In this document: positions 1 through 64,000 of the stretch, piece by piece | Position numbering within the stretch: the stretch's first letter is position 1 | Layout of the letters: every line of letters begins with the position of its first letter | DNA from: Phaeodactylibacter sp. | GTDB lineage: Bacteria > Bacteroidota > Bacteroidia > Chitinophagales > Saprospiraceae | Reading direction: 5' to 3' | Length of the DNA stretch: 64,000 bases | Assembly: GCF_040219495.1 (NCBI RefSeq) | Contig: NZ_JAVJSK010000020.1 | Span: 21,293-85,292, forward strand | Notes under the pieces: generated by a model | The model's database searches: none | Seen by the model: only the letters and a program-made list of their open reading frames with translations | What the model was told of the DNA's origin: nothing | Made by a program: the position numbers and the translations under genes

Positions 1-150
1 AGCCTGTCGGGCCTCATTCTGTGCAAGTAGATGACAACCCCATAACATAGAAATAAGCAAAATCGGTAAGCATCGCATGGTGAAAGGTTTTTCAGTCTGA
101 AGCTAAAGAGGCGCTTTGCCAGTATAGTCTAAAGATAAGCGTTTACACGC

Positions 151-180
151 AAAAAGCCCCCGGGCTGATTACCCGGGAGC
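151..180 (-). terminator. Putative intrinsic terminator downstream of the 212..1195 lipoprotein gene
   Basis: The minus strand reads cccggg-taatcag-cccggg followed by ggcttttt. It lies about 30 nt past the stop codon. Confidence 0.5.
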
Positions 181-211
181 GAAGTTCAGGGATTATAAAT
201 ACAAGTCAAGT

Positions 212-1195
212 CTACGGCAGTGCGTCAATGGCGTCCACCAGGTTTTGCTCGGTACCGGTAGTCGTCTCGCCTATGGTGAAACTGTAAATATCGTTTTCGG
301 CAACTGTCACGCCCTTTATGGCATAGCGGTACTGACCTGCGTCCTCGGTGACAAAGATGACGTGCATTTCCAGCCCGACCGGAATCTGCCCGTAGTGCTC
401 GGAGAAGTAGCCGGTGGCGCTGTCGTAGGTATCGAGCTTGGCCAGGGTGTTCGGTTCTCCATCGTAAGACAGGTACACGGCGCTGTTATCGGCATCGTAG
501 CCATCGGGAACCGCTACCTGAAGAGTGGTTTTGGGGCGAGGGTCGTTGAAGAACCGGTCCACGTTGGTCCAGCCAAAGTCGCCGAAGGATATATAGTACT
601 GCGCCTGCTGCCCTTCGCCTTCCACGAATACGCGGTCGCCCTGCCCATCGGCATCTTCTTTTTCCTCTTCCCAGGCGATGTCGCCGTCCGCGTCAATCTG
701 CCCTTCCCAAAGGGTCATAGCCGGGTCTCCACCTCCTGTCAGGCTGGAAGGCACTCGCAGCATCATGGGGCAGCCAGGCGTCAACGCTTCACCGTTTTGA
801 GTGACCTCCACAAAGAATTCGCCACCGGAAACGAGGGGGGCAAGTGCTCCGGTTGCTGTAATACCCATGGTAGGCTTATTAGTGGCCAGCATATTGCCCC
901 GGCCATAGAGTTCGACAAAAGCCAGTTCTACGGTTCCGGTTGCCACACCGTCGCCATCGGTAAGGCAGCCGGGAGCGATATTGAGCTCTGCACCCCCTTC
1001 GGATAGGAAGTTAAGCCCGTCTTCGGCCTGGAAAGTTGCCGTTTGAGTGCGGGCCTGAATGGCTGCTTCCCGCAACTGATGGAAGTCTTCCGGATTAGGG
1101 CCAGCTACAGTGGCCGGTTCTTCTTTATCACAGCTGGAAAAAGTGATGGTGGCTGCAAAAGCAAGGATAGGGATGATTTGAAATAACGTTTTCAT
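212..1195 (-). CDS. Secreted lipoprotein, function unknown
   Basis: 327-aa ORF. The N-terminal signal peptide ends in a lipobox-like FSSC followed by DKEE. The opposite-strand ORFs are shadow frames. Confidence 0.8.
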   Translation of the reverse strand: MKTLFQIIPILAFAATITFSSCDKEEPATVAGPNPEDFHQLREAAIQARTQTATFQAEDGLNFLSEGGAELNIAPGCLTDGDGVATGTVELAFVELYGRGNMLATNKPTMGITATGALAPLVSGGEFFVEVTQNGEALTPGCPMMLRVPSSLTGGGDPAMTLWEGQIDADGDIAWEEEKEDADGQGDRVFVEGEGQQAQYYISFGDFGWTNVDRFFNDPRPKTTLQVAVPDGYDADNSAVYLSYDGEPNTLAKLDTYDSATGYFSEHYGQIPVGLEMHVIFVTEDAGQYRYAIKGVTVAENDIYSFTIGETTTGTEQNLVDAIDALP

Positions 1196-1342
1196 GACTT
1201 CTGATTTTTAATTGATTGTTGTCTGTTTTCATCCCCTTATCCGCACGTAAAGAAGAATCTTATGCCCTGAAATGTTAAGATTTTGTTAAGGAAAATGATT
1301 TCCCATTAGCTGAAAACCACTATCTTGTCAAAAAGCCCATTC

Positions 1343-1906
1343 ATGGCAGCCGCACAACCTTATCTAAAAGCATTACGGGAACGGGACGACCGGGGCATCC
1401 GGGAGATTTATGAGGCCTTTGCGCCCGCCGTTCGTCAGTGGGTGTGCAACAACAGCGGCACGCCCTCCGATGCTCAGGACCTTTTCCAGGAAGCGCTCAT
1501 GGCTATTTACGACCGGTACTGCCTGCGCGGAGCAGCCTTTCAGGGCTCCTTTGGGGGCTTGTTGATGACCATCTGCAAAAGACGGTGGTACGACCGGTTG
1601 TCCGGAAAAAAGCAGGACGAAGGCATAAGAAATGCGGAAGCCAGCCGATATGAAGATGAAGCCGAAGCGTGGGAAACTGCCGGAGCAACTATTCAGCAGC
1701 AGCAACGGCAGCAGCGGTTGGAGCAGGTGTTCCAATACCTGAGCGAGCAATGCCGCAGAGTGCTGACGCTGCTGATGACGGAAGGGCTGACTGTTGAGGA
1801 AACTGCTGAACACTTAGGGATCAGCTCGGCCAATACAGTCTACCAGAATAAGCACCGCTGTCTTTCCCGCTGGCGTCAGCTTTATTTTGAACAGTACAAC
1901 GATTAA
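1343..1906 (+). CDS. ECF-type sigma-70 family RNA polymerase sigma factor
   Basis: Region-2-like DLFQEALMAIYDRY and a region-4 HTH (LTVEETAEHLGISSANTVYQNKHRCLSRW). The ORF track starts at a TTG (1325); the first ATG is at 1343. Confidence 0.85.
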   Translation: MAAAQPYLKALRERDDRGIREIYEAFAPAVRQWVCNNSGTPSDAQDLFQEALMAIYDRYCLRGAAFQGSFGGLLMTICKRRWYDRLSGKKQDEGIRNAEASRYEDEAEAWETAGATIQQQQRQQRLEQVFQYLSEQCRRVLTLLMTEGLTVEETAEHLGISSANTVYQNKHRCLSRWRQLYFEQYND

Positions 1907-1909
1907 GCC

Positions 1910-2629
1910 ATGGAGGAGTCCAAACGCATAGATGAGTATTTGAGCGACCAGCTGAGTGCAGCAGATCAACAGGCTTTTGAAGAGGAACTGAACCGCGACC
2001 CGGAGCTCCGCAGGCAAGTGGACCTGCAGCGGGACATGGCTTTTCTCCTTAGCCACCAAAAGGACAGAGCTGCCCTCAAGGCCCAAATGGAACAAACCGG
2101 AGCGGATTTCTTTGCGGAAGCCCCTTCTTCCCGCCCGAAGGCCCGGATCCGATGGATAGGGTGGGCTGCTACCGCAGCAGCAGCGGCGATTCTGCTCTTC
2201 GTGCTTTGGCCCGTTTTTGTTCAGCCGGATTTATACCAACAGTACGCCGAGTTTCCGCCACTGGCCCTTTCCGAAAAGGGCACAGCTACCACGAATTGGG
2301 CCGCCACCGAGCAAACCTTCAACACCGGTGACTACACCGAAGCTGTTGAACAGCTGGAAGACTATCTGCAGGCTTTTCCTAATGATCAGCAAGCCCGTCT
2401 GTACCTCGGCATTTCCAGGATGGAGACCGGGCAACTGACCAATGCCCGTCTTTTGTTTGCCATCGTGGCCACCAAAGCCCCTGGCCTTTCAGATTATGCG
2501 CAGTGGTATACAGCACTGAGCTATTTGAAAGAAGGCGATAAGGAGGCGGCCCGCAGCGTACTGGAGCAGATCGAAGCGGGGACAACATTTTACGGGCAGG
2601 CACAGGAGGTTTTGGGAGCATTGGAGTAG
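1910..2629 (+). CDS. Putative anti-sigma factor / TPR membrane protein
   Basis: Starts 4 nt after the sigma gene stop. Has a central TM segment (WIGWAATAAAAAILLFVLWPVFV) and a TPR-like C-terminus. No zf-HC2 motif was seen. Confidence 0.65.
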   Translation: MEESKRIDEYLSDQLSAADQQAFEEELNRDPELRRQVDLQRDMAFLLSHQKDRAALKAQMEQTGADFFAEAPSSRPKARIRWIGWAATAAAAAILLFVLWPVFVQPDLYQQYAEFPPLALSEKGTATTNWAATEQTFNTGDYTEAVEQLEDYLQAFPNDQQARLYLGISRMETGQLTNARLLFAIVATKAPGLSDYAQWYTALSYLKEGDKEAARSVLEQIEAGTTFYGQAQEVLGALE

Positions 2630-2634
2630 CACGC

Positions 2635-3075
2635 CTACAGCTCCTCTCCCGGTACTTGCTGAGCAATAAAACTGAGGTAGCCTCTTTTCCCTCTTTCCTT
2701 ACGCCAAAAGCGGGCGGAGCGTTGCAGGTAAGTTAAAGCAGTGGCGTAAAGTATTTCCAGATACGGAATGGTTCTGCCTCCCAGGGTATATTGGTCATTT
2801 TGGAGCAAATGCTCATCTGCTCCAAACTCTTCACGGACAGCAAGTGCCAGGAGAATCGACTCAATCAGGGCCTGCTTGCGGGTAATCGTAGAATGAGGCT
2901 CCTCCAGCTCTGCACCTCCGGCGAGCTTTTTGAAAAATCGCTGCAGCTGTTCATAGACTACCTCGATGTCTTTATCTTCCAGCCTTGGGTGATCTTTATA
3001 GACCTTCAGCACGGCTTCTTCAATGCTAAACAGGCAGGGCTGCAGGAAATCGGGCGGCATGTGAGCATTAGGCAT
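2635..3075 (-). CDS. Hypothetical protein
   Basis: 146-aa ORF convergent with the anti-sigma gene. No recognisable motif. Confidence 0.55.
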   Translation of the reverse strand: MPNAHMPPDFLQPCLFSIEEAVLKVYKDHPRLEDKDIEVVYEQLQRFFKKLAGGAELEEPHSTITRKQALIESILLALAVREEFGADEHLLQNDQYTLGGRTIPYLEILYATALTYLQRSARFWRKERGKRGYLSFIAQQVPGEEL

Positions 3076-3160
3076 CGCTCTATATTTTTTTTACAAAGTT
3101 AAGGTTGATTTCTGCCATTTAATATCAATTTTTTGGTTTTATTTGGCTGTGAAGCGATTT

Positions 3161-3307
3161 AGAGCTTGTTGGGACTTTAGTAATCGGTCTGCTTATACTT
3201 CGTCCCGGAAATCCTTATTTAGCTCAGGCTAAACTCCGGCTTCCGCACCTCGTCTAACCAAAAAAATGCTCGTTTCAGACTAGAAGACCGAAATCCCAAC
3301 ACGCTCT
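3161..3307. repeat. MITE-like element, copy A (147 bp, about 18-bp terminal inverted repeats)
   Basis: Left end is agagcttgttgggacttt; right end is gaaatcccaacacgctct, its near reverse complement. The central hairpin tttagc-tcag-gctaaa and motifs such as acttcgt are shared with the copy at 20261..20421. Confidence 0.55.
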
Positions 3308-3348
3308 TAATCAACTTCATCGTTTTTCAAAAACAGACCCACTCCTAC

Positions 3349-6015
3349 ATGGAATTATTAAGGTATAACGAATTTTCTGCCAAAGGGATGAGCAGTAAAT
3401 TAAAAAAGGTGGAGCAGATGCTGCGCGCCGGCGACTTCAAATCGGCGGAGGTCAAAAAAATGAAGCACCTGGGCTACTTTCGGGCTAAACTCGACCGTGA
3501 GAACCGGCTGTTGTTCAAATTTGCGAAGCATCAGGGGGAGACCTATATCCTGCTTCTGGAGGTTATCCCTAACCACGAGTACGACAAATCCCGATTTCTG
3601 AGAGGCGCTTCTGTTAAAGAGAACCATTTTAGTGAGGTCGCGGGCCCGGGGGATGTCGAAGAGGATACCGTAGAGCCGATACGGTATATTAACCAAGCGA
3701 GCAAACGGTTCCATTTACTGGATAAGGTCATTTCTTTAGATCGCGATCAGGAAGAAATTTACAACCTGCCTGCTCCCCTCATTATCATCGGCTCGGCAGG
3801 CAGTGGCAAGACCGCGCTCACCCTGGAAAAGATGAAAGGCTATCCTGGTAACGTTGCCTATGTATCGCTCTCGCCTTACCTGGTGGAAAATGCGCAGCGC
3901 ATTTACGAATCATTCGGGTACGAGAACCAAAAGCAGGAAATTGACTTCCTCTCTTTCCGGGAATACCTGGAAGGGATACAAATCCCCGAAGGCAGGGAAC
4001 TGGATTACCGCAGCTTTGAACGTTGGTACGAGCGCGGGCCCCGGCAACGTTTTAAATTCAAGGAGCCTTACAAGCTTTTTGAAGAGTTTAAGGGCGTACT
4101 GACCGGCTCCGTTACGGATGCGCCTTACCTCAGCCGGAAGCGTTATGAGGAATTGGGCGTCAAGCAGTCTATTTTCCTGGGCAATGAGCGTGGTAAGGTT
4201 TACGACCTCTTTGAACGCTACCTGCGCTTCCTGAAAGAAAATGACTACTACGACAGCAACATGGTCGCTTACCAGTACATGGATCAGGTAGCCCCGAAGT
4301 ACGACTTCATCATTGTAGATGAGGTGCAGGATGTTACCAATATTCAGTTGCTGCTGATTTTGAAAGCGCTGAAGACGCCCGGCAACTTTTTGCTCAGCGG
4401 GGATGCCAATCAGATTGTGCACCCCAACTTTTTCTCCTGGTCAAAGATAAAAAGCTTGTTCTTCAATCAGGACCTGAAAGGCAGTGCGCTGCGCATTCTC
4501 AAAACCAACTACCGCAACTCCCGGCAGGTGACCAAGCTGTCCAACGACCTACTCAAGATCAAAAACGCCCGCTTTGGGTCTATTGACAAAGAGAGTACCT
4601 ACCTGATCAATACCGTGGCCGATACGGAAGGGAAGATTCACTTTTATCCAGACAGTGCCAAGGTACGCAAGGAGCTCAACAAACGTACGCAGGACTCCGC
4701 AAAATTTGCCGTACTGGTACTGGACAAGCTACAGAAAGCACAAGTCGCGAAGGATTTCAAAACACCCCTTGTGTTTACCATTCAGGAGGCCAAAGGGCTG
4801 GAGTACGAGAATATTATTCTGGTCAACTTTATCAGTGATCACGACAGCGAATTCCGCACCATCGCGAAAGGCGTAACCGAAGCGGACCTTTTAGACGAAA
4901 ATCTGCAGTACTCCCGTGCTAAGGACAAAACCAATAAAGACCAGGAAGCTTACAAATTCTACATCAATTCCCTATATGTGGCTTTCACCCGGGCTGTACA
5001 GAACGTACATATTGTAGAAACCAAAACCAAGAACGAACTGCTGCAGCTCCTCGGTGTGATGGAAACAGAAGAGGAAGTCAAGATTGAGCAGCAGGCCAGC
5101 GATGAGGAAGAATGGCTGGAAGAAGCCCGCCGTTTGGAGCTACAGGGCAAGTTTGAGCAGGCAGAAGCGATACGGGCCCGCCTGCGCGGGATTGAGTTTG
5201 TGGGGTCAGACGAAGCGGAGTTGTTGGAAGAGCGGATTTTCGACCCGGAAGTCAGCCATACTGATAAGGATGTGGAGCGCCTCTTTTTGTTTGCCCGCAC
5301 CCGGCACCGTATTGGGTTGGTACAGCGGCTGCACGAAGCGTTGAACTATGGGCCCGCCAAGCAATACCTGGGCGAATACAAGAAGGCGCAGCAGCAATTG
5401 GCGGGCCATGTCCGCAACAACAACCGGAAAAAAGCAGAGCGCCTCATCGGTAAATTCGGAGTGGATATCCCTGATGCTACAGAGGGCATGACCGGGCTGA
5501 TGATTGCTGCGCAATACGGCAAAATCGATATGCTATATTACTTCCTGGATCAGGATGCAGACCGCAACCGGCAAGACAACCTGGGGCGCACGGCTCTGCA
5601 GCATCTGATTTTGGGCTACGACCGTCGGCAGCTCAATAAGTTTTTGCTGGAAACCTGGTACCCTAAGCTTGCCCCCTCTGCCGGTCAGTGCCGCTATGAT
5701 GGCCGCTTGTACATCATCAACCACAAGAGTATGGCGTTCTTCCTCTACAATGTGCTCAACGCTATACGCCTTGATGTATTTGCGCCCAATGACCCTCTGC
5801 CCAGGCGCTGCCTGCTGATGGACGACTTCATGCAGTTTATTGAAGAAATGCCGCCGTCCCTGCTACCCGACTACCGCCGAAAGCGGCAGTATGTCAACAG
5901 TATCCTCTCTAAACATGAGGTGGACCGGGATGACCCGTATAACCGTAAGCTGTTCGTGCGGCGTAGCCGGGGCTGCTATGATGTGCTGCCGGGGGCGGAG
6001 GTGACGTGGGGGTAG
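3349..6015 (+). CDS. SF1 UvrD/Rep-like helicase with C-terminal ankyrin repeats and a RelE/ParE-like N-terminal module
   Basis: Walker A GSAGSGKT, motif II IIVDEVQD, GDANQ, NYRNS, QEAKGLEYENIILV and LYVAFTRA. Ankyrin-like GMTGLMIAAQYGKIDMLYYFLDQDADRNRQDNLGRTALQHL. Confidence 0.85.
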   Translation: MELLRYNEFSAKGMSSKLKKVEQMLRAGDFKSAEVKKMKHLGYFRAKLDRENRLLFKFAKHQGETYILLLEVIPNHEYDKSRFLRGASVKENHFSEVAGPGDVEEDTVEPIRYINQASKRFHLLDKVISLDRDQEEIYNLPAPLIIIGSAGSGKTALTLEKMKGYPGNVAYVSLSPYLVENAQRIYESFGYENQKQEIDFLSFREYLEGIQIPEGRELDYRSFERWYERGPRQRFKFKEPYKLFEEFKGVLTGSVTDAPYLSRKRYEELGVKQSIFLGNERGKVYDLFERYLRFLKENDYYDSNMVAYQYMDQVAPKYDFIIVDEVQDVTNIQLLLILKALKTPGNFLLSGDANQIVHPNFFSWSKIKSLFFNQDLKGSALRILKTNYRNSRQVTKLSNDLLKIKNARFGSIDKESTYLINTVADTEGKIHFYPDSAKVRKELNKRTQDSAKFAVLVLDKLQKAQVAKDFKTPLVFTIQEAKGLEYENIILVNFISDHDSEFRTIAKGVTEADLLDENLQYSRAKDKTNKDQEAYKFYINSLYVAFTRAVQNVHIVETKTKNELLQLLGVMETEEEVKIEQQASDEEEWLEEARRLELQGKFEQAEAIRARLRGIEFVGSDEAELLEERIFDPEVSHTDKDVERLFLFARTRHRIGLVQRLHEALNYGPAKQYLGEYKKAQQQLAGHVRNNNRKKAERLIGKFGVDIPDATEGMTGLMIAAQYGKIDMLYYFLDQDADRNRQDNLGRTALQHLILGYDRRQLNKFLLETWYPKLAPSAGQCRYDGRLYIINHKSMAFFLYNVLNAIRLDVFAPNDPLPRRCLLMDDFMQFIEEMPPSLLPDYRRKRQYVNSILSKHEVDRDDPYNRKLFVRRSRGCYDVLPGAEVTWG

Positions 6016-6027
6016 TAAAAATCCCCC

Positions 6028-9000
6028 TTACCGCACCAACGTCACATCACCTTGCCTTGTCCACACTCCGTCTGGCGTTTGTACCTCAATTTGATAGTAG
6101 TAGACCTCCGTAGGCTGCGGCTGCCCATTAGCAGTGCCGTCCCAGCCCTGAGCAGGATTTTCGTTGTCGTACACCTGCTGCCCCCAGCGGTTGAAAATGC
6201 GGAAGGCGGCCACCCGCGCTTCGGCATTGCCTACTACATTGAAGAAATCGTTTGTCCCATCGCCATTGGGTGTAAAGGTATTGGGCATAGCCAGCAGGAG
6301 TTCACCGCCCGGGACTTCTGCCTCGATCTCCGCCACACAGCCCCATTCGTCTTCAATACTGGCGTAGTAAAAGCCCGCCTGCAGGTTATTGCGCTCCGGA
6401 GTGGTGCTACCGTCTTCCCAGATCAGGGTGTGTGTACTGTCCGCCAGGATAAGAGACAGGCTTCCGTCTCCGTAGCCAAAGTCGGGCGCAGCCTCCACCT
6501 CGTACAGGGGCGGCGGGTAGTAATCCAGCATCAGGTAGACCGTGGAGTCGCAGCCGTTGGCATCGGTGAGCTGCAGGGTGTAGTCGCCCGCGGATTCAAA
6601 AGTCGCTCCGCCTATATCCAGCACTTCGCCCAGGCATAGGGTGCTATCGAAAAAGGACTCTGAAAGGGCTTCCACCGACAGCTGCAGCACCACCAGGGAA
6701 TCACAGCCGGCCTGGGATTGCAGTTCGGCTTCATAGGTGCCCGGTGTACTTACCTCCTGTCCGTTAAACAGATAGGACTCGCCCTCACAAATCACTTCGG
6801 CCAGCTCAGTTTCAAACTCCGGCAGCACAGTAAGCTCGAGCTCCACGATACTATCGCACCCTAAAGTGGTCTGATAATCGGCCAAATAAGTGCCGGGCTC
6901 GGTCAGGGGCTGCCCGTTGAAGAAGAGGGTATCGTTTTGGCAAATGGTGGATTGGAGGCTTTCAGAAACGGCAGGCAGCACACTCAGGTCGAGCGTAATG
7001 AGGCTGTCGCAGCCGTTGCTGGTGGTGAGGGGCTCTGTGTACAGGCCTGGCTCGGTTAGTACGGTACCGTAGAAGTCGTAGGTCTCGCCCTGGCAGATGG
7101 CGGCGCTTTCATCGGTGGACCAGGTAGGCCGCAGTTCCAGGTCCAGACATTCCACCCGGACGCAGGAACCAACCGTAGGCGTGGTATCGCAGTACAGCCC
7201 GGCGGCACTGACCCAGGCCCCAAAGATATTGATGCTGTCGCCCGTGCAGATGCTTTCGGTTTGCGTTGGCAGAATGGTATCGGTTTGGCTCTGCACAGTG
7301 AGCAGACGCTCTGCTTCACATTGAGCACTATCGGTGGCAGCAATCAGGAAGCTGCTTTCGCTAAATGGTACCGGGATGCTCACTTCCGCGCAGTTGCTGC
7401 CTGCGCAGATCACCTCTTCAGCCCCGGACCAATCATACTGCACCCCACCGGTAAGGTTTACGGAAAGGGTGTCGCCCAGGCAGGCTTGCAAAGTGTCCGG
7501 TACGCCCCCGATTTCAAAAGCCTCGAAGAAATCCACGGATACGGCAAGCAGCCGGGTGCAGGCCCCGTTATCGGCCTGCAGCTGAAAGGTATAATCCTCC
7601 TGCACTTCCACCACCGGGCTCAGACTGTAAATATCGCTCAGGCGGTCATCAGCATTGACCCAGTCGTAGGCCGTGCCGGGCTCCGCGCTGACCTGCAACT
7701 GCGCCGGCGGTCCAAAACAGAAGCTTTGTGCCGGATCGGCCTGCAGGGCCGGGGCAGGGAGCACCTCGACCATCACAGAATCCATACCCATGCACCCCAG
7801 ATTATCCGTAATGCTGACGGTGTATACCGCGGAGTTGTCAGGGGCGGCAAGAGCGGCCTGCTCATCGTCGATGACCAGATTCGGGCCCGACCAGGCGAAG
7901 GCCTCGCCCAAAGAAGCGATGAGCGAAGCCGTATCGCCCTGACAAATCGTGATGTTTTCAGAAAATATGAAGGGCTCCGGATTAACCGTAACCTCAAAGG
8001 GGTGGCTGATGGTGCAATTACCGACTGTCTCCTGCAATTCGAAGGTATAGAGTACCTGGTTACTAGTCGTTTCCGGTGGGAAGAAAACCGTTTGCGGGCA
8101 TTGGGTACAGCTCAACCCATCAGCATCTGACCATTGATAGGTATAGCCCGTCAGCGGGTCGACGCCCAGCTCAGCGGATTGGTCCCAGCACAGGCTGACG
8201 GTCGTGGGCTTGATGACCGGCACCCCTGAAATGGGGACCGTCAGCGTCTGACAGGCGCAGTTGGCCTCCGCTTCGAGGACCAGCAAGAGCCGGCACCAGT
8301 ATTGACGGGGCAGATTAGGAAGGAAGGCGCTCAACTGTGTGCTGCCGCCGGCCTGATCGATCCCGTTCAATGTCAGCATTTGCAGCATTGAATCCGGCAG
8401 GCTCAGTGCGCCATCCCCGTCGAGGTCGAGGTAAAGGGCCGCCTGAAGGGGCAGTCCGTTGGGGTCAGCGGTATTGGTAATGGTGGCCTCCAGCTGTAAG
8501 TCATTGGAGATGCTGGAAGGTGCCGTGGCAGAGATGTCGGTTATTTCATAGGCCGCCTTGTCCACCGAAAGCGGCAGGTTGGCATCACCCGTGACTACCT
8601 CGATCTCGCAGGGCTGTCCTTCGCTTACGCAAATGGCGGGCACCTTGGTGGTGGTGAAGTGGCTTAGGACGGGCACGGCGCATTCGATGCCCTCCTCCGC
8701 TACGATGCTGAAGGACAGCGTGACATCCGATGAAGGGCTGTTGATGGTCCACTTGAGCTGCCCGTCCTGAAAAGCAGGCTCCGGGTGGTCGGTATTGCCT
8801 GCTGTGGAGCCCGGCACATAGGCCATGCCCACCGGGAGGGTGACGTAGAGGTTGGCATCCGTATTGGCAGGGTACTGGAAAGTGGCATTCAGCGCCAGCG
8901 TATCCCCACAGTTGAGGCTGCCCGAGAAGTTGACGTTGAGATTGGAGGCATAGGGCGGCTCCACCCCTTCGATTTGGTAGCGCCCGGTGACCTTGGCTAC

Positions 9001-12000
9001 GGTATTGGTGGGCTCTTTACAAGTCTGCTCCGCCCGCATACGGTAAATAATGCGGGTACCGGAGATGAAATCGCAGTTGGTCTCGGTATCAAACTGCAGG
9101 TAGAAGCTATTGCCCGGCGTACTGTTGACGCCAGACAGCCCCTGTTCCTGAATGAGTGACCAGACCGTTGCAAAATCCCAGATAAAGGTGCGCCCCTGTA
9201 GCAGCTCGGGGTCAGGCAATGGGGAAGTTTGCCCACTCCCCGCCGGGTACTCCACTGCACAGGAGCCCGGCAGTATATCCATGCCCACCGGCAGGGTGAC
9301 CTCCGCCTGCAACTCGTAGACCGCGCCCAGCCCTGCATTAAACAGCAGCGCCTGCGTACGGGGCATGGTATCGCAGAGGTCCGCGCTGAGGTTTTCTGAT
9401 TCCGCCTGCAAATCGATGAGCCCGGGCGGGAAGTCGATGGTCAGGGTTTCGCTTTCCAGGGCACAGGGCGTCTGCGCTGGGTCGGTAAAGGGCGAGCAGT
9501 CGAAGCCGTAGTCGAGGCGGATGGTCTCGGTGCCGCAGCTGCTGGAGCGGCCGCGGAGCAGCAGGTTTAGCGTATCCGGCGTGACTACGGAGCCGAGCTG
9601 GAAGATGCCGTTGACTTCGGGGTACACTTCCCCGGTCTCTGCATTGACGACTTGGATGGAGTCGAAGACGGAGGCCGGGTAGACGGGGCGGAGGTAGAGG
9701 TTGTCGTAGGGGAGAAAAGTATTGTTGCCCGCTCTGACTACGAAGGGAACCTCTAATTCGAAATCTGCAGCGAAGGAGGTAACAGTGGATTGAAGGAGTG
9801 GCAGGTCACAAATGTCGATGGCATCATAAAGTGGCCCAACCAAGCTCACCGCTAATGTGTAAGAAGCTGGGAAGAACCGAGTGCCAATCGGGGTCCGTTC
9901 CAGCCTGGCTTCAACAGGCAAGCGACCATTCTGAGAAGGCCATTCCGCTATACAAGCGGTAAAATGGCGGTGCAGCGATAGCTGAAAGTGATAATTACTA
10001 TTCACACCAACAAAAGGGAACGTCTCTGGCACATCAAAAAGCACATATTCTGCAGAATCATAGGGAAGTAAGAATACAGGAGGCGTATTGTGTTGCCTTA
10101 ACTCCAGGGAATCAACCACTATGCCTGCCACCTTGGGCACCCGGAACTGAGCGGCCCGGTGAAAAGGTTTGATTTCACCAGGAAAAGGGAAAGAGAGGGT
10201 TGAGCGAAGACTACGTGCGACAGAGGCAGGTGACGCGACCTGACAGTTGCCACTACGGGCTCCACCTCCACCTGGCTGGTCCCGTAATGTTACATTCGCA
10301 ATTTCCACCCGCTGCGACTGGCAGTTACAAGTGGGCAGGATGCGGGTTGCATCGATAGGGCTATGGTCAAAGTACGTACGGGTATCGTAGTCGAAGGCAA
10401 AACGTATTGACGAAAAAGGATATAATGGGGAAGAGCTTGGTGAAGAAATATTACTTCCAACCAAATTTAAATTAGCATCTACCCGCTGCTGCACCACCAT
10501 TTTGACAGAGTCGCCCGCTGCATATTTAAACCCTTGCGGTATGGCGGGATTCAATGTCCGTAATACAGGAACAGAAAGGTCGTACAAAAAGACATCACGG
10601 GGAGACCAGAAAATACGGTCGAGGCCATTGACCTCATACCACACCGATTCGGAGGCATCAAAAAGGAGGAGGGTATTGCTTAATTCGGCAATCTTTTTTT
10701 GCTCACCTATCATGTGGTTGACCGTTGGGCCAGTGAGCAGACTGTTTCCGGTCCCAATGTTCCTCACTTCAAACCCTTTGTGGCCGACTTCCAGCGTAAA
10801 GTACTCCAGCTCCGTACCGGGTACGTCTGTTTGCACTACACCATCGACGCGCAGTTCGAAAGTATCCCCGGGTGCAAGGTAGTCCAGACGCATTTGGCTA
10901 AAATCGTAGAGCCCATCTTCATCGGGTTGCCCATCGCCATCCTTATCCGGCCAGCCCAAGGTTGTGCGGAGGGCCTCAAAAGTATAATCGAGGTAGCCGG
11001 CCAGCGTATCATAACAGATACCTTCATAGCAAGGCAGGGGCACAAGTATATCACTACAGGTGCGCAATTGCCCGATGTTGCTGCAGTTCTCGTCTGCCAC
11101 CACTACCGCTTCTGCCAATAACCCATAAAGCTTACCAGTCCCAATAGGACAAGACTCTGCACAGTCTGAGAGAATTCCGGGCAGGCATAATAAATCTGAT
11201 GCAACGCTACAGTCCAAAACGGTAGGTACCTCAAGCGTATACGGAGCCCCTGATGCAATAGGTAGGGGATAAACCAGCTCTACGACATTAATGGTATCCG
11301 TAATTACAGTCTCGCTGACCGGCAAAACACCCTCCAGGGCAAAATCAGTAGACTGCAGCACCAAAAAAGCCGGGAAGGCCAACTGCACCCTTAGCTCACC
11401 TGCCACATCGTCAAGGTCGATGTTATTAATCTCATAGACGATGTCTACCGGGTTGTTATTCTGCAAAACGCCGCTTATGGAAAGGGCTCCGGTAATCAAA
11501 GGATCACCGCTTCCAGCCTCTCCCTCCCCGTCAACGAAGCGATCATCCGGCGCTGCACATTCCTTGATGTATTCGTAATCGTAGGTCCAGTTAGAAGCCG
11601 CAGAATTGCACTGTCCGGGCTCACAAATACTGGTCGTCCATGTGATGTCAAATTGCGAACCGAAACTTGGTGGTGCCAAAGGATTGATAAAGTGCAAAGT
11701 AACGGCATGGGCTACACTATCCCCACAGGTATTCAGCAAAGGCTCGTGGTAGACGACAGAATCCAGAAAGGGACTATTCAGGCTGCCCAGCAAAATACCC
11801 CGTCCCTCGCCCGGCTGTCGGATGTTGAGCACAAAATCCATTAGACCGGTGGATTGGTTATTGCGCCGTACGCGAAGGGTTTGCGCTGCTGTACCGCCAT
11901 CAAAACAGGTCGGCTCCTCCACGATTTCCAGAAAACCTAATACATCTCCATTTTCCACCACATCCACAATCTCCACCTTCGCATTCGCCCGCCGCGACTG

Positions 12001-12804
12001 ACAGAAGCTGCCCCCGCAGCCCCAGCGCACCCAAAGCTCCGAGAGGGCATCCCGGGTTTCATACGCACAGTCTACCACTTGTACGCGCTCGGTGATGGTG
12101 ATTTGTTCGTTGAAGTCAAACCAGCCGTCGCCATTGCCAATTTGAGCAAAGTCCTGCGGGCCGAAGCGCAGGAGCAGGGTGTCCGCGTTTTCGACAAGGG
12201 TCTCCCCATCGTTGCTGCTCACCGCGATGCTGCTGACGTGGGTATCCAAAAATTCAAAACTTGAGACTCTGCCCGGCCGGGTATTGCGGACGGTGAGGGT
12301 ACGGAATACCACACCGTTGAGCGTACCCTGCCAGTACAGGTTTTCGCCGTTGGTGATGAGCAGGTTGGCCGTCTCCACATTGAAGGGGTCGGAGGCGAAG
12401 CCCTGACTGCCATTGGCGTGTTCCAGTTCTGCGGTAATGAAGAACAGCTCCCCCGCATCAATACAGGACAATGCCTGACAGCTGACATCGGCTTGCAAGG
12501 TGAGGCTGAGGGTGTCGCCCGCAGGCACTTCCGGCAAGGTAAAGACGGGCTCCGACAGGTTGCCAATCGCTTCCTCGGTGCCGCCGCTAATGCTGCCGGC
12601 CTGATAGGTGATACCGCAGGGTAGCCCAAGCGTCAGGGTGGCATCTTGCAGCCCGTTGGTGCCGCCGGTGATGGTGTATTGGAAGGTCTGATCTTCGCAA
12701 ACGCTAAGGTTGCCGGGGGGCTGTAGCTGGGCTTGCTGGGCGGTGAGGCCCGAACAGGTGAGCAGGAAGATGCTTACAAGGGTGGTGTAGATTTGGGGTT
12801 GCAT
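6028..12804 (-). CDS. Giant secreted adhesin-like protein with T9SS type B (gliding-motility CHU_C-type) C-terminal sorting domain
   Basis: 2258-aa ORF with an N-terminal signal peptide. The C-terminus reads MPNTFTPNGDGTNDFFNVVG...FRIFNRWGQQVY...GWDG...YYYQIEV. Five tandem Cys-spaced repeats of about 45 aa (C.G..Y.F.G....PG.Y....GCDS...L.L.V) precede it. Confidence 0.9.
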   Translation of the reverse strand: MQPQIYTTLVSIFLLTCSGLTAQQAQLQPPGNLSVCEDQTFQYTITGGTNGLQDATLTLGLPCGITYQAGSISGGTEEAIGNLSEPVFTLPEVPAGDTLSLTLQADVSCQALSCIDAGELFFITAELEHANGSQGFASDPFNVETANLLITNGENLYWQGTLNGVVFRTLTVRNTRPGRVSSFEFLDTHVSSIAVSSNDGETLVENADTLLLRFGPQDFAQIGNGDGWFDFNEQITITERVQVVDCAYETRDALSELWVRWGCGGSFCQSRRANAKVEIVDVVENGDVLGFLEIVEEPTCFDGGTAAQTLRVRRNNQSTGLMDFVLNIRQPGEGRGILLGSLNSPFLDSVVYHEPLLNTCGDSVAHAVTLHFINPLAPPSFGSQFDITWTTSICEPGQCNSAASNWTYDYEYIKECAAPDDRFVDGEGEAGSGDPLITGALSISGVLQNNNPVDIVYEINNIDLDDVAGELRVQLAFPAFLVLQSTDFALEGVLPVSETVITDTINVVELVYPLPIASGAPYTLEVPTVLDCSVASDLLCLPGILSDCAESCPIGTGKLYGLLAEAVVVADENCSNIGQLRTCSDILVPLPCYEGICYDTLAGYLDYTFEALRTTLGWPDKDGDGQPDEDGLYDFSQMRLDYLAPGDTFELRVDGVVQTDVPGTELEYFTLEVGHKGFEVRNIGTGNSLLTGPTVNHMIGEQKKIAELSNTLLLFDASESVWYEVNGLDRIFWSPRDVFLYDLSVPVLRTLNPAIPQGFKYAAGDSVKMVVQQRVDANLNLVGSNISSPSSSPLYPFSSIRFAFDYDTRTYFDHSPIDATRILPTCNCQSQRVEIANVTLRDQPGGGGARSGNCQVASPASVARSLRSTLSFPFPGEIKPFHRAAQFRVPKVAGIVVDSLELRQHNTPPVFLLPYDSAEYVLFDVPETFPFVGVNSNYHFQLSLHRHFTACIAEWPSQNGRLPVEARLERTPIGTRFFPASYTLAVSLVGPLYDAIDICDLPLLQSTVTSFAADFELEVPFVVRAGNNTFLPYDNLYLRPVYPASVFDSIQVVNAETGEVYPEVNGIFQLGSVVTPDTLNLLLRGRSSSCGTETIRLDYGFDCSPFTDPAQTPCALESETLTIDFPPGLIDLQAESENLSADLCDTMPRTQALLFNAGLGAVYELQAEVTLPVGMDILPGSCAVEYPAGSGQTSPLPDPELLQGRTFIWDFATVWSLIQEQGLSGVNSTPGNSFYLQFDTETNCDFISGTRIIYRMRAEQTCKEPTNTVAKVTGRYQIEGVEPPYASNLNVNFSGSLNCGDTLALNATFQYPANTDANLYVTLPVGMAYVPGSTAGNTDHPEPAFQDGQLKWTINSPSSDVTLSFSIVAEEGIECAVPVLSHFTTTKVPAICVSEGQPCEIEVVTGDANLPLSVDKAAYEITDISATAPSSISNDLQLEATITNTADPNGLPLQAALYLDLDGDGALSLPDSMLQMLTLNGIDQAGGSTQLSAFLPNLPRQYWCRLLLVLEAEANCACQTLTVPISGVPVIKPTTVSLCWDQSAELGVDPLTGYTYQWSDADGLSCTQCPQTVFFPPETTSNQVLYTFELQETVGNCTISHPFEVTVNPEPFIFSENITICQGDTASLIASLGEAFAWSGPNLVIDDEQAALAAPDNSAVYTVSITDNLGCMGMDSVMVEVLPAPALQADPAQSFCFGPPAQLQVSAEPGTAYDWVNADDRLSDIYSLSPVVEVQEDYTFQLQADNGACTRLLAVSVDFFEAFEIGGVPDTLQACLGDTLSVNLTGGVQYDWSGAEEVICAGSNCAEVSIPVPFSESSFLIAATDSAQCEAERLLTVQSQTDTILPTQTESICTGDSINIFGAWVSAAGLYCDTTPTVGSCVRVECLDLELRPTWSTDESAAICQGETYDFYGTVLTEPGLYTEPLTTSNGCDSLITLDLSVLPAVSESLQSTICQNDTLFFNGQPLTEPGTYLADYQTTLGCDSIVELELTVLPEFETELAEVICEGESYLFNGQEVSTPGTYEAELQSQAGCDSLVVLQLSVEALSESFFDSTLCLGEVLDIGGATFESAGDYTLQLTDANGCDSTVYLMLDYYPPPLYEVEAAPDFGYGDGSLSLILADSTHTLIWEDGSTTPERNNLQAGFYYASIEDEWGCVAEIEAEVPGGELLLAMPNTFTPNGDGTNDFFNVVGNAEARVAAFRIFNRWGQQVYDNENPAQGWDGTANGQPQPTEVYYYQIEVQTPDGVWTRQGDVTLVR

Positions 12805-12875
12805 GGTTGCTAAGGTTCTTATCTCCGAATATTAAAAGGCATATTTGTCATTTCAGCGGTGCAAAGGTTATCCAT

Positions 12876-13112
12876 TCATATCGTGATCGTAATCGCCCCC
12901 GGCGTACGCAGCTTGTCCCTGAACTTGCCATTCACATGCACATCTGCCATACCGGTAGAGGCATGCTGCACTTCGGCAACGCCCTGTGCATTGGTGTATA
13001 CCGCTTTGCTGAAGCCGGAGTTGAGCAGACCATTCCAGAACAGCACGACTTTGGCGTTTTGCTCCCACTTACCGTAGCGGGCGTTGTAGACTTTGATGAT
13101 GGAGGTTTTCAT
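12876..13112 (-). CDS. Small hypothetical protein upstream of the adhesin gene
   Basis: 78-aa ORF on the same strand, 71 nt upstream of the adhesin start. No motif recognised. Confidence 0.45.
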   Translation of the reverse strand: MKTSIIKVYNARYGKWEQNAKVVLFWNGLLNSGFSKAVYTNAQGVAEVQHASTGMADVHVNGKFRDKLRTPGAITITI

Positions 13113-13238
13113 GAGTCAATGTTTTAGCTTATAAAATTGATCCTTTTATTTTACCTTCCCGACTTTTGGGTATCCTGTAAAATGGCACCATTTACAATAA
13201 CCTTCACTCTATCCCCACCAACCCCCAATCCTTCCCCA

Positions 13239-13400
13239 CTAATCCGCCCGCAAATTAGGCAGCCCGCTCAAAAACGACTCCCGCCACTTGTCGCTCAGCG
13301 GGATTTCCTGTGTACCCTCCCGGTAGCGGACCATCACGCGGCCGCGGTGGTAGGCCACTACATGACGGGTATTGACGGCCCAGGAGCGGTGGGTGTGCAT
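13239..13400 (-). pseudogene. Orphan duplicate of the 3' end (last about 53 codons plus stop) of the LytTR response-regulator gene
   Basis: 13241..13400 aligns to 14297..14456 with 4 mismatches in 160 nt by manual alignment. It would encode ..HRSWAVNTRHVVAYHRGRVMVRYREGTQEIPLSDKWRESFLSGLPNLRAD but has no upstream gene body. Confidence 0.8.
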
Positions 13401-13421
13401 CAGGACGGTGCGGAGCGCTAC

Positions 13422-13880
13422 TTATGCTTGCAGGTTTTCTATATCATCCAAGTCCTTATTACGACCGGATGCCTTTTTGGCGGCTATCAAACTATTAAGG
13501 TTTAACACTCTGACCCGGAAATCGCCTTCAATGTCAAACCATTCAGCAGATGCCAGCGCTTCATCAAACTCTAAACCTTTGATTTTGGTGATAATATCAA
13601 TTGAGACAGGAGGCCGGCCAAAACTAAATACCTCATTCTCGCTAGTATTCAGGAACCGCGCTTCGGTCATGTCAAAAACGGACATCCCAAATACTTCGAA
13701 TGCCCTTGATAGCTTTTGGTAATTACTGCCAACCGCTTTCACCCAAATATCCATGTCTCCGGTTGTTCTAGCATATCCATGGAGGATCACAGCATAGCCT
13801 CCAACAAGGATGTAGTCTACCTGACTTTGATTGAGCGCCTGGATGAAATCCTGGAAATCCCGATTGAAGATATTAGCCAT
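13422..13880 (-). CDS. Minimal nucleotidyltransferase-fold protein (MNT/AbiEii-like, candidate toxin-antitoxin component)
   Basis: 152 aa with the NTase signature LVGGYAVILHGYARTTGDMDIWV (GG..x..DxD). Overlaps the upstream partner ORF by 8 nt. Confidence 0.75.
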   Translation of the reverse strand: MANIFNRDFQDFIQALNQSQVDYILVGGYAVILHGYARTTGDMDIWVKAVGSNYQKLSRAFEVFGMSVFDMTEARFLNTSENEVFSFGRPPVSIDIITKIKGLEFDEALASAEWFDIEGDFRVRVLNLNSLIAAKKASGRNKDLDDIENLQA

Positions 13881-14112
13881 CTGAACGTGTTCTTATACTG
13901 AAGGCTGTACGATCCAACCGGTGTTGACCGTGGTAATCTAACTGGTAAGCGGTACAAACCAGGTACCAGGCAGCCGCAAGCCGCTCCATAGCTGTTTTTT
14001 GCATCCAATAATCACGCTGCTTTGATGCTTCCTCAAAGGATTGAACACTAAATGCCTGCCGGTCTAAGCGGTAAGATTCCATGATCAGGATATTAGACAT
14101 TATGAACACCAA
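13873..14112 (-). CDS. Small partner protein of the nucleotidyltransferase (candidate cognate TA component)
   Basis: 79-aa ORF translationally coupled (8-nt overlap) to the NTase gene. No motif recognised. Confidence 0.55.
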   Translation of the reverse strand: MVFIMSNILIMESYRLDRQAFSVQSFEEASKQRDYWMQKTAMERLAAAWYLVCTAYQLDYHGQHRLDRTAFSIRTRSDG

Positions 14113-14294
14113 TTGATATAGGTATAGACTTGCCCTTTTTCGCCCTCTCCGCGTTGAGAAGCCTCGCCGTAGCCCCGGCTATGCCTACGTTTCTCGCCTT
14201 GACAGGACAAAAAATTGCGGCGTCTATCCTCTATACAACCGATATTCATAATGTCTATTGTTGTTTTGTAAAAATACTTTTTTTTGGCAAAGTT

Positions 14295-15071
14295 TCAATC
14301 CGCCCGCAAATTAGGCAGCCCGCTCAAAAACGACTCCCGCCACTTGTCGCTCAGCGGGATTTCCTGTGTAGCCTCCCGGTAGCGAACCATCACGCGGCCG
14401 CGGTGGTAGGCCACTACATGACGGGTATTGACGGCCCAGGAGCGGTGAGTGCGCATTAGGGCGGGATGAGGTACCTGCTCCAGAAAACTGTTAAGGCGGA
14501 CGGAGAAGGCAATGGCTTTGGCGTCGGTCACGATTTTCACGGCGTGTTCCTTGGCTTCTATCCAGCGGATGTCGGCGACTTCCACGCGCACGTGGCGGTA
14601 GTCCTGCCGGACGAAGAAGAAATCCTGGGCGGCGTACAGGGCGCAGCCGCTGCCGGAGGAAGCCGGTATAGATGCCACAACGGCGGGACGGCGGCTGTAG
14701 AAGGTGGCAAAGGCCGTATCCAATGCAATCAAAAGCTGCTCAATGGGGGCAGATTTGAGGACGTACTGCACCATTGGCGCCTGCTTGGCCCGCTCTACAA
14801 ACTCGCGCTTGTCGTGGCTACTGAGGAAAAGGATGGGCAGGGGGGAAATGCTGTGCAGGGCGATGGAGAGTTCAATGCCGTCGAGCTTGCTGCCATTAAG
14901 CTCGATGTCCAGCAGGGCGATATCGGGGCGCTCTTTTTGGAAGAGCGCCATAGCCTCATCGCTGTTGGTGGCGTGGCCGGTGATGCGATAGCCCTGTTGC
15001 TCCAGTTGCTCCTGCAGACTGGCGGCGATAATGAGGTCGTCTTCGACGAGTAAAATACTTGCGGCTTTCAT
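14295..15071 (-). CDS. LytTR-family response regulator (REC + LytTR DNA-binding domain)
   Basis: REC domain: ILLVEDDLIIA, phospho-acceptor context DIALLDIEL, then LSSHDK. The C-terminal LytTR-like part reads IRWIEAKEHAVKIVT...HRSWAVN. Confidence 0.9.
   Translation of the reverse strand: MKAASILLVEDDLIIAASLQEQLEQQGYRITGHATNSDEAMALFQKERPDIALLDIELNGSKLDGIELSIALHSISPLPILFLSSHDKREFVERAKQAPMVQYVLKSAPIEQLLIALDTAFATFYSRRPAVVASIPASSGSGCALYAAQDFFFVRQDYRHVRVEVADIRWIEAKEHAVKIVTDAKAIAFSVRLNSFLEQVPHPALMRTHRSWAVNTRHVVAYHRGRVMVRYREATQEIPLSDKWRESFLSGLPNLRAD
14297..14456. repeat. Direct repeat copy 2 (the functional 3' end of the LytTR gene); copy 1 is at 13241..13400
   Basis: Manual alignment gives 156 of 160 identical. 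The two copies bracket the 896-bp NTase cassette. Confidence 0.85.
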
Positions 15072-15087
15072 TTTGGCAAAGGGTTTT

Positions 15088-17004
15088 TTATGCGGCTTTT
15101 AAATTAAGTTCACACTCCACGCGGGTGCCTTTCTCACCGGAAAAGGCAATGCGCCCGTTGAGCTGTTTGACCAGGTTGTGGATCAGGAACAGGCCCATTG
15201 ACTGTTTAGTGTCCACCTGGAAGTCGGCGGGCAGGCCACTGCCGTTGTCGGTGTAGATGAGGCGGTAATGCCCTTCTGTTTCGGGCTGCAACTCTACATT
15301 AATTTCAGGGTTCGGCTGTTCGGCAAAGGCGTGCTTGCAGGAGTTGGTCGCCAGCTCGTTGACGATGAGGCCAATGCGCATGGCCGCATCCCCGTCTACC
15401 TGCTCCTGCTCCGGGCAGTGCAGTTGAATAGCGACAGGGTGCTCCGGACTGCTGAAGCTGCGCTGCAGGGCATGAGTCACTTCCTGAAGATAGTCATGTA
15501 TGGCAATGCTTTTCTGCCCTTCCCCATCGTGGTGCAGGCGGCGGTGCAGGGCCGACATGGCGTTAAGGCGCCCTTCGGCCTCCCTGACGGCCTGTTGCGC
15601 CTCGGGCTGCTCTTCAAGGCGGCGGACCTGCAGGCTCATCAGGCTGTTGGCGAAGACAAGGTTGTTCATCATGCGGTGGCGCTGCTCGCCGTGGAGGAGC
15701 TCGATCTCGAATTTCTGGGCTTGGATTCGCTGCCGCTGCCGGTACAGAAAGGCCGATAACCCGGTCAGGATAATCAGCCCCAGACTCAACCCGCCCAGCC
15801 CTAGACGCTGATTGCGGTTGATTTGGGCTTGTAGTTCTTTTTTACGCTGTAGGGTTTGAATTTCGAGTTCTTTTTTTTCGGTTTGGTATTTAGTTTCGAT
15901 TTCAGTTATCGCTTCAAGCTTTTCCATGGACTCAATACTGTCCATATAAATTTGCTTCAGCTTCAAAAAAGCCAGCGCATTCTCCCAGTCTTTCTCTTCT
16001 TCATAAATTTTAGCTTTCATCTCGTAAATCACAGCCTGCTCCGTCAGGTTGGAAGGGGCAACCTGATCTTCTGCCAAATCCAGAAATTCCCGCGCCCGGC
16101 CGAGGTCACCCGATCTGTAATACAGCTTAACAAAGTTATTCCAGACCAGTAAAAAACTCCTTTTTAACCCCCGCTCCTTACAGATTGCTGCTGCTTGCGC
16201 CAATGCGTCCTCCGCCAACTGATGACGCTCAAGTTTCATATAAGCAATACCCAGGTTCAGATAAGTAAGTTCGGGCTCACTGGCATAATCAATCAGCGCT
16301 TTGCTCTTCAGTAAAAAATCTAAAGCCTCTGAATGTCTCCCCTGCTTCATATTCAAGATCCCCAAGCTGGAAAATACTACGCCATGAACTACCGGATTGT
16401 CGGTAATATCGAGCAACTCCTTATAACTCTTCTCAGCCCTTCTATAATTCTCCAGCCGGGTCAACAAATTGGCCTGATTATATTTCGATGACATCTGATT
16501 CTTTTGGTTATTGCTTTTACCGAAGTATTTAGCTGCGGTGTTAAAACTTTCAGATGCCTTTACAAAATCGCTTTTATCTCTGTACGCAAAGCCCAGGTAC
16601 TGATACAGGTTTCCAATTAGATCAAGGTATGATTTTTCCTCATCTGGTTTTTCGAACCTGGCAATTGATCGCTTTAAAATCAAAATACAGCTATCCAGCT
16701 CATTCGCCGCTATCAACCCACTTGCATAGACTATTATTGCCCGCATTTCACTAACCCCATTATCATCAACCGCCTGAGTATGAGGAATAACCTTCTCGAC
16801 AAAATCAAGAGCCTGTTGGTTATTTAAACTCAGTAGTGTGTCAGCAAAACTGATAATAAGCCTTGTTTCTCTTTCGGTAAGGGTTCCATACTCTTTATCC
16901 ACAGCTATTTCGGCAACTTGCCTTAAACTATCCACCTGCCCCCACACAGGACCACAAAACCATACTATCACTGCTGCCAACAGCAGTATTTTCCTACTAT
17001 TCAT
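15088..17004 (-). CDS. TPR-containing membrane sensor histidine kinase (HisKA_2-type H-box + HATPase)
   Basis: Signal peptide and periplasmic TPR-like repeats, then a TM segment (LGGLSLGLIILTGLSAFLY). H-box EQRHRMMNNL and ATPase motifs LIVNELATNSCKHAF and DNGSGLP. Lies 16 nt upstream of the response regulator. Confidence 0.85.
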   Translation of the reverse strand: MNSRKILLLAAVIVWFCGPVWGQVDSLRQVAEIAVDKEYGTLTERETRLIISFADTLLSLNNQQALDFVEKVIPHTQAVDDNGVSEMRAIIVYASGLIAANELDSCILILKRSIARFEKPDEEKSYLDLIGNLYQYLGFAYRDKSDFVKASESFNTAAKYFGKSNNQKNQMSSKYNQANLLTRLENYRRAEKSYKELLDITDNPVVHGVVFSSLGILNMKQGRHSEALDFLLKSKALIDYASEPELTYLNLGIAYMKLERHQLAEDALAQAAAICKERGLKRSFLLVWNNFVKLYYRSGDLGRAREFLDLAEDQVAPSNLTEQAVIYEMKAKIYEEEKDWENALAFLKLKQIYMDSIESMEKLEAITEIETKYQTEKKELEIQTLQRKKELQAQINRNQRLGLGGLSLGLIILTGLSAFLYRQRQRIQAQKFEIELLHGEQRHRMMNNLVFANSLMSLQVRRLEEQPEAQQAVREAEGRLNAMSALHRRLHHDGEGQKSIAIHDYLQEVTHALQRSFSSPEHPVAIQLHCPEQEQVDGDAAMRIGLIVNELATNSCKHAFAEQPNPEINVELQPETEGHYRLIYTDNGSGLPADFQVDTKQSMGLFLIHNLVKQLNGRIAFSGEKGTRVECELNLKAA

Positions 17005-17152
17005 AATCTTGGGTTTAGACCGTTAAGGATTTAGTCAGCCGGGTGGATGGAGTTTCAGATAAGTGTATTCAACTTAATATTTGCTTAAAGCTAATAAACA
17101 TTGTTAAATTCCCCATTCTGGTAAGACAGTTTCTGAAAAATACAGGGTGCAT

Positions 17153-18079
17153 TTATCCGGACAAGCTACCCAGCGCGCCACTCACCGCCCCCGCCAAACG
17201 CGCATTATTCAGCACCAGCTCAATATTAGCTTCCAGGCTATCTCCCTGGGTTAACTGCTCGATGCGGGAGAGTAAAAAGGGCGTCAGCGCTTTACCAACG
17301 ATAGCCTGCCGCTCAGCATCCATGATAGCCTGCTCAATGACCCGGTCCATCTCCTCCTGCGGCATGGCAAAGGCCTCCGGGATGGGATTGGCAATAACGG
17401 CACCGCCATGTAGCCCGAGCTGCCATTTGGCGTGTAATACCTTCGCAATTTCCGATGCCGTTTCCATCCGGTAATCAACCGGCAAACCACTTGTACGGGT
17501 GTAAAAAGCCGGCAATTCATCCGTTTGAAAACCCAGCACCGGCACGCCCATGGTTTCCAGGTATTCCAGCGTCAGGCGCAAATCGAGGATGGACTTGGCA
17601 CCGGCACAGATCACTGCTACATCCGTCCGGGCCAGTTCCTGAAGGTCGGCGGAGATATCCATCGTTCTTTCCGCCCCCCGGTGCACCCCCCCTATGCCAC
17701 CGGTGGCAAATACGCGGATGCCCGCCAGCGCTGCGATGATCATGGTGGCGGCTACGGTGGTCGCACCATCTCCTTTCCGCGCGACCAGCACCGGCAAATC
17801 CCTGCGGCTGACTTTAGCCACGGCCGTCCCCTTTTTGCCCAAATATTCAATCTCTGCTTCGGAAAGCCCGGCCCGCAACTGCCCGCCGATGACCGCTATG
17901 GTCGCGGGCACTGCACCGCTTTCCCGCACGGCTGCTTCCACGCGCAGGGCGGTTTCTACATTTTTCGGGTAGGGCATACCGTGGGAGATGATGGTGGATT
18001 CGAGGGCGACTATGGGTTGTTGATTACGAAGGGCTGCTTTCACAACCGGCACCATTCTGACATGCTGATTTATCTGCAT
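17153..18079 (-). CDS. psuG: Pseudouridine-5'-phosphate glycosidase
   Basis: Near-colinear match to remembered E. coli PsuG/YeiN motifs: VALESTIISHGMPYP, GAVPATIAVIGG, KVSRRDLP, GATTVAATMIIAALAGIRVFATGGIGGVHRGAE, DISADLQELA, VICAGAKSILDL. Confidence 0.95.
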   Translation of the reverse strand: MQINQHVRMVPVVKAALRNQQPIVALESTIISHGMPYPKNVETALRVEAAVRESGAVPATIAVIGGQLRAGLSEAEIEYLGKKGTAVAKVSRRDLPVLVARKGDGATTVAATMIIAALAGIRVFATGGIGGVHRGAERTMDISADLQELARTDVAVICAGAKSILDLRLTLEYLETMGVPVLGFQTDELPAFYTRTSGLPVDYRMETASEIAKVLHAKWQLGLHGGAVIANPIPEAFAMPQEEMDRVIEQAIMDAERQAIVGKALTPFLLSRIEQLTQGDSLEANIELVLNNARLAGAVSGALGSLSG

Positions 18080-18216
18080 AGCTGATGTTCTTTAAAGGAT
18101 ATTTACAACTCAACTTCTCAGCACTTAAAAGCCCGTGCTGCCCTTTTTTATGAAAGAGAACAGGCAAAAACCTTTGGCTTTTAGCGACAGCGTAGGCCAG
18201 AAGAAGCCTTAGATCC

Positions 18217-20157
18217 TTACTGAGCAATGGCCCCCGCCCGTTCAGACTGCGGATTGAGCTGCAATGCCCGCCGCGCCATCTGTTGTGCCTGCCCGGTATT
18301 GCCAGCCAGCGCATGAACTTCTGCCAAATCTTCAAGAAGGGTCACATTGTCCGAGCTTACCTCTAGCCCGTAATTCAGGTACTGCAGCGCCAAAGCATAT
18401 TGCTTCTGCTGCTTAGCCATTAATTCATACCCCGCCCGATGGTAAAACCGCGCCAGTCGCTGTCCATCCTCCCGGCCATTCAGGTAGACCATGTATTGAT
18501 CAATGAAGTTGACATGTCGGGCACTTAGTATCTCGTAGAACCCTTCCAACAGCTTATCCAGGTCCCTGTTCTGCTGATACAACCCACCAAGCAAACCTCC
18601 CTTACAAGTCAAAGCATCAGAATATGCCGGATAGATTTCCAGCGCCCGGTTCACGAGTGGGAGCGCCTCTTCGAAGGTCGCCAACTGTTGAGCGCCCTGC
18701 TCTTGCAGACCTCGCTGGTACAGGGAATAGGCCATATAACTGTTTGCCCGCGCACTGTTCGTTGACACTTTAATTGCAGCCCGATTGAGGCTCATGGCGT
18801 CTTTCCAGGCGGGGAGTCGTTCGTAGGTTTTGCCAGCGTAGGCTAAGGCGGTAAGTACTAAAATGCTCAGCCCTGCTTGTTTGATCCATGAATATTGGCT
18901 TTGCCAGCCAGGTAGTTTGATGAGGAACAGATAGGCCCATAAAACACAAAAACCCAGGGAAGAAACATACACAAACCGCTCGTTCATCGGAGCGCCCACT
19001 GAAATGACAATATTAGACACAATGGACAGGGTAGAAAAGTAAAACAGGATACTCCAGGCTGGAATGGATCGCTTCCGGAACGACCGGATGCCCCAGACCA
19101 ACAGTGCCAGATTGGCGGCAAGTGAAACCAGGACCCGCCAGTCCCCCCAGCTGAGAATGGGTACCTGATAAGGGTAGTAATCGTGCGTGAGCGGGTGCGG
19201 AAAAACCAATAGCTTCAGGTATTGCCCAAGGGTGTAAGTGATCGTGGCATACTTTTCGGCAAAGCCAATCCCGATAAAAGGGTCGTTCATAATGCCCGAA
19301 ACCACCAGATCCGGATTGTACAAATACCCCACTGCATTGATCCGGATCCCTAAATAGAGCCCAAAAGAGAGCAATAACGGCAGCACACTAATGGCCACGG
19401 TTTTCAGTTCAGCTTTGGTAAACAGGTAGATACTCAGCGGAATAACCGCGAGGAAGGTTACGGCATTTTCCTTGGCTAGTAGAGCCAGTAAAAAGAGCCC
19501 GCCTGATAGCAGCAGCGCAAACCAGGACTGTTGTTTGGCATAGCGGAGGCTGTAGTACAACGTGCTAAGGGAAAGCAGCAGCACCAGTATTTCATCCCGA
19601 CCCTTGATATTCGCAACCACCTCGGTATGAATGGGGTGGAGCACAAACAGCAGCGCAATCCAAAACGGAAGCCTTTCGTACCAGGCCTGCCCTTTTTTCC
19701 CCGGGATCAGGATAGCCAGCAACCGGAAGATCAGCAGCCCGGTCAGACTGTACAAAAGGACATTGATCAGGTGGCTGTTGCCCGGATTCAAACCGTACCA
19801 TCCATACTCCACCGCAAAGGTGGCAATAGACAAAGGCCGGTAGCGGGCGCCGGCTACCAGTTCTTGTTGCTCGCCCAGGTAGCCGGTGAAACTATCCGTT
19901 GTGAAAATATCGCCGATCCCGTCCAGTCCCTTTTTCACGAAGTTGTTCTCAGACAACACCAGGACATCGTCCAGGACATAGCCGAACGTACGCGTAGTGG
20001 CGTACAGTAAAAAAGGCAGGGCGAATAACAGCAGCCCGGGCAGCGCATAGCGGCGCCAAAAGCCGGAAGGCTTGGTTTTGATCTTATCCGTCTTTGATGA
20101 CAGCTTTTTCGTTTTCCGTTTTGCCATAATGAGCCTGGTGTATTTACTGGTGCTCAA
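18217..20157 (-). CDS. Polytopic membrane protein with C-terminal TPR repeats (TMTC/PMT-like glycosyltransferase architecture)
   Basis: 646 aa with at least 10 predicted TM helices in the first ~430 aa, followed by TPR-like repeats (YSLYQRG.., ALEIYPAYSDAL.., ALQLNPQSE). Confidence 0.75.
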   Translation of the reverse strand: MSTSKYTRLIMAKRKTKKLSSKTDKIKTKPSGFWRRYALPGLLLFALPFLLYATTRTFGYVLDDVLVLSENNFVKKGLDGIGDIFTTDSFTGYLGEQQELVAGARYRPLSIATFAVEYGWYGLNPGNSHLINVLLYSLTGLLIFRLLAILIPGKKGQAWYERLPFWIALLFVLHPIHTEVVANIKGRDEILVLLLSLSTLYYSLRYAKQQSWFALLLSGGLFLLALLAKENAVTFLAVIPLSIYLFTKAELKTVAISVLPLLLSFGLYLGIRINAVGYLYNPDLVVSGIMNDPFIGIGFAEKYATITYTLGQYLKLLVFPHPLTHDYYPYQVPILSWGDWRVLVSLAANLALLVWGIRSFRKRSIPAWSILFYFSTLSIVSNIVISVGAPMNERFVYVSSLGFCVLWAYLFLIKLPGWQSQYSWIKQAGLSILVLTALAYAGKTYERLPAWKDAMSLNRAAIKVSTNSARANSYMAYSLYQRGLQEQGAQQLATFEEALPLVNRALEIYPAYSDALTCKGGLLGGLYQQNRDLDKLLEGFYEILSARHVNFIDQYMVYLNGREDGQRLARFYHRAGYELMAKQQKQYALALQYLNYGLEVSSDNVTLLEDLAEVHALAGNTGQAQQMARRALQLNPQSERAGAIAQ

Positions 20158-20260
20158 AATAGCAGTTTTTTCAGAAGCCGGTATTAATGCAGAATAACCT
20201 GGCAGATGATTCTCAATTATTATTCCACCACTGTGGTCTTAAAACCGGGTAGAACCATTA

Positions 20261-20421
20261 AGACTATGTTGGGATTTCACCCTTTGGGCTGCATTTGCCA
20301 AATTTTATCCTGAACTTCGTTGCTCTTCAGTCGCTTAACTCAGGCTAAGCTCCTTCATCCCGCCTTGTTCAGAATAAAATTTGACTACATTCGCTCCAAA
20401 AGCGAATTCCCAACATAGTCT
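20261..20421. repeat. MITE-like element, copy B (161 bp), same family as 3161..3307
   Basis: Ends are agactatgttgggatttc and gaattcccaacatagtct (inverted). The central part cttaactcaggctaagctcc parallels copy A. The right end overlaps the jetD stop codon (20420..20422). Confidence 0.55.
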
Positions 20422-21613
20422 AAAACAACGCCTCAAGTATCTGTTTGACATAGTCCAGGGGAATATGCTCTTGCTCCAGCCTCATCCGTCGGGCATTGAG
20501 CTCCTCAAACAAGGCTTTCTCCTTATTATTAAGCCCTGGCAAGTTCGCGGCCGGACTGTATGGGGCATCGTAATGAACGTATTCCGCGAATACCTTCAGC
20601 GTCTGCTCATCCATCAGGAAAGGCCGGACATGAGGATGGTGGGCCCTCAACCGGGAGAGGATTTGCAGACCGTGTGCGTCAATGTCTCCCCAGTAGAACA
20701 GCTCAACTTCTGATAGCCAGGCCACTTCCGATAGCGCCCCCACCCCAAAGCCACTTCCGAAAATACCAATCGTCTCCTTTGCCTGAGGAAGCGTTAGCAA
20801 ATTCATCAGGTTGGTATAGTTGGTCTTGTTTTCCAAAATAATGGCCCGACGCACTGTCAACTTCAGCTGTGCAAGTGCATCAAGGGGCAGCGCCAAATCC
20901 TGTACCCCGGAGAAATACTGATCCGCCAGGGAGACATCCATCAGCCTGAGGCGGACCATCGGCTGCCGGTATTTTAGCCCGTAGCGCTGTTCAAAATGGC
21001 GCACACCCCGAAATTGATCATTGATGCGGGACCCCGGCAGCACTTCATCCAGCAAGCTGATGAGTAGCCGTTTATGGGTTTCAATAAACTTGGTGGGGAT
21101 ATCCAGGGGCAGCTCCCGGATGTAATATTGCCCCGGCCTGTGCTCCTCCATGAAGTAACGGACTACTTTTAACAGCTCATTCCATTGGGTGTGATGGCTT
21201 TCCACATCAAGGGGGGAAGCGATGCACCAGAGCTGCAGACCAGGGATTGCTCCGGCGATCATAGCGGCATCTGCCATGACCTGAGCATAAGCCTGCTCGC
21301 GCTTCAGCAAGTACAAATAATCTTCAAGGGTTGCCACATAAATACTGTGGATAAAGCGGTTGCGGCCAATGCTGCGGTAATCCCGCTCTTCCCAGCTTAG
21401 GCTCCAGCCCTTAGGCTTGTAGGGGCGGCTGCGCTTTAACCATTGTTCCTGACTCGAGCGTACCTCATCAAAGTTTTCTATCCACTCCTTTGGTTTGGGC
21501 TTGCCGATACGGCTCAGGGAGCGCGGAAAGTAATCTACCTGCTCCAATCCGGCCCGCAACACCTTTGGCCACCACTTTTCCAGCTGCTGAAGGGCTGCTT
21601 TTTCGGTAATCAT
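20420..21613 (-). CDS. jetD: Wadjet JetD (DUF3322 + DUF2220/Toprim-like nuclease subunit)
   Basis: 397 aa. The C-terminal Toprim-like part reads ILENKTNY...IFGSGFGV...YWGDIDAHGLQILSRLR. Overlaps jetC by 4 nt; order and size fit jetABCD. Confidence 0.88.
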   Translation of the reverse strand: MITEKAALQQLEKWWPKVLRAGLEQVDYFPRSLSRIGKPKPKEWIENFDEVRSSQEQWLKRSRPYKPKGWSLSWEERDYRSIGRNRFIHSIYVATLEDYLYLLKREQAYAQVMADAAMIAGAIPGLQLWCIASPLDVESHHTQWNELLKVVRYFMEEHRPGQYYIRELPLDIPTKFIETHKRLLISLLDEVLPGSRINDQFRGVRHFEQRYGLKYRQPMVRLRLMDVSLADQYFSGVQDLALPLDALAQLKLTVRRAIILENKTNYTNLMNLLTLPQAKETIGIFGSGFGVGALSEVAWLSEVELFYWGDIDAHGLQILSRLRAHHPHVRPFLMDEQTLKVFAEYVHYDAPYSPAANLPGLNNKEKALFEELNARRMRLEQEHIPLDYVKQILEALF

Positions 21614-24600
21614 GACTTTGAAGTATTAACGGCTTTCTCCCGGGCTGCTTTCTCTGCCTGGTATTCCGCAATACTGATATTGCGCACCATAGACGACTGC
21701 CCGGTGGGGTTGGACACGTAGTGCACCGTCGAGATATGCTTTTCGATGACGTTGATTTTTTGCAAAGGCGTCACGATAAGCAACTGCAAATTGAGCCGCT
21801 CGAATAGCTGCAGCCCGTACCTCGTACTCTCATCCGAGCCACGCCCGAAGGCCTCATCGATTACGACAAAGCGGAAGGATCTCGACCGGGAGCGCCCCCA
21901 TTCCAGCCCAAACTGAAAGGCAATGGCGGAAGCTAGGATCGTATAGGCCAGTTTTTCCTTTTGCCCACCGGATTTACCGGAGGAGTCACTGAAATATTCA
22001 TGCAGCTCATTGGTCTCCCGGTAGCGCTCTTCGGCACCAAAGGTGTACCATTGCCTTACATCAGTTACCTTCTTCGTCCAGCGGCTATCCTCTTCGGTAT
22101 GACCACCAAAGCGGTCGAGTAGCCGCTTGACGTGCTCAAATTTTTCTTCGGTGTACAGCTCTTCGTCTGCAACATCACCGTAAGTATTGGACAGACAGGC
22201 CCGTAGATCCTGTTTGAACGTAGTGATGTCTTCACTATGTACCTGCTCTTTGGAGATACTGATGTACCGCCCGGGGTTGTAGTCAATCTCCCGCAGGTGC
22301 TGATTGATTTCGTTAATTTTACGGTTGATGTCCTGCTCGAAGTTATCGAGCTTGGACTTGAACATTAGGATGCTTTGTATGGTCTTGGTGCGCAACAGCT
22401 CCCGGAAGCGTTCTTCATGCCGGGGGATGTCATCCTTTTGCAGCCGCTCATACCGCTCGCGGAATTCGCCCACCGACCGGATATCAGCATCCACATCCAC
22501 TACTTCTTCGGGGAATTGCTGTTTGAAGGTGGTCATTTTTTGAACGATGCGCTGCGCCAGCCGGCTTTCCTGATCGCGGAATTTGCGGATCATCCCCTTA
22601 TTGCCTTCAATTTTATCCCTCAGCTGCTGTTCGGTTTTTGCCAATGCCTCTGCCGGCTCTGCCCCACTCAGATCCGGCAGGTGCTTTCGCAATTGGGCCG
22701 AGGGCTCCGGTTCGGGTATTGTGATCTCTTTACAGGCATTGAACACGCTGCCGGCCACCTCATTCGTCACTTCTTTGCCCACCGCGCTTATGGGGAGCGG
22801 TGGTAGCCCGGTTTGCTGAAGAAAGGCCGTGATTAAACCCAGCAATTTGGAAAGCGTATCCTTTTGTACGCCCTTACGCTCGTACTGCTTGCCTACCTGA
22901 GCGCGCAACTTGCGTTCGAGCGCTTCCGCCTCCACGATTTTCGCCTGCAAATCCCTCAATTCTTCCGATCCCGATTCAAGGCGCTGTTGTTCTTCCTGCA
23001 GCTGAGCAATACGGATGACAAGCGGCTTAAAATCCAGGGATTCAAATGATGGGCACTCCAGTAGCCGCTCAAGTATGCGCCGCTGTTCGTCCAAAGCCCG
23101 TTCTGTATTGCGTAATACCTTCTGCTCAGCCTGTGCGCCTGATAGCTCGCCCTGTACCTCGCGTTGTTCTTCCTCCAGCGCCTTGATTTTCGGCTTGTTG
23201 CTCCAGCCCAGAATATATTGCCGCCGGTCGTTCACATCATAGCGGTCGTCTTTGGTATGCCGCACCCGGCTGTCCTTGCTTTGGCCACCCGGTGTAAGGG
23301 CGCGGGCAGCCCGGCGGAACTCGGCCATCGTATTGCAGCAGGTGTAATCATACCGGTTGGCCAACTCCATTTCCAGCCATTCGTAAAACGGGGTATCGGT
23401 TTTGATCTGTACTTTCCGTACCAGCGAATTGGCATCCGGCTCACTATTTTGGCTGCCCCGGTGTGGCAAAGTGCGCAGGTACACCAGTTTGCCCCCGAGA
23501 TGGTTCCGGTCCAAGAAATTGCTGACGGCTTCATAGTGTTGGTCAGGGACCAGCAGGCTAAGGCCAAAGCCCCGCAGTTGCCGCTCGATCGCTCCCTCCC
23601 AGTGGGCCTCTTCCGGGAGCACCTGTAGGAGTTCGCCGGCAAAAGGCAGGTCTTCTTCCGTCAGGTTCAGCCCGGTGAGCAGCTTTTGCCGGAGCTTTAG
23701 GTTGCGCTGCGGGATTTGAGTAGGCCGCTGCCGCAGGGAGTGTAGCTCCTTGTCCAGCTCCTCCAGCCGCGCCCGGTGCTTGTCAATACGGACAGCTAAA
23801 GGGTCGCGGGCTTCCTGCAGCTCCTCCAATTGTGCCAAAGCTTGCTCTTGTTGGGCTACGAAGCGGTGCTGCTGCTCCACAAAGCCGGCCACTGCTGTTG
23901 GCATGCTTAAGCTAATCCCATGACTGCCTGCCAGGAATTGGCCCAATTCAGTAAGCTGATCTTCGTACTTACGGGCTTGCGCTCGCCGGCGCTCACTTTC
24001 TGCGCTTTGCTCTTTGATTTTCAGCTTAATTTGAGCCAACTGCTGATTGACACTCAGGTTGTCGCGGGCTGCCTTCAGCCGGGCGAGCTCTTCCCGTGAC
24101 TGTTGCTCTTGCTGCTGCAAATCAAGAATTTCGGCCTCCAGGGTTTCCCAGTCTTGTTTTAGACGATCCATGCTGCGGATCGCCGCCTGAAGCTTAGCTT
24201 TCGCAAAATAGCCAGGTAGTTCATCCAGCAGCGCTTCCAGACGATGGATTTGCTCGAGCACCTTTTCCCGCTCATCCGCTTCTTCTATCATGGGCTGCAG
24301 GAGATCGCGCTGCTGCCTTGCCTGCGCCACCAACCGGTGAGCCATAGTGAGGTCGGCATACTTCGCCACCAGCTCGTTGATGTCCTCCTGAATGTTGGTT
24401 TGCCCCAGCATCTGCTCCCGGACGAACTCGGTGAGGTTGCCGACCGATTTCATAGATACCGTCTGGTAAAACAGGTCCAGTGCTTCGGGCTGCCGGATGC
24501 CAAAAACCTGCCGGAAGCGGTCGGCATAGGCACTAAAGCTATTGAACAGCTCTGCACCCCGCTGCTTGCGCAGTTGTTTTTTGAGCTGCCGGATATCCGT

Positions 24601-25092
24601 TCCGAAGTTGCTGAAGTCCGGGTCGATCTGCAAAGCCTCCTCTGACAGCAGATAGAAGCGTTTGACGCTGTCGTCCTGCATCCAGTACACCTGTGCCAGA
24701 GTGGCGAAGGCGTCTTGAGCCGCGTTGGCAAACACCGCTAGCAGCAAGGTCAGGTGTTTATTATCGGGCCGCAGGTACACATCACGCCCTTTACTAGCCG
24801 TATTGACTTTTTCGTTTTTATAAGCACCCCGGACGTAGCTAAGGAGGTTGCGTTCCCGGCTTTCTGCTCCGGCAGCTTTGTTGTAGGTGATCTTTTGCTG
24901 AGGTACCAGTAAGGTTGTAATGGCATCTACCAACGTAGATTTTCCGGAACCAATATCGCCGGTAAGCAAGGCATTCTGACCGTTGGGGCTGATTTCCCAA
25001 ATGTGCTTGTCGAAGGTTCCCCAGTTGAGGACTTCCAGGCGTTGCAGGCGGTAACCGGCTGAGGGCATTTGTGTTTCAGGTTGAGCTGGCAT
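21610..25092 (-). CDS. jetC: Wadjet JetC (SMC/MukB-like ABC ATPase)
   Basis: 1160 aa. N-terminus LEVLNWGTFDK...LLTGDIGSGKSTLVDAI (Walker A) and a long coiled-coil middle. C-terminal signature SGGQKEKLAYTILASAIAFQ and Walker B FRFVVIDEAFGRGSD. Confidence 0.9.
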   Translation of the reverse strand: MPAQPETQMPSAGYRLQRLEVLNWGTFDKHIWEISPNGQNALLTGDIGSGKSTLVDAITTLLVPQQKITYNKAAGAESRERNLLSYVRGAYKNEKVNTASKGRDVYLRPDNKHLTLLLAVFANAAQDAFATLAQVYWMQDDSVKRFYLLSEEALQIDPDFSNFGTDIRQLKKQLRKQRGAELFNSFSAYADRFRQVFGIRQPEALDLFYQTVSMKSVGNLTEFVREQMLGQTNIQEDINELVAKYADLTMAHRLVAQARQQRDLLQPMIEEADEREKVLEQIHRLEALLDELPGYFAKAKLQAAIRSMDRLKQDWETLEAEILDLQQQEQQSREELARLKAARDNLSVNQQLAQIKLKIKEQSAESERRRAQARKYEDQLTELGQFLAGSHGISLSMPTAVAGFVEQQHRFVAQQEQALAQLEELQEARDPLAVRIDKHRARLEELDKELHSLRQRPTQIPQRNLKLRQKLLTGLNLTEEDLPFAGELLQVLPEEAHWEGAIERQLRGFGLSLLVPDQHYEAVSNFLDRNHLGGKLVYLRTLPHRGSQNSEPDANSLVRKVQIKTDTPFYEWLEMELANRYDYTCCNTMAEFRRAARALTPGGQSKDSRVRHTKDDRYDVNDRRQYILGWSNKPKIKALEEEQREVQGELSGAQAEQKVLRNTERALDEQRRILERLLECPSFESLDFKPLVIRIAQLQEEQQRLESGSEELRDLQAKIVEAEALERKLRAQVGKQYERKGVQKDTLSKLLGLITAFLQQTGLPPLPISAVGKEVTNEVAGSVFNACKEITIPEPEPSAQLRKHLPDLSGAEPAEALAKTEQQLRDKIEGNKGMIRKFRDQESRLAQRIVQKMTTFKQQFPEEVVDVDADIRSVGEFRERYERLQKDDIPRHEERFRELLRTKTIQSILMFKSKLDNFEQDINRKINEINQHLREIDYNPGRYISISKEQVHSEDITTFKQDLRACLSNTYGDVADEELYTEEKFEHVKRLLDRFGGHTEEDSRWTKKVTDVRQWYTFGAEERYRETNELHEYFSDSSGKSGGQKEKLAYTILASAIAFQFGLEWGRSRSRSFRFVVIDEAFGRGSDESTRYGLQLFERLNLQLLIVTPLQKINVIEKHISTVHYVSNPTGQSSMVRNISIAEYQAEKAAREKAVNTSKS

Positions 25093-25676
25093 CAGTATTC
25101 TTTTTGGGCTTCAGCGTAGGCTTGGAGCTGCCCGAGGATTTCGTTCAGTTTTTCGATAGGGACGTAGGCTTTCAGGATACGGCTCACTTCGTAGCGGTCT
25201 TCTTCCCGCACGGTCTGCAGGAAGCCAAAGTTGATCATTTTTTTGATGTCGGCCCGGAGCTTATCTTCCTGTTTGCGCTCATTGGCGGTGGTATCATCCC
25301 AGTACAGCCGCATCATTTCTGCGATATCGCTGTAGCGCAAGACCAACCTGACTTCGCTACCTTCTGACTCAAATTCAAGGAGGCGCTTACGCAAAAGCAC
25401 AATGAGTAGCGTTTGGTGATAACTCAACCGACGGCGGGTCATCAGGCGGGGCTGTGGTTCGGCCTCCTCTTCTTCCGGTTGCTGGCGCAGATAGGCATAA
25501 CCATCCCCTTCCTCAACGATCAATTCCAGCCCCAGCACCTCAAAATAGGTACGCAGACGCTCCCGGTATCGCAGGAGGAGGTTCCAGGCATCGAGGTGCT
25601 GCTCCCGGTACAGGATGCCCTTCAGCAGATAGACCGCCGGGGAACGGATTTCGGCTTTTACAGATGGTTCACTCAT
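25092..25676 (-). CDS. jetB: Wadjet JetB (DUF4194, MukE-like)
   Basis: 194 aa, acidic. Position and size are typical of JetB, and it is translationally coupled on both sides (1-nt and 4-nt overlaps). Confidence 0.82.
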   Translation of the reverse strand: MSEPSVKAEIRSPAVYLLKGILYREQHLDAWNLLLRYRERLRTYFEVLGLELIVEEGDGYAYLRQQPEEEEAEPQPRLMTRRRLSYHQTLLIVLLRKRLLEFESEGSEVRLVLRYSDIAEMMRLYWDDTTANERKQEDKLRADIKKMINFGFLQTVREEDRYEVSRILKAYVPIEKLNEILGQLQAYAEAQKEY

Positions 25677-27133
25677 TTCAGAAACAAGATTTGGGGCAGC
25701 TCTACGGCATAGGTACGCCCCTCGCTTTCATAAAATAATTTTTCCTGCTGTTTGGTATTGACTACTGCTTTTTGCCTGAGCTCCCACTGCGTAGCCAGGC
25801 TGAAATAGGCAACCACCTCGCTCAACCCTTTCTCTACCGGCGTATGCGCCACTATTTCTTTAAGGCTCACCTGCTTTTTGCCGCGCAGCATTTTTTGGAT
25901 TCGCCCCTTCAGCTCCTCCGGATCGATGTAGAGTTGATTGTAGAGCCCCTCTGCCAATACCTTTATAGCATTGCCCGGTACTGGCTGATCAGTTGCCAGC
26001 TGAAGCTCATCGGCAGGTTGAAAAAGGCGGCGCTCCATCACGAGGTTCACGGCAGGCTTCCCGGCGATATCGCTAAAGAAGCGTTGAGGGGGCGGATGGC
26101 TTTTGACCTGTAGAGCCAACTGCTCAATTTCTTCAATCACCTGCCCGGCACGGCGGTTTTCCAAAAAAGTACGGGAGGCCAGAAAACGGCGCAATTGTTC
26201 TATGAGGCGGGTCGTGGTCCGGTCTACCCGCTCGCCGGCCTCAACCAGCAGGATTTTAAGGCGCGGAAGTACAGAGTAGGCGCGGTAGGCTTCCAGCTCC
26301 GGCTGCTCAAACAGCTGCTCCGCCATTTGGTCGAGGCGGTCCTGCCGCTCCTGGTCCATCAAAAAAGCCCAGAAAGCCGTGAAGGTCTTCCCCTGATCCG
26401 TCTCCATGATGGCATCCTGTGCAGAGAAAATCTCGTCCAGTACCTGCCCCCGGCTGTGCTGCCGGTTGATCTGCTCTTCCCGCGCTTTGGTATTGAGCTG
26501 CCGGAAGTTCTCTTCAATCTGCCGGAAATCTGCCAGCAACTTGGCTGCGGTTTCTTCGATCAGCCCCAGCTGTTCGCGCATGCGGGTGGGGTCAAGACGG
26601 CTGACTTCGCCTTCTTCCAATTCCATAATTTGCCGGTCCAGTTCCAGGCGCTGAGCCAGGAGTTGATCAAGGCGTGCCTGTGCATCCGTGGAGCTGCCAT
26701 AGGTCAAATCCTGCAACATGTTGAAGAGCTGTAACAGCCTGGATTCAGCGCCGACAAACTCGCGCTTGTCGAGTTCTGCCATCCAAACCAGGGCTTGCTC
26801 CGTAGCCGGGGTGAGCTCGAAGGTAGCCTCCGGTGCACCTACCTCGTAGTACTGCCGCAGGAAGCCTTCCTGTGTCCATTCTTCCAGGTACGCCCGTGCA
26901 GTCCGTGGGTAAGGTTTCCCTCCCTCTTCTGCCCCTTCATTGGCGGCAAACAGAAAATCAGACAACATCGTGTTGAGCTCCTGACTGCCGTAGGCCTGCC
27001 GGCGTTCTTCGCGGAAGGCACGCCAGAGGAATGCAGCAATCATCGGGGCATGCGTTTTGCGCAAAAGCCGGACTGCCCTGTGCTCTTCCAACAACCTGCC
27101 TACCTCCTCGATATTCGAAAACCGGTCTGCCAT
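25673..27133 (-). CDS. jetA: Wadjet JetA (DUF3375, MukF-like kleisin)
   Basis: 486 aa, first gene of the four-gene jet block. The call rests on size, position and helical character. Confidence 0.82.
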   Translation of the reverse strand: MADRFSNIEEVGRLLEEHRAVRLLRKTHAPMIAAFLWRAFREERRQAYGSQELNTMLSDFLFAANEGAEEGGKPYPRTARAYLEEWTQEGFLRQYYEVGAPEATFELTPATEQALVWMAELDKREFVGAESRLLQLFNMLQDLTYGSSTDAQARLDQLLAQRLELDRQIMELEEGEVSRLDPTRMREQLGLIEETAAKLLADFRQIEENFRQLNTKAREEQINRQHSRGQVLDEIFSAQDAIMETDQGKTFTAFWAFLMDQERQDRLDQMAEQLFEQPELEAYRAYSVLPRLKILLVEAGERVDRTTTRLIEQLRRFLASRTFLENRRAGQVIEEIEQLALQVKSHPPPQRFFSDIAGKPAVNLVMERRLFQPADELQLATDQPVPGNAIKVLAEGLYNQLYIDPEELKGRIQKMLRGKKQVSLKEIVAHTPVEKGLSEVVAYFSLATQWELRQKAVVNTKQQEKLFYESEGRTYAVELPQILFLK

Positions 27134-27144
27134 AATTACCTCTT

Positions 27145-29631
27145 TTACCCCAGCTTGCTGAGCAGGCCGCCCAGCAACTTCGCCGCATTTTTGACTACAT
27201 CAGAACCCTCTACCGGGATTTTCAGATACGACTGCCCGGTTTGTTCGTCCTTTTCTACAATTTCATCCACAAGTGCCTGAGTCGCCCGCTCATCAGCAAG
27301 CGTTTCTGAAAGCCGACCCAGAAAGCTTAGCCCCTCTGACAACAGCCCTGCTCCGGAGGAGGACTGAGGCTGCCTTGCCTGTGCAGGCGATCCCTGACTG
27401 GGCTTGGGCGTTGGTTCCGGTGTTGGTTCTTCATCTTCCCACCAGGCTTCGAGTGTAGCTTCGGAGGGCTCTACCGTTTCACTTCCGCGGTTGGCAGACA
27501 CCTTCTCCAGGTCTTCGTCACTGCTGGCTTCCGCTGGTTCGTGATCAGGCATTTTTGCGGTTTTCACGCGTTCCAGCTCTTCCATAAAGTCCTTAAACTT
27601 GCGGTCACTCATGAAGACGCTATCCTGTGCCGTGTCCAGAACGGCTTCCGCCAATGACGACTTGAACTGCAGGGTCTGTAACATGCGGTGCTCTATGGTG
27701 CCTTCTGCGATGAGGTTGATGACTTGTACCTGCCGCTCCTGCCCAATGCGGAATACGCGCCCAATACGCTGCTCCAGCACTGCCGGGTTCCAGGGCAGGT
27801 CCAGGTTAATGACAAGCGCGGCTTTCTGCAAGTTGAGCCCTACGCCCCCCGCGTCTGTCGACAGGAACACCCGGCATTCGGGGTCTTCCCGAAAGCGGTC
27901 CAGCAATGCACCACGCTTACTGCCCGGAATGCTGCCGTGCAGATAGGCGAAGGGGATCTCGCGGGCTTCCAGCTCCTGAGCGACAAGGCGTGTCATGCGC
28001 TCCCATTGGCTAAACACCACCGCGCTTTCGCCTGCTTCTGCAAGGTGCTCCTCCAGAATGTAAAACAGCTCGTCGAGCTTGGTATCGTGACGGGTTTGCT
28101 GATCAATCAGGTAGGTACTGTTGCAGGACATGCGCATGAGATTGAGGCAGCTCAGCAAACGCCTGCGGTCTTTTTCGGTGAGAAAGCCCATACGCTGCCA
28201 TTTAGCCACCAACTGTGCTACGTCAGCATCATAACTGTTGTGCATTTCCATCTGCCGGGGCGTCATCGGCACCAATAGCTGCTGATCCCGCCGCGGAGGC
28301 AACTGCTTGAGTACTTCCCGCTTTCGGCGTCGGATCATCACCTTATTCAATTTGTTGTAGATAGCATCCAGGTTACGGTAGCCCCGCACGATGCCGTTTT
28401 CGTCTTTCACCTGATGCCGGTAAAGCAATAAATAAAGTGGCCCCATCAGGTATTGGTCCAGAAACTGAACAATAGAATAAAGGTCTTCCAACTTATTTTC
28501 CAGAGGGGTGCCGGTGAGTGCGATCCGGTAGGGTGCTTCCAACCGCTTTACTGCCCGGGCAATTTTTGTGTCCCAGTTTTTGATCCGCTGGGCTTCGTCA
28601 ATGACTAATAAATCCGGATTTGCGGCATTCAGATGAGGGTAATCCCTGGCCACCACATTATAGGTCAGTATTTTATAGACCGGCTCAAAGTCGTCATACT
28701 GCGCTCTGCGTTTGTGGGCAGGCCCTTCCACCACGTGTGCCTGCTGTCCGGTAAACCGTTCGATTTCAGAACGCCACTGATACTTGAGCGAAGTAGGACA
28801 AATGATAAAAACACTGCTGATGCCCATCTCGCGCCGGTAAAGCTCTGCAGCGGCTATCGCCTGAATGGTTTTGCCCAGGCCCATCTCATCAGCAATAAGG
28901 CAACGACCGGCTCTGAAGGCAAACAGGATGCCTTCCTCCTGATAAGGATATAGGGTAGTTTGGACCAGGCCGTCGAGTCCACCGGGCGCTTTCGCTAATG
29001 TTGCAGCCCTGCCGCTCCGCTGTGTATCAGCCCGCTTTTGAATAACGAAATCCAGCACATCCGGATAGCAACGAAAAGCCGGAGCAAGTCCCCGGGCTTT
29101 TTCTAAAAACTGGTCAAAATCCGGATAGGCATACTCATAGAGCACCCCAGCCTCATCAAAGTAGTCTTGGGCCAGTTTTTGCAGCGCTTCCGCTTCCTCT
29201 CCTCCGAGGCGCAGGCGCAAACGCCGCTCTTCCCCATACTCCAGATAAACAGAACTGTAATTGCGGGCTGGCGGTGGCTTACGAAAGTGCTGCTTATTGC
29301 CATGGGTATTGTATAGCTTGTGAAGTGCCCATTCGATATGCTTGCAGGTGCCTAGCGCATTAGTTTTAAAATCCATGCATTCACAAAAGTTCCCCCCGGG
29401 CTCCTGCCCTCTGAGCGCTACCCGGTAGTGGCTGTTCCGCTCTGGATTGATCACCGTGAAATCGGACCAGACCGGGTGCTCACCTTCGTTGACCAACTGA
29501 AAAGCCTGCTCTTTGCCATATTGCTTTCTAAGGTTGACCTGCCAGTCCCGGAGGGTCATTTCTTCCGGCTGCCGGTAGTAGCTTACCTTTTTGGGCTTCT
29601 TCTGCTTCTTTTCTGCTTTCTTTTTAGCCAT
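27145..29631 (-). CDS. SNF2-family helicase with N-terminal SWIM zinc finger
   Basis: SWIM motif CECMDFKTNALGTCKHIEW. SNF2 motifs ADEMGLGKTIQAIA, DEAQRIKN, LTGTPLEN, STDAGGVGLNLQ and QRIGRVFRIGQ, plus an acidic low-complexity C-terminal tail. Its stop is 11 nt upstream of the jetA start. Confidence 0.9.
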   Translation of the reverse strand: MAKKKAEKKQKKPKKVSYYRQPEEMTLRDWQVNLRKQYGKEQAFQLVNEGEHPVWSDFTVINPERNSHYRVALRGQEPGGNFCECMDFKTNALGTCKHIEWALHKLYNTHGNKQHFRKPPPARNYSSVYLEYGEERRLRLRLGGEEAEALQKLAQDYFDEAGVLYEYAYPDFDQFLEKARGLAPAFRCYPDVLDFVIQKRADTQRSGRAATLAKAPGGLDGLVQTTLYPYQEEGILFAFRAGRCLIADEMGLGKTIQAIAAAELYRREMGISSVFIICPTSLKYQWRSEIERFTGQQAHVVEGPAHKRRAQYDDFEPVYKILTYNVVARDYPHLNAANPDLLVIDEAQRIKNWDTKIARAVKRLEAPYRIALTGTPLENKLEDLYSIVQFLDQYLMGPLYLLLYRHQVKDENGIVRGYRNLDAIYNKLNKVMIRRRKREVLKQLPPRRDQQLLVPMTPRQMEMHNSYDADVAQLVAKWQRMGFLTEKDRRRLLSCLNLMRMSCNSTYLIDQQTRHDTKLDELFYILEEHLAEAGESAVVFSQWERMTRLVAQELEAREIPFAYLHGSIPGSKRGALLDRFREDPECRVFLSTDAGGVGLNLQKAALVINLDLPWNPAVLEQRIGRVFRIGQERQVQVINLIAEGTIEHRMLQTLQFKSSLAEAVLDTAQDSVFMSDRKFKDFMEELERVKTAKMPDHEPAEASSDEDLEKVSANRGSETVEPSEATLEAWWEDEEPTPEPTPKPSQGSPAQARQPQSSSGAGLLSEGLSFLGRLSETLADERATQALVDEIVEKDEQTGQSYLKIPVEGSDVVKNAAKLLGGLLSKLG

Positions 29632-29719
29632 TGATTTTCTAATCTTCTATTCTGTGTTTATGTAGTTATCCTGACCTGGAGGACTATAGCGGCCTGCCAG
29701 CTGCACTAAAAAAAACGAC

Positions 29720-30136
29720 CTACATCCAAAGCACCGTAATCGCCTTCTGCTCATACTCCTGCTCCTCTCGCCGAATGCGTTCCTCCCAAGGCTGCTCAAT
29801 GGATGTAGGGCTTGGCCTCAAAGATCATGAGATAGCCGTGCTGTTGACCCAGCTTGTCCATGTAGCGGCCGAGTTGGCGCAGACCATCGGACAAGGTATA
29901 GCTATCGTAGCGAATTTTCAACTCAATGGGGACCAGCTGGCCTTTCCAAAAAACAGCCAGGTCTGTGCGGTCATTGCCAGTGGCCATTTCCCGCTCAATC
30001 CGGCCACCGCCGTTCACTACCCTTTGCAGGAAGGTCAGAAGCAGCCGGTTAACCCATCAAATAGCCCCCGAAAAGGATCCACCATATAGTGCTTCCGGGG
30101 ATCACACAAGCCCGCTGTGTTGAAAAATCGCTTCAT
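29720..30136 (-). pseudogene. Decayed AAA-ATPase/PD-(D/E)XK (PDDEXK_9-type) gene: N-terminal 33 codons joined to the C-terminal nuclease part, plus a frameshift
   Basis: Minus strand reads MKRFFNTAGLCDPRKHYMVDPF..stop. In another frame it reads LLLTFLQRVVNGGGRIEREMATGNDRTDL..VPIELK...YLMIFEAKP. After a further frameshift it reads EQPWEERIRREEQEYEQKAITVLWM-stop. The whole P-loop region is missing. Confidence 0.7.
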
Positions 30137-30451
30137 AAATGTAAAGTTAAGTAATCTCCAGTAGCCCTGCATATTTGAACAGCAGCTAAGTGGTTACCCT
30201 CGCCACAGCTCATTTTCGTCGGAATTCTGTACAGCTTCGACGAGGAAAATGGAAGAATCAGTGAATTTTAACACATTTTAAGATCGTATTCAGAATAACA
30301 GGGTAAGAAAGTACCCATTCCTGAAATGATATACTGAGGATTAGCCAACCGAGCAACGCTCCGCGCTAGCGCCTCCCCGACACAACATCAACAAATTACT
30401 GTATAACCCTTGCTTGCTGTGCCCCCGCTGCAAGCTTAAAAACCTTTGCCA

Positions 30452-31120
30452 ATGCAAGACCTTCTGAATGCTGCAATAGCGGGCGTCAACCTGCCCTTCA
30501 CTTTGCTGCTAGGCCTCGTCATCCTGTACTGGCTGTCGGTCATACTCGGGGCAGTAGACCTCAGCGCTTTCGACTTTGATGTCGATGCGGAGGTTGATCT
30601 TGATGTAGACGCCGATATCGATACCGATGTAGACGCAGGCGGTATGAGCGGCTGGTTCGCCGGGGCCTTGCATTTTTTCAACTTCGGGCGTGTGCCCTTT
30701 ATGCTGGTCCTCACCGCGACGGTGCTTACTGCCTGGGTACTCGCCATTTTGGGCAACCACTATCTGGGGCATTACAGCCCTGCCTACGCGCTGGCCACTG
30801 CCGTCCCCATCTTGTTCATTGGGCTACTGGTGTCCAAAGTGGTTACAACGCCATTTGTGCCGATCTTTGAGCAAATCAGCAAGGAAGCACAACCCATGGA
30901 CTACATCGGGCAAGCCTGTGAGCTGATCCTGCCGGCCAGCTTTACGCAAATGGGGCAGGCCCGGGTACAGGTAGAAGACGACGAGCTACTCATCTATGTC
31001 AAAACAGCAACGCCTGAACTGCAACTGCCAAGCGGGGCCAAGGGGGTGGTCTCCCGTACTGCCCCTGATGGCAGCCACTACCTCATACGGCCCTATCCGG
31101 AAGACGAACCCCTTCTGTAA
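30452..31120 (+). CDS. YqiJ/NfeD-like inner-membrane protein (DUF1449-type) with an acidic (DxD)n loop
   Basis: LHFFNFGRVPFMLVL matches remembered E. coli YqiJ LHYLNIGRLPALVVL. Has 3-4 TM helices and a C-terminal soluble beta-domain (YIGQACELI...QARVQVED). Loop sequence DFDVDAEVDLDVDADIDTDVDAGG. The ORF track starts at TTG 30446; the ATG is at 30452. Confidence 0.75.
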   Translation: MQDLLNAAIAGVNLPFTLLLGLVILYWLSVILGAVDLSAFDFDVDAEVDLDVDADIDTDVDAGGMSGWFAGALHFFNFGRVPFMLVLTATVLTAWVLAILGNHYLGHYSPAYALATAVPILFIGLLVSKVVTTPFVPIFEQISKEAQPMDYIGQACELILPASFTQMGQARVQVEDDELLIYVKTATPELQLPSGAKGVVSRTAPDGSHYLIRPYPEDEPLL

Positions 31121-31189
31121 TCACAACATACACGGCGCAGTACGCTGCTCCTGAACACATAAATTGACAAACCCTTAAATTCTCAATCC

Positions 31190-33313
31190 ATGATCTTACT
31201 CCAAAACCTGGCCGGCCCATTGGGCTGGACCGTACTGGGCATCAGCCTGTTGGTGGTCTTCGGCCTCATCGTCATGCTCATTAGCTGGTACAAGAAAGTG
31301 CCACAGGGCAAAGCCATCATCCGTACTGGCGTAGGCGGCACCAAAGTCGCCATCGAAAACGGCATCATTGTAGTGCCTGGTATTCAGATGCACGAAGTGA
31401 TGGACCTCTCCGTGCGCACCATCGAAATCAGCCGCATGAAGGAAGATGGCCTGATCTGCAAAGACAATATCCGCGCGGACACCAAAGTCGTTTTCTTTGT
31501 GCGTATCAATAAAGAAGTGGCTGACATCAAAAAGGTCGCACAGTCTATCGGCTGTGAGCGGGCCTCAGATACCGCCACCCTGCGGGAGCTGTTTGAAGCC
31601 AAATTCTCAGAAGCCATCAAAACGGTAGGTAAGCGCTTCGACTTTGTGGAGCTCTACGACAGCCGCGAGAAATTCAACTCTGAAATACAGAACGCCATCG
31701 GGCTCAACCTCAATGGCTACATCCTGGAGGATGCTTCCATCGACTACCTGGAGCAGACCGACATCAGCTACCTTAAGGAAAACAACATCCTCGATGCCGA
31801 GGGTATCAAAAAGATCACCGAGCTGACCGCACAGCAGAAGGTGAAAGCCAACTTCATCCGCCGTGAGGAGGAGAAGACCATCACCGAGCAGAATGCGGAA
31901 GCCAAGGAAGCTATACTGGAATACGAGCGCCAACTCATCGAGAAAGAAGAGCGGCAGAAGCGGGAAGTGGCCAACATCAGAGCCCGGGAAACCGCCGAAA
32001 TCGCCAAAATCAATGAAGAAGAGCGCCTGCGTTCCGAAATGGTCCGCATCAAAACGGAGGAGGAGCTTCAGGTCGCCGAAGAAAACCGTATGCGGCAGGT
32101 GATTGTCGCCCTGAAAAACAAGGAGCGGACCGAAGCCATCGAGCAGGAGCGCGTAGAGAAAGACCGTATGCTGGAGCGCACCGAGCGCGAGAAGATTGTC
32201 ACCCTGGCCGAAATCGAGAAGCAGCGCGCGGTGGAAGAAGAGAAGAAGAACATTCAGGACGTCATCCGCGACCGCATCATGGTGGAGAAGAAGGTGGTCG
32301 AGCAGGAAGAGATCATCAAAGACACCAAGGTACTGGCTGAGGCCGAGCGCTTGCGGCAGAAGGAAGTCATTCAGGCGCAGGCCAAAGGCGAAGCCACCGT
32401 GATTGAGCAGCAGAAGAATGCTGAAGCAGCTAAGCTCGCCGCCGAAATGCAGGCCGAGAAGCTCCTGATCGACGCCGAGGCGCAGAAAAATGCCGCTGAG
32501 AAGGAAGCCGAAGCCCGCAAGATTCAGGCCGAAGCAACTGCCGCCGAAGAAGCCACTATCGGATTGTCGGAAGCACAGGTGATCGAGGCCAAAGCAAAAG
32601 CCAGGGAGCTGGAAGGCAAACTGGAAGCCAGCGTGTTGGAGCGCAAAGCTCAGGCCGAAGCCATCGGCATTGAAGCTAAAGCCGAAGCACTGCGCAAGCA
32701 GGGCCGTGCCGAGGCCGAAGTAGCCGACGAGAAAGGACAGGCTGATGCCCGTGTGCTGGAGCTGAAGTTTGCTGCCGAAGCCAAGGGCATTGAGCAGAAA
32801 GCAAACGCTATGAAAGAGCTGGACGGTGTGGGCCGCGAGCACGAGGAGTTCAAGATCCGACTGGAAACCGACAAGGAGATTCAGCTGGCCAATATCAATG
32901 TCTCCAAGGATATCGCTAACGCACAGGCAGGCGTCCTCGGTGAGGCCATGAAGCACGCCAACATCGACATCGTAGGCGGTGAAATGCAGTTTGTCAACAG
33001 TATCCTCAACTCCGTACAGCGGGGCAAGAGTATCGACGGTTTGATCAACAACAGCAGCCACCTGAGCAACCTCAGCCAAAACCTGCTGCCAGCATCCGGC
33101 TCAAATGGTGATGGCCTGCTCTCCCAACTGGGCAGCCTCATCCGCCGTGCCGGCCTGACGATGGACGACATCAAGGACCTCACCCTCACCGCTCTGCTGC
33201 TGCGCCTCGGCGAGCAGTCCGGCAACGTGGAGGAGAAAAGCCTGCTCAAGCGCCTGACCACCAAAGTGGAGGAGTTGGGGCTGGGGGGGCTTAGTGCGGG
33301 GCAATTGCTCTAG
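31190..33313 (+). CDS. Flotillin-family SPFH/Band-7 protein (YqiK-like) with an extended E/A/K-rich coiled coil
   Basis: N-terminal TM, then an SPFH region (YKKVPQGKAIIRTGVGG...DLSVRTIEI...VFFVRINK). More than 400 aa of EA/EK-rich coiled coil follow. The gene order after the yqiJ-like gene mirrors E. coli yqiJK. Confidence 0.9.
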   Translation: MILLQNLAGPLGWTVLGISLLVVFGLIVMLISWYKKVPQGKAIIRTGVGGTKVAIENGIIVVPGIQMHEVMDLSVRTIEISRMKEDGLICKDNIRADTKVVFFVRINKEVADIKKVAQSIGCERASDTATLRELFEAKFSEAIKTVGKRFDFVELYDSREKFNSEIQNAIGLNLNGYILEDASIDYLEQTDISYLKENNILDAEGIKKITELTAQQKVKANFIRREEEKTITEQNAEAKEAILEYERQLIEKEERQKREVANIRARETAEIAKINEEERLRSEMVRIKTEEELQVAEENRMRQVIVALKNKERTEAIEQERVEKDRMLERTEREKIVTLAEIEKQRAVEEEKKNIQDVIRDRIMVEKKVVEQEEIIKDTKVLAEAERLRQKEVIQAQAKGEATVIEQQKNAEAAKLAAEMQAEKLLIDAEAQKNAAEKEAEARKIQAEATAAEEATIGLSEAQVIEAKAKARELEGKLEASVLERKAQAEAIGIEAKAEALRKQGRAEAEVADEKGQADARVLELKFAAEAKGIEQKANAMKELDGVGREHEEFKIRLETDKEIQLANINVSKDIANAQAGVLGEAMKHANIDIVGGEMQFVNSILNSVQRGKSIDGLINNSSHLSNLSQNLLPASGSNGDGLLSQLGSLIRRAGLTMDDIKDLTLTALLLRLGEQSGNVEEKSLLKRLTTKVEELGLGGLSAGQLL

Positions 33314-33321
33314 AGTAGGCC

Positions 33322-33458
33322 GGGGGAGGTTGAGGTTGAGGATAAGGTTGAGGCATACACGGCATGTTCTCCAGCCGCGGCAGCTAGCTGCCGTGCCAGG
33401 CGTACACGTCACCGCTCGCCTCAACCTCAACCTCAGCCTTAACCTCAGCCTCATCCCC
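33322..33458 (+). promoter_or_regulatory. Nested cruciform/stem-loop in the flotillin-AAA+ intergenic region, with arms built from GAGGTT/AACCTC hexamer repeats
   Basis: 33326..33354 pairs with 33418..33446: about 29 positions with 2 mismatches and 2 G-U by manual pairing. The loop contains the perfect palindrome cggcagct/agctgccg (33378..33393). No T-tract follows. Confidence 0.7.
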
Positions 33459-33492
33459 AAGTCCCATTCCAAACCAACAAAACCTCAAAGCA

Positions 33493-36400
33493 ATGACGCA
33501 AACCACCACCTACGATATCATCCGCAACCGCCTGCAGCAGCAAGCCGACGAGCTGCGCAACCGGCTACAGCAGCTCAATACCGCCCGTAAGGACGTCTTC
33601 GGCGCGGTGGAGAGCGCACTGATTGCCAACGACCGCATCACGACCGGCAATTACTGTACGGCGCGCGATATCGTGGCGGTAGGCGAGCACTGCATCCTGG
33701 GCTACAACGTACACCTCGGGCTACGTAGCGGTATCGCACTGCCGGATGTATTTAGCGTGTACCGTTTTACCGGTAAGGGTTTTGAAGCACAGGACTTTTC
33801 TCTCCTCCAAAACGAGGGCTTCCAAACCGACTTCCTGAACCTGTACCGCTACTATAAAGAGGCCTGCTTCGCCCGCTTTGCACAGCGGGGCCGCTACCTC
33901 TACATGGTCTTCCAACTCAAGCCGGGCAGCCCTGACTTCAAAGCCTTCAAGTGGTTGCGCACGGACGATGGCCTGCAGTATGTGGACAACCGCTCCGATC
34001 AGGAGGTGCGCTTCCCTAACCAATACGAATTCCGCTGGCAGCAGGCCGGCCGGGATGAGCAGCGCCACGGACGGCACCCGCATGTCTCTATCCTCGACCG
34101 TGTCTTTGTGGAGACGACCGGAGGCGACCTGACCATCAAGGTAGAGGACAATACCGATGATGGCCGCGGCATCTATCAGGAGGCCGTGGAGTACAAAGAC
34201 CAAACCCTGGATGATGCGGAATTTGCCTACGCCGATCTGGGCCATCTTATCGCCTTGCGCATCAAGCCTTATCAGGAAGACTACCGCTACTTCGTCTTCA
34301 ACGAGAAGATGCAGACCGTAGAGCGCGTAGCTGCCCTGGCGGACTCCGGCGTGCTGCTCCCCGATCAGCAGGGCCTCATCTTTGCCAATGGCTACTACCT
34401 GCAAACGGGGGAGTACAAGCTTTTCGACCACTCTCCGACCGGGCTGCTGTTCAAAAAGCGGGTTGCTTCGCCCAATGGGGAGGACTTCCTGTTTGTATTC
34501 TACGGAGCGGACAGCGGCACCTACCTGCTGCTGCACTACAACATCATCAGTCAGGAAGTCGCTACGCCCATTCTCTGCCAGGGCTTCACCTTGTTCCCGA
34601 ACGGGGAGCTGGTCTATTTCAAAGCCGAGGAAGAGCCCACCAAGCACCACGTGCTGCAGATTTGGCAAACGCCCTTTCTGGAAGGTGAGGCCATCCCTTC
34701 CGGGCATACCGACGCCTACCTGTACAAAGTAGGCAACAAAGACATCGTGCGCGCCATGGCCGAGTGCCAGGAGGTCCTCACTCTCACGGGAAAAGAAGAC
34801 GCCTACGCCAACCTCTACGATGAGCTGGTAAAGCGCACCACCGATGTGCTCGACCGCTACTACTGGATCGATCAGCCTGATGCCTTTCAGATTGACGAAC
34901 CCTTAAAAACACTACGGCAGACCGCCAACACCGCCATCGAAGAGTATGAGAAAAAACGGAGCGCCGAGCGCCGCGACAAAGCCGAAATGGAGCGCGTAGC
35001 TCAAGCCTCCCAAGCCCGCTTCGACAACATCCGCCGTGCCTCCTTTGATAGCATTGAGGACTTTGTGGACAATCTGGGCGGGCTACGGGCACTGCGGGGG
35101 GAAATCGCCGGAATGCGTGAACTACGGTATGCCGACCTGGAGCAGGTCGACGCTTTAGAAGAGCAAGCCCAAAAAGCACAGTCGCAACTGGCAGAAGACT
35201 GTATAACCTTCTTGTTGGAAGACAATGCGCTACAGCCTTATCGCAAGCAGATTGAGGCCGAAGCAGCGCATATTCCACAGTTGGAAACGGCCCGGCAGGC
35301 CGAAGAACTCGAGGCCGTCTTTGATAAGATCGGGCAAGCGCTGGAATTGCTCATCGAGATCGTCAGCAACCTCAAAATCGAAGACGCCACGCAGACCACC
35401 CGTATTATTGACGGCATCTCTGCCCTGTTTACTTTGCTCAATCAGCATAAAGCAGCGGTGAAGCAGCGCGGGAAGCAGTTCCGTACGCAGGAGTCCAAAG
35501 CCGAGTTCGATGCACAGCTCAAGCTGCTGGATCAGAGCATCATCAACTACCTCGACCTGGCCGATACGCCGGAGAAGTGCGACGACTACCTCACCAGGCT
35601 GATGGTACAGCTGGAAGAGCTGGAAGGGAAATTCGCGGAGGTCGATGCCTTTGTCACTGAGCTGTCCGTCAAGCGGGAAGAGGTCTACGCCGCCCTGGAG
35701 AGCCGCAAGAACAGCCTGGTGGAAGCGCGCAACAGCCGTACCGCTAATTTGGCGAAAGCCGCCGACCGCATCCTGGCCGGCATGCAAAAGCGCGCCGCTG
35801 CCTTTAAGGAGGAAGCCGAGGTCAACAGCTTCTTCGCTGCCGACCTGATGGTGGAAAAAGTACGCGGCCTCATCCGCCAACTGCAGGAGCTGGACGACAG
35901 CAACAAGGCCAATGCTGTGCAGACCCAACTGAAAACGCTGAAGGAAGATACCCTGCGCAGCCTGCGCGACCGTAAGGAGCTTTTCGAGGAGGGCGAGAAC
36001 ATCATCCGTCTCGGGCAGCACCGCTTCTCCGTAAATGTGCAGCCGCTGGAGCTGACTGTGGTGCAGGACGACGGGCAATTGCTGTACCACCTCACCGGCA
36101 CCAACTTTTATGAGCCGATTGAGGACGAGGCGCTGTTGCACACCCAAGCCGTCTGGCAGCAAAGCCTGATTTCGGAAAACCCGGAGGTCTGCCGCAGCGA
36201 GTACCTGGCTTACCAATTGTACCGGGAGCATCCGGACTGGCCTGTTAAAACAGAGGCACTGCTACCGCTCGTAACTAAGGCCGCCGGGCAGCGCTACGCC
36301 GAGGGCTACACCAAGGGCATTCACGATGCTGATGCTACGATTATGCTTTCTACTCTGCTGGAAATGAGTCAGGGTATTGGACTGCTGCGCTTTCCGCCTA

Positions 36401-38319
36401 CTGTGCGGGCTTGCGCCAAAAGCTGGTGGACCGCCTTCGTGGAGGCCGACCGGAAGGCGCTTTTGCAAAAGCAGCTAAAGAGCGCCGGCGAAATTCTGGA
36501 GCTCTTCCCCAATACCCGGGAATTTGACTACCTCATCGAAGAACTGGCGCAGGATTTGCGCACTTTTGTGGCTGACACCCGCCTGTTCCCTGCTTTTGCC
36601 GTGCCGCGCGCCGCTGAGTACCTGTTCCGCGAGCTGGCACAGGACGACCATTTTGTCATCAGTGCAGAAGCCGGGCAGCTGTACCGGCAGTTTGTAGATC
36701 TGCTCTCCGGCAAAAAAGCCCTGAAGCGCTTTAAGCAATCGCTCGATGCCCTGCGAGAGCGCCCCCGGGAGCGCTACCTGCTCATCCGTAAGTGGGTGCA
36801 CGCTTTTCTGGAGGAGCAAGGGGAGGCGCAGTGGCTGCCGTATCAGGAGGAAATTGCGGCGTTGTTGTTCGCGGATGATTTTGAGAAAACACGGGTAATC
36901 GAATTGCCCACGAGCCGTCAGCTGGAAGGATTGCGGAGCGACCACCCGGTACTACAGGACGGACAGTATGCGCTCAACTTCCACGCCTTCATGGACAAGC
37001 TGGAGCGCTACTGCGGGGAAACCGTGCCCCTGTTTGAGCAATTCCAAAGCCGTAAGCGGGCACTCACAGGGGAGACGAAGGAAACCCTTCAGCTCGACAG
37101 CTTCAAGCCGCGGGTGATGAGCAGCTTTGTGCGCAACCGCCTTATCGACAAGGTGTACCTGCCCCTGTTTGGTGACAACCTCGCCAAGCAGATGGGCACG
37201 GCAGGCGAGCAGACCCGTACCGACCGCATGGGCCTGCTGCTGTTGCTGTCCCCTCCCGGCTACGGCAAGACCACGCTCATGGAGTACATCGCCAACCGCC
37301 TGGGGCTCATTTTTATGAAAATCAATGGCCCGGCGATCGGGCATCAGGTGACCTCCCTGGCACCCCAGGATGCCAATAGCATGGCTGCTGCCAAAGAGTT
37401 GGAGAAGCTTAACCTGGCCCTGGAAATGGGCGACAACGTCATGCTCTACGTAGACGACATACAGCACTGCCATCCGGAGTTTTTGCAAAAGTTCATCTCC
37501 CTCTGCGATGCGCAGCGCCGTATAGAGGGGGTGTACAAAGGCAAGGCGAAAACCTACGACCTGCGGGGCAGCCGTTTCGCTGTGGTCATGGCTGGCAACC
37601 CCTACACCGAGAGCGGCGACCGCTTCCAAATCCCGGACATGCTGGCTAACCGGGCAGATATTTACAACCTGGGAGACATCATCGGTGACTCTGCAGCGGC
37701 CTTCAAGCTCAGCTATCTGGAGAACGCCCTGACTTCCAACTCGACCCTGGCACAACTTGCCGGCAAGAGCACGAAGGATGTGCACACGCTCATCCAAAGC
37801 GTGGAAACCGGGCAGCTCGAAGGGTTGGAATATGAAGGCAGCCACAGCACTCAGGAGCTGACCGATTACCGGAAGGTGCTGCAGCTGCTGCTGAAAGTGC
37901 GCGATGTGGTATTGACCGTCAATCAGGCGTACATCCGCTCCGCAGCGATGGCCGATGACTACCGCACAGAGCCGGCGTTCAAGCTGCAAGGCTCCTACCG
38001 CAACATGAACAAGCTGGCGGAGAAGATCGCCCCCATCATGAACGAGTCGGAGCTGCGTACCCTGCTCCTCGCCCACTACGAAGGCGAAGTGCAAACGCTG
38101 ACCGCAGACGCCGAGGCCAATTTCCTCAAGCTGAAGGAACTGCTCGGCTGGCAAAGCCCGGCGGAGGCAGAGCGCTGGTCGGCAATTAAAGCGGCATTCC
38201 AGAAAAAACAGCGCTTCGGCGGGGCGGGCGGCAGCGACCGCATGTCGCAGGTCATCGCACAGATGGATGCCTTTAATGAAGGGCTGGCGGGGATACGGCA
38301 GGCGTTGGAGGCGGAGTAA
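33493..38319 (+). CDS. Giant (1608 aa) coiled-coil protein with a single C-terminal AAA+ ATPase module
   Basis: One uninterrupted ORF. It has a beta-rich N-terminal ~400 aa and a long coiled coil at about aa 470-800. Walker A is LLLLSPPGYGKTTLMEYI, Walker B is VMLYVDDIQHCHPEF, and sensor-like motifs are VVMAGNPYTE and NRADIYNLGD. Confidence 0.85.
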   Translation: MTQTTTYDIIRNRLQQQADELRNRLQQLNTARKDVFGAVESALIANDRITTGNYCTARDIVAVGEHCILGYNVHLGLRSGIALPDVFSVYRFTGKGFEAQDFSLLQNEGFQTDFLNLYRYYKEACFARFAQRGRYLYMVFQLKPGSPDFKAFKWLRTDDGLQYVDNRSDQEVRFPNQYEFRWQQAGRDEQRHGRHPHVSILDRVFVETTGGDLTIKVEDNTDDGRGIYQEAVEYKDQTLDDAEFAYADLGHLIALRIKPYQEDYRYFVFNEKMQTVERVAALADSGVLLPDQQGLIFANGYYLQTGEYKLFDHSPTGLLFKKRVASPNGEDFLFVFYGADSGTYLLLHYNIISQEVATPILCQGFTLFPNGELVYFKAEEEPTKHHVLQIWQTPFLEGEAIPSGHTDAYLYKVGNKDIVRAMAECQEVLTLTGKEDAYANLYDELVKRTTDVLDRYYWIDQPDAFQIDEPLKTLRQTANTAIEEYEKKRSAERRDKAEMERVAQASQARFDNIRRASFDSIEDFVDNLGGLRALRGEIAGMRELRYADLEQVDALEEQAQKAQSQLAEDCITFLLEDNALQPYRKQIEAEAAHIPQLETARQAEELEAVFDKIGQALELLIEIVSNLKIEDATQTTRIIDGISALFTLLNQHKAAVKQRGKQFRTQESKAEFDAQLKLLDQSIINYLDLADTPEKCDDYLTRLMVQLEELEGKFAEVDAFVTELSVKREEVYAALESRKNSLVEARNSRTANLAKAADRILAGMQKRAAAFKEEAEVNSFFAADLMVEKVRGLIRQLQELDDSNKANAVQTQLKTLKEDTLRSLRDRKELFEEGENIIRLGQHRFSVNVQPLELTVVQDDGQLLYHLTGTNFYEPIEDEALLHTQAVWQQSLISENPEVCRSEYLAYQLYREHPDWPVKTEALLPLVTKAAGQRYAEGYTKGIHDADATIMLSTLLEMSQGIGLLRFPPTVRACAKSWWTAFVEADRKALLQKQLKSAGEILELFPNTREFDYLIEELAQDLRTFVADTRLFPAFAVPRAAEYLFRELAQDDHFVISAEAGQLYRQFVDLLSGKKALKRFKQSLDALRERPRERYLLIRKWVHAFLEEQGEAQWLPYQEEIAALLFADDFEKTRVIELPTSRQLEGLRSDHPVLQDGQYALNFHAFMDKLERYCGETVPLFEQFQSRKRALTGETKETLQLDSFKPRVMSSFVRNRLIDKVYLPLFGDNLAKQMGTAGEQTRTDRMGLLLLLSPPGYGKTTLMEYIANRLGLIFMKINGPAIGHQVTSLAPQDANSMAAAKELEKLNLALEMGDNVMLYVDDIQHCHPEFLQKFISLCDAQRRIEGVYKGKAKTYDLRGSRFAVVMAGNPYTESGDRFQIPDMLANRADIYNLGDIIGDSAAAFKLSYLENALTSNSTLAQLAGKSTKDVHTLIQSVETGQLEGLEYEGSHSTQELTDYRKVLQLLLKVRDVVLTVNQAYIRSAAMADDYRTEPAFKLQGSYRNMNKLAEKIAPIMNESELRTLLLAHYEGEVQTLTADAEANFLKLKELLGWQSPAEAERWSAIKAAFQKKQRFGGAGGSDRMSQVIAQMDAFNEGLAGIRQALEAE

Positions 38320-38388
38320 TTGTAAGTAAGTACCCGCAAAGCAGGCAGAAAAACTGCTCTGTAAAAGAGAATGATGTAGCACTTTATC

Positions 38389-38423
38389 GCGGAGGCTGGC
38401 TGGAAGGTCAGTCTCCGCTTTCT
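38389..38423 (+). terminator. Putative intrinsic terminator of the flotillin/AAA+ operon
   Basis: gcggag...(18-nt loop)...ctccgc followed by tttct, about 70 nt after the stop. The sequence becomes AT-rich immediately afterwards. Confidence 0.55.
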
Positions 38424-39037
38424 ATTAAATGGTTTAGCGAAAAGCAGAAGCCTTACTGGCTTTTCCTCTGAACGAAAAAAACTTCAAAAAATCAGGATTG
38501 GTTGGGAACGCTTTCAATTCCATTCCCGTTAATATCAATAACACTGCAACTATCCTGCCAATTTTATTAGAAAAAACAGATGAAGTATTTATATTTTATC
38601 CTTTTATCTAGTCATTTTACCACTAATACGTAAAAAGCCACTGTAGATGCTCCAATTTATATGCATTGATACAGTACGCTTTAAAACGGAAAACCGAAGC
38701 AAAAAATTTACTGAAGATTACTACGCTGAGCTAGTCTGCCATGCGCCTGCTCAGGGCTAAACTTGTTTTGCTAAAAGCCTGGAATCAGCGCCCCGATAAG
38801 GCAAGTACAGCGCTGACAGCAGCCTGACCCATGCCTGCAACCCACGCATACAATGTACGTGATGTAAAAACCACGGTGCAAACGAATAGCAATTACCTAC
38901 AAAAGAAGTACACCAAGCTTAAACAGGCTTAGGTAACGGCTCAAAAAGCCGAACCTATCTAACCTGCGATGCCTGCCCAACGGCAAGACCACACCGGGCA
39001 GGCCTGTACTACCTATTCTTTCATTATAAACCTACTA

Positions 39038-39361
39038 ATGATGAAAACACTATTGCTATTCGTTACGATTTTGGGGCTAGCTGCAACTGCTAATCCTTAT
39101 GCATCCAACCACTTGCAATCAGAGGAGACGCTTGGAGGGAGTATTACTTTAGAAAACGTTGTAGTACTACTTACTACTACCAACGACCCGAGCGAGAATA
39201 TTCTCACTATTGAGGTTTATGACGGTGCAATGGTCGTGATGTCTTTTACCGGTTGTGGAGCATCTGTTTGCAGGAATAACATCTCGCTCCTGGCTAACGG
39301 GACTTATTCCGTTGTTGTTACTACAGATGCCGGATCCTTTAGCGGAGGTATTACAAAGTAG
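39038..39361 (+). CDS. Small secreted hypothetical protein
   Basis: An internal Met gives the signal peptide MMKTLLLFVTILGLAATANPYA. Lies in the AT-rich island. The longer ORF from 38969 lacks a signal sequence context. Confidence 0.5.
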   Translation: MMKTLLLFVTILGLAATANPYASNHLQSEETLGGSITLENVVVLLTTTNDPSENILTIEVYDGAMVVMSFTGCGASVCRNNISLLANGTYSVVVTTDAGSFSGGITK

Positions 39362-40787
39362 GCCCTTTACCCTTGGCCAGCACTTGTTCGCCCCAGACCT
39401 GATCAATCAGCGGCCAGCCTTGTATCCGTTCACTGGTAAAGGGTTGGCTGTTTTGACTACAACTCAGCAAATCGTCAAAAAAGCTCATTAATCCTTGTTG
39501 TACATGTGGTGGATACTGACTGCGGGTTACGTACCCCCTAACGCTTCGGATTTGACGCTCCAAAGCTATAAACTCCTGATTTTCGAAATAAATTTTGCTC
39601 AAAATCTTATCAGAACCAATTCTCATAGCAAAATTAGAGTAGTTGGTTTTACTGTAGAGTACCGAGCGCTGGAAAATATGAATGTATTGGTGCGCGTTAG
39701 AGATATCCCCACGATATAGCGCTAAATAAGCCAATGAAAAATACCTATATGCTTTCCGCTCTTTCCTTGAAGCCAAGGCTACTTTATCCCAGTTCCGATT
39801 CAGAAAACCTGAAAACCAGCCTATTTCCCCGGATATCACTGCTGCACTCATAGCACCATTTATTCTATTTAGCATTATGATGTGTCCGTCATTCAAATGG
39901 AGATTACGGTCCTCAAGTTGCTTAATGATTTTAACCAATTCTCCGGCAAACCGGCGGTCTTTATTGATGTTTAATCGGTCAACACAGTAATTAAATAAGG
40001 TTGCCCAATATTGTTTTTGGTAAACATTGGCTACTTCTTTATCAAAACCGTTTGGTTCCTTAGCTATTTCCAGATATTCTTCCGGAGGGCATTGGTCAAG
40101 GACTCGAACCAATTGACCAAAGTGTTTAATATTTTCATCTTTTGTCTGCCCTACTATAGTTTGAATCTTCTCGCGGATATCCTCAACATTCTCTTCTTCT
40201 CCTCCGTATACTTTAATCCGATTATAGGTCTCTAAAAGAAGGCTCATTCGCATATAATCACTAAATTTTTCCAGCGCGCTGCCCCACTTTCTCATATCTG
40301 CATACCCCAGCTGAGCATTACTCCTTTCCTCTTCAGACCTAGCTTTTATCAAAATATGCTGCCCAAGCGTCTCTCCCAAGTAAGGGCCAATGATTTGTTC
40401 TTCGTGACTGTACTGCTCCTTTTCCAATTCCCGCAAATGGTAGTCGAGGTGTTTTCTAAGCCCCAGGTGATCATATTTACCTGCCAACAGAATATGCTTG
40501 AGGCGGGGTTCTTTGTCCAGTGCATCCAATAGCAGATACCGCTCCAGAGCGCGCAGTACACGAGTTTTAAATTTGTTAGCCGCCAATGGCTTCATTGCAT
40601 TGGCTTCCCAGAACGCGGCCTCGCCCTGCGGAAACCTGCGGTTGACGATTTCTTCCGTATACCGTTGCACCAAATCCCGATCATTTTGTGACAGGTTATT
40701 TTCCTTCAGTTCCATTGTTAATAAAAAGCTACGCCTGTCAGCCGGGCTTAGCCGTTCAAAAACCTCATATAGCTTACTTTTCCGCAT
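39351..40787 (-). CDS. Hypothetical all-helical protein (478 aa) in the AT-rich island
   Basis: Long clean ORF in a visibly AT-rich stretch. No catalytic motif recognised. Confidence 0.7.
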   Translation of the reverse strand: MRKSKLYEVFERLSPADRRSFLLTMELKENNLSQNDRDLVQRYTEEIVNRRFPQGEAAFWEANAMKPLAANKFKTRVLRALERYLLLDALDKEPRLKHILLAGKYDHLGLRKHLDYHLRELEKEQYSHEEQIIGPYLGETLGQHILIKARSEEERSNAQLGYADMRKWGSALEKFSDYMRMSLLLETYNRIKVYGGEEENVEDIREKIQTIVGQTKDENIKHFGQLVRVLDQCPPEEYLEIAKEPNGFDKEVANVYQKQYWATLFNYCVDRLNINKDRRFAGELVKIIKQLEDRNLHLNDGHIIMLNRINGAMSAAVISGEIGWFSGFLNRNWDKVALASRKERKAYRYFSLAYLALYRGDISNAHQYIHIFQRSVLYSKTNYSNFAMRIGSDKILSKIYFENQEFIALERQIRSVRGYVTRSQYPPHVQQGLMSFFDDLLSCSQNSQPFTSERIQGWPLIDQVWGEQVLAKGKGPTL

Positions 40788-41080
40788 AAGTCCGAAATTA
40801 ACAATAGAACAAAATAAACCTTAAAAAACTGATAAACAAATATTTAAACATTAATTATACAAGAATAAATCAAACCGAAACCCCAATGTCTTAGTACCTC
40901 TACCGAGACACTTAACCGTATGTTTAGTGGAGCATTATTTAAATAATGTCTCTCAGTTGACTCCCTGATGACCGCATTGGTCATCAGGGCTACTGAAAAA
41001 ATCAGATACACTCAGTTCATCCGGCAGACCAGAAATGGGAAGCCGGTTTTTCTACCCTAAAAAACTAAACACACTTTGGT

Positions 41081-41117
41081 AAGCAGGCTGAACTTAGGAT
41101 ACAGCCTGCTTTTTTTA
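41081..41117 (+). terminator. Strong hairpin plus T-tract (possibly a bidirectional terminator) abutting the ENPP gene stop
   Basis: aagcaggctg-aacttaggata-cagcctgctt followed by tttttta on the plus strand. An A-tract precedes it on the minus strand. Confidence 0.5.
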
Positions 41118-41122
41118 TTTGC

Positions 41123-42403
41123 CTACTTTAGCGCGCTTTTCAGGACTTCTAACTGCCCGTCAATACCTTTCGGCACCGGCAATCCCAGGATTTCACAAAC
41201 CAGAGGGTAGACATGCACATTGCGGAATGAGGGTATGGTAAGCCCCTGCCGAAATGCCGGGCCCTTAGCATAAAAGATAGCGTGCATTTCCGGAAACTCC
41301 GGGTGGAAGCCGTGCTCGCCGCCCTGGGAAAACTTCCCGCTTTTGACCAACTGAATGCGGCGGCTGTTGGCCAGGTAGTAGCCATACGCCGGGTAGAGGA
41401 TAAAATCACCAAGGCGGGGGTCAGATTTATCGCTGTAGTGCGGGAATTCAGCAATGGGATATACTTCCAGCGGCAGTCCCTCTGATTTTTCTTTCATGAA
41501 GGCTAAAGCTTCTTCCGGATCGGCACCGTCTTCCAGGTAGATATGCGCCAGGGCACCGTTGTTGGCTACCCGGTAGCGGCTGTCTTGCAGCAGGGGATCG
41601 ATGTTGACCAGTTTCTCGGGGCCGACATCAATCATGCCATGATCTGAGACCATAATGATATTCACGGGCAGCCCCGAGGCTTCCACACCGTCAAATAACT
41701 TGCCCAATGCCCAGTCCAGCTTCATCAGTGCAGCGCGGATAGCTTCATCGTCGGAAGGGCCGTGGCGGTGTCCGGTGTCGTCCATATCAGAGAAGTAAAG
41801 GGTGATCATATGCGGGCGCTCCGCTTCCGGCAACTCCAGCCAGTCGAGGACCTGCTGTACCCGGTCTTCATTGGGGACACTACCGTCGTAGGGGTAATAG
41901 TAACTCGGCCGCACGCCCTGAATATCGGCTTCCGAGCCCACAAAGAAAAAGCTGGCTGCCTTCATCCCGTTTTGCGCTGCATTCACCCAAAGGGGCGTCC
42001 CGTTGTACCAGCTCCCATCCTCCACTACATCCCGGTTACTGATGCGGTACAGCTGTGCCCTTTCCGGATCGTAGAAAGAGTTGTCCACCAGTCCGTTGTG
42101 CTCCGGCAGCAGACCCGTCGCAATCGCATAGTGGTTGGGGAAGGTCTTGGACGGGAAACTCGGGATCATGGAATAGGCCTGCACGCCCTGAGCAATCAAT
42201 TTTGTGATGTTAGGCGGCCGGAAACGCGCCGTATAGTCCCACCGATAGCCATCGCAGGAAATCAGGATGACGTAGGGATGATCAGCCGGGACATTGGCTT
42301 TTTCCTGGGTGAAAGCCGTTAAGGCAAAATGGGCGCTGAAAAACAGGAGGAGGAGTGAACGAAGCATAAGTTTCTGATTTGAGTGCAAAAATAAGAAAAC
42401 CAC
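41123..42403 (-). CDS. Ectonucleotide pyrophosphatase/phosphodiesterase (alkaline-phosphatase superfamily, NPP family)
   Basis: Signal peptide, then VILISCDGYRWDY, FPSKTFPNHYAIATGLLPEHNGLVDNSFYDP, DDTGHRHGP and VSDHGM. Confidence 0.9.
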   Translation of the reverse strand: MVFLFLHSNQKLMLRSLLLLFFSAHFALTAFTQEKANVPADHPYVILISCDGYRWDYTARFRPPNITKLIAQGVQAYSMIPSFPSKTFPNHYAIATGLLPEHNGLVDNSFYDPERAQLYRISNRDVVEDGSWYNGTPLWVNAAQNGMKAASFFFVGSEADIQGVRPSYYYPYDGSVPNEDRVQQVLDWLELPEAERPHMITLYFSDMDDTGHRHGPSDDEAIRAALMKLDWALGKLFDGVEASGLPVNIIMVSDHGMIDVGPEKLVNIDPLLQDSRYRVANNGALAHIYLEDGADPEEALAFMKEKSEGLPLEVYPIAEFPHYSDKSDPRLGDFILYPAYGYYLANSRRIQLVKSGKFSQGGEHGFHPEFPEMHAIFYAKGPAFRQGLTIPSFRNVHVYPLVCEILGLPVPKGIDGQLEVLKSALK

Positions 42404-42486
42404 AGGCCCGTTTGTTACATTTTAGCTCCGGAGTTGCCTGCCCCGTACCGAAAATCATATCTTTAAGGACAGACAACCCAACCTTC

Positions 42487-42891
42487 ATGCAGCGCCTGTT
42501 CCAACCTGTAGACATTGCTTCCCTCATTCTACTCCGTATCGTATTTGGCATACTGGGGTTTGCCGATGTTTTCGGTACCTGGATTTACTACCACATGATG
42601 AAAGGGGCCTTCGACCCGGAAGCTTTTCAATTTAAATATTACGGTTTCGAATGGGTACAGCCATTGCCGGAGCCATTCATGTCTGTACTCCTCCTCAGTA
42701 TTTGTGCTTGCGCGATTCTGGTCATGCTGGGCAAATGGTACCACATCTCGGCGACGCTGTTTGCCTTTGGCTTCACGTACACCTATTTCCTGGAAAAGGC
42801 CCACTATCTCAACCACGGCTACCTCTTCTGCTGGATCGCTTTTCTAATGATTTTCCTCCCTGTCGACCGGCAGCTGTCGCTCGATGTTAAG
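42487..42891 (+). pseudogene. Truncated 5' copy (first 135 codons) of the HTTM-domain gene at 47340
   Basis: 128 of 135 aa are identical to 47340..47744 by manual comparison. Homology stops at ..PVDRQLSLDVK, and the reading frame then runs into antisense LysE-like sequence. Confidence 0.8.
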
Positions 42892-42894
42892 CGC

Positions 42895-43277
42895 CCCCAG
42901 CACAGTAGTCTGGGTGAACATGCCCGGGATGTTAACCAGATTGAAGAACGAAACAAAAAAGCCTTTCAGCAACGGCTGCCCTTTTTGCTCACTCGCTTGA
43001 ATCGTTTGCTTTCGTAAAGCCTGCAGTCCGAAAAAAGCACTTAGCGCCAGAAACAGCAGTATGGCCCCCTGCCGCAGATAGTTGAGGCAGCCCGGCAAAT
43101 ACAATGGCGATATAGGCATGGATAAACACGGCTACAGAAGCACCGAGGTTGAAGCGCAATGCTGCACTGGCGCCCCGCCGCAGGTATTCGCAGGCAGCAG
43201 TTACGTTTACCATCGGGCAGCAGCATGGTGAGCATGGTCACCACACAACCCAGTAAGCTATGTGTCAGGCAGGTCAT
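42895..43277 (-). pseudogene. Frameshifted, truncated 5' copy of the LysE-family gene at 52810..53424
   Basis: Three minus-strand frames together spell MTCLTHSLLGCVVTMLTMLLP / VNVTAACEYLRRGASAALRFNLGASVAVFIHAYIAIVFAG / NYLRQGAILLFLALSAFFGLQALRKQTIQASEQKGQPLLKGFFVSFFNLVNIPGMF. These parallel the intact protein, with indels. Confidence 0.75.
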
Positions 43278-43436
43278 GGGAGGCAAAGGTAGAGAAAAAG
43301 GGAATGACTTTACTTTTGCCCTTGCTCGTCTATCTAATTGTAATAAGCCTGCAGCACATACATCAGACCCCATACCTGAACCTTGCATATGTCAACAATA
43401 ACCATTATTTTCATTTGAGAATCAAACGCGTTCGCT

Positions 43437-43685
43437 ATGACTCCAAAAACCAGAATCCAGCTAGCTCAGCTTTATGGCTTTTCTACCCGTACACTTTCCA
43501 ATCGCTTAAAAGCTATAGGTATTGAGCTGCCTGCCCGGCAGTTGATCAGTATCGCCAAGCAAATCGAGATTTATGCTCATCTGGGCATCCCAACCTGCTT
43601 ACAGGAAGCTGAGGCGAGAAAGATTAAACCAAAAGTCTTGGCTTATTGCCGTGCAAGAGGGATAACAGATACCTGGCGTTTCTGA
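43437..43685 (+). CDS. Small DUF4248-like HTH protein
   Basis: 82 aa. The pattern LAQLYG.S.RTLSNRL......LISIAKQIEIYAHLGIP resembles remembered DUF4248 proteins of Bacteroidota accessory DNA. Confidence 0.5.
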   Translation: MTPKTRIQLAQLYGFSTRTLSNRLKAIGIELPARQLISIAKQIEIYAHLGIPTCLQEAEARKIKPKVLAYCRARGITDTWRF

Positions 43686-43825
43686 TATTTTCCAATGATT
43701 TCCAATTAATTCAAATTGGTTCAATACTGGGGTCTTTCATTTGTTCGCGGTTTAGTCGAGCTTTGGTTTATTATTCAAATTTCTTATTTCAAATCCATCT
43801 TTTATGGATAACACTAATCTATTTT

Positions 43826-43857
43826 GGATCAATGGATCACTGGATCAATGGATCACT
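43826..43857. repeat. Tandem repeat (ggatcaatggatcact)x2, i.e. four GGATCA octamers and four GATC sites at 8-bp spacing
   Basis: Read directly from the sequence. Lies 34 nt upstream of the likely start (43891) of the T9SS cargo gene. Confidence 0.85.
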
Positions 43858-43890
43858 ACGCTAAATCACAGGTCCCCCCTGTTTAAGGGA

Positions 43891-46062
43891 ATGGTAAAAG
43901 CATTTTTTATTTGCTCTTTTGTCATTGCGTTATCCCCTTACAATGCAAATTCTCAGACTGAGCCCTTTGATAGTCTGGGGTATGAGGTTGACAGCCTCGG
44001 TATGGCTGAAAGATTCGACTCATTGATGCTTAGGATTGAGGAGCAGGCTTTAAATTGCTATTCTCTTGGCGTCAGGAAAGTTGTGCCTGTCCTTTATCAA
44101 GAAGGCTTTTCCATTTACGTGCAGCTGTCTGACCTTCAAGTAAATACTGTTTTTCTAAGCCTTGATGGCTCCGAGGATCAACCTGTAGCTATTCCGCTGT
44201 CTGGTGACGGAGCTATAACTATTAGAAATTTACCTTTTGACAAAAATTATATCCTTAGCGGCTCCAACAGTTGCGGTGAGATCGTACCATTTTTAACGTT
44301 CTATACAGATGATCAGCTTCATTCCTACAAAGAGGGAATCACAGAAGTATTTTCGGAAGAAATGTTTCTGCTAGCGTCATCCTTTGCTGCTCAAGACACT
44401 TCTAACGCTCTTGCGCTTCACGAATTTATGAATAGCGAATCGAACATAGAAATACACCCTTTTGAAAAGCTAAATTTTTATCAACAATATATCATGCAGG
44501 GAGACCGCTATTCTACTCCCGTTGAAAGCGACTTGATTCCTACTGCCTTTGAAAAGCCCCAGTCAAGGAAAGACGAATGTGAGTGTTCGTTTGTTAAGCT
44601 TTCTGCATCTGCGAGCCCGACAGCTGGAACTACAGAATTAACTGGTCAAGAGTTCTTTGTGCCTGTAACTAACAATAATGGTGACAACTATTCAGAAGCA
44701 ACTAATGTCAATAAATTCCATTGGTACCAAGTCAAAGGTGCTGCAAAGGAAGTTTTTGTATACACAAGTGGATGGAAAGCCGACTGCGATCAGGAGCACT
44801 CCATGTCTGCCAATCACCAAGGCGACGCACGGCCTGACATTGATGAGGCTGAGGATGTAGAATTACTGAGAGAAGCGGGCAGCTATGGCAGGATAGCAGT
44901 ATCCTTACTTTGTAATAATGGAAACCAGTTGCCTGAGCGGTGTGACTGTAGCAAGAAAATACTATTCGATTACGAGTACAGAAATGCTCTTACAGCACGT
45001 GCAGAACGTCTTCGCAGCAGTGCCTTTAGTTGTAACAGAAGGCGCCAAGCGGCTGCCTATGCCGAAGATTTTGTTATCGTAACCAAGGAAACCCGACAGG
45101 CAGGCGACAACGCTGGCTCCGATAATGAAACGGTGATTATGGACTTAAACCGCTGGGCATTTGGAGCAGAATGTGGCACTGAGTTAAATCCTGAATGGCA
45201 AGAGGCTTTCAATGCTGTAATGGAAGATTTGTTTGGAAACGTAACGCTAGGAGATATTGAAAATTTCATATCGGGAGATGGGGAAGTTGGAGATATTATC
45301 AATTCTGATACAGAGTTACCTGATTTGATTGCATCAATTTCCAACTGGATTACGACTGAGCGATTCCTTGATATGCCTTGTGACACTGACACCAGGTTCT
45401 ACGGTGTGGATGGCAAGGAGGATTTTACTTTACACCCAAATGAGGAGCTTCGGTTTAACATTAGAACCAGTGGCATTGTGAGAGCTGAAGGTCAACGCAG
45501 CTGGCAATCAGAAGCACGAATACAAAGCAGCTTCGCCATGACTGTACAGACCTTTCCGGGGAGTACGGAAGAGCCAAATGTATCTTGCTGTAGCGACTGG
45601 GGTGCATCTTACGCCGGTTCGACACTAATGCCCGGAGGGTCAGGTGAGCAGATTAATCTGCAATCAACGCTGGAGGAGTTTCTAAATGGCACTCTTATGA
45701 CTTTTCCAGGCTGCACGCTTTTTTCAACTCCTGATGGCGACATCAGCAATGGAGAGTTTGGCACCTGTTCCGTGCCGACTGAAAGACCAGAGTGCAGCGT
45801 GCCTGTGATAGAGAGAAGCCATGATTCCAACGGTTTGGTAAGCTTTGGTCATAATTCCATCACCGAGGTTGCTTTGCTGGATATACAGGGCAGAGTGCTA
45901 CGGCAATTCAACAATCAAGGTTTTAATAACTTTGGAGAAATAGAAGCTTTTTTGCGGGAACGTATATCTAACTCAGGATATCCCACCGGAATTTATCTGG
46001 TCCGCTACCATAATGGCAATAGCGCTACCACTCAAAAGCTATTCTTCGGAGCTGGTTACTAA
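43891..46062 (+). CDS. Secreted protein with T9SS type A (Por_Secre_tail) C-terminal sorting domain
   Basis: Signal peptide MVKAFFICSFVIALSPYNANSQ at an internal Met. The C-terminus reads VALLDIQGRVLRQF...GIYLVRYHNGNSATTQKLFF. The region is AT-richer than its surroundings. Confidence 0.82.
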   Translation: MVKAFFICSFVIALSPYNANSQTEPFDSLGYEVDSLGMAERFDSLMLRIEEQALNCYSLGVRKVVPVLYQEGFSIYVQLSDLQVNTVFLSLDGSEDQPVAIPLSGDGAITIRNLPFDKNYILSGSNSCGEIVPFLTFYTDDQLHSYKEGITEVFSEEMFLLASSFAAQDTSNALALHEFMNSESNIEIHPFEKLNFYQQYIMQGDRYSTPVESDLIPTAFEKPQSRKDECECSFVKLSASASPTAGTTELTGQEFFVPVTNNNGDNYSEATNVNKFHWYQVKGAAKEVFVYTSGWKADCDQEHSMSANHQGDARPDIDEAEDVELLREAGSYGRIAVSLLCNNGNQLPERCDCSKKILFDYEYRNALTARAERLRSSAFSCNRRRQAAAYAEDFVIVTKETRQAGDNAGSDNETVIMDLNRWAFGAECGTELNPEWQEAFNAVMEDLFGNVTLGDIENFISGDGEVGDIINSDTELPDLIASISNWITTERFLDMPCDTDTRFYGVDGKEDFTLHPNEELRFNIRTSGIVRAEGQRSWQSEARIQSSFAMTVQTFPGSTEEPNVSCCSDWGASYAGSTLMPGGSGEQINLQSTLEEFLNGTLMTFPGCTLFSTPDGDISNGEFGTCSVPTERPECSVPVIERSHDSNGLVSFGHNSITEVALLDIQGRVLRQFNNQGFNNFGEIEAFLRERISNSGYPTGIYLVRYHNGNSATTQKLFFGAGY

Positions 46063-46133
46063 GGAGTCAAAATCAAAATTTTGAATGACAGCCAGCGACC
46101 GGAGGGTCGCTGCCCTACTTAAATAACTATAGA

Positions 46134-46778
46134 ATGAAACCAATCAATCAACTTACGCTGATACTTCTGGCAACAAGCCTGCTGCTTGCCTGCGACAAAA
46201 ATAAAGAAGATGGAGCCGCCTTAGTACACGATGGGAGGCCATGTGGAGGCGGCTATTTTTACTACACTGATGGAGAATGTGGGTGCCCGGAGCCTTATGT
46301 TCTTATTGGCGACCTGCCGGAAGAGGGTAACAACGATTACCGCACTCAAACCGGTATTTGCATTACTGTATCCAAGGGCAAAGAAATAGTCTTTTACGCC
46401 ACCAGCGATTGCAAGTGCACCGCGCTAACCAATAACACCCCGGATACTTTTGCCCTCAAGTTTCCAATTATCGAAGCACCTACCGGAGAAGGGCAGTTCA
46501 CAGGCCGATATGACCGATCAGGCTACTACGGCCATGAAACTGGATATATCATGAGGCAGGAAGGCGGCGAGGAGGTCAACCTGAGCCTGTACAATGTTTT
46601 CCATCAGGGAGAGCACCCGGAATGCCAATCTTATCACCCCGGTACGGTAGGGAAGATGAAATTGTTTTTCCCGGAAGGTGAGGAAAAAGCAATGGGACTG
46701 GTAATTTGGCAAACCCTGGGCAGCGACGCTACGATTTTGGATACTTGCGCTATTACTTTAATTAGAGTATCCACTTAG
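46134..46778 (+). CDS. Lipoprotein, function unknown (Cys-rich)
   Basis: Signal peptide plus lipobox LLLACDKNKE; 214 aa. Confidence 0.72.
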   Translation: MKPINQLTLILLATSLLLACDKNKEDGAALVHDGRPCGGGYFYYTDGECGCPEPYVLIGDLPEEGNNDYRTQTGICITVSKGKEIVFYATSDCKCTALTNNTPDTFALKFPIIEAPTGEGQFTGRYDRSGYYGHETGYIMRQEGGEEVNLSLYNVFHQGEHPECQSYHPGTVGKMKLFFPEGEEKAMGLVIWQTLGSDATILDTCAITLIRVST

Positions 46779-47201
46779 GGTTCAGCGGAAAATAAGGTCT
46801 TCATTTCAGGCGAGCTATTTTTGCACCAGACAAGGCGCGAAGAACGAGCATAGCCTAGTGGTTCATGTCGCAAATATCTCCACATTTACACTTGTCCTTT
46901 TCCGCCTACTCTTCCCCGGAGAACCGAGCTTCGTAGCTTTGGCTACGATCCCGAACCTCCGTCTCGATTAGACGAAAAATGACGGCGTCTAAATTGTGTA
47001 TCTACTTACAACTTGAACCACTAGTGCGACTAGACCGAATTTTTTGATCGTTTTTTCACGCCTGGAACGTTTGCAGTTGCTGAATATTAAACGGTCAAGC
47101 ATTTACGGCTCAATCCACTAGCTACGTAAGTGATGAGCAACGAAGGCTGGGGTGAAAATAGCCGTATCAAATGGGGAAGTTATTTTTCGCTGGACCCTTA
47201 G
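46775..47201. other. 427-bp non-coding element with about 91-nt imperfect terminal inverted arms (candidate structured RNA or non-autonomous mobile element)
   Basis: The left arm ttagggttcagcggaaaataa..catttca..gctattttt..agcctagtggttca matches the reverse complement of the right arm ..ccactagct..aaaatagcc..tcaaatg..ttatttttcgctggaccctta. Internal hairpins include cgtagc-tttg-gctacg, cgtct-cgatt-agacg, and ctagtggttc (46853) against gaaccactag (about 47016). Confidence 0.5.
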
Positions 47202-47339
47202 ATAAACTATTGTCAGACTCACTGTTACAGGATGCCGGGTTGCTCGTTTCGCTTTATCGCTTTTTTCTAGGCTGCCATCTTCATTAGACTTGATGCGTCG
47301 GGAATTGTCTATCTTTAGGGTTGTTCAACCCGACATCCC

Positions 47340-48704
47340 ATGCAGCGCCTGTTCCAACCTGTAGACATTGCTTCCCTCATTCTACTCCGTATCGTATTTG
47401 GCATACTGGGCTTTGCTGATGTTTTCGGCACCTGGATCTACTACCACATGATGAAAGGCGCTTTTGATACGGAAGGGTTCCAGTTTAAATATTACGGTTT
47501 TGAATGGGTGCGGCCACTGCCCGAGCCATTCATGAGCATACTGCTGCTGAGCATTTGTGCCTGTGCAATCCTGGTAGCGCTGGGCAAGTGGTACCGCATT
47601 TCAGCCACCCTTTTTGCCTTCGGGTTTACCTATACCTATTTTCTGGAGAAAGCGCATTACCTCAACCACGGCTACCTCTTTTGCTGGATTAGCTTTCTGA
47701 TGATTTTCCTGCCCGTGGACCGGCAGCTGTCCCTTGATGTCAAAAAGAACCCGGACCTCAAGTCTGACACGGCTCCCTACTGGTGCCTGTTCATCCCGCA
47801 GTTTCTTATGGGCGTAGTGTACTTTTTTGGCGGCATTGCCAAGCTCAACAGCGACTGGCTCCATGCCATCCCCCTCAAGCAGTGGATTAGGTACCGGGCA
47901 GATCACCCGTTAATCGGCCCCTTGCTGGAGCAGGAGTGGATGGCCTACTTTATGGCTTATGGTGGCGTAATGCTGGACTTATTCGTGGTCTTTTTCCTGG
48001 TTTTCAGAAGGACTCGCCCCTGGGCTTTTGCAGCCGTCCTGTTTTTTCACTTTATGAATCTGCTGGTGTTTAGTATCGGCATTTTCCCTTTCCTCTCCGT
48101 TACCCTGACCGCCTTGTACTTTGCGCCGGATTTCCCGCGCCGCTTCCTGCATTGGCTTGCAGACCGATGGGATTGGCTCAACAAGCAACAAAACGCCTGG
48201 ATTTCGAGGATGCAAAGCAGTACTGAAAAGATTCCAATGTGGCAAGCCGCTCCCCGCAACCGCACCGTTATCCTCAGCGGGCTTGGCGTACTGATGGCTA
48301 TCCATTTGCTATTGCCCCTGCGCCACCACCTGTACCCCGGTGATGTCGCCTGGACGGAAGAAGGGCACCGCTACTCCTGGCGGATGATGCTGCGATCCAA
48401 AATCGGATTCGGGCAGTTCCGGGTTGTCAATCAGGCGACAGGGAAAGAGACGATTGTCCGCCCCAAAGCCTACCTTTCTGAGCGGCAGGAGCGCAAGTTG
48501 TATACCCACCCCGACATGATCCTGCAGTTTGCCCATTTTCTGGAAAAAGAATTTGAGGAAGAAGGGCAGGAAGTAGCGGTCTATGCAGACATCCGCTGCA
48601 AACTCAACTACCGAGATTACCATCCCTACATCGACCCGGAGACCGACCTCACGCAGGTGGAATGGTCCTTTTGGGCGCCATCCGATTGGATTTTGCCAGA
48701 ATAA
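47340..48704 (+). CDS. HTTM-domain (vitamin-K-dependent gamma-carboxylase-like) polytopic membrane protein
   Basis: N-terminus MQRLFQPVDIASLILLRIVFGILGFADV... with multiple TM helices, 454 aa. This matches the typical bacterial HTTM architecture as I remember it. Confidence 0.85.
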   Translation: MQRLFQPVDIASLILLRIVFGILGFADVFGTWIYYHMMKGAFDTEGFQFKYYGFEWVRPLPEPFMSILLLSICACAILVALGKWYRISATLFAFGFTYTYFLEKAHYLNHGYLFCWISFLMIFLPVDRQLSLDVKKNPDLKSDTAPYWCLFIPQFLMGVVYFFGGIAKLNSDWLHAIPLKQWIRYRADHPLIGPLLEQEWMAYFMAYGGVMLDLFVVFFLVFRRTRPWAFAAVLFFHFMNLLVFSIGIFPFLSVTLTALYFAPDFPRRFLHWLADRWDWLNKQQNAWISRMQSSTEKIPMWQAAPRNRTVILSGLGVLMAIHLLLPLRHHLYPGDVAWTEEGHRYSWRMMLRSKIGFGQFRVVNQATGKETIVRPKAYLSERQERKLYTHPDMILQFAHFLEKEFEEEGQEVAVYADIRCKLNYRDYHPYIDPETDLTQVEWSFWAPSDWILPE

Positions 48705-48726
48705 GCCTATCTTTTTGACCAAAACG

Positions 48727-49752
48727 ATGAACCGCAGGTCTTTTTCCAAACATGCTCTTGCCTTACCCTTTCTGCCAGGCAGTGCATCCCTGAACCCAAC
48801 CACGCCAAAGCGTATTCTCCCCAAACGCCTGCGCCCCGGCGATACGGTAGGCTTCGTTACACCGGGCAGCTACATCAGTGACGAATCCCTGGAGCAGGCC
48901 GTTTCCAATATGCTCAAGCTCGGGCTGCGGGTGAAGATGGGCAAAAACATCCGCGCTAAGCATGGTTTTGTGGCCGGTACCGATCAGCAACGCCTTGATG
49001 ACCTGCACACGATGTTCTCCGACCGGTCTGTAGATGCAGTCTGGTGCGCCCGCGGCGGCTACGGCTGCACACGGCTACTGCCCAAAATCGACTATGACCT
49101 CATCCGCCGTAATCCGAAAATCCTGATTGGCTACAGCGACATAACCGCCCTGCTTAATGCCATCTACCACAAGACCGGTTTGGTGACTTTCCACGGGCCG
49201 GTAGGGGCATCCGAATTTTCTACCTATACCGAAGCACAGGTCCGTGCTGTACTGATGGACGGGACCGCCCCCTACCCCATCCCTTTATCCGAAGACAATG
49301 AAGCCTCCGAAGATTCACTTTTTCAGCCGGAGGTTATCCGCAAAGGGCAGGCAGAAGGCGTGCTGATGGGTGGCAATCTGTCCCTGCTGGCCGCTATGGC
49401 AGGCACCGGGTATTTACCTGACCCAACCGGCGCTATTGTGTTTATGGAAGACGTTGGGGAGGCGCCCTACCGGGTGGACCGCATGCTCACACAGCTGCGG
49501 CAGGCCTGGCCGCTAAAAGCTGCTAATGGAATAGCGCTTGGCGTTTTTGCAGATTGTGCCAAAAAAGAAGGCAGCGACTCGCTCACCCTATCCGAAACCC
49601 TGCAGGAACAGCTGCGCCCCACAGATACCCCAACCGCTTACGGCTTACCCTTTGGGCATATTGACCATCAGTGTACTTTCCCGGTGGGTGTTCGGGCACG
49701 GTTTGATGCAGCGGCGCGGTCGATCACCTTGCTGGAGGCGGGTGTCCGGTAA
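48727..49752 (+). CDS. LD-carboxypeptidase (peptidase S66, LdcA/MccF-like)
   Basis: LRPGDTVGFVTPGS, RGGYGCTRLL, GYSDITALL, GGNLSLL and MEDVGEAPYRVDRMLTQL. The start is taken at the internal Met with a signal-like N-terminus; the ORF-track start at 48583 overlaps the HTTM gene. Confidence 0.85.
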   Translation: MNRRSFSKHALALPFLPGSASLNPTTPKRILPKRLRPGDTVGFVTPGSYISDESLEQAVSNMLKLGLRVKMGKNIRAKHGFVAGTDQQRLDDLHTMFSDRSVDAVWCARGGYGCTRLLPKIDYDLIRRNPKILIGYSDITALLNAIYHKTGLVTFHGPVGASEFSTYTEAQVRAVLMDGTAPYPIPLSEDNEASEDSLFQPEVIRKGQAEGVLMGGNLSLLAAMAGTGYLPDPTGAIVFMEDVGEAPYRVDRMLTQLRQAWPLKAANGIALGVFADCAKKEGSDSLTLSETLQEQLRPTDTPTAYGLPFGHIDHQCTFPVGVRARFDAAARSITLLEAGVR

Positions 49753-50048
49753 AGCACAAGACGGGCCAAACAATAAACATTACTGATAATAAATGCTCAA
49801 GCTACCAACAGGAAAAAGTGACTACTATACCGAATACTACAACAAGGTTCTGATCCAGCTGAAAATCCAATTCCTAGCCAGTATTGGAAGGGAAGAGGAA
49901 GCTATAGCCATCATCAATACCTACCTGGAGATTGCTGAAATACGGCAGGTCCTGGTTGACGAAGCCATTGTACATGAAAACTACTCAAACCCCACATGTT
50001 CTGAATTTAGAAAAACATGCCCTTATGTTTTCCTATATCCCCAACAAC

Positions 50049-52802
50049 ATGCACTTCCGTACACCTGCATGCGTCGCATTTATCTTTTTCTTACACGCCC
50101 TAAGCCTTCCCGCTCAGGTTGCCGGGCCTGCGCAAAAATCCACAAATAACGTATGGGGATACACTGTTGGCCAACCACTGGAACAGGTCACGGCAACTAC
50201 TACCTCTGACACCGCAAGCTTCAATCAGGGGCTTCTCTCACACCCAACCGAGTTGATACAGGGGCAGCTTGCTGGCGTTCAGATCTACAACCGGGGCGGC
50301 AACCCCAATGCCCTGCCACTATTTCGGGTGCGGGGGCTTTCGTCCTATTCACAGCGGCAGCCTTTGCTGGTGGTGGATGGTATTGCAGGAGCTTCCTGGC
50401 ATAGCCTTGATCCGGAGGACATCGCAAAAATCACTGTACTCAAAGACGGAGCCAGCCAAGGCGTTTACGGTATACGAGCCTCCAACGGCGTAATACTCGT
50501 TCGCACCAAAACCAGCTCGTTCATTCAAGACACGCTGACCGTTTCCTACACCGGGCAGCTAGCCGCTTCCACACCCTATGAGGGCTTCCCGGTCATGGAC
50601 GCTGCTGCATTTCGTCTGGCTGGCCATTGGGACTTCGGCGGGTCGACCAACTGGCTGGAAGAGGTACAGCGCAACGGCAGCAGTCAGGCGCACAACCTGT
50701 CCCTTAGCGGGCATAAAGGGGGTACAAACTTCAGGATTGCCGGTCATTTCCGGGATATTGAGGGCGTATTACAACAATCCGGCTTCACACAAGCCAACCT
50801 CCGCGCTTACCTCCACCGGTCCTTTTTACAAGATGCCCTGGATGTTAAAATCCACGCCGCTTACACTAACCGCAGCAGTCAACTGGGCTTCCCGGAAGCT
50901 TTTCGCTATGCAGCCGCTTTCAATCCCACCATCCCACTAGACGCGGCGGATGCCCCTTTCCCATACGATGCAGTCCGCTTCGGCGGTTTTTTCGAAACGC
51001 CTGGGCTGTTCGACTCCTTCAACCCCAAAGCGATGGTGGAGCTGAATACCAATGATGGGGTAACAGAATTGCTTCAAACCTCCGCCCTGGTGCAGTATCG
51101 GATCAGCGAACAGCTGTCGGTACAGGCCAGATATGCCTATCAGGATCAATTTATTAATCAGCGGGCTTTTTACAGTCCACAGTCTATGCTTCGCGGAAAT
51201 GCCTACAGCCCTTATGAAGAAAGGCGCGGGCGGGCAGACCTCACCGATAAAAGTGCTGCCCTCTCACTCTACGAAGCTTTTGTACACTACAACAAACGTT
51301 TGGAAAACATTGAGCTTCGATTCAGCAGTGGTACTTCCTACACGAATATCGCCCACACTTTTGACCAACTCAATCTTTTTGGCTTCACTGATGACGGGTT
51401 GTTGTCCAACAAAAGAATCAGCGACTATGCGTCATGGGCTTTAAACACTTACCAAGCCGATACCACTAGCAGCGGCTGGTCGGAAAAAACATCCGCCTTC
51501 TTTGGCCAGCTGCACCTGACGGTCAAAGAGCGTCTGCACACCTTCGCATCCCTGAGGTACGAAGGTGCAAGCAAGTTAGGCGACGATAACAACTGGGGCC
51601 TCTTCCCGGCAGTAGGCGCGGGCTACGAGCTAATCAAGCCTAATGAGGAATCGGCTGTAGAACAACTTCGGGTCAGGGCCAGCTACGGTGCTACCGGTGC
51701 CCTGCCCGACGAAGCCGGTCTTTCACAGCGGCGCATCCGGACTACAGCCTTTCCAAATGGGTTCGTAGACACAACGGTCATTCACACCGCAAATCCGGAC
51801 CTGGGCTGGGAGAAAAAGCAAGAATTCAACATAGGCCTGACGCTCCGAACCGGCAAACTGCTGGCGCAAATTGACTGGTATACCCGAACGGTAAGTGACT
51901 GGATCACAAGCGATTTTGTTTTCAACACTCCTTATACCAACCAAAATGCCTTTCGGACCACCGGGCTGGACCTCAATCTCGAGCTTATCCTTTGGGAGCG
52001 GCCGAGCTTAGCATATACCACCGGACTGCAAGGGTCTACCTACCGTTCGGTATATCAGGAAACCGGAACAGAAAGCCCTGCCCTACTCCTCACCCCCGGT
52101 AACATCTATGGCACGCCGGTTGTCGTTATGCAGGAGGGCGGAAATATGGGCGAGGTGAGCGGCCCTCAATTTACGGGGGAAGTCAATGCGGAAGGCGTTC
52201 CTGTTTTTGAAGACCAGAACGGAGACGGCGTGATCAACCTACAGCCCTCCCTGCTTGGGCAACCGGAAAGCGATCTGGTTACGCTCGGCAGTGGACTGCC
52301 CACATTGGAGTGGGGGTGGTCGCACCGGCTGCAATGGGGCAGTTGGGAAGTGAGGGCGTTGCTAAGAGGTGCCTTGGGGCATAGTATGGCCAATATGCAC
52401 CGGCTACGTTATGAGCCACGTCCTTTCACTGGCAGGAGTGTTTATAACCTATTCCAAAACGAACGCGTACTGGAAAATTTAACTGCTTACCAATTTTCCT
52501 CCTATTATACCGAGCGGGCTGATTTTGTAAAGTTTGACCACTTACAGATTGCCAAGACCTTTACCGCTAATACCGGAGGTCGGGCATTCAGGCTGAGGCT
52601 ATCGCTGACTGCCCGCAATCTACTGCTTGCTTCCCGCTACTCCGGTATAGACCCCGAGCCGGTACTGGAAGACCCGGGAACGACCATTTTCGGTGACAAC
52701 CTTTCGCCAGACCAACGGGTCCCACTTGCGGCAGGTGTAGACCGGCTGGATTATTACCTGCCGGCCCGGCAATTTGTGTTTAGCCTTCAAGTGCAATTGT
52801 AG
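50049..52802 (+). CDS. TonB-dependent outer-membrane receptor (SusC/RagA-like plug and barrel)
   Basis: Signal peptide MHFRTPACVAFIFFLHALSLPAQ. Plug: LIQGQLAGVQI...RVRGLSS...PLLVVDGI...DIAKITVLKDGASQGVYGIRASNGVILVRTK. The terminal F/L-rich beta strand reads QFVFSLQVQL. No SusD gene follows. Confidence 0.85.
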   Translation: MHFRTPACVAFIFFLHALSLPAQVAGPAQKSTNNVWGYTVGQPLEQVTATTTSDTASFNQGLLSHPTELIQGQLAGVQIYNRGGNPNALPLFRVRGLSSYSQRQPLLVVDGIAGASWHSLDPEDIAKITVLKDGASQGVYGIRASNGVILVRTKTSSFIQDTLTVSYTGQLAASTPYEGFPVMDAAAFRLAGHWDFGGSTNWLEEVQRNGSSQAHNLSLSGHKGGTNFRIAGHFRDIEGVLQQSGFTQANLRAYLHRSFLQDALDVKIHAAYTNRSSQLGFPEAFRYAAAFNPTIPLDAADAPFPYDAVRFGGFFETPGLFDSFNPKAMVELNTNDGVTELLQTSALVQYRISEQLSVQARYAYQDQFINQRAFYSPQSMLRGNAYSPYEERRGRADLTDKSAALSLYEAFVHYNKRLENIELRFSSGTSYTNIAHTFDQLNLFGFTDDGLLSNKRISDYASWALNTYQADTTSSGWSEKTSAFFGQLHLTVKERLHTFASLRYEGASKLGDDNNWGLFPAVGAGYELIKPNEESAVEQLRVRASYGATGALPDEAGLSQRRIRTTAFPNGFVDTTVIHTANPDLGWEKKQEFNIGLTLRTGKLLAQIDWYTRTVSDWITSDFVFNTPYTNQNAFRTTGLDLNLELILWERPSLAYTTGLQGSTYRSVYQETGTESPALLLTPGNIYGTPVVVMQEGGNMGEVSGPQFTGEVNAEGVPVFEDQNGDGVINLQPSLLGQPESDLVTLGSGLPTLEWGWSHRLQWGSWEVRALLRGALGHSMANMHRLRYEPRPFTGRSVYNLFQNERVLENLTAYQFSSYYTERADFVKFDHLQIAKTFTANTGGRAFRLRLSLTARNLLLASRYSGIDPEPVLEDPGTTIFGDNLSPDQRVPLAAGVDRLDYYLPARQFVFSLQVQL

Positions 52803-52809
52803 AATGTGA

Positions 52810-53424
52810 CTACCCCCACAATTGCCCCAACTGCATGAGCGCCAACAGCAGGAAAAGCCCACTGAGCCCGGCATTCAGCTTTTGGTAAAATCCTGGCCCG
52901 GCCTGCTCGATGCGCTTTGCGGCAAGGGTATAGAGCGACAGCATGGCGAATGCACCAACAGCAGTACCGAAAACATAAAACAGCCGGTAGGGTGCGGCGA
53001 AAATCAGTAGCCCGCGCGCACGCAGCACAGTGGTCAGCACAAACATGCCCGGGATATTGACGAGGTTGAAAAAAGAAACCAGGAAGCCCTTTAGTATGGG
53101 CTGCCCTTTTTGTTCACTGGCCTGAATAGTCTGCCGCCGGAAAGCCTGTAGTCCGAAAAAAACACTGAGGCCCAGAAAAAGCAGCACCGCGCCTTGCCGC
53201 AGGTAGTTGATGTAGGTGGGTTCGCGGGCGAGCAGCCCGGCGAAAGCAATGGCGATATACGCATGGATAAACACGGCAACAGAAGCCCCGATATTGAAGC
53301 GTAACGCAGCGGGAGCCCCCCGGCGTAGATACTCCCGGGCAGCAGTCACATTCACCATCCCAGGCAGCAGCATGGCGAGCATGGTCACTACACAGCCCAA
53401 CAAACTATGTGTCAGATAAGTCAT
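52810..53424 (-). CDS. LysE-family amino-acid efflux/translocator protein
   Basis: About 204 aa, six hydrophobic segments, LysE-like KGFLVSFFNLVNIPG. The ATG is at 53424; the ORF-track TTG start is at 53433. Confidence 0.8.
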   Translation of the reverse strand: MTYLTHSLLGCVVTMLAMLLPGMVNVTAAREYLRRGAPAALRFNIGASVAVFIHAYIAIAFAGLLAREPTYINYLRQGAVLLFLGLSVFFGLQAFRRQTIQASEQKGQPILKGFLVSFFNLVNIPGMFVLTTVLRARGLLIFAAPYRLFYVFGTAVGAFAMLSLYTLAAKRIEQAGPGFYQKLNAGLSGLFLLLALMQLGQLWG

Positions 53425-53576
53425 GGCGGGCAAAGGTAGGGAAACTTTGGAGGTTGCCTGTTAGGCGGCACGCATACAGCAGGGATATGCTGCTTTTAGA
53501 GCTTGTTCCTACTAACGGTAAAGAGCCTTATATTAACTACATTTGCCTAACTAAAACAAGAAACAGCCCCGCTCCC

Positions 53577-56225
53577 CTACCAGGCCCACCGCCCCCAGAC
53601 ACTCCAGGTCCGCCCCAGCAATTGCAGCTCATTGCCCAGTACAGCCGTGCGGTTGGGCAGGTTGGGCGCGGGCAAATCAATGCCGTAGAATTGCTGCCGG
53701 TACAGGGTATTGGGCGCATCCGCCAGATTGTAAACCGATGCGCCAAAGGTCAGCTCACTGCCCTTCAGGGGGATGGTGTAGGCGGCACTGAGGTCCAGCC
53801 GGTGGTAGGCAGCAATGCGCTGATAGTAATCCGGGGCGCCCTGCCCGCGCTCATCGCGGAAGTCGTCCAGAGAAGTATCCAGAAAGGGGGCACCGCTGGC
53901 GTAGACGTAAGTCGCGCTCCACGCCCAGCGATCGAACCGGTACTCATTGTACCAGCTGAGCTGATGCGGCCGGTCTTCCTGTGTGGGAAACCATTCGTTT
54001 TGGAAAGCGGCCGGGTAGCGTTGCAGGGAGCGGCTCAACGTGTAGGACAGCCAGCTTGTGTACCGGTCGCCGGTTTTGCGGATGAGGACTTCTGCCCCGT
54101 AGTTCCGCCCTTCTCCACTGAACAACCGGAATTCCCGGGTACGGGGGCGGGGATCGCCCACAGTGCCCAGGCCGCTGATTAGGGCGGCGTGCTGCAGGCT
54201 GCCTTCAGTGCGCTTGAAGAACCCGCCGACTTCCCAACTTATGACAGCACCAGTATACTGCAGCCCTGCGGCAGCCTGATTGGCATGGGCAACGGGCACG
54301 GCTGCTTCATTCGCAAGCTCCCAAACGGCTACGCTGCGCCCAAAACGATTCTCATGGTAGTAGCGCCGCAAAAACTGATGATAACGGCTCAGCGAGGCAT
54401 TGACCGACCAGCGGTCCGACCAACGGTAGCGGGCACGAAGGCGGGGGGATACATAGGGCCGCTGCGTACGGGAATAGTAGGTCAGGTGAGTCGCCCAGCT
54501 CCAGTCCCAGGGGCCAGATTCGTATTCGCCACCAGCGTATAGCGCGTACTGTGTACCCGACGAAATCCGGGAGCGGATGGGTACCTCGTCATTCTCCAGA
54601 TTCAGTGCGGTGGCGTTGTGCTCCAGACGGTAGCCCAGGGTGTAGGTCGTTCCAGACTTTGGCGTCCAGGTATTTTTCCAGTTGAGGTGCAGCCCATCCA
54701 GGTCATTGTACCGCAGGTTATCTGTCCCGAAAGCGCGGACGGTATCCTGAAGTACCCGCCGGAAGCTCGTGGTGGTGCGTTCGGTCTCTTCGTAGCGGCT
54801 GCCGCCAATCGTCAGGGCAGACTGCCATTTGTCGTTCCACTCGTGCTGCAGGTTGGTGCTCCAGGCCTGGTTTTGCCAGTTGGAATTTTCGGTCACCAGG
54901 CTTTGGCTGATGATGAACTCGTCCCGCAGGCGCTGCCGGAAGTCAAACCCGTATTCGTAATCGTAGGTATCGCTGCTGCTGAAAGCGTTGGCCTCTAGCG
55001 TGGTCTTTTCGGACAACTGCCAGCGCCATTTCAAAAAGGCATCGTGGAATTGAAAAGCAGGCTGCACCCGGATCAGGCGGTCTGTCAGGAGCGATTCATT
55101 GTCCATACCGGGCAGGTCCAGTTGCTGACTGAAGACCTGAAAGAGGCTAGAAGTGCCCAGGTTGCTGTGGGTGATGCGCCCCCCGCCGGTAAGGCTCATG
55201 CGCTTGCCCAGAGGTACCGACACATTGCCCTGCAACAGTAGGTTGGAAACGGTGGCGCTGCCAGTGGTTTTTTCGGGCAGCCCCTCCGGGCTCAGCATCT
55301 CCACGATACTCGCCGTGCGGCCGCCATACTCCGCCGGAAAACTGTTTTTGTAGAGGCGTACCGATTCCAGCAGATTCCCGTCCACACTACTGAAGATGCC
55401 GAAGAAGTGGTCAATATCGTACAGGATCATACCATCCCAGACGATGAGGTTCTCGTCGGGCATACCACCCCGGACCTGCAGGCCGGAGGAAAAATCATTG
55501 TGCGCTCCCACGCCGGGCAGCAGTTGCAATTGGTGGAGTGGGTCCAGCTGACTGCCCAGCCCCGGGAGCTGCGCGCCTGGCCGGATGGTGTAAAACTGAT
55601 CGCGCCCATTGGCAGACAGCGCCGGAGTCATTTCCACCACCACCACTTCCGGGATACGTACTTCGGCTTGGCGTAGCGAGAGGTCAGACAGGGGCTGTCC
55701 GGGCGTATAAGCTACACGCCGGCTTTCGTACCCGATATAACGCAGCTCCAGTTGAATAACAGTGTCCAGATCAGGAAGTGACAGGCTGAATAACCCATCA
55801 GCGTTGGTGCAATCCCCTACAGTTTGCCCCACCCAGTGAATGCTGGCGAAGGGCAGTGGCGCTTGTGTTTCGGCATCACGGATAATACCCGTAAGCAGAC
55901 TTGTGGCGGGCACAGGTATAGCTGGAGCGGGTTTCGGCCGCACCAGGATTTTATCCTCCGCAAGGGTGCGGTATTCCATACCTGAAGCATCTAGTACCCG
56001 GTACAGAGCTTGCACCACCGGCTCTCCATCCAATTGCAGGGTCAGGGTGTGGGGCGAGATGGCAGCGGCATCGTAAGCGATAGACAAGCCGTATTTCTGT
56101 TCAAACACCTCGAAAACCTGAGCTAGCGGCTGTTCCTGGAACCGCTCCGTCACCCGCTGCTGCGCAAAGAGCGCAACGGGAAGTAAAGAGAGCCAAAATA
56201 CGTACAGCCTTGGCCGTAGTCCCAT
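53577..56225 (-). CDS. TonB-dependent receptor with N-terminal STN signalling domain and carboxypeptidase-regulatory-like domain
   Basis: STN-like part: FQEQPLAQVFEVFEQKYGLSIAYD...LDGEPVVQALYRVLDASGMEY. CarbopepD_reg-like part: LTGIIRDAETQAPLPFASI. Long beta-barrel ending in an aromatic residue. Starts 6 nt after the FecR gene. Confidence 0.88.
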   Translation of the reverse strand: MGLRPRLYVFWLSLLPVALFAQQRVTERFQEQPLAQVFEVFEQKYGLSIAYDAAAISPHTLTLQLDGEPVVQALYRVLDASGMEYRTLAEDKILVRPKPAPAIPVPATSLLTGIIRDAETQAPLPFASIHWVGQTVGDCTNADGLFSLSLPDLDTVIQLELRYIGYESRRVAYTPGQPLSDLSLRQAEVRIPEVVVVEMTPALSANGRDQFYTIRPGAQLPGLGSQLDPLHQLQLLPGVGAHNDFSSGLQVRGGMPDENLIVWDGMILYDIDHFFGIFSSVDGNLLESVRLYKNSFPAEYGGRTASIVEMLSPEGLPEKTTGSATVSNLLLQGNVSVPLGKRMSLTGGGRITHSNLGTSSLFQVFSQQLDLPGMDNESLLTDRLIRVQPAFQFHDAFLKWRWQLSEKTTLEANAFSSSDTYDYEYGFDFRQRLRDEFIISQSLVTENSNWQNQAWSTNLQHEWNDKWQSALTIGGSRYEETERTTTSFRRVLQDTVRAFGTDNLRYNDLDGLHLNWKNTWTPKSGTTYTLGYRLEHNATALNLENDEVPIRSRISSGTQYALYAGGEYESGPWDWSWATHLTYYSRTQRPYVSPRLRARYRWSDRWSVNASLSRYHQFLRRYYHENRFGRSVAVWELANEAAVPVAHANQAAAGLQYTGAVISWEVGGFFKRTEGSLQHAALISGLGTVGDPRPRTREFRLFSGEGRNYGAEVLIRKTGDRYTSWLSYTLSRSLQRYPAAFQNEWFPTQEDRPHQLSWYNEYRFDRWAWSATYVYASGAPFLDTSLDDFRDERGQGAPDYYQRIAAYHRLDLSAAYTIPLKGSELTFGASVYNLADAPNTLYRQQFYGIDLPAPNLPNRTAVLGNELQLLGRTWSVWGRWAW

Positions 56226-56231
56226 ATCAGG

Positions 56232-57200
56232 TTAGGAGTTGTCGGAAATAATCACCCGTTTGCCATTGACCTCAAAGGTCAGGTCCATGGGCCAGCAGAT
56301 GGCTTCCAGAGCAGCATTGAGATCGCCACTTTCAAAGAAGCCGGTGTATTCCCGGTCGGCGAGATCATCCGGGAGTTTCACTTTGACTTCAAACTGTCGT
56401 TCCAGTTCTGTGAAAACCATCCGCAGAGTGGTGGATTCAAAGTAGTGCACCCCTTCGCGCCAGGCAGCTGCTTTTTCGCCTTCAAAAGTATCTATCTGCA
56501 GTACGTTACCCTGACTGATCGCTATCTCGCCCGGAGAGAGCACTTCGGAGCTGCTCGCTGCCGCTACGCGTACGGAGCCAGTAAAGCAAGCAACGGCAAA
56601 ACGCTCCTTACGGGCTTCCACATCGAAGCTCGTACCAAGAACCTGCACATCACCGAAAGGGGTTTTCACCAAAAAGGGCGTCCCTTTTTTGACGTCAAAA
56701 AAAGCCTCCCCAGTCAGCTCGATGCGCCGGGCACTCGGCCATTCATCAGGCTCGTAGGAGATCATTGACTGAGCATTGAGGATGACCACAGACCCATCGG
56801 GCAGTTCGTAAATATCCTTGCCACCGGTCGTGGTGACCAGGCGTATTTCAGGCGGTGCCGGCAATGCCCACCATCCGGCCAGAATCAGCAGTACAGCCAC
56901 TACAGCCGCCAGAAGCGTCAACCGCCGGCGCTGCCAGATGGAGGTAACCTGTGCTTCTTCGCGGGTAGCGCGATCAATGGTAGACCACATATTGTCCACC
57001 TGCGCCGGGGTGGGCTCTTGTGTGTCAAATTCCATCGCCAGTACGAGCTCCCGGGCTTTGCTAACCTCCGCCTGGCATTCCGGGTGCTCCTCCAGCCACT
57101 CCGACCATTCGGCATCTTTGTCGCCCTCCCGCACCCAGTGGATGACGTCCGTCTCCTGGGCCAGCGCTACTGCATCGTAATTGACGTATTGTGCTTTCAT
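56232..57200 (-). CDS. FecR-family transmembrane sensor (anti-sigma-like)
   Basis: Internal Met MKAQYVNYD.., a TM segment (LTLLAAVVAVLLILAGWWAL), and the FecR domain DGSVVILNAQSMISYEP...IELTGEAFFDVKKG.PFLVKTPFGDVQVLGTSFDV. Confidence 0.85.
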   Translation of the reverse strand: MKAQYVNYDAVALAQETDVIHWVREGDKDAEWSEWLEEHPECQAEVSKARELVLAMEFDTQEPTPAQVDNMWSTIDRATREEAQVTSIWQRRRLTLLAAVVAVLLILAGWWALPAPPEIRLVTTTGGKDIYELPDGSVVILNAQSMISYEPDEWPSARRIELTGEAFFDVKKGTPFLVKTPFGDVQVLGTSFDVEARKERFAVACFTGSVRVAAASSSEVLSPGEIAISQGNVLQIDTFEGEKAAAWREGVHYFESTTLRMVFTELERQFEVKVKLPDDLADREYTGFFESGDLNAALEAICWPMDLTFEVNGKRVIISDNS

Positions 57201-57205
57201 GTCTT

Positions 57206-57679
57206 TTAGTTTTGTCCGAACAGTTCGTCCAGGTAAGCAGTCCGGGTGACATTCCGGTAGTTGTACCGGCAGCTGCCATTCCCACTCTGCATCATGCTGA
57301 GGCAAAAGCCCGCCGCATCCTTCGCATCTTCGTGCGCCCGGCCCAGATAACAGTGCCCCAGCTCGTGGAATATCAGGTGCTCCCGCTCCAGGTCATTGGC
57401 TGCCGACCAATTCGCAGGCCCGATTTCAATAATGCTGATGCCCGAGGTGTACTGCGTACATAAACCCGCTTGACCATCGACCAGTTCATCGGAAAACACC
57501 GCACCAATCTCTTCGCTAGCCAGGTCGATATCCAGCCCCCGCAACACCCCTTCCGCTTCAAAGCGTTCAAAGTAAGGCTGAAAGGCCGCATCTACGGTAA
57601 TAGCAGGCGTTGCCTCTTCTGCTTTTTGGCAGCCGGCCAGTACCGATAAAAATACGATAATTGCAGGGATTCGCTTCAT
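57206..57679 (-). CDS. Small lipoprotein with HExxH zinc-metalloprotease motif
   Basis: Signal peptide plus lipobox LSVLAGCQ, and the motif IFHELGHCYLGRAHED. Its stop lies 5 nt upstream of the FecR start. Confidence 0.7.
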   Translation of the reverse strand: MKRIPAIIVFLSVLAGCQKAEEATPAITVDAAFQPYFERFEAEGVLRGLDIDLASEEIGAVFSDELVDGQAGLCTQYTSGISIIEIGPANWSAANDLEREHLIFHELGHCYLGRAHEDAKDAAGFCLSMMQSGNGSCRYNYRNVTRTAYLDELFGQN

Positions 57680-58223
57680 GACAGTCTTTCGGTTTGTAAA
57701 ATAAGGCAGGAGAGTGGGGAGTTGTACTCAAAAAACGGAGGTTTTTTTAATTTTTTCTCACCGGGTGCAGTAAGCCAAGCCATGCCCCGGGCATTCACCC
57801 GGTGTGCTTTTCGTAAGCGCAAGAGCAGTACGCCGGGCAGGGGACCCGACAAAATTGCAACTATGTCGGAAAGGGAATGCAGCGGGCGAGGATCTAACAT
57901 TGTATTTCTCCGCCCAATTCCGTATCTTACCGATTATTCACTAACCGCTAAAAAACGGACCTCATGTTTACACACACCATTTCGCGCACGGTACGCCGTC
58001 AAGCTTCTTTGGCTCATGCTCATGATATCAGGCTTGCATACCGCAACCGGGCAAAACTAAGTCACTTATGGTTTGTACGGGAAGCACGATGAAGACCCCA
58101 AGAGCTATTTCCTGCGTGTTCAGTTCAATTTTATAGATGAGCCGGCATCTACTGGGCACGCCTGCAAATAGCCGGGCAGCAGCCAACGCACCACAAAATC
58201 ATTGTATCACGCTAAACAAGCCT

Positions 58224-59741
58224 GCCATGAAGCTAGTAAACAAAGCACTTTTATTGCTGCTGCTGGGGCCTGTAGGCCTTCGTGCACAGTCTTTTAATAT
58301 TGCTGAAGATTTAGGGTATCAAAGTAATTACTTTGAAAGGGTGATTGTCCATAATGATACTATTGTAGCCTTGGGTACCGCTCGAACTGATTCCTTAGAA
58401 AGTGGCGTTTTAATTGCTTTATACGATTCCACAGGGCAGCGATTAGCCAGCCAGCTGTTAACAGACTTTGGAGGGGAAGGCTTATATATGCTTGATAATG
58501 CTGGTGGATTTGCACCTGCAAATGGAGGGGGGTATGTTATAATTGCTTATTCGATCCGTTTTAATGCCATTTTTATCAAGCTGGATGAGCATCTCAACGA
58601 AGAGTTCCGTCATGAGTATACCGACATTGAAGATGTTAGTAATTATAACTACCGCAGCCCTATTCCTCTGGATAATGGCTACTTGCTATACGGGGATATA
58701 GACCGGGACAATGGGGTGCCCGACCCCTTTGTGCGCATTGTGGACGAGCAGGGGCAGACCGTGCGGCTTAATTTTTACGGGAGTTATGAGGACAAGGATA
58801 TCTACCAGGATGCCCAGCTTTTAGGGGATTCTATTTTGGTAGCTGGGGGTCAGCGGCAGGTTAGCCTCGGCTACAGCAAAAACTTTTTCCACCGCATCCG
58901 CATATCCGATGGTGCCTTACTGGATAGCTGGGAGTCTTCAGTAAACGCGGACATGGGCTGGCTGCGGCAATTGGTTGCCCTGGAAGACGGGGATATCATC
59001 ACCTTTGGGCAGCAACCGCTGGAAATTATCGACTGGAACACTTACATCGTACAGCCGATGCTGACCCGCTTCAACAGCAACTATGAGGTCGTTTGGCAGC
59101 GGCCTATTTACCGTTCTAGCTATCATTCTAAGAGGAATGGCCTGCACGAAATTAAACAGGTGTCAGATGGTTACTATGTAGGGTCTGGCCACGTAAGTAC
59201 AAATGTAGATGGCAACTCCACCCGTACAGGCTGGCTATTTAAGTTCACGGCTTTCGGTGATTCGCTCTGGTCGCGCTATTATCTTCCTCCATTTGATACA
59301 CTTAATAATCCTATCCTTGGGGGCAGCTTTTTCTCCTTTGGGGAGCTGTCCAGCGGTAATTTGGTCAGTGGTGGAGAAGCTAATGGCGATGGCTCTCAGC
59401 GCCGCTGCTGGATCATCAAAACGGACGCCAATGGGTGTCAGGGGGAGACGCCCTGTGAGGTGCTTACGGATGTGGCGGAGGCGGAGCCGGTGGAGGAGCC
59501 GGGTATGCGGGTGTTCCCCAATCCTGCCTCCCGCCACCTCACTGTCGCCTGGCCGGGCGCAGCGCCCACGGGCACTGGCTACTTCACGCTCTACAATATG
59601 CAGGGGCAGGCCGTATGGGCGGCAGCAATGCCCTGTACACCAGAGGTGCCGTTGCAGTTGCCGGAGCTGCCACCGGGCGTTTATGCCCTGCGCGTGGAAG
59701 TGGAGGGGCAGGTTTGGGTGGAAAGGGTGGTGATTCGGTAA
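58224..59741 (+). CDS. Secreted repeat (beta-propeller-like) protein with T9SS type A C-terminal sorting domain
   Basis: Signal peptide MKLVNKALLLLLLGPVGLRAQ at an internal Met. The C-terminus reads RVFPNPASRHLTV...FTLYNMQGQAVW...LPPGVYALRVEVEGQVWVERVVI. Confidence 0.8.
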   Translation, partial: AMKLVNKALLLLLLGPVGLRAQSFNIAEDLGYQSNYFERVIVHNDTIVALGTARTDSLESGVLIALYDSTGQRLASQLLTDFGGEGLYMLDNAGGFAPANGGGYVIIAYSIRFNAIFIKLDEHLNEEFRHEYTDIEDVSNYNYRSPIPLDNGYLLYGDIDRDNGVPDPFVRIVDEQGQTVRLNFYGSYEDKDIYQDAQLLGDSILVAGGQRQVSLGYSKNFFHRIRISDGALLDSWESSVNADMGWLRQLVALEDGDIITFGQQPLEIIDWNTYIVQPMLTRFNSNYEVVWQRPIYRSSYHSKRNGLHEIKQVSDGYYVGSGHVSTNVDGNSTRTGWLFKFTAFGDSLWSRYYLPPFDTLNNPILGGSFFSFGELSSGNLVSGGEANGDGSQRRCWIIKTDANGCQGETPCEVLTDVAEAEPVEEPGMRVFPNPASRHLTVAWPGAAPTGTGYFTLYNMQGQAVWAAAMPCTPEVPLQLPELPPGVYALRVEVEGQVWVERVVIR

Positions 59742-60056
59742 TGGGCTTGGGCATGGGGTTTTGGTGTTGTCCCTCCTTTTCCTATCGGCTACGGCGGACA
59801 GATTCCCGCCTCCGCGTAAAGCTACGGCGGACAGAGGGTGTTATGGTTTTATGGTGTTCCCGGCTTCCCGGGCTGGTCAATCCGTACGGATCGATATTGG
59901 CGCGTCTGAGCTTGCTTCGTCGGCCGGAGAAGGTTAAAGGTGCTCAAAGTTAACCAGCTTCACATCAGGCGGGATCCGGAAGGTTTTCAGGGTAAAGCTG
60001 GGGCAGCGCTCCTGGAAAAGCCCGGGATTAAGCTCCACACCAGCGTAGCGGGGCAT

Positions 60057-63000
60057 TCACTCCCTCGACAGCACCCACTTCACCCGCAAGCCAGCACCCC
60101 GGTCATCCGGGATCAGGCGAAGAAGGATGTTGGGGCCACTGAGCCCTTTCTCAATTTGCTCCAGGGCAGCGCGGTTGAGGTCGCGGCGGAAAAGGTTGCC
60201 CATGGGGATTTCCAACAGTAGGTCCGTCCGCCTTTGGGAGCCAAGGTCATATTGACCAGATACCGCAAATGCAAGGGCAGAGGACCGCACTTCCATACGA
60301 TCAATACCCAGCAACTGGCCATTGAGCTGAAAGGTATTCTCCAGCGTGGCGAAGTTGATATGGCTGAGGTCACGGCGGGCAAACAGCAAATTTCGGATGG
60401 AATCCAGGGCGGATAAATCTAGTAGTGCACCGTCCGTAAGGTGCAAGTCGAAATGGCCCCGTAAACTATTGGTGTCTAATTCGTAGTTGGCATTGGCCCG
60501 GGCCTGGAATCTTATATCGGCAGTGAGTTTCCCTTCTATGTTTTCGTGACGGAGCGCCGATTGCCCGAAATCATCAAATGCCCGGAAGGCTTTCTGTACA
60601 TCGGTCTCTTGCAAATCAGCCTGAAGGTTGAGCAATGGCTGATTCTCTTCCAGCCCGGTGACTTCCCCGGACAGACGGAAGGTCCCGTCCGCTAAATCCA
60701 TAGTCGTTTCATCGAACGCTACGCGGCCCTTGCCCATTTCCACACGCCCTCCCACATTCATGGCTAAAAAACTACGGTAGTTCACCGTATCCAGTTGCAT
60801 TCGAAAATCAGCTTCGATGTTACTCAGCCCGGCGTTAACCAGGCGCGTAATGTCCGTGGGGAATTCGGCTTGTTCTACCTGCTCCACCTGGAATTTCTCC
60901 GGTGCCTTGAAGCGATCCAGATCAAATCGGGGGCTTCGAATATTAAAACTGGCCTTCAATGTGTAATCTGGCAGGAAAAGGAAGGGCAGGAAATTGCAGA
61001 TCGTCCCCTGCCCTTCAACCACATTACGGTTGAGGAGCAGGTCCACATTTTCCAGGTGCAAGTCTGCGCCATCGAAAGAGAACCGGGTATCTACCTGCTC
61101 AAAATCGTAACCCCGGGGCACGAAGGTAAACTGCCCACCGGATATTTGACCAGTTCCCCTAAGGTCGGCCGTGAGTAAAGCGTCCTGTACATCTATATGC
61201 CGGTGGGGCTGCCCGGCATACTCAAACTGCACCTTTGCATACCCGCCCCTAAAACGCAGTTGATCCGAAGAAAACATACGGTCTAGCTCACGCAGGGGCA
61301 TATCTACAGAGACGCTGGCATTCAGATAGGGGTCGTGCAATTGGCTCAGGCGGGCACGCGCATGCATGGGCGTATTCCCGAAGAGTTCTGCCTGTACCGT
61401 ATCCAGCTCCACACAACTGCCGCCATCTTCACAAGTCCCAACAAACCGGCTTTCGAAGTATACATTGGATAATCGCAGGGCTTGATATTGCAGCGTATCC
61501 GAACGAACCCGTAACTCCCCCTCTATACGCTGCAGCGCCCGGGCGATGGTCTGCCCCACCTCACTTCCAGCCTCTTCCTGCTGCTCTGTACCGGGTTCAG
61601 GGAAGTCAAACTTATTCAGGTCAATGCCCCGGCTATCGACCTCAAGCACAGCGCGCAGGCGTGGCGTGTTTTTCCCAAATACAAAGGGCAATACTTCATC
61701 AATGCGGCCGCTTACCCTGCCCGTGTTGCCGTTTACCGTAAGTTGAAGGGTGTCGAGGTAGACGTGGGACTCATCAAAGTGAATGGCCGCACCGACCTCG
61801 TCAAAATGATACCCTTGCGGTAAATAGTCGAAGGTAGCGTCCCGGAGCTGCACCTGCCCATTCAGCCCGGCTTGCAATACCGCCTGATTGAGGCTACCGT
61901 AACTGCGCAGACTGCCTGCATAGGACAACCGCAGGGCGTAGCGACCCGCTTCCAGTTTCAGTAGCTTTGGGGGCATTAAGGGCTGTAAGTTTTTCAGGGG
62001 CGCATTGGCCGTCAATTCGAACCGCAACTGCGGGTCATGCAGCTGCGTCAGCCGGGCCGTACCTGTTAGCGGCAGGGTGTTGAAAGCGGTGAGCCGGAGG
62101 TTGTCCACCTCAATACAGGCTTGGCTGCCCACACACCGCCGCCGCAATGTGGCTCTAAAGGCCACCTCCGTTGCCTCCAGCTTCCGGTATTTCAGCGATT
62201 GCGCCTCCACTACTACCCTACCTTGCAGCTTACGGGCCAACTGCTCCACAGTACGCCCCAACTGCTGACCGGGAGCCGGCGCAGCAGCCGGAACGGAAGG
62301 CTCCTCCTCCGACAGTGCCGTAATCCACTCTTCAAGGCTGATGCTTGATGCTTGCAGGTTCACATCGGCCCAAAGCCGGGCGGGCTTCTGAAAAGCCAGG
62401 CGGATCAAATCCTCAATACGGCCCGAAAACGTCACCTCCTGGTCCTCGAAAGTGAGCCGCCCGGCAGTGAAGTCCAGGTCATTCGCATTGAAACGGAAGA
62501 CCGTATTGATGTTTTCAAAAGGTGCGTTCAGCCTGCGGTGCCACAGAACCGCATTACGCAGCTGACCTTTGCCGGACAGCCGGACAGCAGGTTCCAGCAC
62601 GGTAGAATCGTTAAGGTCTGCGGCATGGCCCTCCAGCGTGAAGCCCAGAGCCAATTGCCCTGATTTGATAGCCCAGCTGCTCTCTGGAAGATAAGGCGCA
62701 AGCCGGATCAGAGGCGTTTCTATCCCCCCTTCTATGGTCACTTCAGGCGACTGTAAATTATGGTTGAAATACGCAAACCGGACAGGCAACTGCTCAAACA
62801 GCAGGGCGGAGTCCACCTCCACCCGCAGGCAGCCCGTTTGAGGAGTAATCAGACGGGCGGTATCGCAGTCATTTTGGAAGTGGGCCCGCAGTTGCACTTT
62901 TGTAAAATCCATACCCGCGGCCGATAGTGCCAGTTCCCGGGCTTCGATGCGGACGTCCAGGGGTATGGGCTGCCCCGGGATAGTGGGGCCATGAATGACC

Positions 63001-63941
63001 ACTGCTACCGGCAAGCCCCCTTTGATCTCAAATGGCTGTACCGCTTTTCGAATATTTTGGGCAACGATTTGCCGCCCTTTTTCCAGGCTGATGCCGGGGG
63101 TTCGGATTTCGAGGTGCAGCAGCCCGGGGTTCCCGGGTTCCAGATAGCCCTGCACATTAATGTCATGCTCCAGTACCGAGATCTTTGAGCTTGCTCTCAG
63201 GTGCCAACGCCGGCTGACAGCAGGTATGCCCACCTCAAGATCAAGAGCAACGGGCATATTTTCCAGGAAAGGCCCGTTACGGGGTTTGAAGGTGAGGCCT
63301 TGCGAGAAAGCCTGCCCCTGCAATTGTACCAGCAGGAGGGTGTCCTGTTGTTCAAAATTCAGGGTACCTTTTTCCACGACAAAGCGATGATGTTTGTGCA
63401 GGCTGTCATCCTCATAACTAAAAAACAAACCATTCAGGCGGACCCCTTTCAATTGGTGCAAAACACGAACCTGCTCACGATCCAAAACCGGTCCGGCAGA
63501 CGCTTCCTTTTTGAGGAAGTCGAGGTTGGTATAGCCTGTGCTGTCTTTATAAACCTGCACGCGGGCACTGTCTACGTTTATCGAGCGGAATTCCACCTCT
63601 TTCTGCAATAACGGCCAGGGGCGGAACACCAGGTCCAGCTCTTTGATACGGAGCAGCTCCCGCTGATGATGCCCATAAGCTGTGTCCCGCAGTGTCAGAT
63701 TGAAAAGAGACAGGGAAAGGAATGGGAAATGGTCGAAGTACCGGAACTGGTAGTGGTCAAAGTTGGCCTGTACGCCCAGTTCCTGTTCAGAAACCTCCCG
63801 AATGATGCGCGGTACCCGGTCCTGATCGGAGATGGCAAGGTAGTAGACCAGCCCGGTAAACAGCAGGAACAATACGACACTACTTCCCAGAAAGACCAGG
63901 AAGTAGTGCAGTACAGTCCGTGTGCTTGGGGATGGCGGCAT
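60057..63941 (-). CDS. AsmA-family (TamB-like) giant envelope protein
   Basis: 1294 aa with a single N-terminal TM and a beta-rich repetitive body. The AsmA-like C-terminal region reads INFATLENTFQLNGQLLGIDRMEVRSSALAFAVSGQYDL. Confidence 0.72.
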   Translation of the reverse strand: MPPSPSTRTVLHYFLVFLGSSVVLFLLFTGLVYYLAISDQDRVPRIIREVSEQELGVQANFDHYQFRYFDHFPFLSLSLFNLTLRDTAYGHHQRELLRIKELDLVFRPWPLLQKEVEFRSINVDSARVQVYKDSTGYTNLDFLKKEASAGPVLDREQVRVLHQLKGVRLNGLFFSYEDDSLHKHHRFVVEKGTLNFEQQDTLLLVQLQGQAFSQGLTFKPRNGPFLENMPVALDLEVGIPAVSRRWHLRASSKISVLEHDINVQGYLEPGNPGLLHLEIRTPGISLEKGRQIVAQNIRKAVQPFEIKGGLPVAVVIHGPTIPGQPIPLDVRIEARELALSAAGMDFTKVQLRAHFQNDCDTARLITPQTGCLRVEVDSALLFEQLPVRFAYFNHNLQSPEVTIEGGIETPLIRLAPYLPESSWAIKSGQLALGFTLEGHAADLNDSTVLEPAVRLSGKGQLRNAVLWHRRLNAPFENINTVFRFNANDLDFTAGRLTFEDQEVTFSGRIEDLIRLAFQKPARLWADVNLQASSISLEEWITALSEEEPSVPAAAPAPGQQLGRTVEQLARKLQGRVVVEAQSLKYRKLEATEVAFRATLRRRCVGSQACIEVDNLRLTAFNTLPLTGTARLTQLHDPQLRFELTANAPLKNLQPLMPPKLLKLEAGRYALRLSYAGSLRSYGSLNQAVLQAGLNGQVQLRDATFDYLPQGYHFDEVGAAIHFDESHVYLDTLQLTVNGNTGRVSGRIDEVLPFVFGKNTPRLRAVLEVDSRGIDLNKFDFPEPGTEQQEEAGSEVGQTIARALQRIEGELRVRSDTLQYQALRLSNVYFESRFVGTCEDGGSCVELDTVQAELFGNTPMHARARLSQLHDPYLNASVSVDMPLRELDRMFSSDQLRFRGGYAKVQFEYAGQPHRHIDVQDALLTADLRGTGQISGGQFTFVPRGYDFEQVDTRFSFDGADLHLENVDLLLNRNVVEGQGTICNFLPFLFLPDYTLKASFNIRSPRFDLDRFKAPEKFQVEQVEQAEFPTDITRLVNAGLSNIEADFRMQLDTVNYRSFLAMNVGGRVEMGKGRVAFDETTMDLADGTFRLSGEVTGLEENQPLLNLQADLQETDVQKAFRAFDDFGQSALRHENIEGKLTADIRFQARANANYELDTNSLRGHFDLHLTDGALLDLSALDSIRNLLFARRDLSHINFATLENTFQLNGQLLGIDRMEVRSSALAFAVSGQYDLGSQRRTDLLLEIPMGNLFRRDLNRAALEQIEKGLSGPNILLRLIPDDRGAGLRVKWVLSRE

Positions 63942-64000
63942 ACAACGTTTTTTGAGCCAGAATAAACTTGCGCTCTTTTACTAAACGTAGAATAGCCACT

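Follow-up and report, generated by a model that had tools for sequence, protein, structure and literature searches.

The canonical Wadjet system is composed of four genes and occurs as three types. All four genes are needed, no helicase partner is described, and the four genes were sufficient in the tested systems (PMC10586767). In a domain survey, the Snf2 domain was found in Zorya I, Helicase+DUF2290 and DISARM, and it was not listed for Wadjet (PMC10952713). An earlier note on this DNA also describes Wadjet as a four-gene system of which SNF2 is not a described subunit. A report of an SNF2-Wadjet pairing was not found in the searchable literature. The window, a stretch of 64,000 nucleotides from Phaeodactylibacter sp., was analysed here. 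It carries all four genes of the canonical type I Wadjet (JetABCD; also MksBEFG, EptABCD); each is of full length, their order is the canonical one, and stop and start codons overlap from gene to gene. In contrast to the canonical system, there is a fifth gene on that strand, which encodes an SNF2 ATPase and is placed 11 nt ahead of jetA (Table 1).

Table 1. Positions of the genes, protein elements and spacer of the SNF2-jetABCD block in the window.
Feature	Position	Strand	Details and evidence
SWIM-type SNF2 ATPase gene	27145..29631	(-)	828 aa, first in block; ORF, Pfam, AF2 model
N-terminal domain, aa 1-222	28966..29631	(-)	family-specific, holds SWIM signature; AF2 pLDDT ~81-95 over aa 11-220
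SWIM signature CECMDFKTNALGTCKH	29338..29385	(-)	C83, C85, C96, H98; translation, alignment
Walker A GLGKT of SNF2 motor	28867..28881	(-)	G251, L252, G253, T255 invariant and K254 nearly invariant in family alignments
Walker B / motif II DEAQ	28588..28599	(-)	D345, E346, Q348 invariant in alignment
Short conserved C-terminal module, about aa 779-828	27148..27297	(-)	conserved block TGQxYLKIPVE...LLGGL in alignments
SNF2-jetA spacer, aagaggtaatt	27134..27144	(-)	11 nt; no space for terminator
jetA, kleisin-like, DUF3375	25673..27133	(-)	486 aa; Pfam, PADLOC
jetB, KITE-like, DUF4194/MksE	25092..25676	(-)	194 aa; 4-nt overlap with jetA; ORF, Pfam, PADLOC
jetC, SMC-like ATPase	21610..25092	(-)	1160 aa; 1-nt overlap with jetB; Pfam, PADLOC
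jetD, DUF3322 and Toprim-type JetD_C nuclease	20420..21613	(-)	397 aa; 4-nt overlap with jetC; ORF, Pfam, PADLOC
AAA-ATPase gene remnant directly upstream of SNF2 gene	29808..30172	(-)	tblastn

All of the four Jet proteins matched the corresponding type I models of PADLOC over the full length (JetA1 at 4.3e-154, JetB1 at 2.5e-63, JetC1 at 1305.9 bits over 9-1152, and JetD1 at 4e-131). The Pfam search gave the same assignment. JetA matched PF11855 (DUF3375) with 386.7 bits (2e-115, cut-off 28.6) over residues 13-484 of 486. JetB matched PF13835 (138.5 bits) and PF21980 (65.5 bits), the DUF4194/MksE type. JetD matched PF11795 (DUF3322, 119.7 bits) and PF09983 (JetD_C, 154.3 bits). In JetC, the N-terminal P-loop (PF13555, AAA_29, aa 16-76) and the C-terminal SbcC/Rad50-type Walker B (PF13558, SbcC_Walker_B, aa 1008-1098 of 1160) are kept apart by a long coiled-coil region. 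The order A-B-C-D on a single strand and the overlaps of 4, 1 and 4 nt, which had been claimed before and were confirmed by the ORF coordinates, are those of an operon. Judged by its domains, the jetABCD of the window is a complete type I Wadjet. All five genes of the block are intact with their catalytic motifs according to ORFs, Pfam, PADLOC and translated motifs. The AAA-ATPase remnant is probably context outside the system. With the intact 532-aa Phaeodactylibacter luteus protein as a tblastn query, only aa 1-41 and aa 427-505 remain in the window. In P. luteus itself, the AAA-ATPase gene is whole, shares the strand of the SNF2 gene and stops 23 nt short of the SNF2 start.

The junction between the SNF2 gene and jetA was found just as the earlier note had given it. 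The SNF2 stop codon TAA (27147-27145) is followed by the spacer and then by the jetA ATG at 27133. On the coding strand, no terminator-like hairpin was predicted within the final ~900 nt of the SNF2 gene, and no sigma-70-like site was found near the junction. The layout is thus compatible with one five-gene transcript, as had been suggested, so far as the spacing and these predictions can tell. Because the Bacteroidota promoter prediction was uninformative, a jetA promoter may also lie inside the 3' end of the SNF2 gene. In P. luteus the slot has the equal length of 11 nt and another sequence, aaaatacagca, which rules out aagagg as a conserved Shine-Dalgarno-like element.

The product of the fifth gene has the full set of SNF2 motifs, as had been proposed. 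PF00176 (SNF2-rel_dom) was matched with 152.9 bits (1.3e-44, cut-off 24.9) and PF00271 (Helicase_C) with 90.7 bits (9e-26, cut-off 23.5), while no NCBIfam family matched at its cut-off. Motif VI, QRIGRVFRIGQ, is present, and together with GLGKT and DEAQ it is mostly invariant among the homologues. The AF2 model has a mean pLDDT of 79, and its fold matches in the PDB are SNF2 motors such as Mot1, the Sulfolobus SNF2 core, ISWI, INO80 and CSB (E 1e-29). A disordered acidic linker (aa 694-778, pLDDT <50) precedes the C-terminal module (pLDDT 51-69), which is also found in SNF2 homologues that have no Wadjet neighbour. The assignment of a SWIM finger depends on its ligands and on a homologue rather than on a profile match of the window protein. 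The window protein was not reported by Pfam SWIM (PF04434, cut-off 19.6 bits) even at E<=5, and the L137 homologue reached 17.9 bits. However, the ligands of CxCx10CxH (C83-x-C85-x10-C96-x-H98) are invariant in 78 aligned homologues, and the L096 homologue passes the cut-off with 23.6 bits, aligned at the motif position that it shares with the window protein. On these two observations, the finger of the window protein is a putative SWIM finger.

The SNF2 motor core is common to the window protein and to DISARM DrmD, Zorya ZorD, Dpd DpdE and BREX BrxH. Unlike these proteins, the window protein has neither an Mrr nor a PLD nuclease domain, and its N-terminal SWIM domain and C-terminal module are specific to its family. 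The PADLOC models of ZorD and DpdE matched aa ~211-685 (up to 7e-68), that is, the motor only. With the NCBIfam models, DrmD scored 153 bits against a cut-off of 610 (NF038317) and 149 against 950 (NF038318), and no DISARM genes were present among the neighbours tested. ZorD scored 144 against 1500 and DpdE 132 against 500; both matches were restricted to the motor and no partner genes were nearby. RapA scored 85 bits against a 576-bit cut-off. A fusion with DISARM, Zorya or Dpd was therefore rejected. The SCO1167/SCO6262 helicase model also scored far below its cut-off (273 against 1200 bits, motor only).

SNF2 enzymes of the RapA, Mot1 and CSB type translocate on double-stranded DNA and remove or reposition bound proteins. 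Mot1 and CSB are among the best fold matches of the AF2 model; the accessory domains of RapA (HepA), Mot1 and CSB differ from those of the window protein, and the data imply no link of the latter to RNA polymerase or TBP. Eukaryotic SNF2 remodellers assist SMC complexes, for instance RSC with the cohesin loader. The likeness is that an SNF2 translocase of double-stranded DNA and an SMC loop extruder would work on one DNA. It is an analogy only, and no accessory-domain homology was found between RSC-type remodellers and the window protein. The SWIM domain was first noted in bacterial SWI2/SNF2 ATPases, which share the combination of SWIM CxCxnCxH and SNF2 motor with the window protein, and actinobacterial HelZ-type SNF2 genes have SWIM-protein neighbours. 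We know of no function for the bacterial SWIM/SNF2 proteins.

The same pairing was found in other genomes. P. luteus has the SNF2 gene in front of Wadjet with the same spacer length. Another Saprospiraceae bacterium, L088, is more distant, and SNF2-jetABCD is all that its locus has in common with the window; the flanks are unrelated. In a high-GC Polyangia-like clade, the SNF2 gene precedes a type I jetA with spacers of 9 nt (L137, where the Wadjet operon is disrupted), 6 nt (L139) and 2 nt (P0254 locus). In L174 it lies 54 nt upstream of a type II jetA2. The order is reversed in L096, where the SNF2 gene lies downstream of jetD and its start overlaps the jetD stop by 4 nt (ATGA). A complete Wadjet on the same strand as the SNF2 gene is thus present in the window, L001 and L088 of Saprospiraceae, in L139 and the P0254 locus (Polyangia-like, type I), in L174 (type II) and in L096 (3' position). 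In L085 the Wadjet operon is convergent with the SNF2 gene, 40 nt from the SNF2 stop, and therefore co-transcription is impossible there. In L086 a JetD_C remnant precedes the SNF2 gene by 25 nt, indicating that the SNF2 gene was kept and Wadjet was lost. Saprospiraceae alone display three orientations, adjacent in each. Besides the convergent case, the spacing ranges up to 352 nt. The earlier note had counted a restriction of the adjacency to this genome or clade as evidence against its proposal. Since the pairing recurs in Saprospiraceae, the Polyangia-like clade, L174 and L096, such a restriction does not apply.

The pairing is nevertheless rare on the Wadjet side. An SNF2 gene upstream of jetA, which had been proposed as a point to survey, was present in one of 45 upstream-informative type I loci, and one of 26 downstream-informative loci had it on the other side; nearly all sampled Wadjets are without it, and the share that carries it is about 2-4%. 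Even so, if a genome has at most one family gene per ~4000 genes, <=0.02 adjacencies are expected by chance in the 71 informative flanks, whereas two and one partial were observed. From the SNF2 side, three of eight homologues, picked only by identity and the size of the assembled sequence, are directly followed by a Wadjet in the same orientation. As far as these sequence counts go, a chance adjacency is very unlikely.

The N-terminal domain defines a family of its own with about 500-1100 clusters (1114 at 50% identity, E<=1e-3), and it is always N-terminal in proteins of roughly 800-870 aa. The family is widespread and mostly stand-alone, its tree largely tracks taxonomy, and it has no conserved neighbour. 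Among 80 GTDB loci seeded on the SNF2 protein, an intact Wadjet adjoins the gene in one and a remnant in another, none of them outside Saprospiraceae, and the immediate neighbours are heterogeneous and mostly non-defence genes. Close relatives of the window protein occur without Wadjet (L002 with 75% identity, L003, L005 and L006), as does L172, which is 80% identical to the L137 protein. Conversely, L090, L091 and L093 have Wadjet without an SNF2 gene within 10 kb upstream. The neighbours in Wadjet-less Polyangia-type loci did not match PADLOC except for one BilB-like protein. In L173, L174 and the P0254 locus, the SNF2 gene has genes of toxin-antitoxin, AbiEi, BilB-like or Abi-like type in its vicinity, and therefore island co-localisation could contribute in some Polyangia-type loci. 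Of the known defence systems, Wadjet alone adjoins the SNF2 gene in several separate lineages, a statement based mostly on targeted look-ups. With regard to the expected co-variation of the two phylogenies, SNF2 and JetA give concordant trees for the four taxa shared within Saprospiraceae. The SNF2 family tree as a whole largely follows taxonomy.

Several explanations of the block were weighed. The reading that we favour, at about even confidence, is that a type I Wadjet became linked, in head-to-tail arrangement, with a resident SWIM-SNF2 gene, whose product would be a facultative, DNA-translocating accessory of Wadjet and not a core subunit. The two could instead be independent neighbours, with SNF2 having a housekeeping or separate role and Wadjet settling beside it through a permissive integration or defence hotspot or by promoter borrowing, without mechanistic cooperation. 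The taxonomic tree of a gene that has no conserved partner, the many family members without Wadjet and the variable spacing up to 352 nt or convergent are in keeping with this. So are the type I and type II cassettes that fill one slot behind orthologous SNF2 genes, and the toxin-antitoxin, AbiEi and BilB-like genes mentioned above would suit a hotspot. However, a hotspot should house varied defence systems, and Wadjet was the sole system recognised in the slot, with mostly non-defence neighbours in the GTDB loci. Promoter capture does not explain L096, where SNF2 is translationally coupled to jetD at the 3' end, and no fewer than three distant lineages show the pairing, with spacers from -4 to 11 nt. 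Independent neighbours are therefore regarded as rather unlikely, yet a serious candidate.

A required, stoichiometric fifth subunit of the Wadjet complex is an improbable account of these variants. It would fit the tight, translationally coupled spacing and the intactness of both genes in all adjacent cases examined, apart from L086 with its remnant and L137 with its disrupted operon. Nevertheless, the nearest Wadjet relatives (L090, L091 and L093) lack an adjacent SNF2 gene, although the family may exist elsewhere in those genomes. The alignments revealed no domain or insertion that distinguishes Wadjet-linked SNF2 proteins from unlinked orthologues. Moreover, SNF2 is separately transcribed in the convergent L085 and outlived Wadjet in L086. 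Neutral synteny, in which one ancestral Wadjet insertion in Saprospiraceae has simply stayed unbroken and the cases elsewhere are coincidences, is very improbable. The agreement of the SNF2 and JetA topologies for the shared taxa is in keeping with it, and adjacency was lost in L002, L005, L006 and L091 as unselected linkage predicts. On the other hand, it is strained by the recurrences across phyla, that is, the separate cases in the Polyangia-like clade with types I and II and the opposite order in L096, and the chance expectation given above falls short of the two to three adjacencies observed. In L088 the flanks turned over completely and the pair was retained, and the three orientations in Saprospiraceae are all adjacent. 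Orthologous SNF2 genes that are 64% identical precede either type I or type II Wadjet, and thus a single ancestral synteny is not an easy explanation.

The genes are intact, the spacing is operon-like and the association is recurrent in separate lineages. Under the facultative reading, SNF2 and jetABCD would be transcribed together, with the promoter lying within the SNF2 gene or ahead of it, and the SNF2 protein would act on the DNA substrate of the JetABC loop extruder. For instance, it might clear plasmids of bound proteins that stand in the way of extrusion. Alternatively, it might remove or reset stalled JetABC complexes. The proposal of a fifth Wadjet cistron is supported in part: the pairing recurs across lineages, and the SNF2 gene is not a Wadjet-specific cistron. 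Because the SNF2 family is overwhelmingly stand-alone, the protein has a role independent of Wadjet. The overall result suggests a real but optional partnership, in which SNF2 family members of a minority of lineages appear to have repeatedly become partners of Wadjet operons, of type I as well as type II, in either the 5' or the 3' position.

The SNF2 ATPase gene heads a jetABCD block on the minus strand of the window, and the features of the block are collected in the table below. All four Jet proteins match JetA1 to JetD1 over their full length in PADLOC. Therefore, the jetABCD part is a type I Wadjet, and it is an ordinary member in which every defining feature tested is present. The earlier note had described the SNF2 gene as a leading cistron separated from jetA by 11 nt and followed by overlapping Jet genes, and this layout was borne out by the ORFs, Pfam, and PADLOC. 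The overlaps calculated from the ORF coordinates are 4 nt for jetA/jetB, 1 nt for jetB/jetC, and 4 nt for jetC/jetD. The SNF2 stop codon TAA (27147-27145) is followed by the spacer aagaggtaatt and then by the jetA ATG at 27133; the aagagg motif of this spacer is not conserved in Phaeodactylibacter luteus. The claim of a SWIM finger with SNF2 motifs was confirmed with one caveat. The CxCx10CxH, GLGKT, and DEAQ motifs were located, but the Pfam SWIM model gave no report for the window protein. A homologue from the metagenome contig L096, aligned at the same motif, scored above the Pfam cut-off. The putative SWIM assignment of the window protein rests on the invariant CxCx10CxH signature and on this homologue. 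The L096 homologue (6836-9508; contig of 42% GC) also has an extended N-terminus in which a second CxC...CxH motif (CSCENQTCEH) is found, and the Pfam SWIM model matches this homologue at two stretches.

Features of the SNF2-Wadjet block in the window
Feature	Position	Strand	Basis
SNF2 ATPase gene	27145-29631	minus	ORF, 828 aa; Pfam SNF2-rel_dom + Helicase_C
jetA	25673-27133	minus	486 aa; Pfam DUF3375; PADLOC JetA1 full length
jetB	25092-25676	minus	194 aa; Pfam DUF4194/MksE; PADLOC JetB1 full length
jetC	21610-25092	minus	1160 aa; Pfam AAA_29 + SbcC_Walker_B; PADLOC JetC1 full length
jetD	20420-21613	minus	397 aa; Pfam DUF3322 + JetD_C; PADLOC JetD1 full length
SWIM signature CECMDFKTNALGTCKH	29338-29385	minus	translation of SNF2 gene
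GLGKT motif of SNF2 protein	28867-28881	minus	translation
DEAQ motif of SNF2 protein	28588-28599	minus	translation

Since the spacer is 11 nt long and the 3' end of the SNF2 gene contains no terminator-like hairpin, co-transcription of the SNF2 gene with jetABCD would be the simplest reading. A sigma-70 scan found 7 sites against 6.6 in shuffled sequence, which is no excess. Nowhere in the 10.5-kb minus-strand region does the Bacteroidota -7 motif TAnnTTTG occur, so that it was uninformative for promoter placement. The composition of the window showed no clear GC or skew break that would flag the block as a recent import.

Several neighbouring genes were also noted. Directly upstream of the SNF2 gene lies an internally deleted AAA-ATPase remnant (29808-30172, minus); compared with the full-length 532-aa homologue of P. 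luteus, aa 1-41 and aa 427-505 are all that is left. The complete P. luteus gene is on the strand of the SNF2 gene and stops 23 nt short of its start, and therefore AAA-ATPase, SNF2, and jetABCD may form a six-gene string in that species. A divergent three-gene cluster (30446-38319, plus) adjoins the Wadjet block and is syntenic in P. luteus. It encodes a YqiJ_N-type membrane protein of 224 aa, a 707-aa protein that Pfam does not match, and a protein of 1608 aa that combines DUF3686 ('ATPase involved in DNA repair') with DUF7902 and an AAA_5 module; PADLOC gave no match for the two large proteins. On the other side, a TPR/TMTC-like 646-aa protein and an indigoidine-synthase-A-like protein are encoded at 17153-20157 (minus), between jetD and a TPR histidine kinase/LytTR regulator pair. 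P. luteus lacks both genes at the matching place, and its kinase directly follows jetD. Farther away, 3349-6015 (plus) encodes an 888-aa UvrD-like superfamily-1 helicase with ankyrin repeats, an unusual combination.

The AlphaFold2 model of the SNF2 protein has a mean pLDDT of 79, with a confident N-terminal domain and a canonical two-lobe SNF2 motor, followed by a disordered acidic linker (aa 694-778) and a short conserved C-terminal module. The fold search with the whole protein returned SNF2 motors only (Mot1, Sulfolobus SNF2 core, ISWI, INO80, CSB, and Rad54), and Pfam at E<=5 yielded no useful match in the N- or C-terminal parts of the window protein. Taken alone, the first 222 residues delimit a family of 1114 clusters at 50% identity (497 at E<=1e-10); this domain is always N-terminal in its proteins, which are about 800-870 aa when complete. 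NCBIfam matches to DrmD, ZorD, DpdE, RapA, the SCO1167-type helicase, and the pilus-regulating Snf2 cover the motor only. The SNF2 protein is a bona fide SNF2 ATPase outside DrmD, ZorD, DpdE, and RapA. The suggestion in the earlier note of a two-system fusion, here with DISARM, Zorya, or Dpd, is ruled out by these motor-only matches, all equivalog scores being far below their cut-offs.

The nearest relatives of the SNF2 protein are from Phaeodactylibacter, Lewinella/Neolewinella, Haliscomenobacter, and other Saprospiraceae. Full-length relatives with 44-50% identity are widespread: they come from Bacteroidota, Planctomycetota, CPR, and some bins carrying other phylum labels, and the GTDB species representatives gave at least 596 matching stretches. 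A neighbour-joining tree of 84 homologues mostly tracks taxonomy. The family does not look phage-borne: the best 80 IMG/VR matches are all motor-only, and a single weak JetA relative was found in the same database. Matches in the plasmid collection by tblastn were likewise motor-only, with coverage of at most 61%. No curated NCBIfam family reached the cut-off; taken with the motor-only IMG/VR matches, this suggests an unnamed, chromosomal, and mostly vertically inherited family. Six full-length members in GTDB (L026, L030, L033, L042, L044, and L053; 46-49% identity) come from contigs that bear the labels Lachnospiraceae, Oribacterium, Eubacteriales, Waltera, or Limnohabitans. In the tree, several of the six fall within clades of Bacteroidota, for which contaminated bins or horizontal transfer could be the reason.

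The adjacency was surveyed from the SNF2 gene. P. luteus, whose SNF2 protein is 84% identical, has the arrangement of the window, SNF2-11 nt-jetABCD. In Saprospiraceae bacterium DHS20C18 (74% identical), the SNF2 gene and jetABCD are 352 nt apart and the flanks are wholly unlike those of the window. This spacer contains a 167-nt nested palindrome with arms of 25 nt and 18 nt (9689-9855 of the locus, L088), which could be a MITE- or REP-like insertion widening an originally short spacer. Neither the locus of a 75% homologue (L002) nor that of Haliscomenobacter (L003) has a Wadjet. A high-GC Polyangia-like clade encodes SNF2 proteins that are 29-32% identical to the window protein with the same architecture. 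One of its loci, P0254, reads SNF2-2 nt-jetA-[BrnT/A]-jetB-jetC-jetD, and in another, L174, 54 nt separate the SNF2 gene from a type II Wadjet downstream of it (JetA2, JetB2, JetC2, and JetD2 by PADLOC). Three further loci of the clade (L172, L173, and L175) are without Wadjet. Among eight SNF2 homologues picked for targeted look-ups by no more than their identity and the length of the contig, three have Wadjet directly downstream on the same strand. The SNF2-seeded survey covered 80 GTDB loci, about 70 of them outside Saprospiraceae. An intact Wadjet beside the SNF2 gene appeared in one (L008, identical to L085), convergent and 40 nt from the SNF2 stop. In another (L007, identical to L086), a 72-aa JetD_C remnant precedes the SNF2 gene by 25 nt. 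The remnant ORF (5177-5395), downstream of a TPR histidine kinase, matches the C-terminal end of JetD only and appears to be all that remains of a Wadjet formerly ahead of the SNF2 gene, in the order seen in L096. Neither type I nor type II Wadjet was found in the roughly 70 loci outside Saprospiraceae, and tblastn with the L174 JetA2-D2 proteins detected no type II Wadjet in the GTDB loci. The 129 immediate SNF2 neighbours are heterogeneous by Pfam and PADLOC (AAA_14/DUF4143, Schlafen-AlbA_2, RecQ, iPGM, tRNA synthetase, GcpE, and others). A conserved partner gene for the family was ruled out, as clustering the flanks of 84 SNF2-seeded loci yielded none.

The same question was asked from the Wadjet side. 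JetA homologues at 57-63% identity are of the Saprospiraceae type, and three such loci (L090, L091, and L093) have no SNF2 gene within 10 kb upstream of jetABCD. A sample of 80 metagenome loci was seeded by the JetA alignment, mostly at 35-42% identity; 45 loci have at least 2.5 kb upstream and 26 have at least 2.5 kb downstream of jetD. A directly adjoining SWIM-SNF2 gene on the same strand was found in three of the 80 loci. With the 45 upstream and 26 downstream flanks as denominators, the linked variant makes up about 2-4% of the sampled type I loci. The gene is upstream of jetA in L137 (9-nt gap) and L139 (6-nt gap), and downstream of jetD in L096, where the SNF2 ATG overlaps the jetD TGA (ATGA). 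JetA of L137 and L139 is only 37-38% identical to that of the window. These two loci were left out of the JetA tree, and the SNF2-linked loci contained in it occupy two distinct clades. L137 was downgraded as a clean example, with no jetBCD before the contig end: a VapBC-like pair on the opposite strand and then a 77-aa duplicate of the jetA 3' end follow jetA (11497-12461). Toxin-antitoxin cassettes after jetA are thus seen in two Polyangia-type operons, the VapBC-like one in L137 and BrnT/BrnA between jetA and jetB in P0254.

That the SNF2-jetA adjacency might be confined to one genome, a prospect which the earlier note had raised against its own proposal, is ruled out by P. luteus, DHS20C18, L174, P0254, and the JetA-seeded loci; it recurs in separate lineages. 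A generous chance model, with one family member among about 4000 genes in every genome, predicts about 0.02 adjacencies in the 71 informative flanks, against 2 plus 1 partial observed. Three distant SNF2/JetA lineages have the pairing, which involves two Wadjet types and both gene orders. The spacers are -4, 2, 6, 9, 11, and 54 nt, besides the 352-nt spacer and the one convergent arrangement. From the excess over chance and this recurrence, we conclude that the association is real and no accident of a single genome. In Saprospiraceae, the pair was kept together while the flanks were replaced, and the SNF2 and JetA topologies agree for four shared taxa, which fits co-inheritance, selected or not. 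Neutral synteny plus coincidence is considered very unlikely.

The reading that we favour, at about an even chance, is that the SNF2 protein is a facultative accessory dsDNA translocase, co-expressed with Wadjet and acting on the same DNA. SNF2 enzymes of the Mot1, RapA, and CSB type serve as the analogy: the protein would either remove bound proteins that obstruct extrusion by JetABC on plasmids, or reset or unload JetABC that has stalled. An obligate fifth subunit is unlikely. Most Wadjets lack the SNF2 gene and four genes are sufficient in the tested systems (PMC10586767); therefore, the SNF2 protein is not a core Wadjet subunit. The distribution of its family, stand-alone and tracking taxonomy, shows that it has a role apart from Wadjet. 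The two could also be independent neighbours brought together by a hotspot or promoter capture, a possibility to which we give a minor share of belief. Against it, the repeated operon-style joining is with Wadjet specifically, which argues for a functional link over a general clustering in defence islands; among known defence systems, Wadjet alone was seen beside the SNF2 gene in several separate lineages, as judged mostly from targeted look-ups and not from the survey of 129 neighbours. Going beyond the accessory translocase, we tentatively propose that Wadjet of types I and II may include SWIM-SNF2 translocases as a fifth component that is facultative and was not recognised before. They would cooperate physically or functionally with JetABC (e.g. 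by clearing roadblocks to let extrusion finish on plasmids, or by taking JetABC off the chromosome against self-cleavage).

The searchable full text contained no description of the SNF2-Wadjet pairing, subscription papers being outside this scope and a prior mention therefore possible. A domain survey assigned Snf2 to Zorya I, Helicase+DUF2290, and DISARM, not to Wadjet (PMC10952713). The association is firm enough to warrant a census and a simple genetic test, but its functional meaning is a proposal. Among SMC loop extruders that serve as immune sensors, Wadjet is the best understood, and its handling of DNA-bound obstacles and its sparing of the chromosome are open questions. An SNF2 dsDNA translocase wired repeatedly into Wadjet operons is a concrete candidate for an auxiliary activity in both. 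The five-gene layout could be flagged by defence-system finders. Should a hotspot effect be all that is involved, the case would still show how a core gene can mark the place where Wadjet inserts. If the proposal is true, it would link an SNF2 remodeller with an SMC motor for the first time in prokaryotes, as a bacterial parallel to eukaryotic remodeller-SMC cooperation, and would hint at the role of the SWIM-SNF2 family, which is large (about 500-1100 clusters at 50% identity) and mostly stand-alone.

Follow-up and report, generated by a model that had tools for sequence, protein, structure and literature searches.

The flotillin-type gene in the 64,000-nucleotide stretch of a Phaeodactylibacter sp. 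genome analysed here (the window) lies upstream of a gene for a giant AAA+ ATPase and close to a Wadjet locus; this raises the question of whether the flotillin, the ATPase and the small membrane protein encoded ahead of them form a conflict system, a membrane-stress module, or no functional unit at all. The trio consists of three co-directional open reading frames on the plus strand: a YqiJ-type gene at 30452-31120 from the first ATG, or 30446-31120 from a TTG start (222-224 aa), the flotillin gene at 31190-33313 (707 aa), and the ATPase gene at 33493-38319 (1608 aa). The listing of open reading frames confirms these positions, and the gaps of 69 nt and 179 nt between the genes, as given in an earlier note on this DNA. 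A candidate terminator hairpin with a T-rich tail (TTTCTATT / TTTCTATTAA) begins 70 nt past the ATPase stop codon (38389-38418, plus strand); its 13-bp stem with 8 G-C pairs makes it a terminator-like element by consensus match. The AT-rich switch that the earlier note had seen together with this hairpin is also present, with GC content dropping past the trio from 0.59 to 0.48 and then to 0.42; the trio itself (GC 0.53-0.59) stays within the range found across the window.

The first gene encodes a predicted YqiJ/YuaF-type membrane protein with three transmembrane segments; it has a Pfam YqiJ_N match (E=2e-5; 25 bits vs. a cut-off of 23) and three hydrophobic segments at residues 17-35, 83-101 and 113-131, in agreement with the initial domain call. 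Its acidic loop of the (D-hydrophobic)n type (DFDVDAEVDLDVDADIDTDVDAGG; residues 41-64, nt 30572-30643, plus strand) had been considered unusual; comparison of homologues shows that a loop of this kind, variable in length, is kept across the whole family. No Pfam match to the NfeD OB domain was obtained for residues 106-222 at E<=10. The top PDB match of the family profile was the C-terminal domain of Bacillus subtilis YuaF (2k14), a weak match with E=0.18, and the C-terminal soluble domain may be an NfeD-like OB fold.

The second protein is identified by its domain architecture as a flotillin-type SPFH membrane protein, as the earlier note had proposed. Scanned as a whole it yielded no Pfam match; its first 234 residues alone matched Band_7/SPFH at E=7e-13 (residues 36-182). 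A single transmembrane segment at residues 14-32 precedes the Band_7 domain, which is followed by a coiled coil of ~345 residues (215-560; 22% E, 16% A, 11% K) and a C-terminal region in which the Pfam Flot domain was not detected. The counterpart in Phaeodactylibacter xiamenensis is 96% identical, and close homologues are named “flotillin family protein / YqiK” in their sources, the YqiK name being that of JGI. The coiled coil had been described as unusually long; its length is a family trait, since the flotillins linked to this ATPase are mostly 652-790 aa long, with one open reading frame of 510 aa.

The ATPase has the domain order that had been read from its sequence (a beta-rich N-terminus, a coiled coil, a helical region and one AAA+ module), and the beta-rich part can now be specified as a propeller. 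The DUF3686 match (residues 20-457, 33550-34863, plus strand; E=2e-179) covers a helix at the N-terminus and a propeller of ~27 beta-strands (residues 42-392); an AlphaFold2 model of this N-terminal part (m27e700cdc283) has a mean pLDDT of 86, and Foldseek matched the propeller to generic WD40-like and other propellers with probability 1.0 at 5-12% identity. Long helices and coiled coil follow (residues ~409-850, 34717-36042, plus strand) and include DUF7902 (578-661); DSSP places helices at residues 409-699 of the model, and residues 700-850 are predicted from the sequence to be helical as well. A small beta unit and an all-helical domain (residues 851-1215, 36043-37137, plus strand) were modelled by AlphaFold2 with pLDDT mostly at 88-96 (mcbfda645f6b1). 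The AAA+ core and C-terminal helices complete the protein (residues 1216-1608, 37138-38316, plus strand; Pfam AAA/AAA_5 at 1249-1372), which shows no transmembrane segment by hydrophobicity and should be soluble.

The predicted AAA+ motif set (Walker A GxxxxGK[TS], Walker B, a polar sensor-1 residue, arginine finger) is present: Walker A SPPGYGKT at residues 1253-1260, Walker B LYVDD at 1318-1322 (within LYVDDIQH, 1318-1325), the sensor-1 asparagine N1369 and the arginine R1387. Across 30 diverse family members, with identity as low as 31%, there is no variation in the Walker A residues GYGKT (1256-1260), the Walker B aspartates D1321-D1322, N1369 or R1387. In the order of secondary-structure elements in the model, a beta-hairpin lies between Walker B and sensor 1. 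As a caveat, Walker B ends in DD, with an aspartate where a glutamate is usual (hhhhDE), and the loop that follows strand 2 of the core has no aromatic residue of the pore-loop kind; whether this enzyme threads substrates or hydrolyses ATP fast is therefore uncertain.

The solved structures nearest to the AAA+ core by Foldseek were CbbQ and NorQ (MoxR type), RuvB, and ClpA/ClpB; at the sequence level, the best PDB match was p97/Cdc48 (E=1e-5). The MoxR proteins, with target TM-scores of 0.44-0.57, the AAA_5 match and one JGI annotation as “MoxR-like ATPase” are consistent with an assembly chaperone that would insert or mature one particular client (a membrane complex or a cofactor-bearing protein, for example) within a flotillin microdomain and leave the scaffold itself unremodelled. 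MoxR proteins are usually accompanied by a VWA-domain protein; no such partner recurs in the neighbourhood of the trio, nor is any conserved client gene linked to it outside the Bacteroidota. RuvB and ClpA/B scored about as well in Foldseek as the MoxR proteins did, and the ATPase, unlike CbbQ and NorQ, is about five times larger, carries an N-terminal propeller and coiled coil, and has the DD version of Walker B. Ravi et al. (2024; PMC11237479) favoured the idea that band-7, CesT and AAA+ partners act like chaperones while membrane complexes are assembled; for the ATPase studied here, such a client-directed function appears rather doubtful.

The annotation offers another function, a DNA-repair ATPase for which the adjacent flotillin gene would be irrelevant. 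The NCBI name is “DNA repair ATPase”, the Pfam description of DUF3686 reads “ATPase involved in DNA repair”, RuvB is among the structural neighbors of the core, and the RuvB_N and RuvB models give weak matches (E=1e-4 and 7e-5) far under their cut-offs. These matches span only the P-loop region (residues 1238-1285) and reach 22 bits vs. cut-offs of 27-299 bits (20-22 vs. 282-299 for the RuvB models); nuclease, helicase or DNA-binding domains were not detected in the protein, no repair gene is among the recurrent neighbors of the trio, and a literature search found no paper supporting the name. What the ATPase gene travels with is a pair of genes for membrane proteins (57-59 of 61 loci), joined in many Bacteroidota by PspA. 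Nothing in this analysis supports a role in DNA repair, which we regard as very improbable; the name may stem from coiled-coil similarity to proteins of the SbcC/SMC type.

This linkage was surveyed within a large family: the ATPase has more than 4986 homologues (428 clusters at 50% identity, E<=1e-30), and in at least 585 species its gene has a flotillin gene as fixed neighbor. Among 61 loci from other species, each with more than 3.6 kb of upstream DNA, a flotillin gene was located directly upstream of the ATPase homologue on the same strand in 59, and a YqiJ gene was present as well in 57; the sample covers at least five phyla or groups (Bacteroidota, Planctomycetota, Verrucomicrobiota, Desulfobacterota and Clostridia). 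The genes often lie a short gap apart or overlap, in some loci by 4 nt (YqiJ/flotillin) and 11 nt (flotillin/ATPase). The length of the flotillin shows no correlation with that of the ATPase (rho=0.12, p=0.42). Conservation of the gene order over five phyla, in 57-59 of 61 loci, shows that the linkage is not due to chance; on this comparative evidence, the three genes are a functionally linked unit and a real operon, as the earlier note had held. That note had proposed such a neighborhood survey and named a lack of synteny with flotillin/NfeD genes as evidence against its reading; synteny is what the survey found.

The operon is separated by 814 nt from an SNF2 helicase gene that forms a minus-strand block (20420-29631) with a type I Wadjet system (JetA-D, all with strong PADLOC matches); in the interval, also on the minus strand, is what is left of a former ATPase/nuclease gene (29796-30017). 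These neighbors are present as first described; the region upstream of the YqiJ-type gene, which had been taken for a divergent promoter region, is in part this gene remnant. Large multidomain NTPases are frequent in defence systems, and with the Wadjet and SNF2 genes, the remnant and the AT-rich stretch downstream, this setting had suggested an ATP-driven module anchored in the membrane that acts against phages or plasmids, by defence or abortive infection, and belongs to the same island as Wadjet. Wider comparison speaks against this reading. Not one of the three proteins matched a PADLOC-DB 2.0 family even at E<=0.1, and in 80 loci from other species, the surroundings of the trio contained no homologue of the window’s Jet or SNF2 genes. 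In Phaeodactylibacter sp. HH_bin12, whose ATPase is 94% identical, the Wadjet and SNF2 block (window 20191-30162, ~10 kb) is missing at the same site, and both flanks are conserved. The survey of nearby defence genes that the earlier note had suggested, run here as a PADLOC search of 120 flanking proteins sampled from ~31 loci, found varied, mostly metabolic or housekeeping proteins, no recurrent family, and only sporadic matches of one member per family (raw counts); recurrence near the trio is limited to PspA, CesT and an HTH-S24 regulator. The identity of the ATPase also tracks taxonomy, declining from 93% within the genus to ~66% within the family and 44-55% in other classes and phyla. Membership of the trio in the Wadjet island is thus ruled out; judged by these alignments, the block represents an indel of ~10 kb, the operon next to it is conserved and their adjacency is a local accident, and a defence function is very improbable.

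These recurrent neighbors link the trio to envelope stress. Of 34 Bacteroidota loci, 27-28 have CesT/Tir and PspA genes ahead of the YqiJ gene on the same strand (CesT_Tir_1, E=1e-53; PspA_IM30, E=8e-39), and a divergent regulator with HTH_3 and Peptidase_S24 domains is also present. This gene set is already known and has been part of the phage-shock (membrane-stress) protein network since Ravi et al. (2024; mSystems 9:e00847-23, PMC11237479; bioRxiv 2020) described, on purely computational grounds, an operon of CesT/Tir-PspA, a YqiJ/YuaF protein with three transmembrane segments, a band-7/flotillin protein and an ATPase combining beta-propeller, coiled coil and AAA+ module, with a locus of Dokdonia donghaensis (ANH61663.1) as an example. 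The earlier note was therefore wrong to place a giant AAA+ partner outside the flotillin model. The three proteins, their architectures and their order (YqiJ, flotillin, ATPase; Table S3 in Ravi et al., 2024) are the same in the window, and the full form with its HTH and protease regulator was recovered in 27 Bacteroidota loci carrying ATPase homologues. The window differs from this full form: PspA, CesT and XRE had no match anywhere in its 64 kb (phmmer, PspA profile). With the CesT/Tir-PspA dyad and the divergent regulator not found, the trio is identified by gene content as an abbreviated form of the published operon; Ravi et al. (2024) also reported an abbreviated form lacking PspA, and other Saprospiraceae loci are likewise abbreviated and PspA-less. 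The link to PspA is not universal, since neither PspA nor CesT occurs in the window or in any of the 25 loci outside the Bacteroidota; every sampled locus of Planctomycetota, Verrucomicrobiota, Clostridia and Desulfobacterota with enough upstream DNA has the trio without linked PspA. Of the alternatives that had been left side by side, a conflict or a membrane-stress system, the Bacteroidota loci support the second; the first finds neither PADLOC matches of the three proteins nor recurrent defence neighbors.

We consider it somewhat probable (roughly 55%) that the trio is a module for membrane stress and membrane remodelling, in which the ATPase acts on assemblies of the flotillin or PspA type. 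If the solved SPFH cages are a guide, the YqiJ-type protein would combine with the flotillin into an oligomeric scaffold of the SPFH/NfeD type at the inner membrane, on its cytoplasmic side; the propeller and coiled coil would recruit the ATPase to this scaffold, where its AAA+ module may spend ATP on scaffold assembly, remodelling or disassembly. Where PspA is present, the ATPase could also act on PspA polymers or their client membrane proteins, and the setting would be membrane maintenance or repair under envelope stress. The literature search turned up no experimental work on these ATPases, and the mechanism is argued from context and by analogy. Ravi et al. (2024) assigned the operon to PspA-associated membrane dynamics, likened to Snf7/Vps4, and Scholz et al. 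[quoted passage not shown]

The spacer between the flotillin and ATPase genes (33314-33492, plus strand) contains a long imperfect inverted repeat, in which GAGGTT-type hexamer repeats (33322-33353) and their complement (33419-33456) flank an inner GC-rich hairpin. The repeat occurs once in the window, its RNA folds at -78 kcal/mol (z=-6.5), and an Rfam search of the spacer gave no meaningful match; four Phaeodactylibacter relatives have longer repeats in the same position (-120 to -137 kcal/mol). This conserved hairpin might set a high ratio of flotillin to ATPase in a tentative and rather unlikely variant, in which the ATPase would be a dedicated ATP-driven machine assembling and disassembling a flotillin-YqiJ dome, working without PspA; flotillin microdomains would then have their first known energy-dependent regulator.

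Coupling of SPFH scaffolds to AAA+ ATPases, genetically or physically, is known from HflK/C-FtsH and, in eukaryotes, from prohibitin/m-AAA and SLP2-YME1L. These pairs provide a precedent for an SPFH assembly that organizes or regulates an AAA+ enzyme; yet the ATPase shares no homology with their enzymes beyond the AAA+ fold, has no protease domain or transmembrane anchor, and adds a beta-propeller and long coiled coils. The yqiJ-yqiK pair of Escherichia coli and yuaF-floT of B. subtilis resemble the trio in having a small multi-TM gene directly upstream of a flotillin-type SPFH gene, a likeness extended by the YqiJ_N match, the YqiK-named homologues and the weak YuaF match; they differ from the trio, which has the giant AAA+ gene fixed downstream, a longer flotillin (707 aa), and a YqiJ-type protein that has a (D-hydrophobic)n loop and in which Pfam detects no NfeD OB fold. 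The comparison with ESCRT-III (Snf7) and Vps4 is a functional analogy drawn by Ravi et al. (2024), of a PspA/ESCRT-III-type polymer with its dedicated AAA+ remodeller; the ATPase is not a Vps4 homologue, it lacks a MIT domain match, its core has the hairpin before sensor 1, and its locus lacks PspA.

For annotation, the name “DNA repair ATPase” is unsupported, and the operon belongs with the PSP/flotillin envelope-stress network and not with defence systems. Closeness to a defence island is weak evidence when taken alone, as the Wadjet indel beside this conserved operon illustrates. A conserved AAA+ neighbor of ~1600 residues provides a concrete handle on the roles of bacterial flotillins and on the control of their assembly.

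The three genes of the trio lie on the plus strand, with the YqiJ-type membrane protein gene at 30446-31120 (counted from a TTG start codon, or from 30452 with the first ATG; 222-224 aa), the flotillin gene at 31190-33313 (707 aa) and the gene for the giant AAA+ ATPase at 33493-38319 (1608 aa); the intergenic gaps are 69 and 179 nt. The co-directional arrangement described in the earlier note is thus confirmed, together with its downstream boundary, a terminator-like hairpin (38389-38418) past which the GC content drops from 0.59 to 0.42-0.48. Since the Bacteroidota promoter motif TAnnTTTG is absent upstream of the YqiJ-type gene and in both spacers of the trio, and a sigma-70 scan scored no better than shuffled sequence, the sequence is uninformative on promoters and co-transcription. 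The sole match in an Rfam scan of the window from 29 to 40 kb, a plant miRNA hairpin far below the gathering score, is attributed to chance.

The ATPase belongs to a large family, with more than 4986 matches in a 90%-clustered collection, 428 clusters at 50% identity when residues 1-1200 served as query (E ≤ 1e-30), and homologs in at least 585 species genomes. The best named-organism matches for the trio proteins come from Phaeodactylibacter (Saprospiraceae, Bacteroidota); the ATPase is 94% identical to its counterpart in Phaeodactylibacter sp. HH_bin12, and the flotillin shares 96% identity with the P. xiamenensis protein. Synteny was surveyed in the best 80 loci of the species-genome collection (numbered with the prefix L), in which ORFs were called and searched with all three proteins; in 61 of the 80, over 3.6 kb of sequence precedes the ATPase gene, which makes these loci informative. 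A flotillin gene lies directly upstream of the ATPase gene, on the same strand, in 59 of these 61 loci, and 57 additionally contain a YqiJ-type gene; the ATPase gene stands alone in two loci (L030 and L037). As the sampled loci represent Bacteroidota, Planctomycetota, Verrucomicrobiota, Desulfobacterota and Clostridia, the trio is deeply conserved and its three genes are inherited together; the linkage proposed from the single sequence recurs in other genomes, and an assemblage of three unrelated genes is rejected by the near-constant position of the flotillin gene.

The gap between the YqiJ-type and flotillin genes is mostly shorter than 60 nt in the sampled loci, with a 4-nt overlap in several, and the gap between the flotillin and ATPase genes ranges from -11 to 2360 nt. 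About 20 loci (L008, L009, L010, L013, L033, L056 and others) have flotillin-ATPase gaps of 500-2360 nt that hold extra DNA or small genes, for example a 226-aa ORF in Pontibacter sp. G13 (L001, 9191-9871); a few loci have a small ORF at this position (median ~146 aa) that looks, by eye from its sequence, like a DUF559/Vsr-type endonuclease. Insertions are tolerated at this junction. In the window, the same spacer (33314-33492) contains a long imperfect inverted repeat (arms 33322-33353 and 33419-33456) in which repeated hexamers of the GAGGTT type face their complement, with a predicted RNA fold of -78 kcal/mol (z=-6.5). The repeat occurs once in the window and matches no Rfam family; four Phaeodactylibacter relatives carry longer versions at the same site (spacers of 206-249 nt, -120 to -137 kcal/mol). 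This hairpin could act as a partial terminator or mRNA-stability element that sets the ratio of flotillin to ATPase.

Clustering of all other ORFs in the best 80 loci yielded only three recurrent neighbor families, all upstream of the YqiJ-type gene: a CesT_Tir_1 protein (~132 aa, E=1e-53) and a PspA_IM30 protein (~237 aa, E=8e-39) on the same strand as the trio, and a divergently oriented HTH_3 plus Peptidase_S24 protein (~251 aa). In many Bacteroidota the trio is accordingly co-oriented with PspA and CesT genes and faces a divergent HTH-S24 regulator; these neighbors occur in 27-28 of the 34 Bacteroidota loci and in 0 of the 25 informative loci outside Bacteroidota. They are also absent from the Saprospiraceae loci, and none of the three genes was found anywhere in the 64-kb window. 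An operon of a CesT/Tir-PspA dyad, a YqiJ/YuaF protein with three transmembrane segments, a band-7/flotillin protein and a beta-propeller/coiled-coil AAA+ protein has been described by Ravi, Anantharaman et al. (mSystems 2024, PMC11237479; bioRxiv 2020), and their supplementary entry for Dokdonia donghaensis shows a gene string identical to the recovered loci, divergent HTH-protease regulator included. The window trio is an abbreviated form, and an ordinary member, of this operon; the premise that a giant AAA+ partner falls outside the known NfeD/YqiJ-flotillin model was therefore wrong.

The earlier note had also suggested, from the accessory neighborhood, that the trio might be a conflict or defense system. 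Upstream, the minus strand does carry a type I Wadjet system with all of its genes (JetA-D, 20420-27133), and an SNF2 helicase gene (27145-29631) ends 11 nt before JetA on the same strand. However, none of the three trio proteins matches a PADLOC family at E ≤ 0.1, and no homologs of the window's Jet and SNF2 proteins were found near the trio in the best 80 loci. A sample of 120 proteins encoded beside the trio in ~31 loci, taken from the two closest ORFs per side with a length of 150 aa or more, contained no recurrent family; PADLOC matches were single and sporadic, and most Pfam assignments point to metabolism or housekeeping (Hsp70, MetE, glycoside hydrolases, BacA, Dus). In L004, the HH_bin12 locus, sequences matching window positions 18216-20190 and 30163-30344 are separated by only 36 nt, which identifies the intervening ~10 kb of the window (20191-30162) as an indel beside the trio; it contains JetD, JetC, JetB, JetA, the SNF2 helicase and a gene remnant. 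This Wadjet block is present in P. xiamenensis (L084, L085) and absent at the same site in L004; the SNF2 gene apparently moves together with it. With no PADLOC match, no recurrence of Jet or SNF2 genes and a Wadjet block that is an indel, the defense reading is rejected as very unlikely.

The gene remnant (29762-30043, minus strand, with a 73-aa ORF at 29796-30017) between the SNF2 and YqiJ-type genes has an intact counterpart in P. xiamenensis, a 503-aa protein (L084, 7298-8809) with weak AAA_16, AAA_22 and AAA_35 matches; since most of this AAA_16/AAA_35 gene is missing in L085 and L086, the spacer is a small hotspot of gene decay. The genes downstream of the trio are conserved in L004. Within the AT-rich stretch there, a 478-aa ORF (39351-40787, minus strand; conserved in L004, L084 and L085) and a 752-aa ORF (43804-46062, plus strand) match nothing in Pfam or PADLOC.

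Two of the trio's products are membrane proteins; the third is a soluble AAA+ protein whose nucleotide-binding motifs are intact. The YqiJ-type protein matches Pfam YqiJ_N (E=2e-5) and has three hydrophobic segments (residues 17-35, 83-101 and 113-131). Its acidic loop after the first segment, DFDVDAEVDLDVDADIDTDVDAGG (residues 41-64, window 30572-30643), has an alternating (Asp-hydrophobic)n pattern that is kept across phyla (L002-L083) at very variable length, the most acidic stretch of 25 aa containing 5 to 13 acidic residues; such a pattern might bind divalent cations. The complete flotillin has no match in a Pfam scan, and its isolated N-terminus (first 234 residues) matches Band_7/SPFH (E=7e-13); it has one N-terminal transmembrane segment and an E/A/K-rich region (residues 215-560), and close homologs are named "flotillin family protein" or "YqiK" at source. 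PDB searches with either membrane protein as a single sequence returned nothing useful, and profile searches gave weak matches only (YuaF, E=0.18; QmcA coiled coil, E=0.001).

The ATPase has no transmembrane segment; Pfam detects DUF3686 (residues 20-457, E=2e-179), DUF7902 (578-661) and AAA/AAA_5 (1249-1372), an NCBIfam scan gave only sub-threshold RuvB/CDC48 P-loop matches, and the best PDB sequence match is a p97-type P-loop region and nothing beyond it. Two AlphaFold2 models, based on alignments of 36 sequences, both reach pLDDT 86. Residues 1-700 are modeled as a helix (6-36), ~27 strands (42-392) and long helices (409-699), with generic WD40-like and other beta-propellers as Foldseek matches (5-12% identity); residues 851-1608 form, in order, a small beta unit, an all-helical domain, the AAA+ core and C-terminal helices. 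From the order of the strands, a beta-hairpin sits between Walker B and sensor 1 and is read as a pre-sensor-1 hairpin. The solved structures nearest to the core are CbbQ/NorQ (MoxR type), RuvB and ClpA/ClpB; a MoxR-like client chaperone is the main rival reading, a possible but doubtful one, and a DNA-repair enzyme is rejected as most improbable, since the Pfam and NCBIfam scans revealed no nuclease, helicase or DNA-binding domain. Walker A (G1256-T1260), D1321-D1322, N1369 and R1387 are invariant in 30 family members, down to 31% identity. Walker B (LYVDD, within residues 1318-1325, window 37444-37467) has Asp in place of the usual catalytic Glu (DD vs. DE), and the conserved NGPAxGH loop after strand 2 lacks an aromatic pore-loop residue; both features suggest an atypical AAA+ mechanism. 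ATPase homologs in Planctomycetota, Desulfobacterota and some Verrucomicrobiota (L016, L017, L022, L025, L037, L050, L082) are 150-370 residues longer than in Bacteroidota, reaching ~1978 aa. The co-variation of flotillin and ATPase lengths that a coiled-coil ruler would predict was not seen (rho 0.12, p=0.42).

SPFH cages are paired with AAA+ machines, for example in HflK/C-FtsH. From such pairing and from the Snf7/Vps4 analogy of Ravi et al. (PMC11237479) follows the proposal that the YqiJ-type protein and the flotillin would assemble into an oligomeric scaffold of the SPFH type on the inner membrane, onto which the ATPase would dock via its propeller and coiled coil; ATP turnover would then remodel the scaffold, PspA polymers or their clients under envelope stress. 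As a statement about the class, and by analogy, this remodeling reading is given a little better than even odds (roughly 0.55). The earlier reading of the sequence as such was correct and careful, and the operon is genuine and highly conserved. Operons of its kind are already known from computational description, and the conserved long hairpin is a small local oddity that adds a little interest. A literature search found no experimental study of this type of ATPase (a P. aeruginosa SPFH paper mentions AAA+ in its reference list only), and the remaining interest lies in the protein itself, a flotillin-linked AAA+ protein of 1600 aa.
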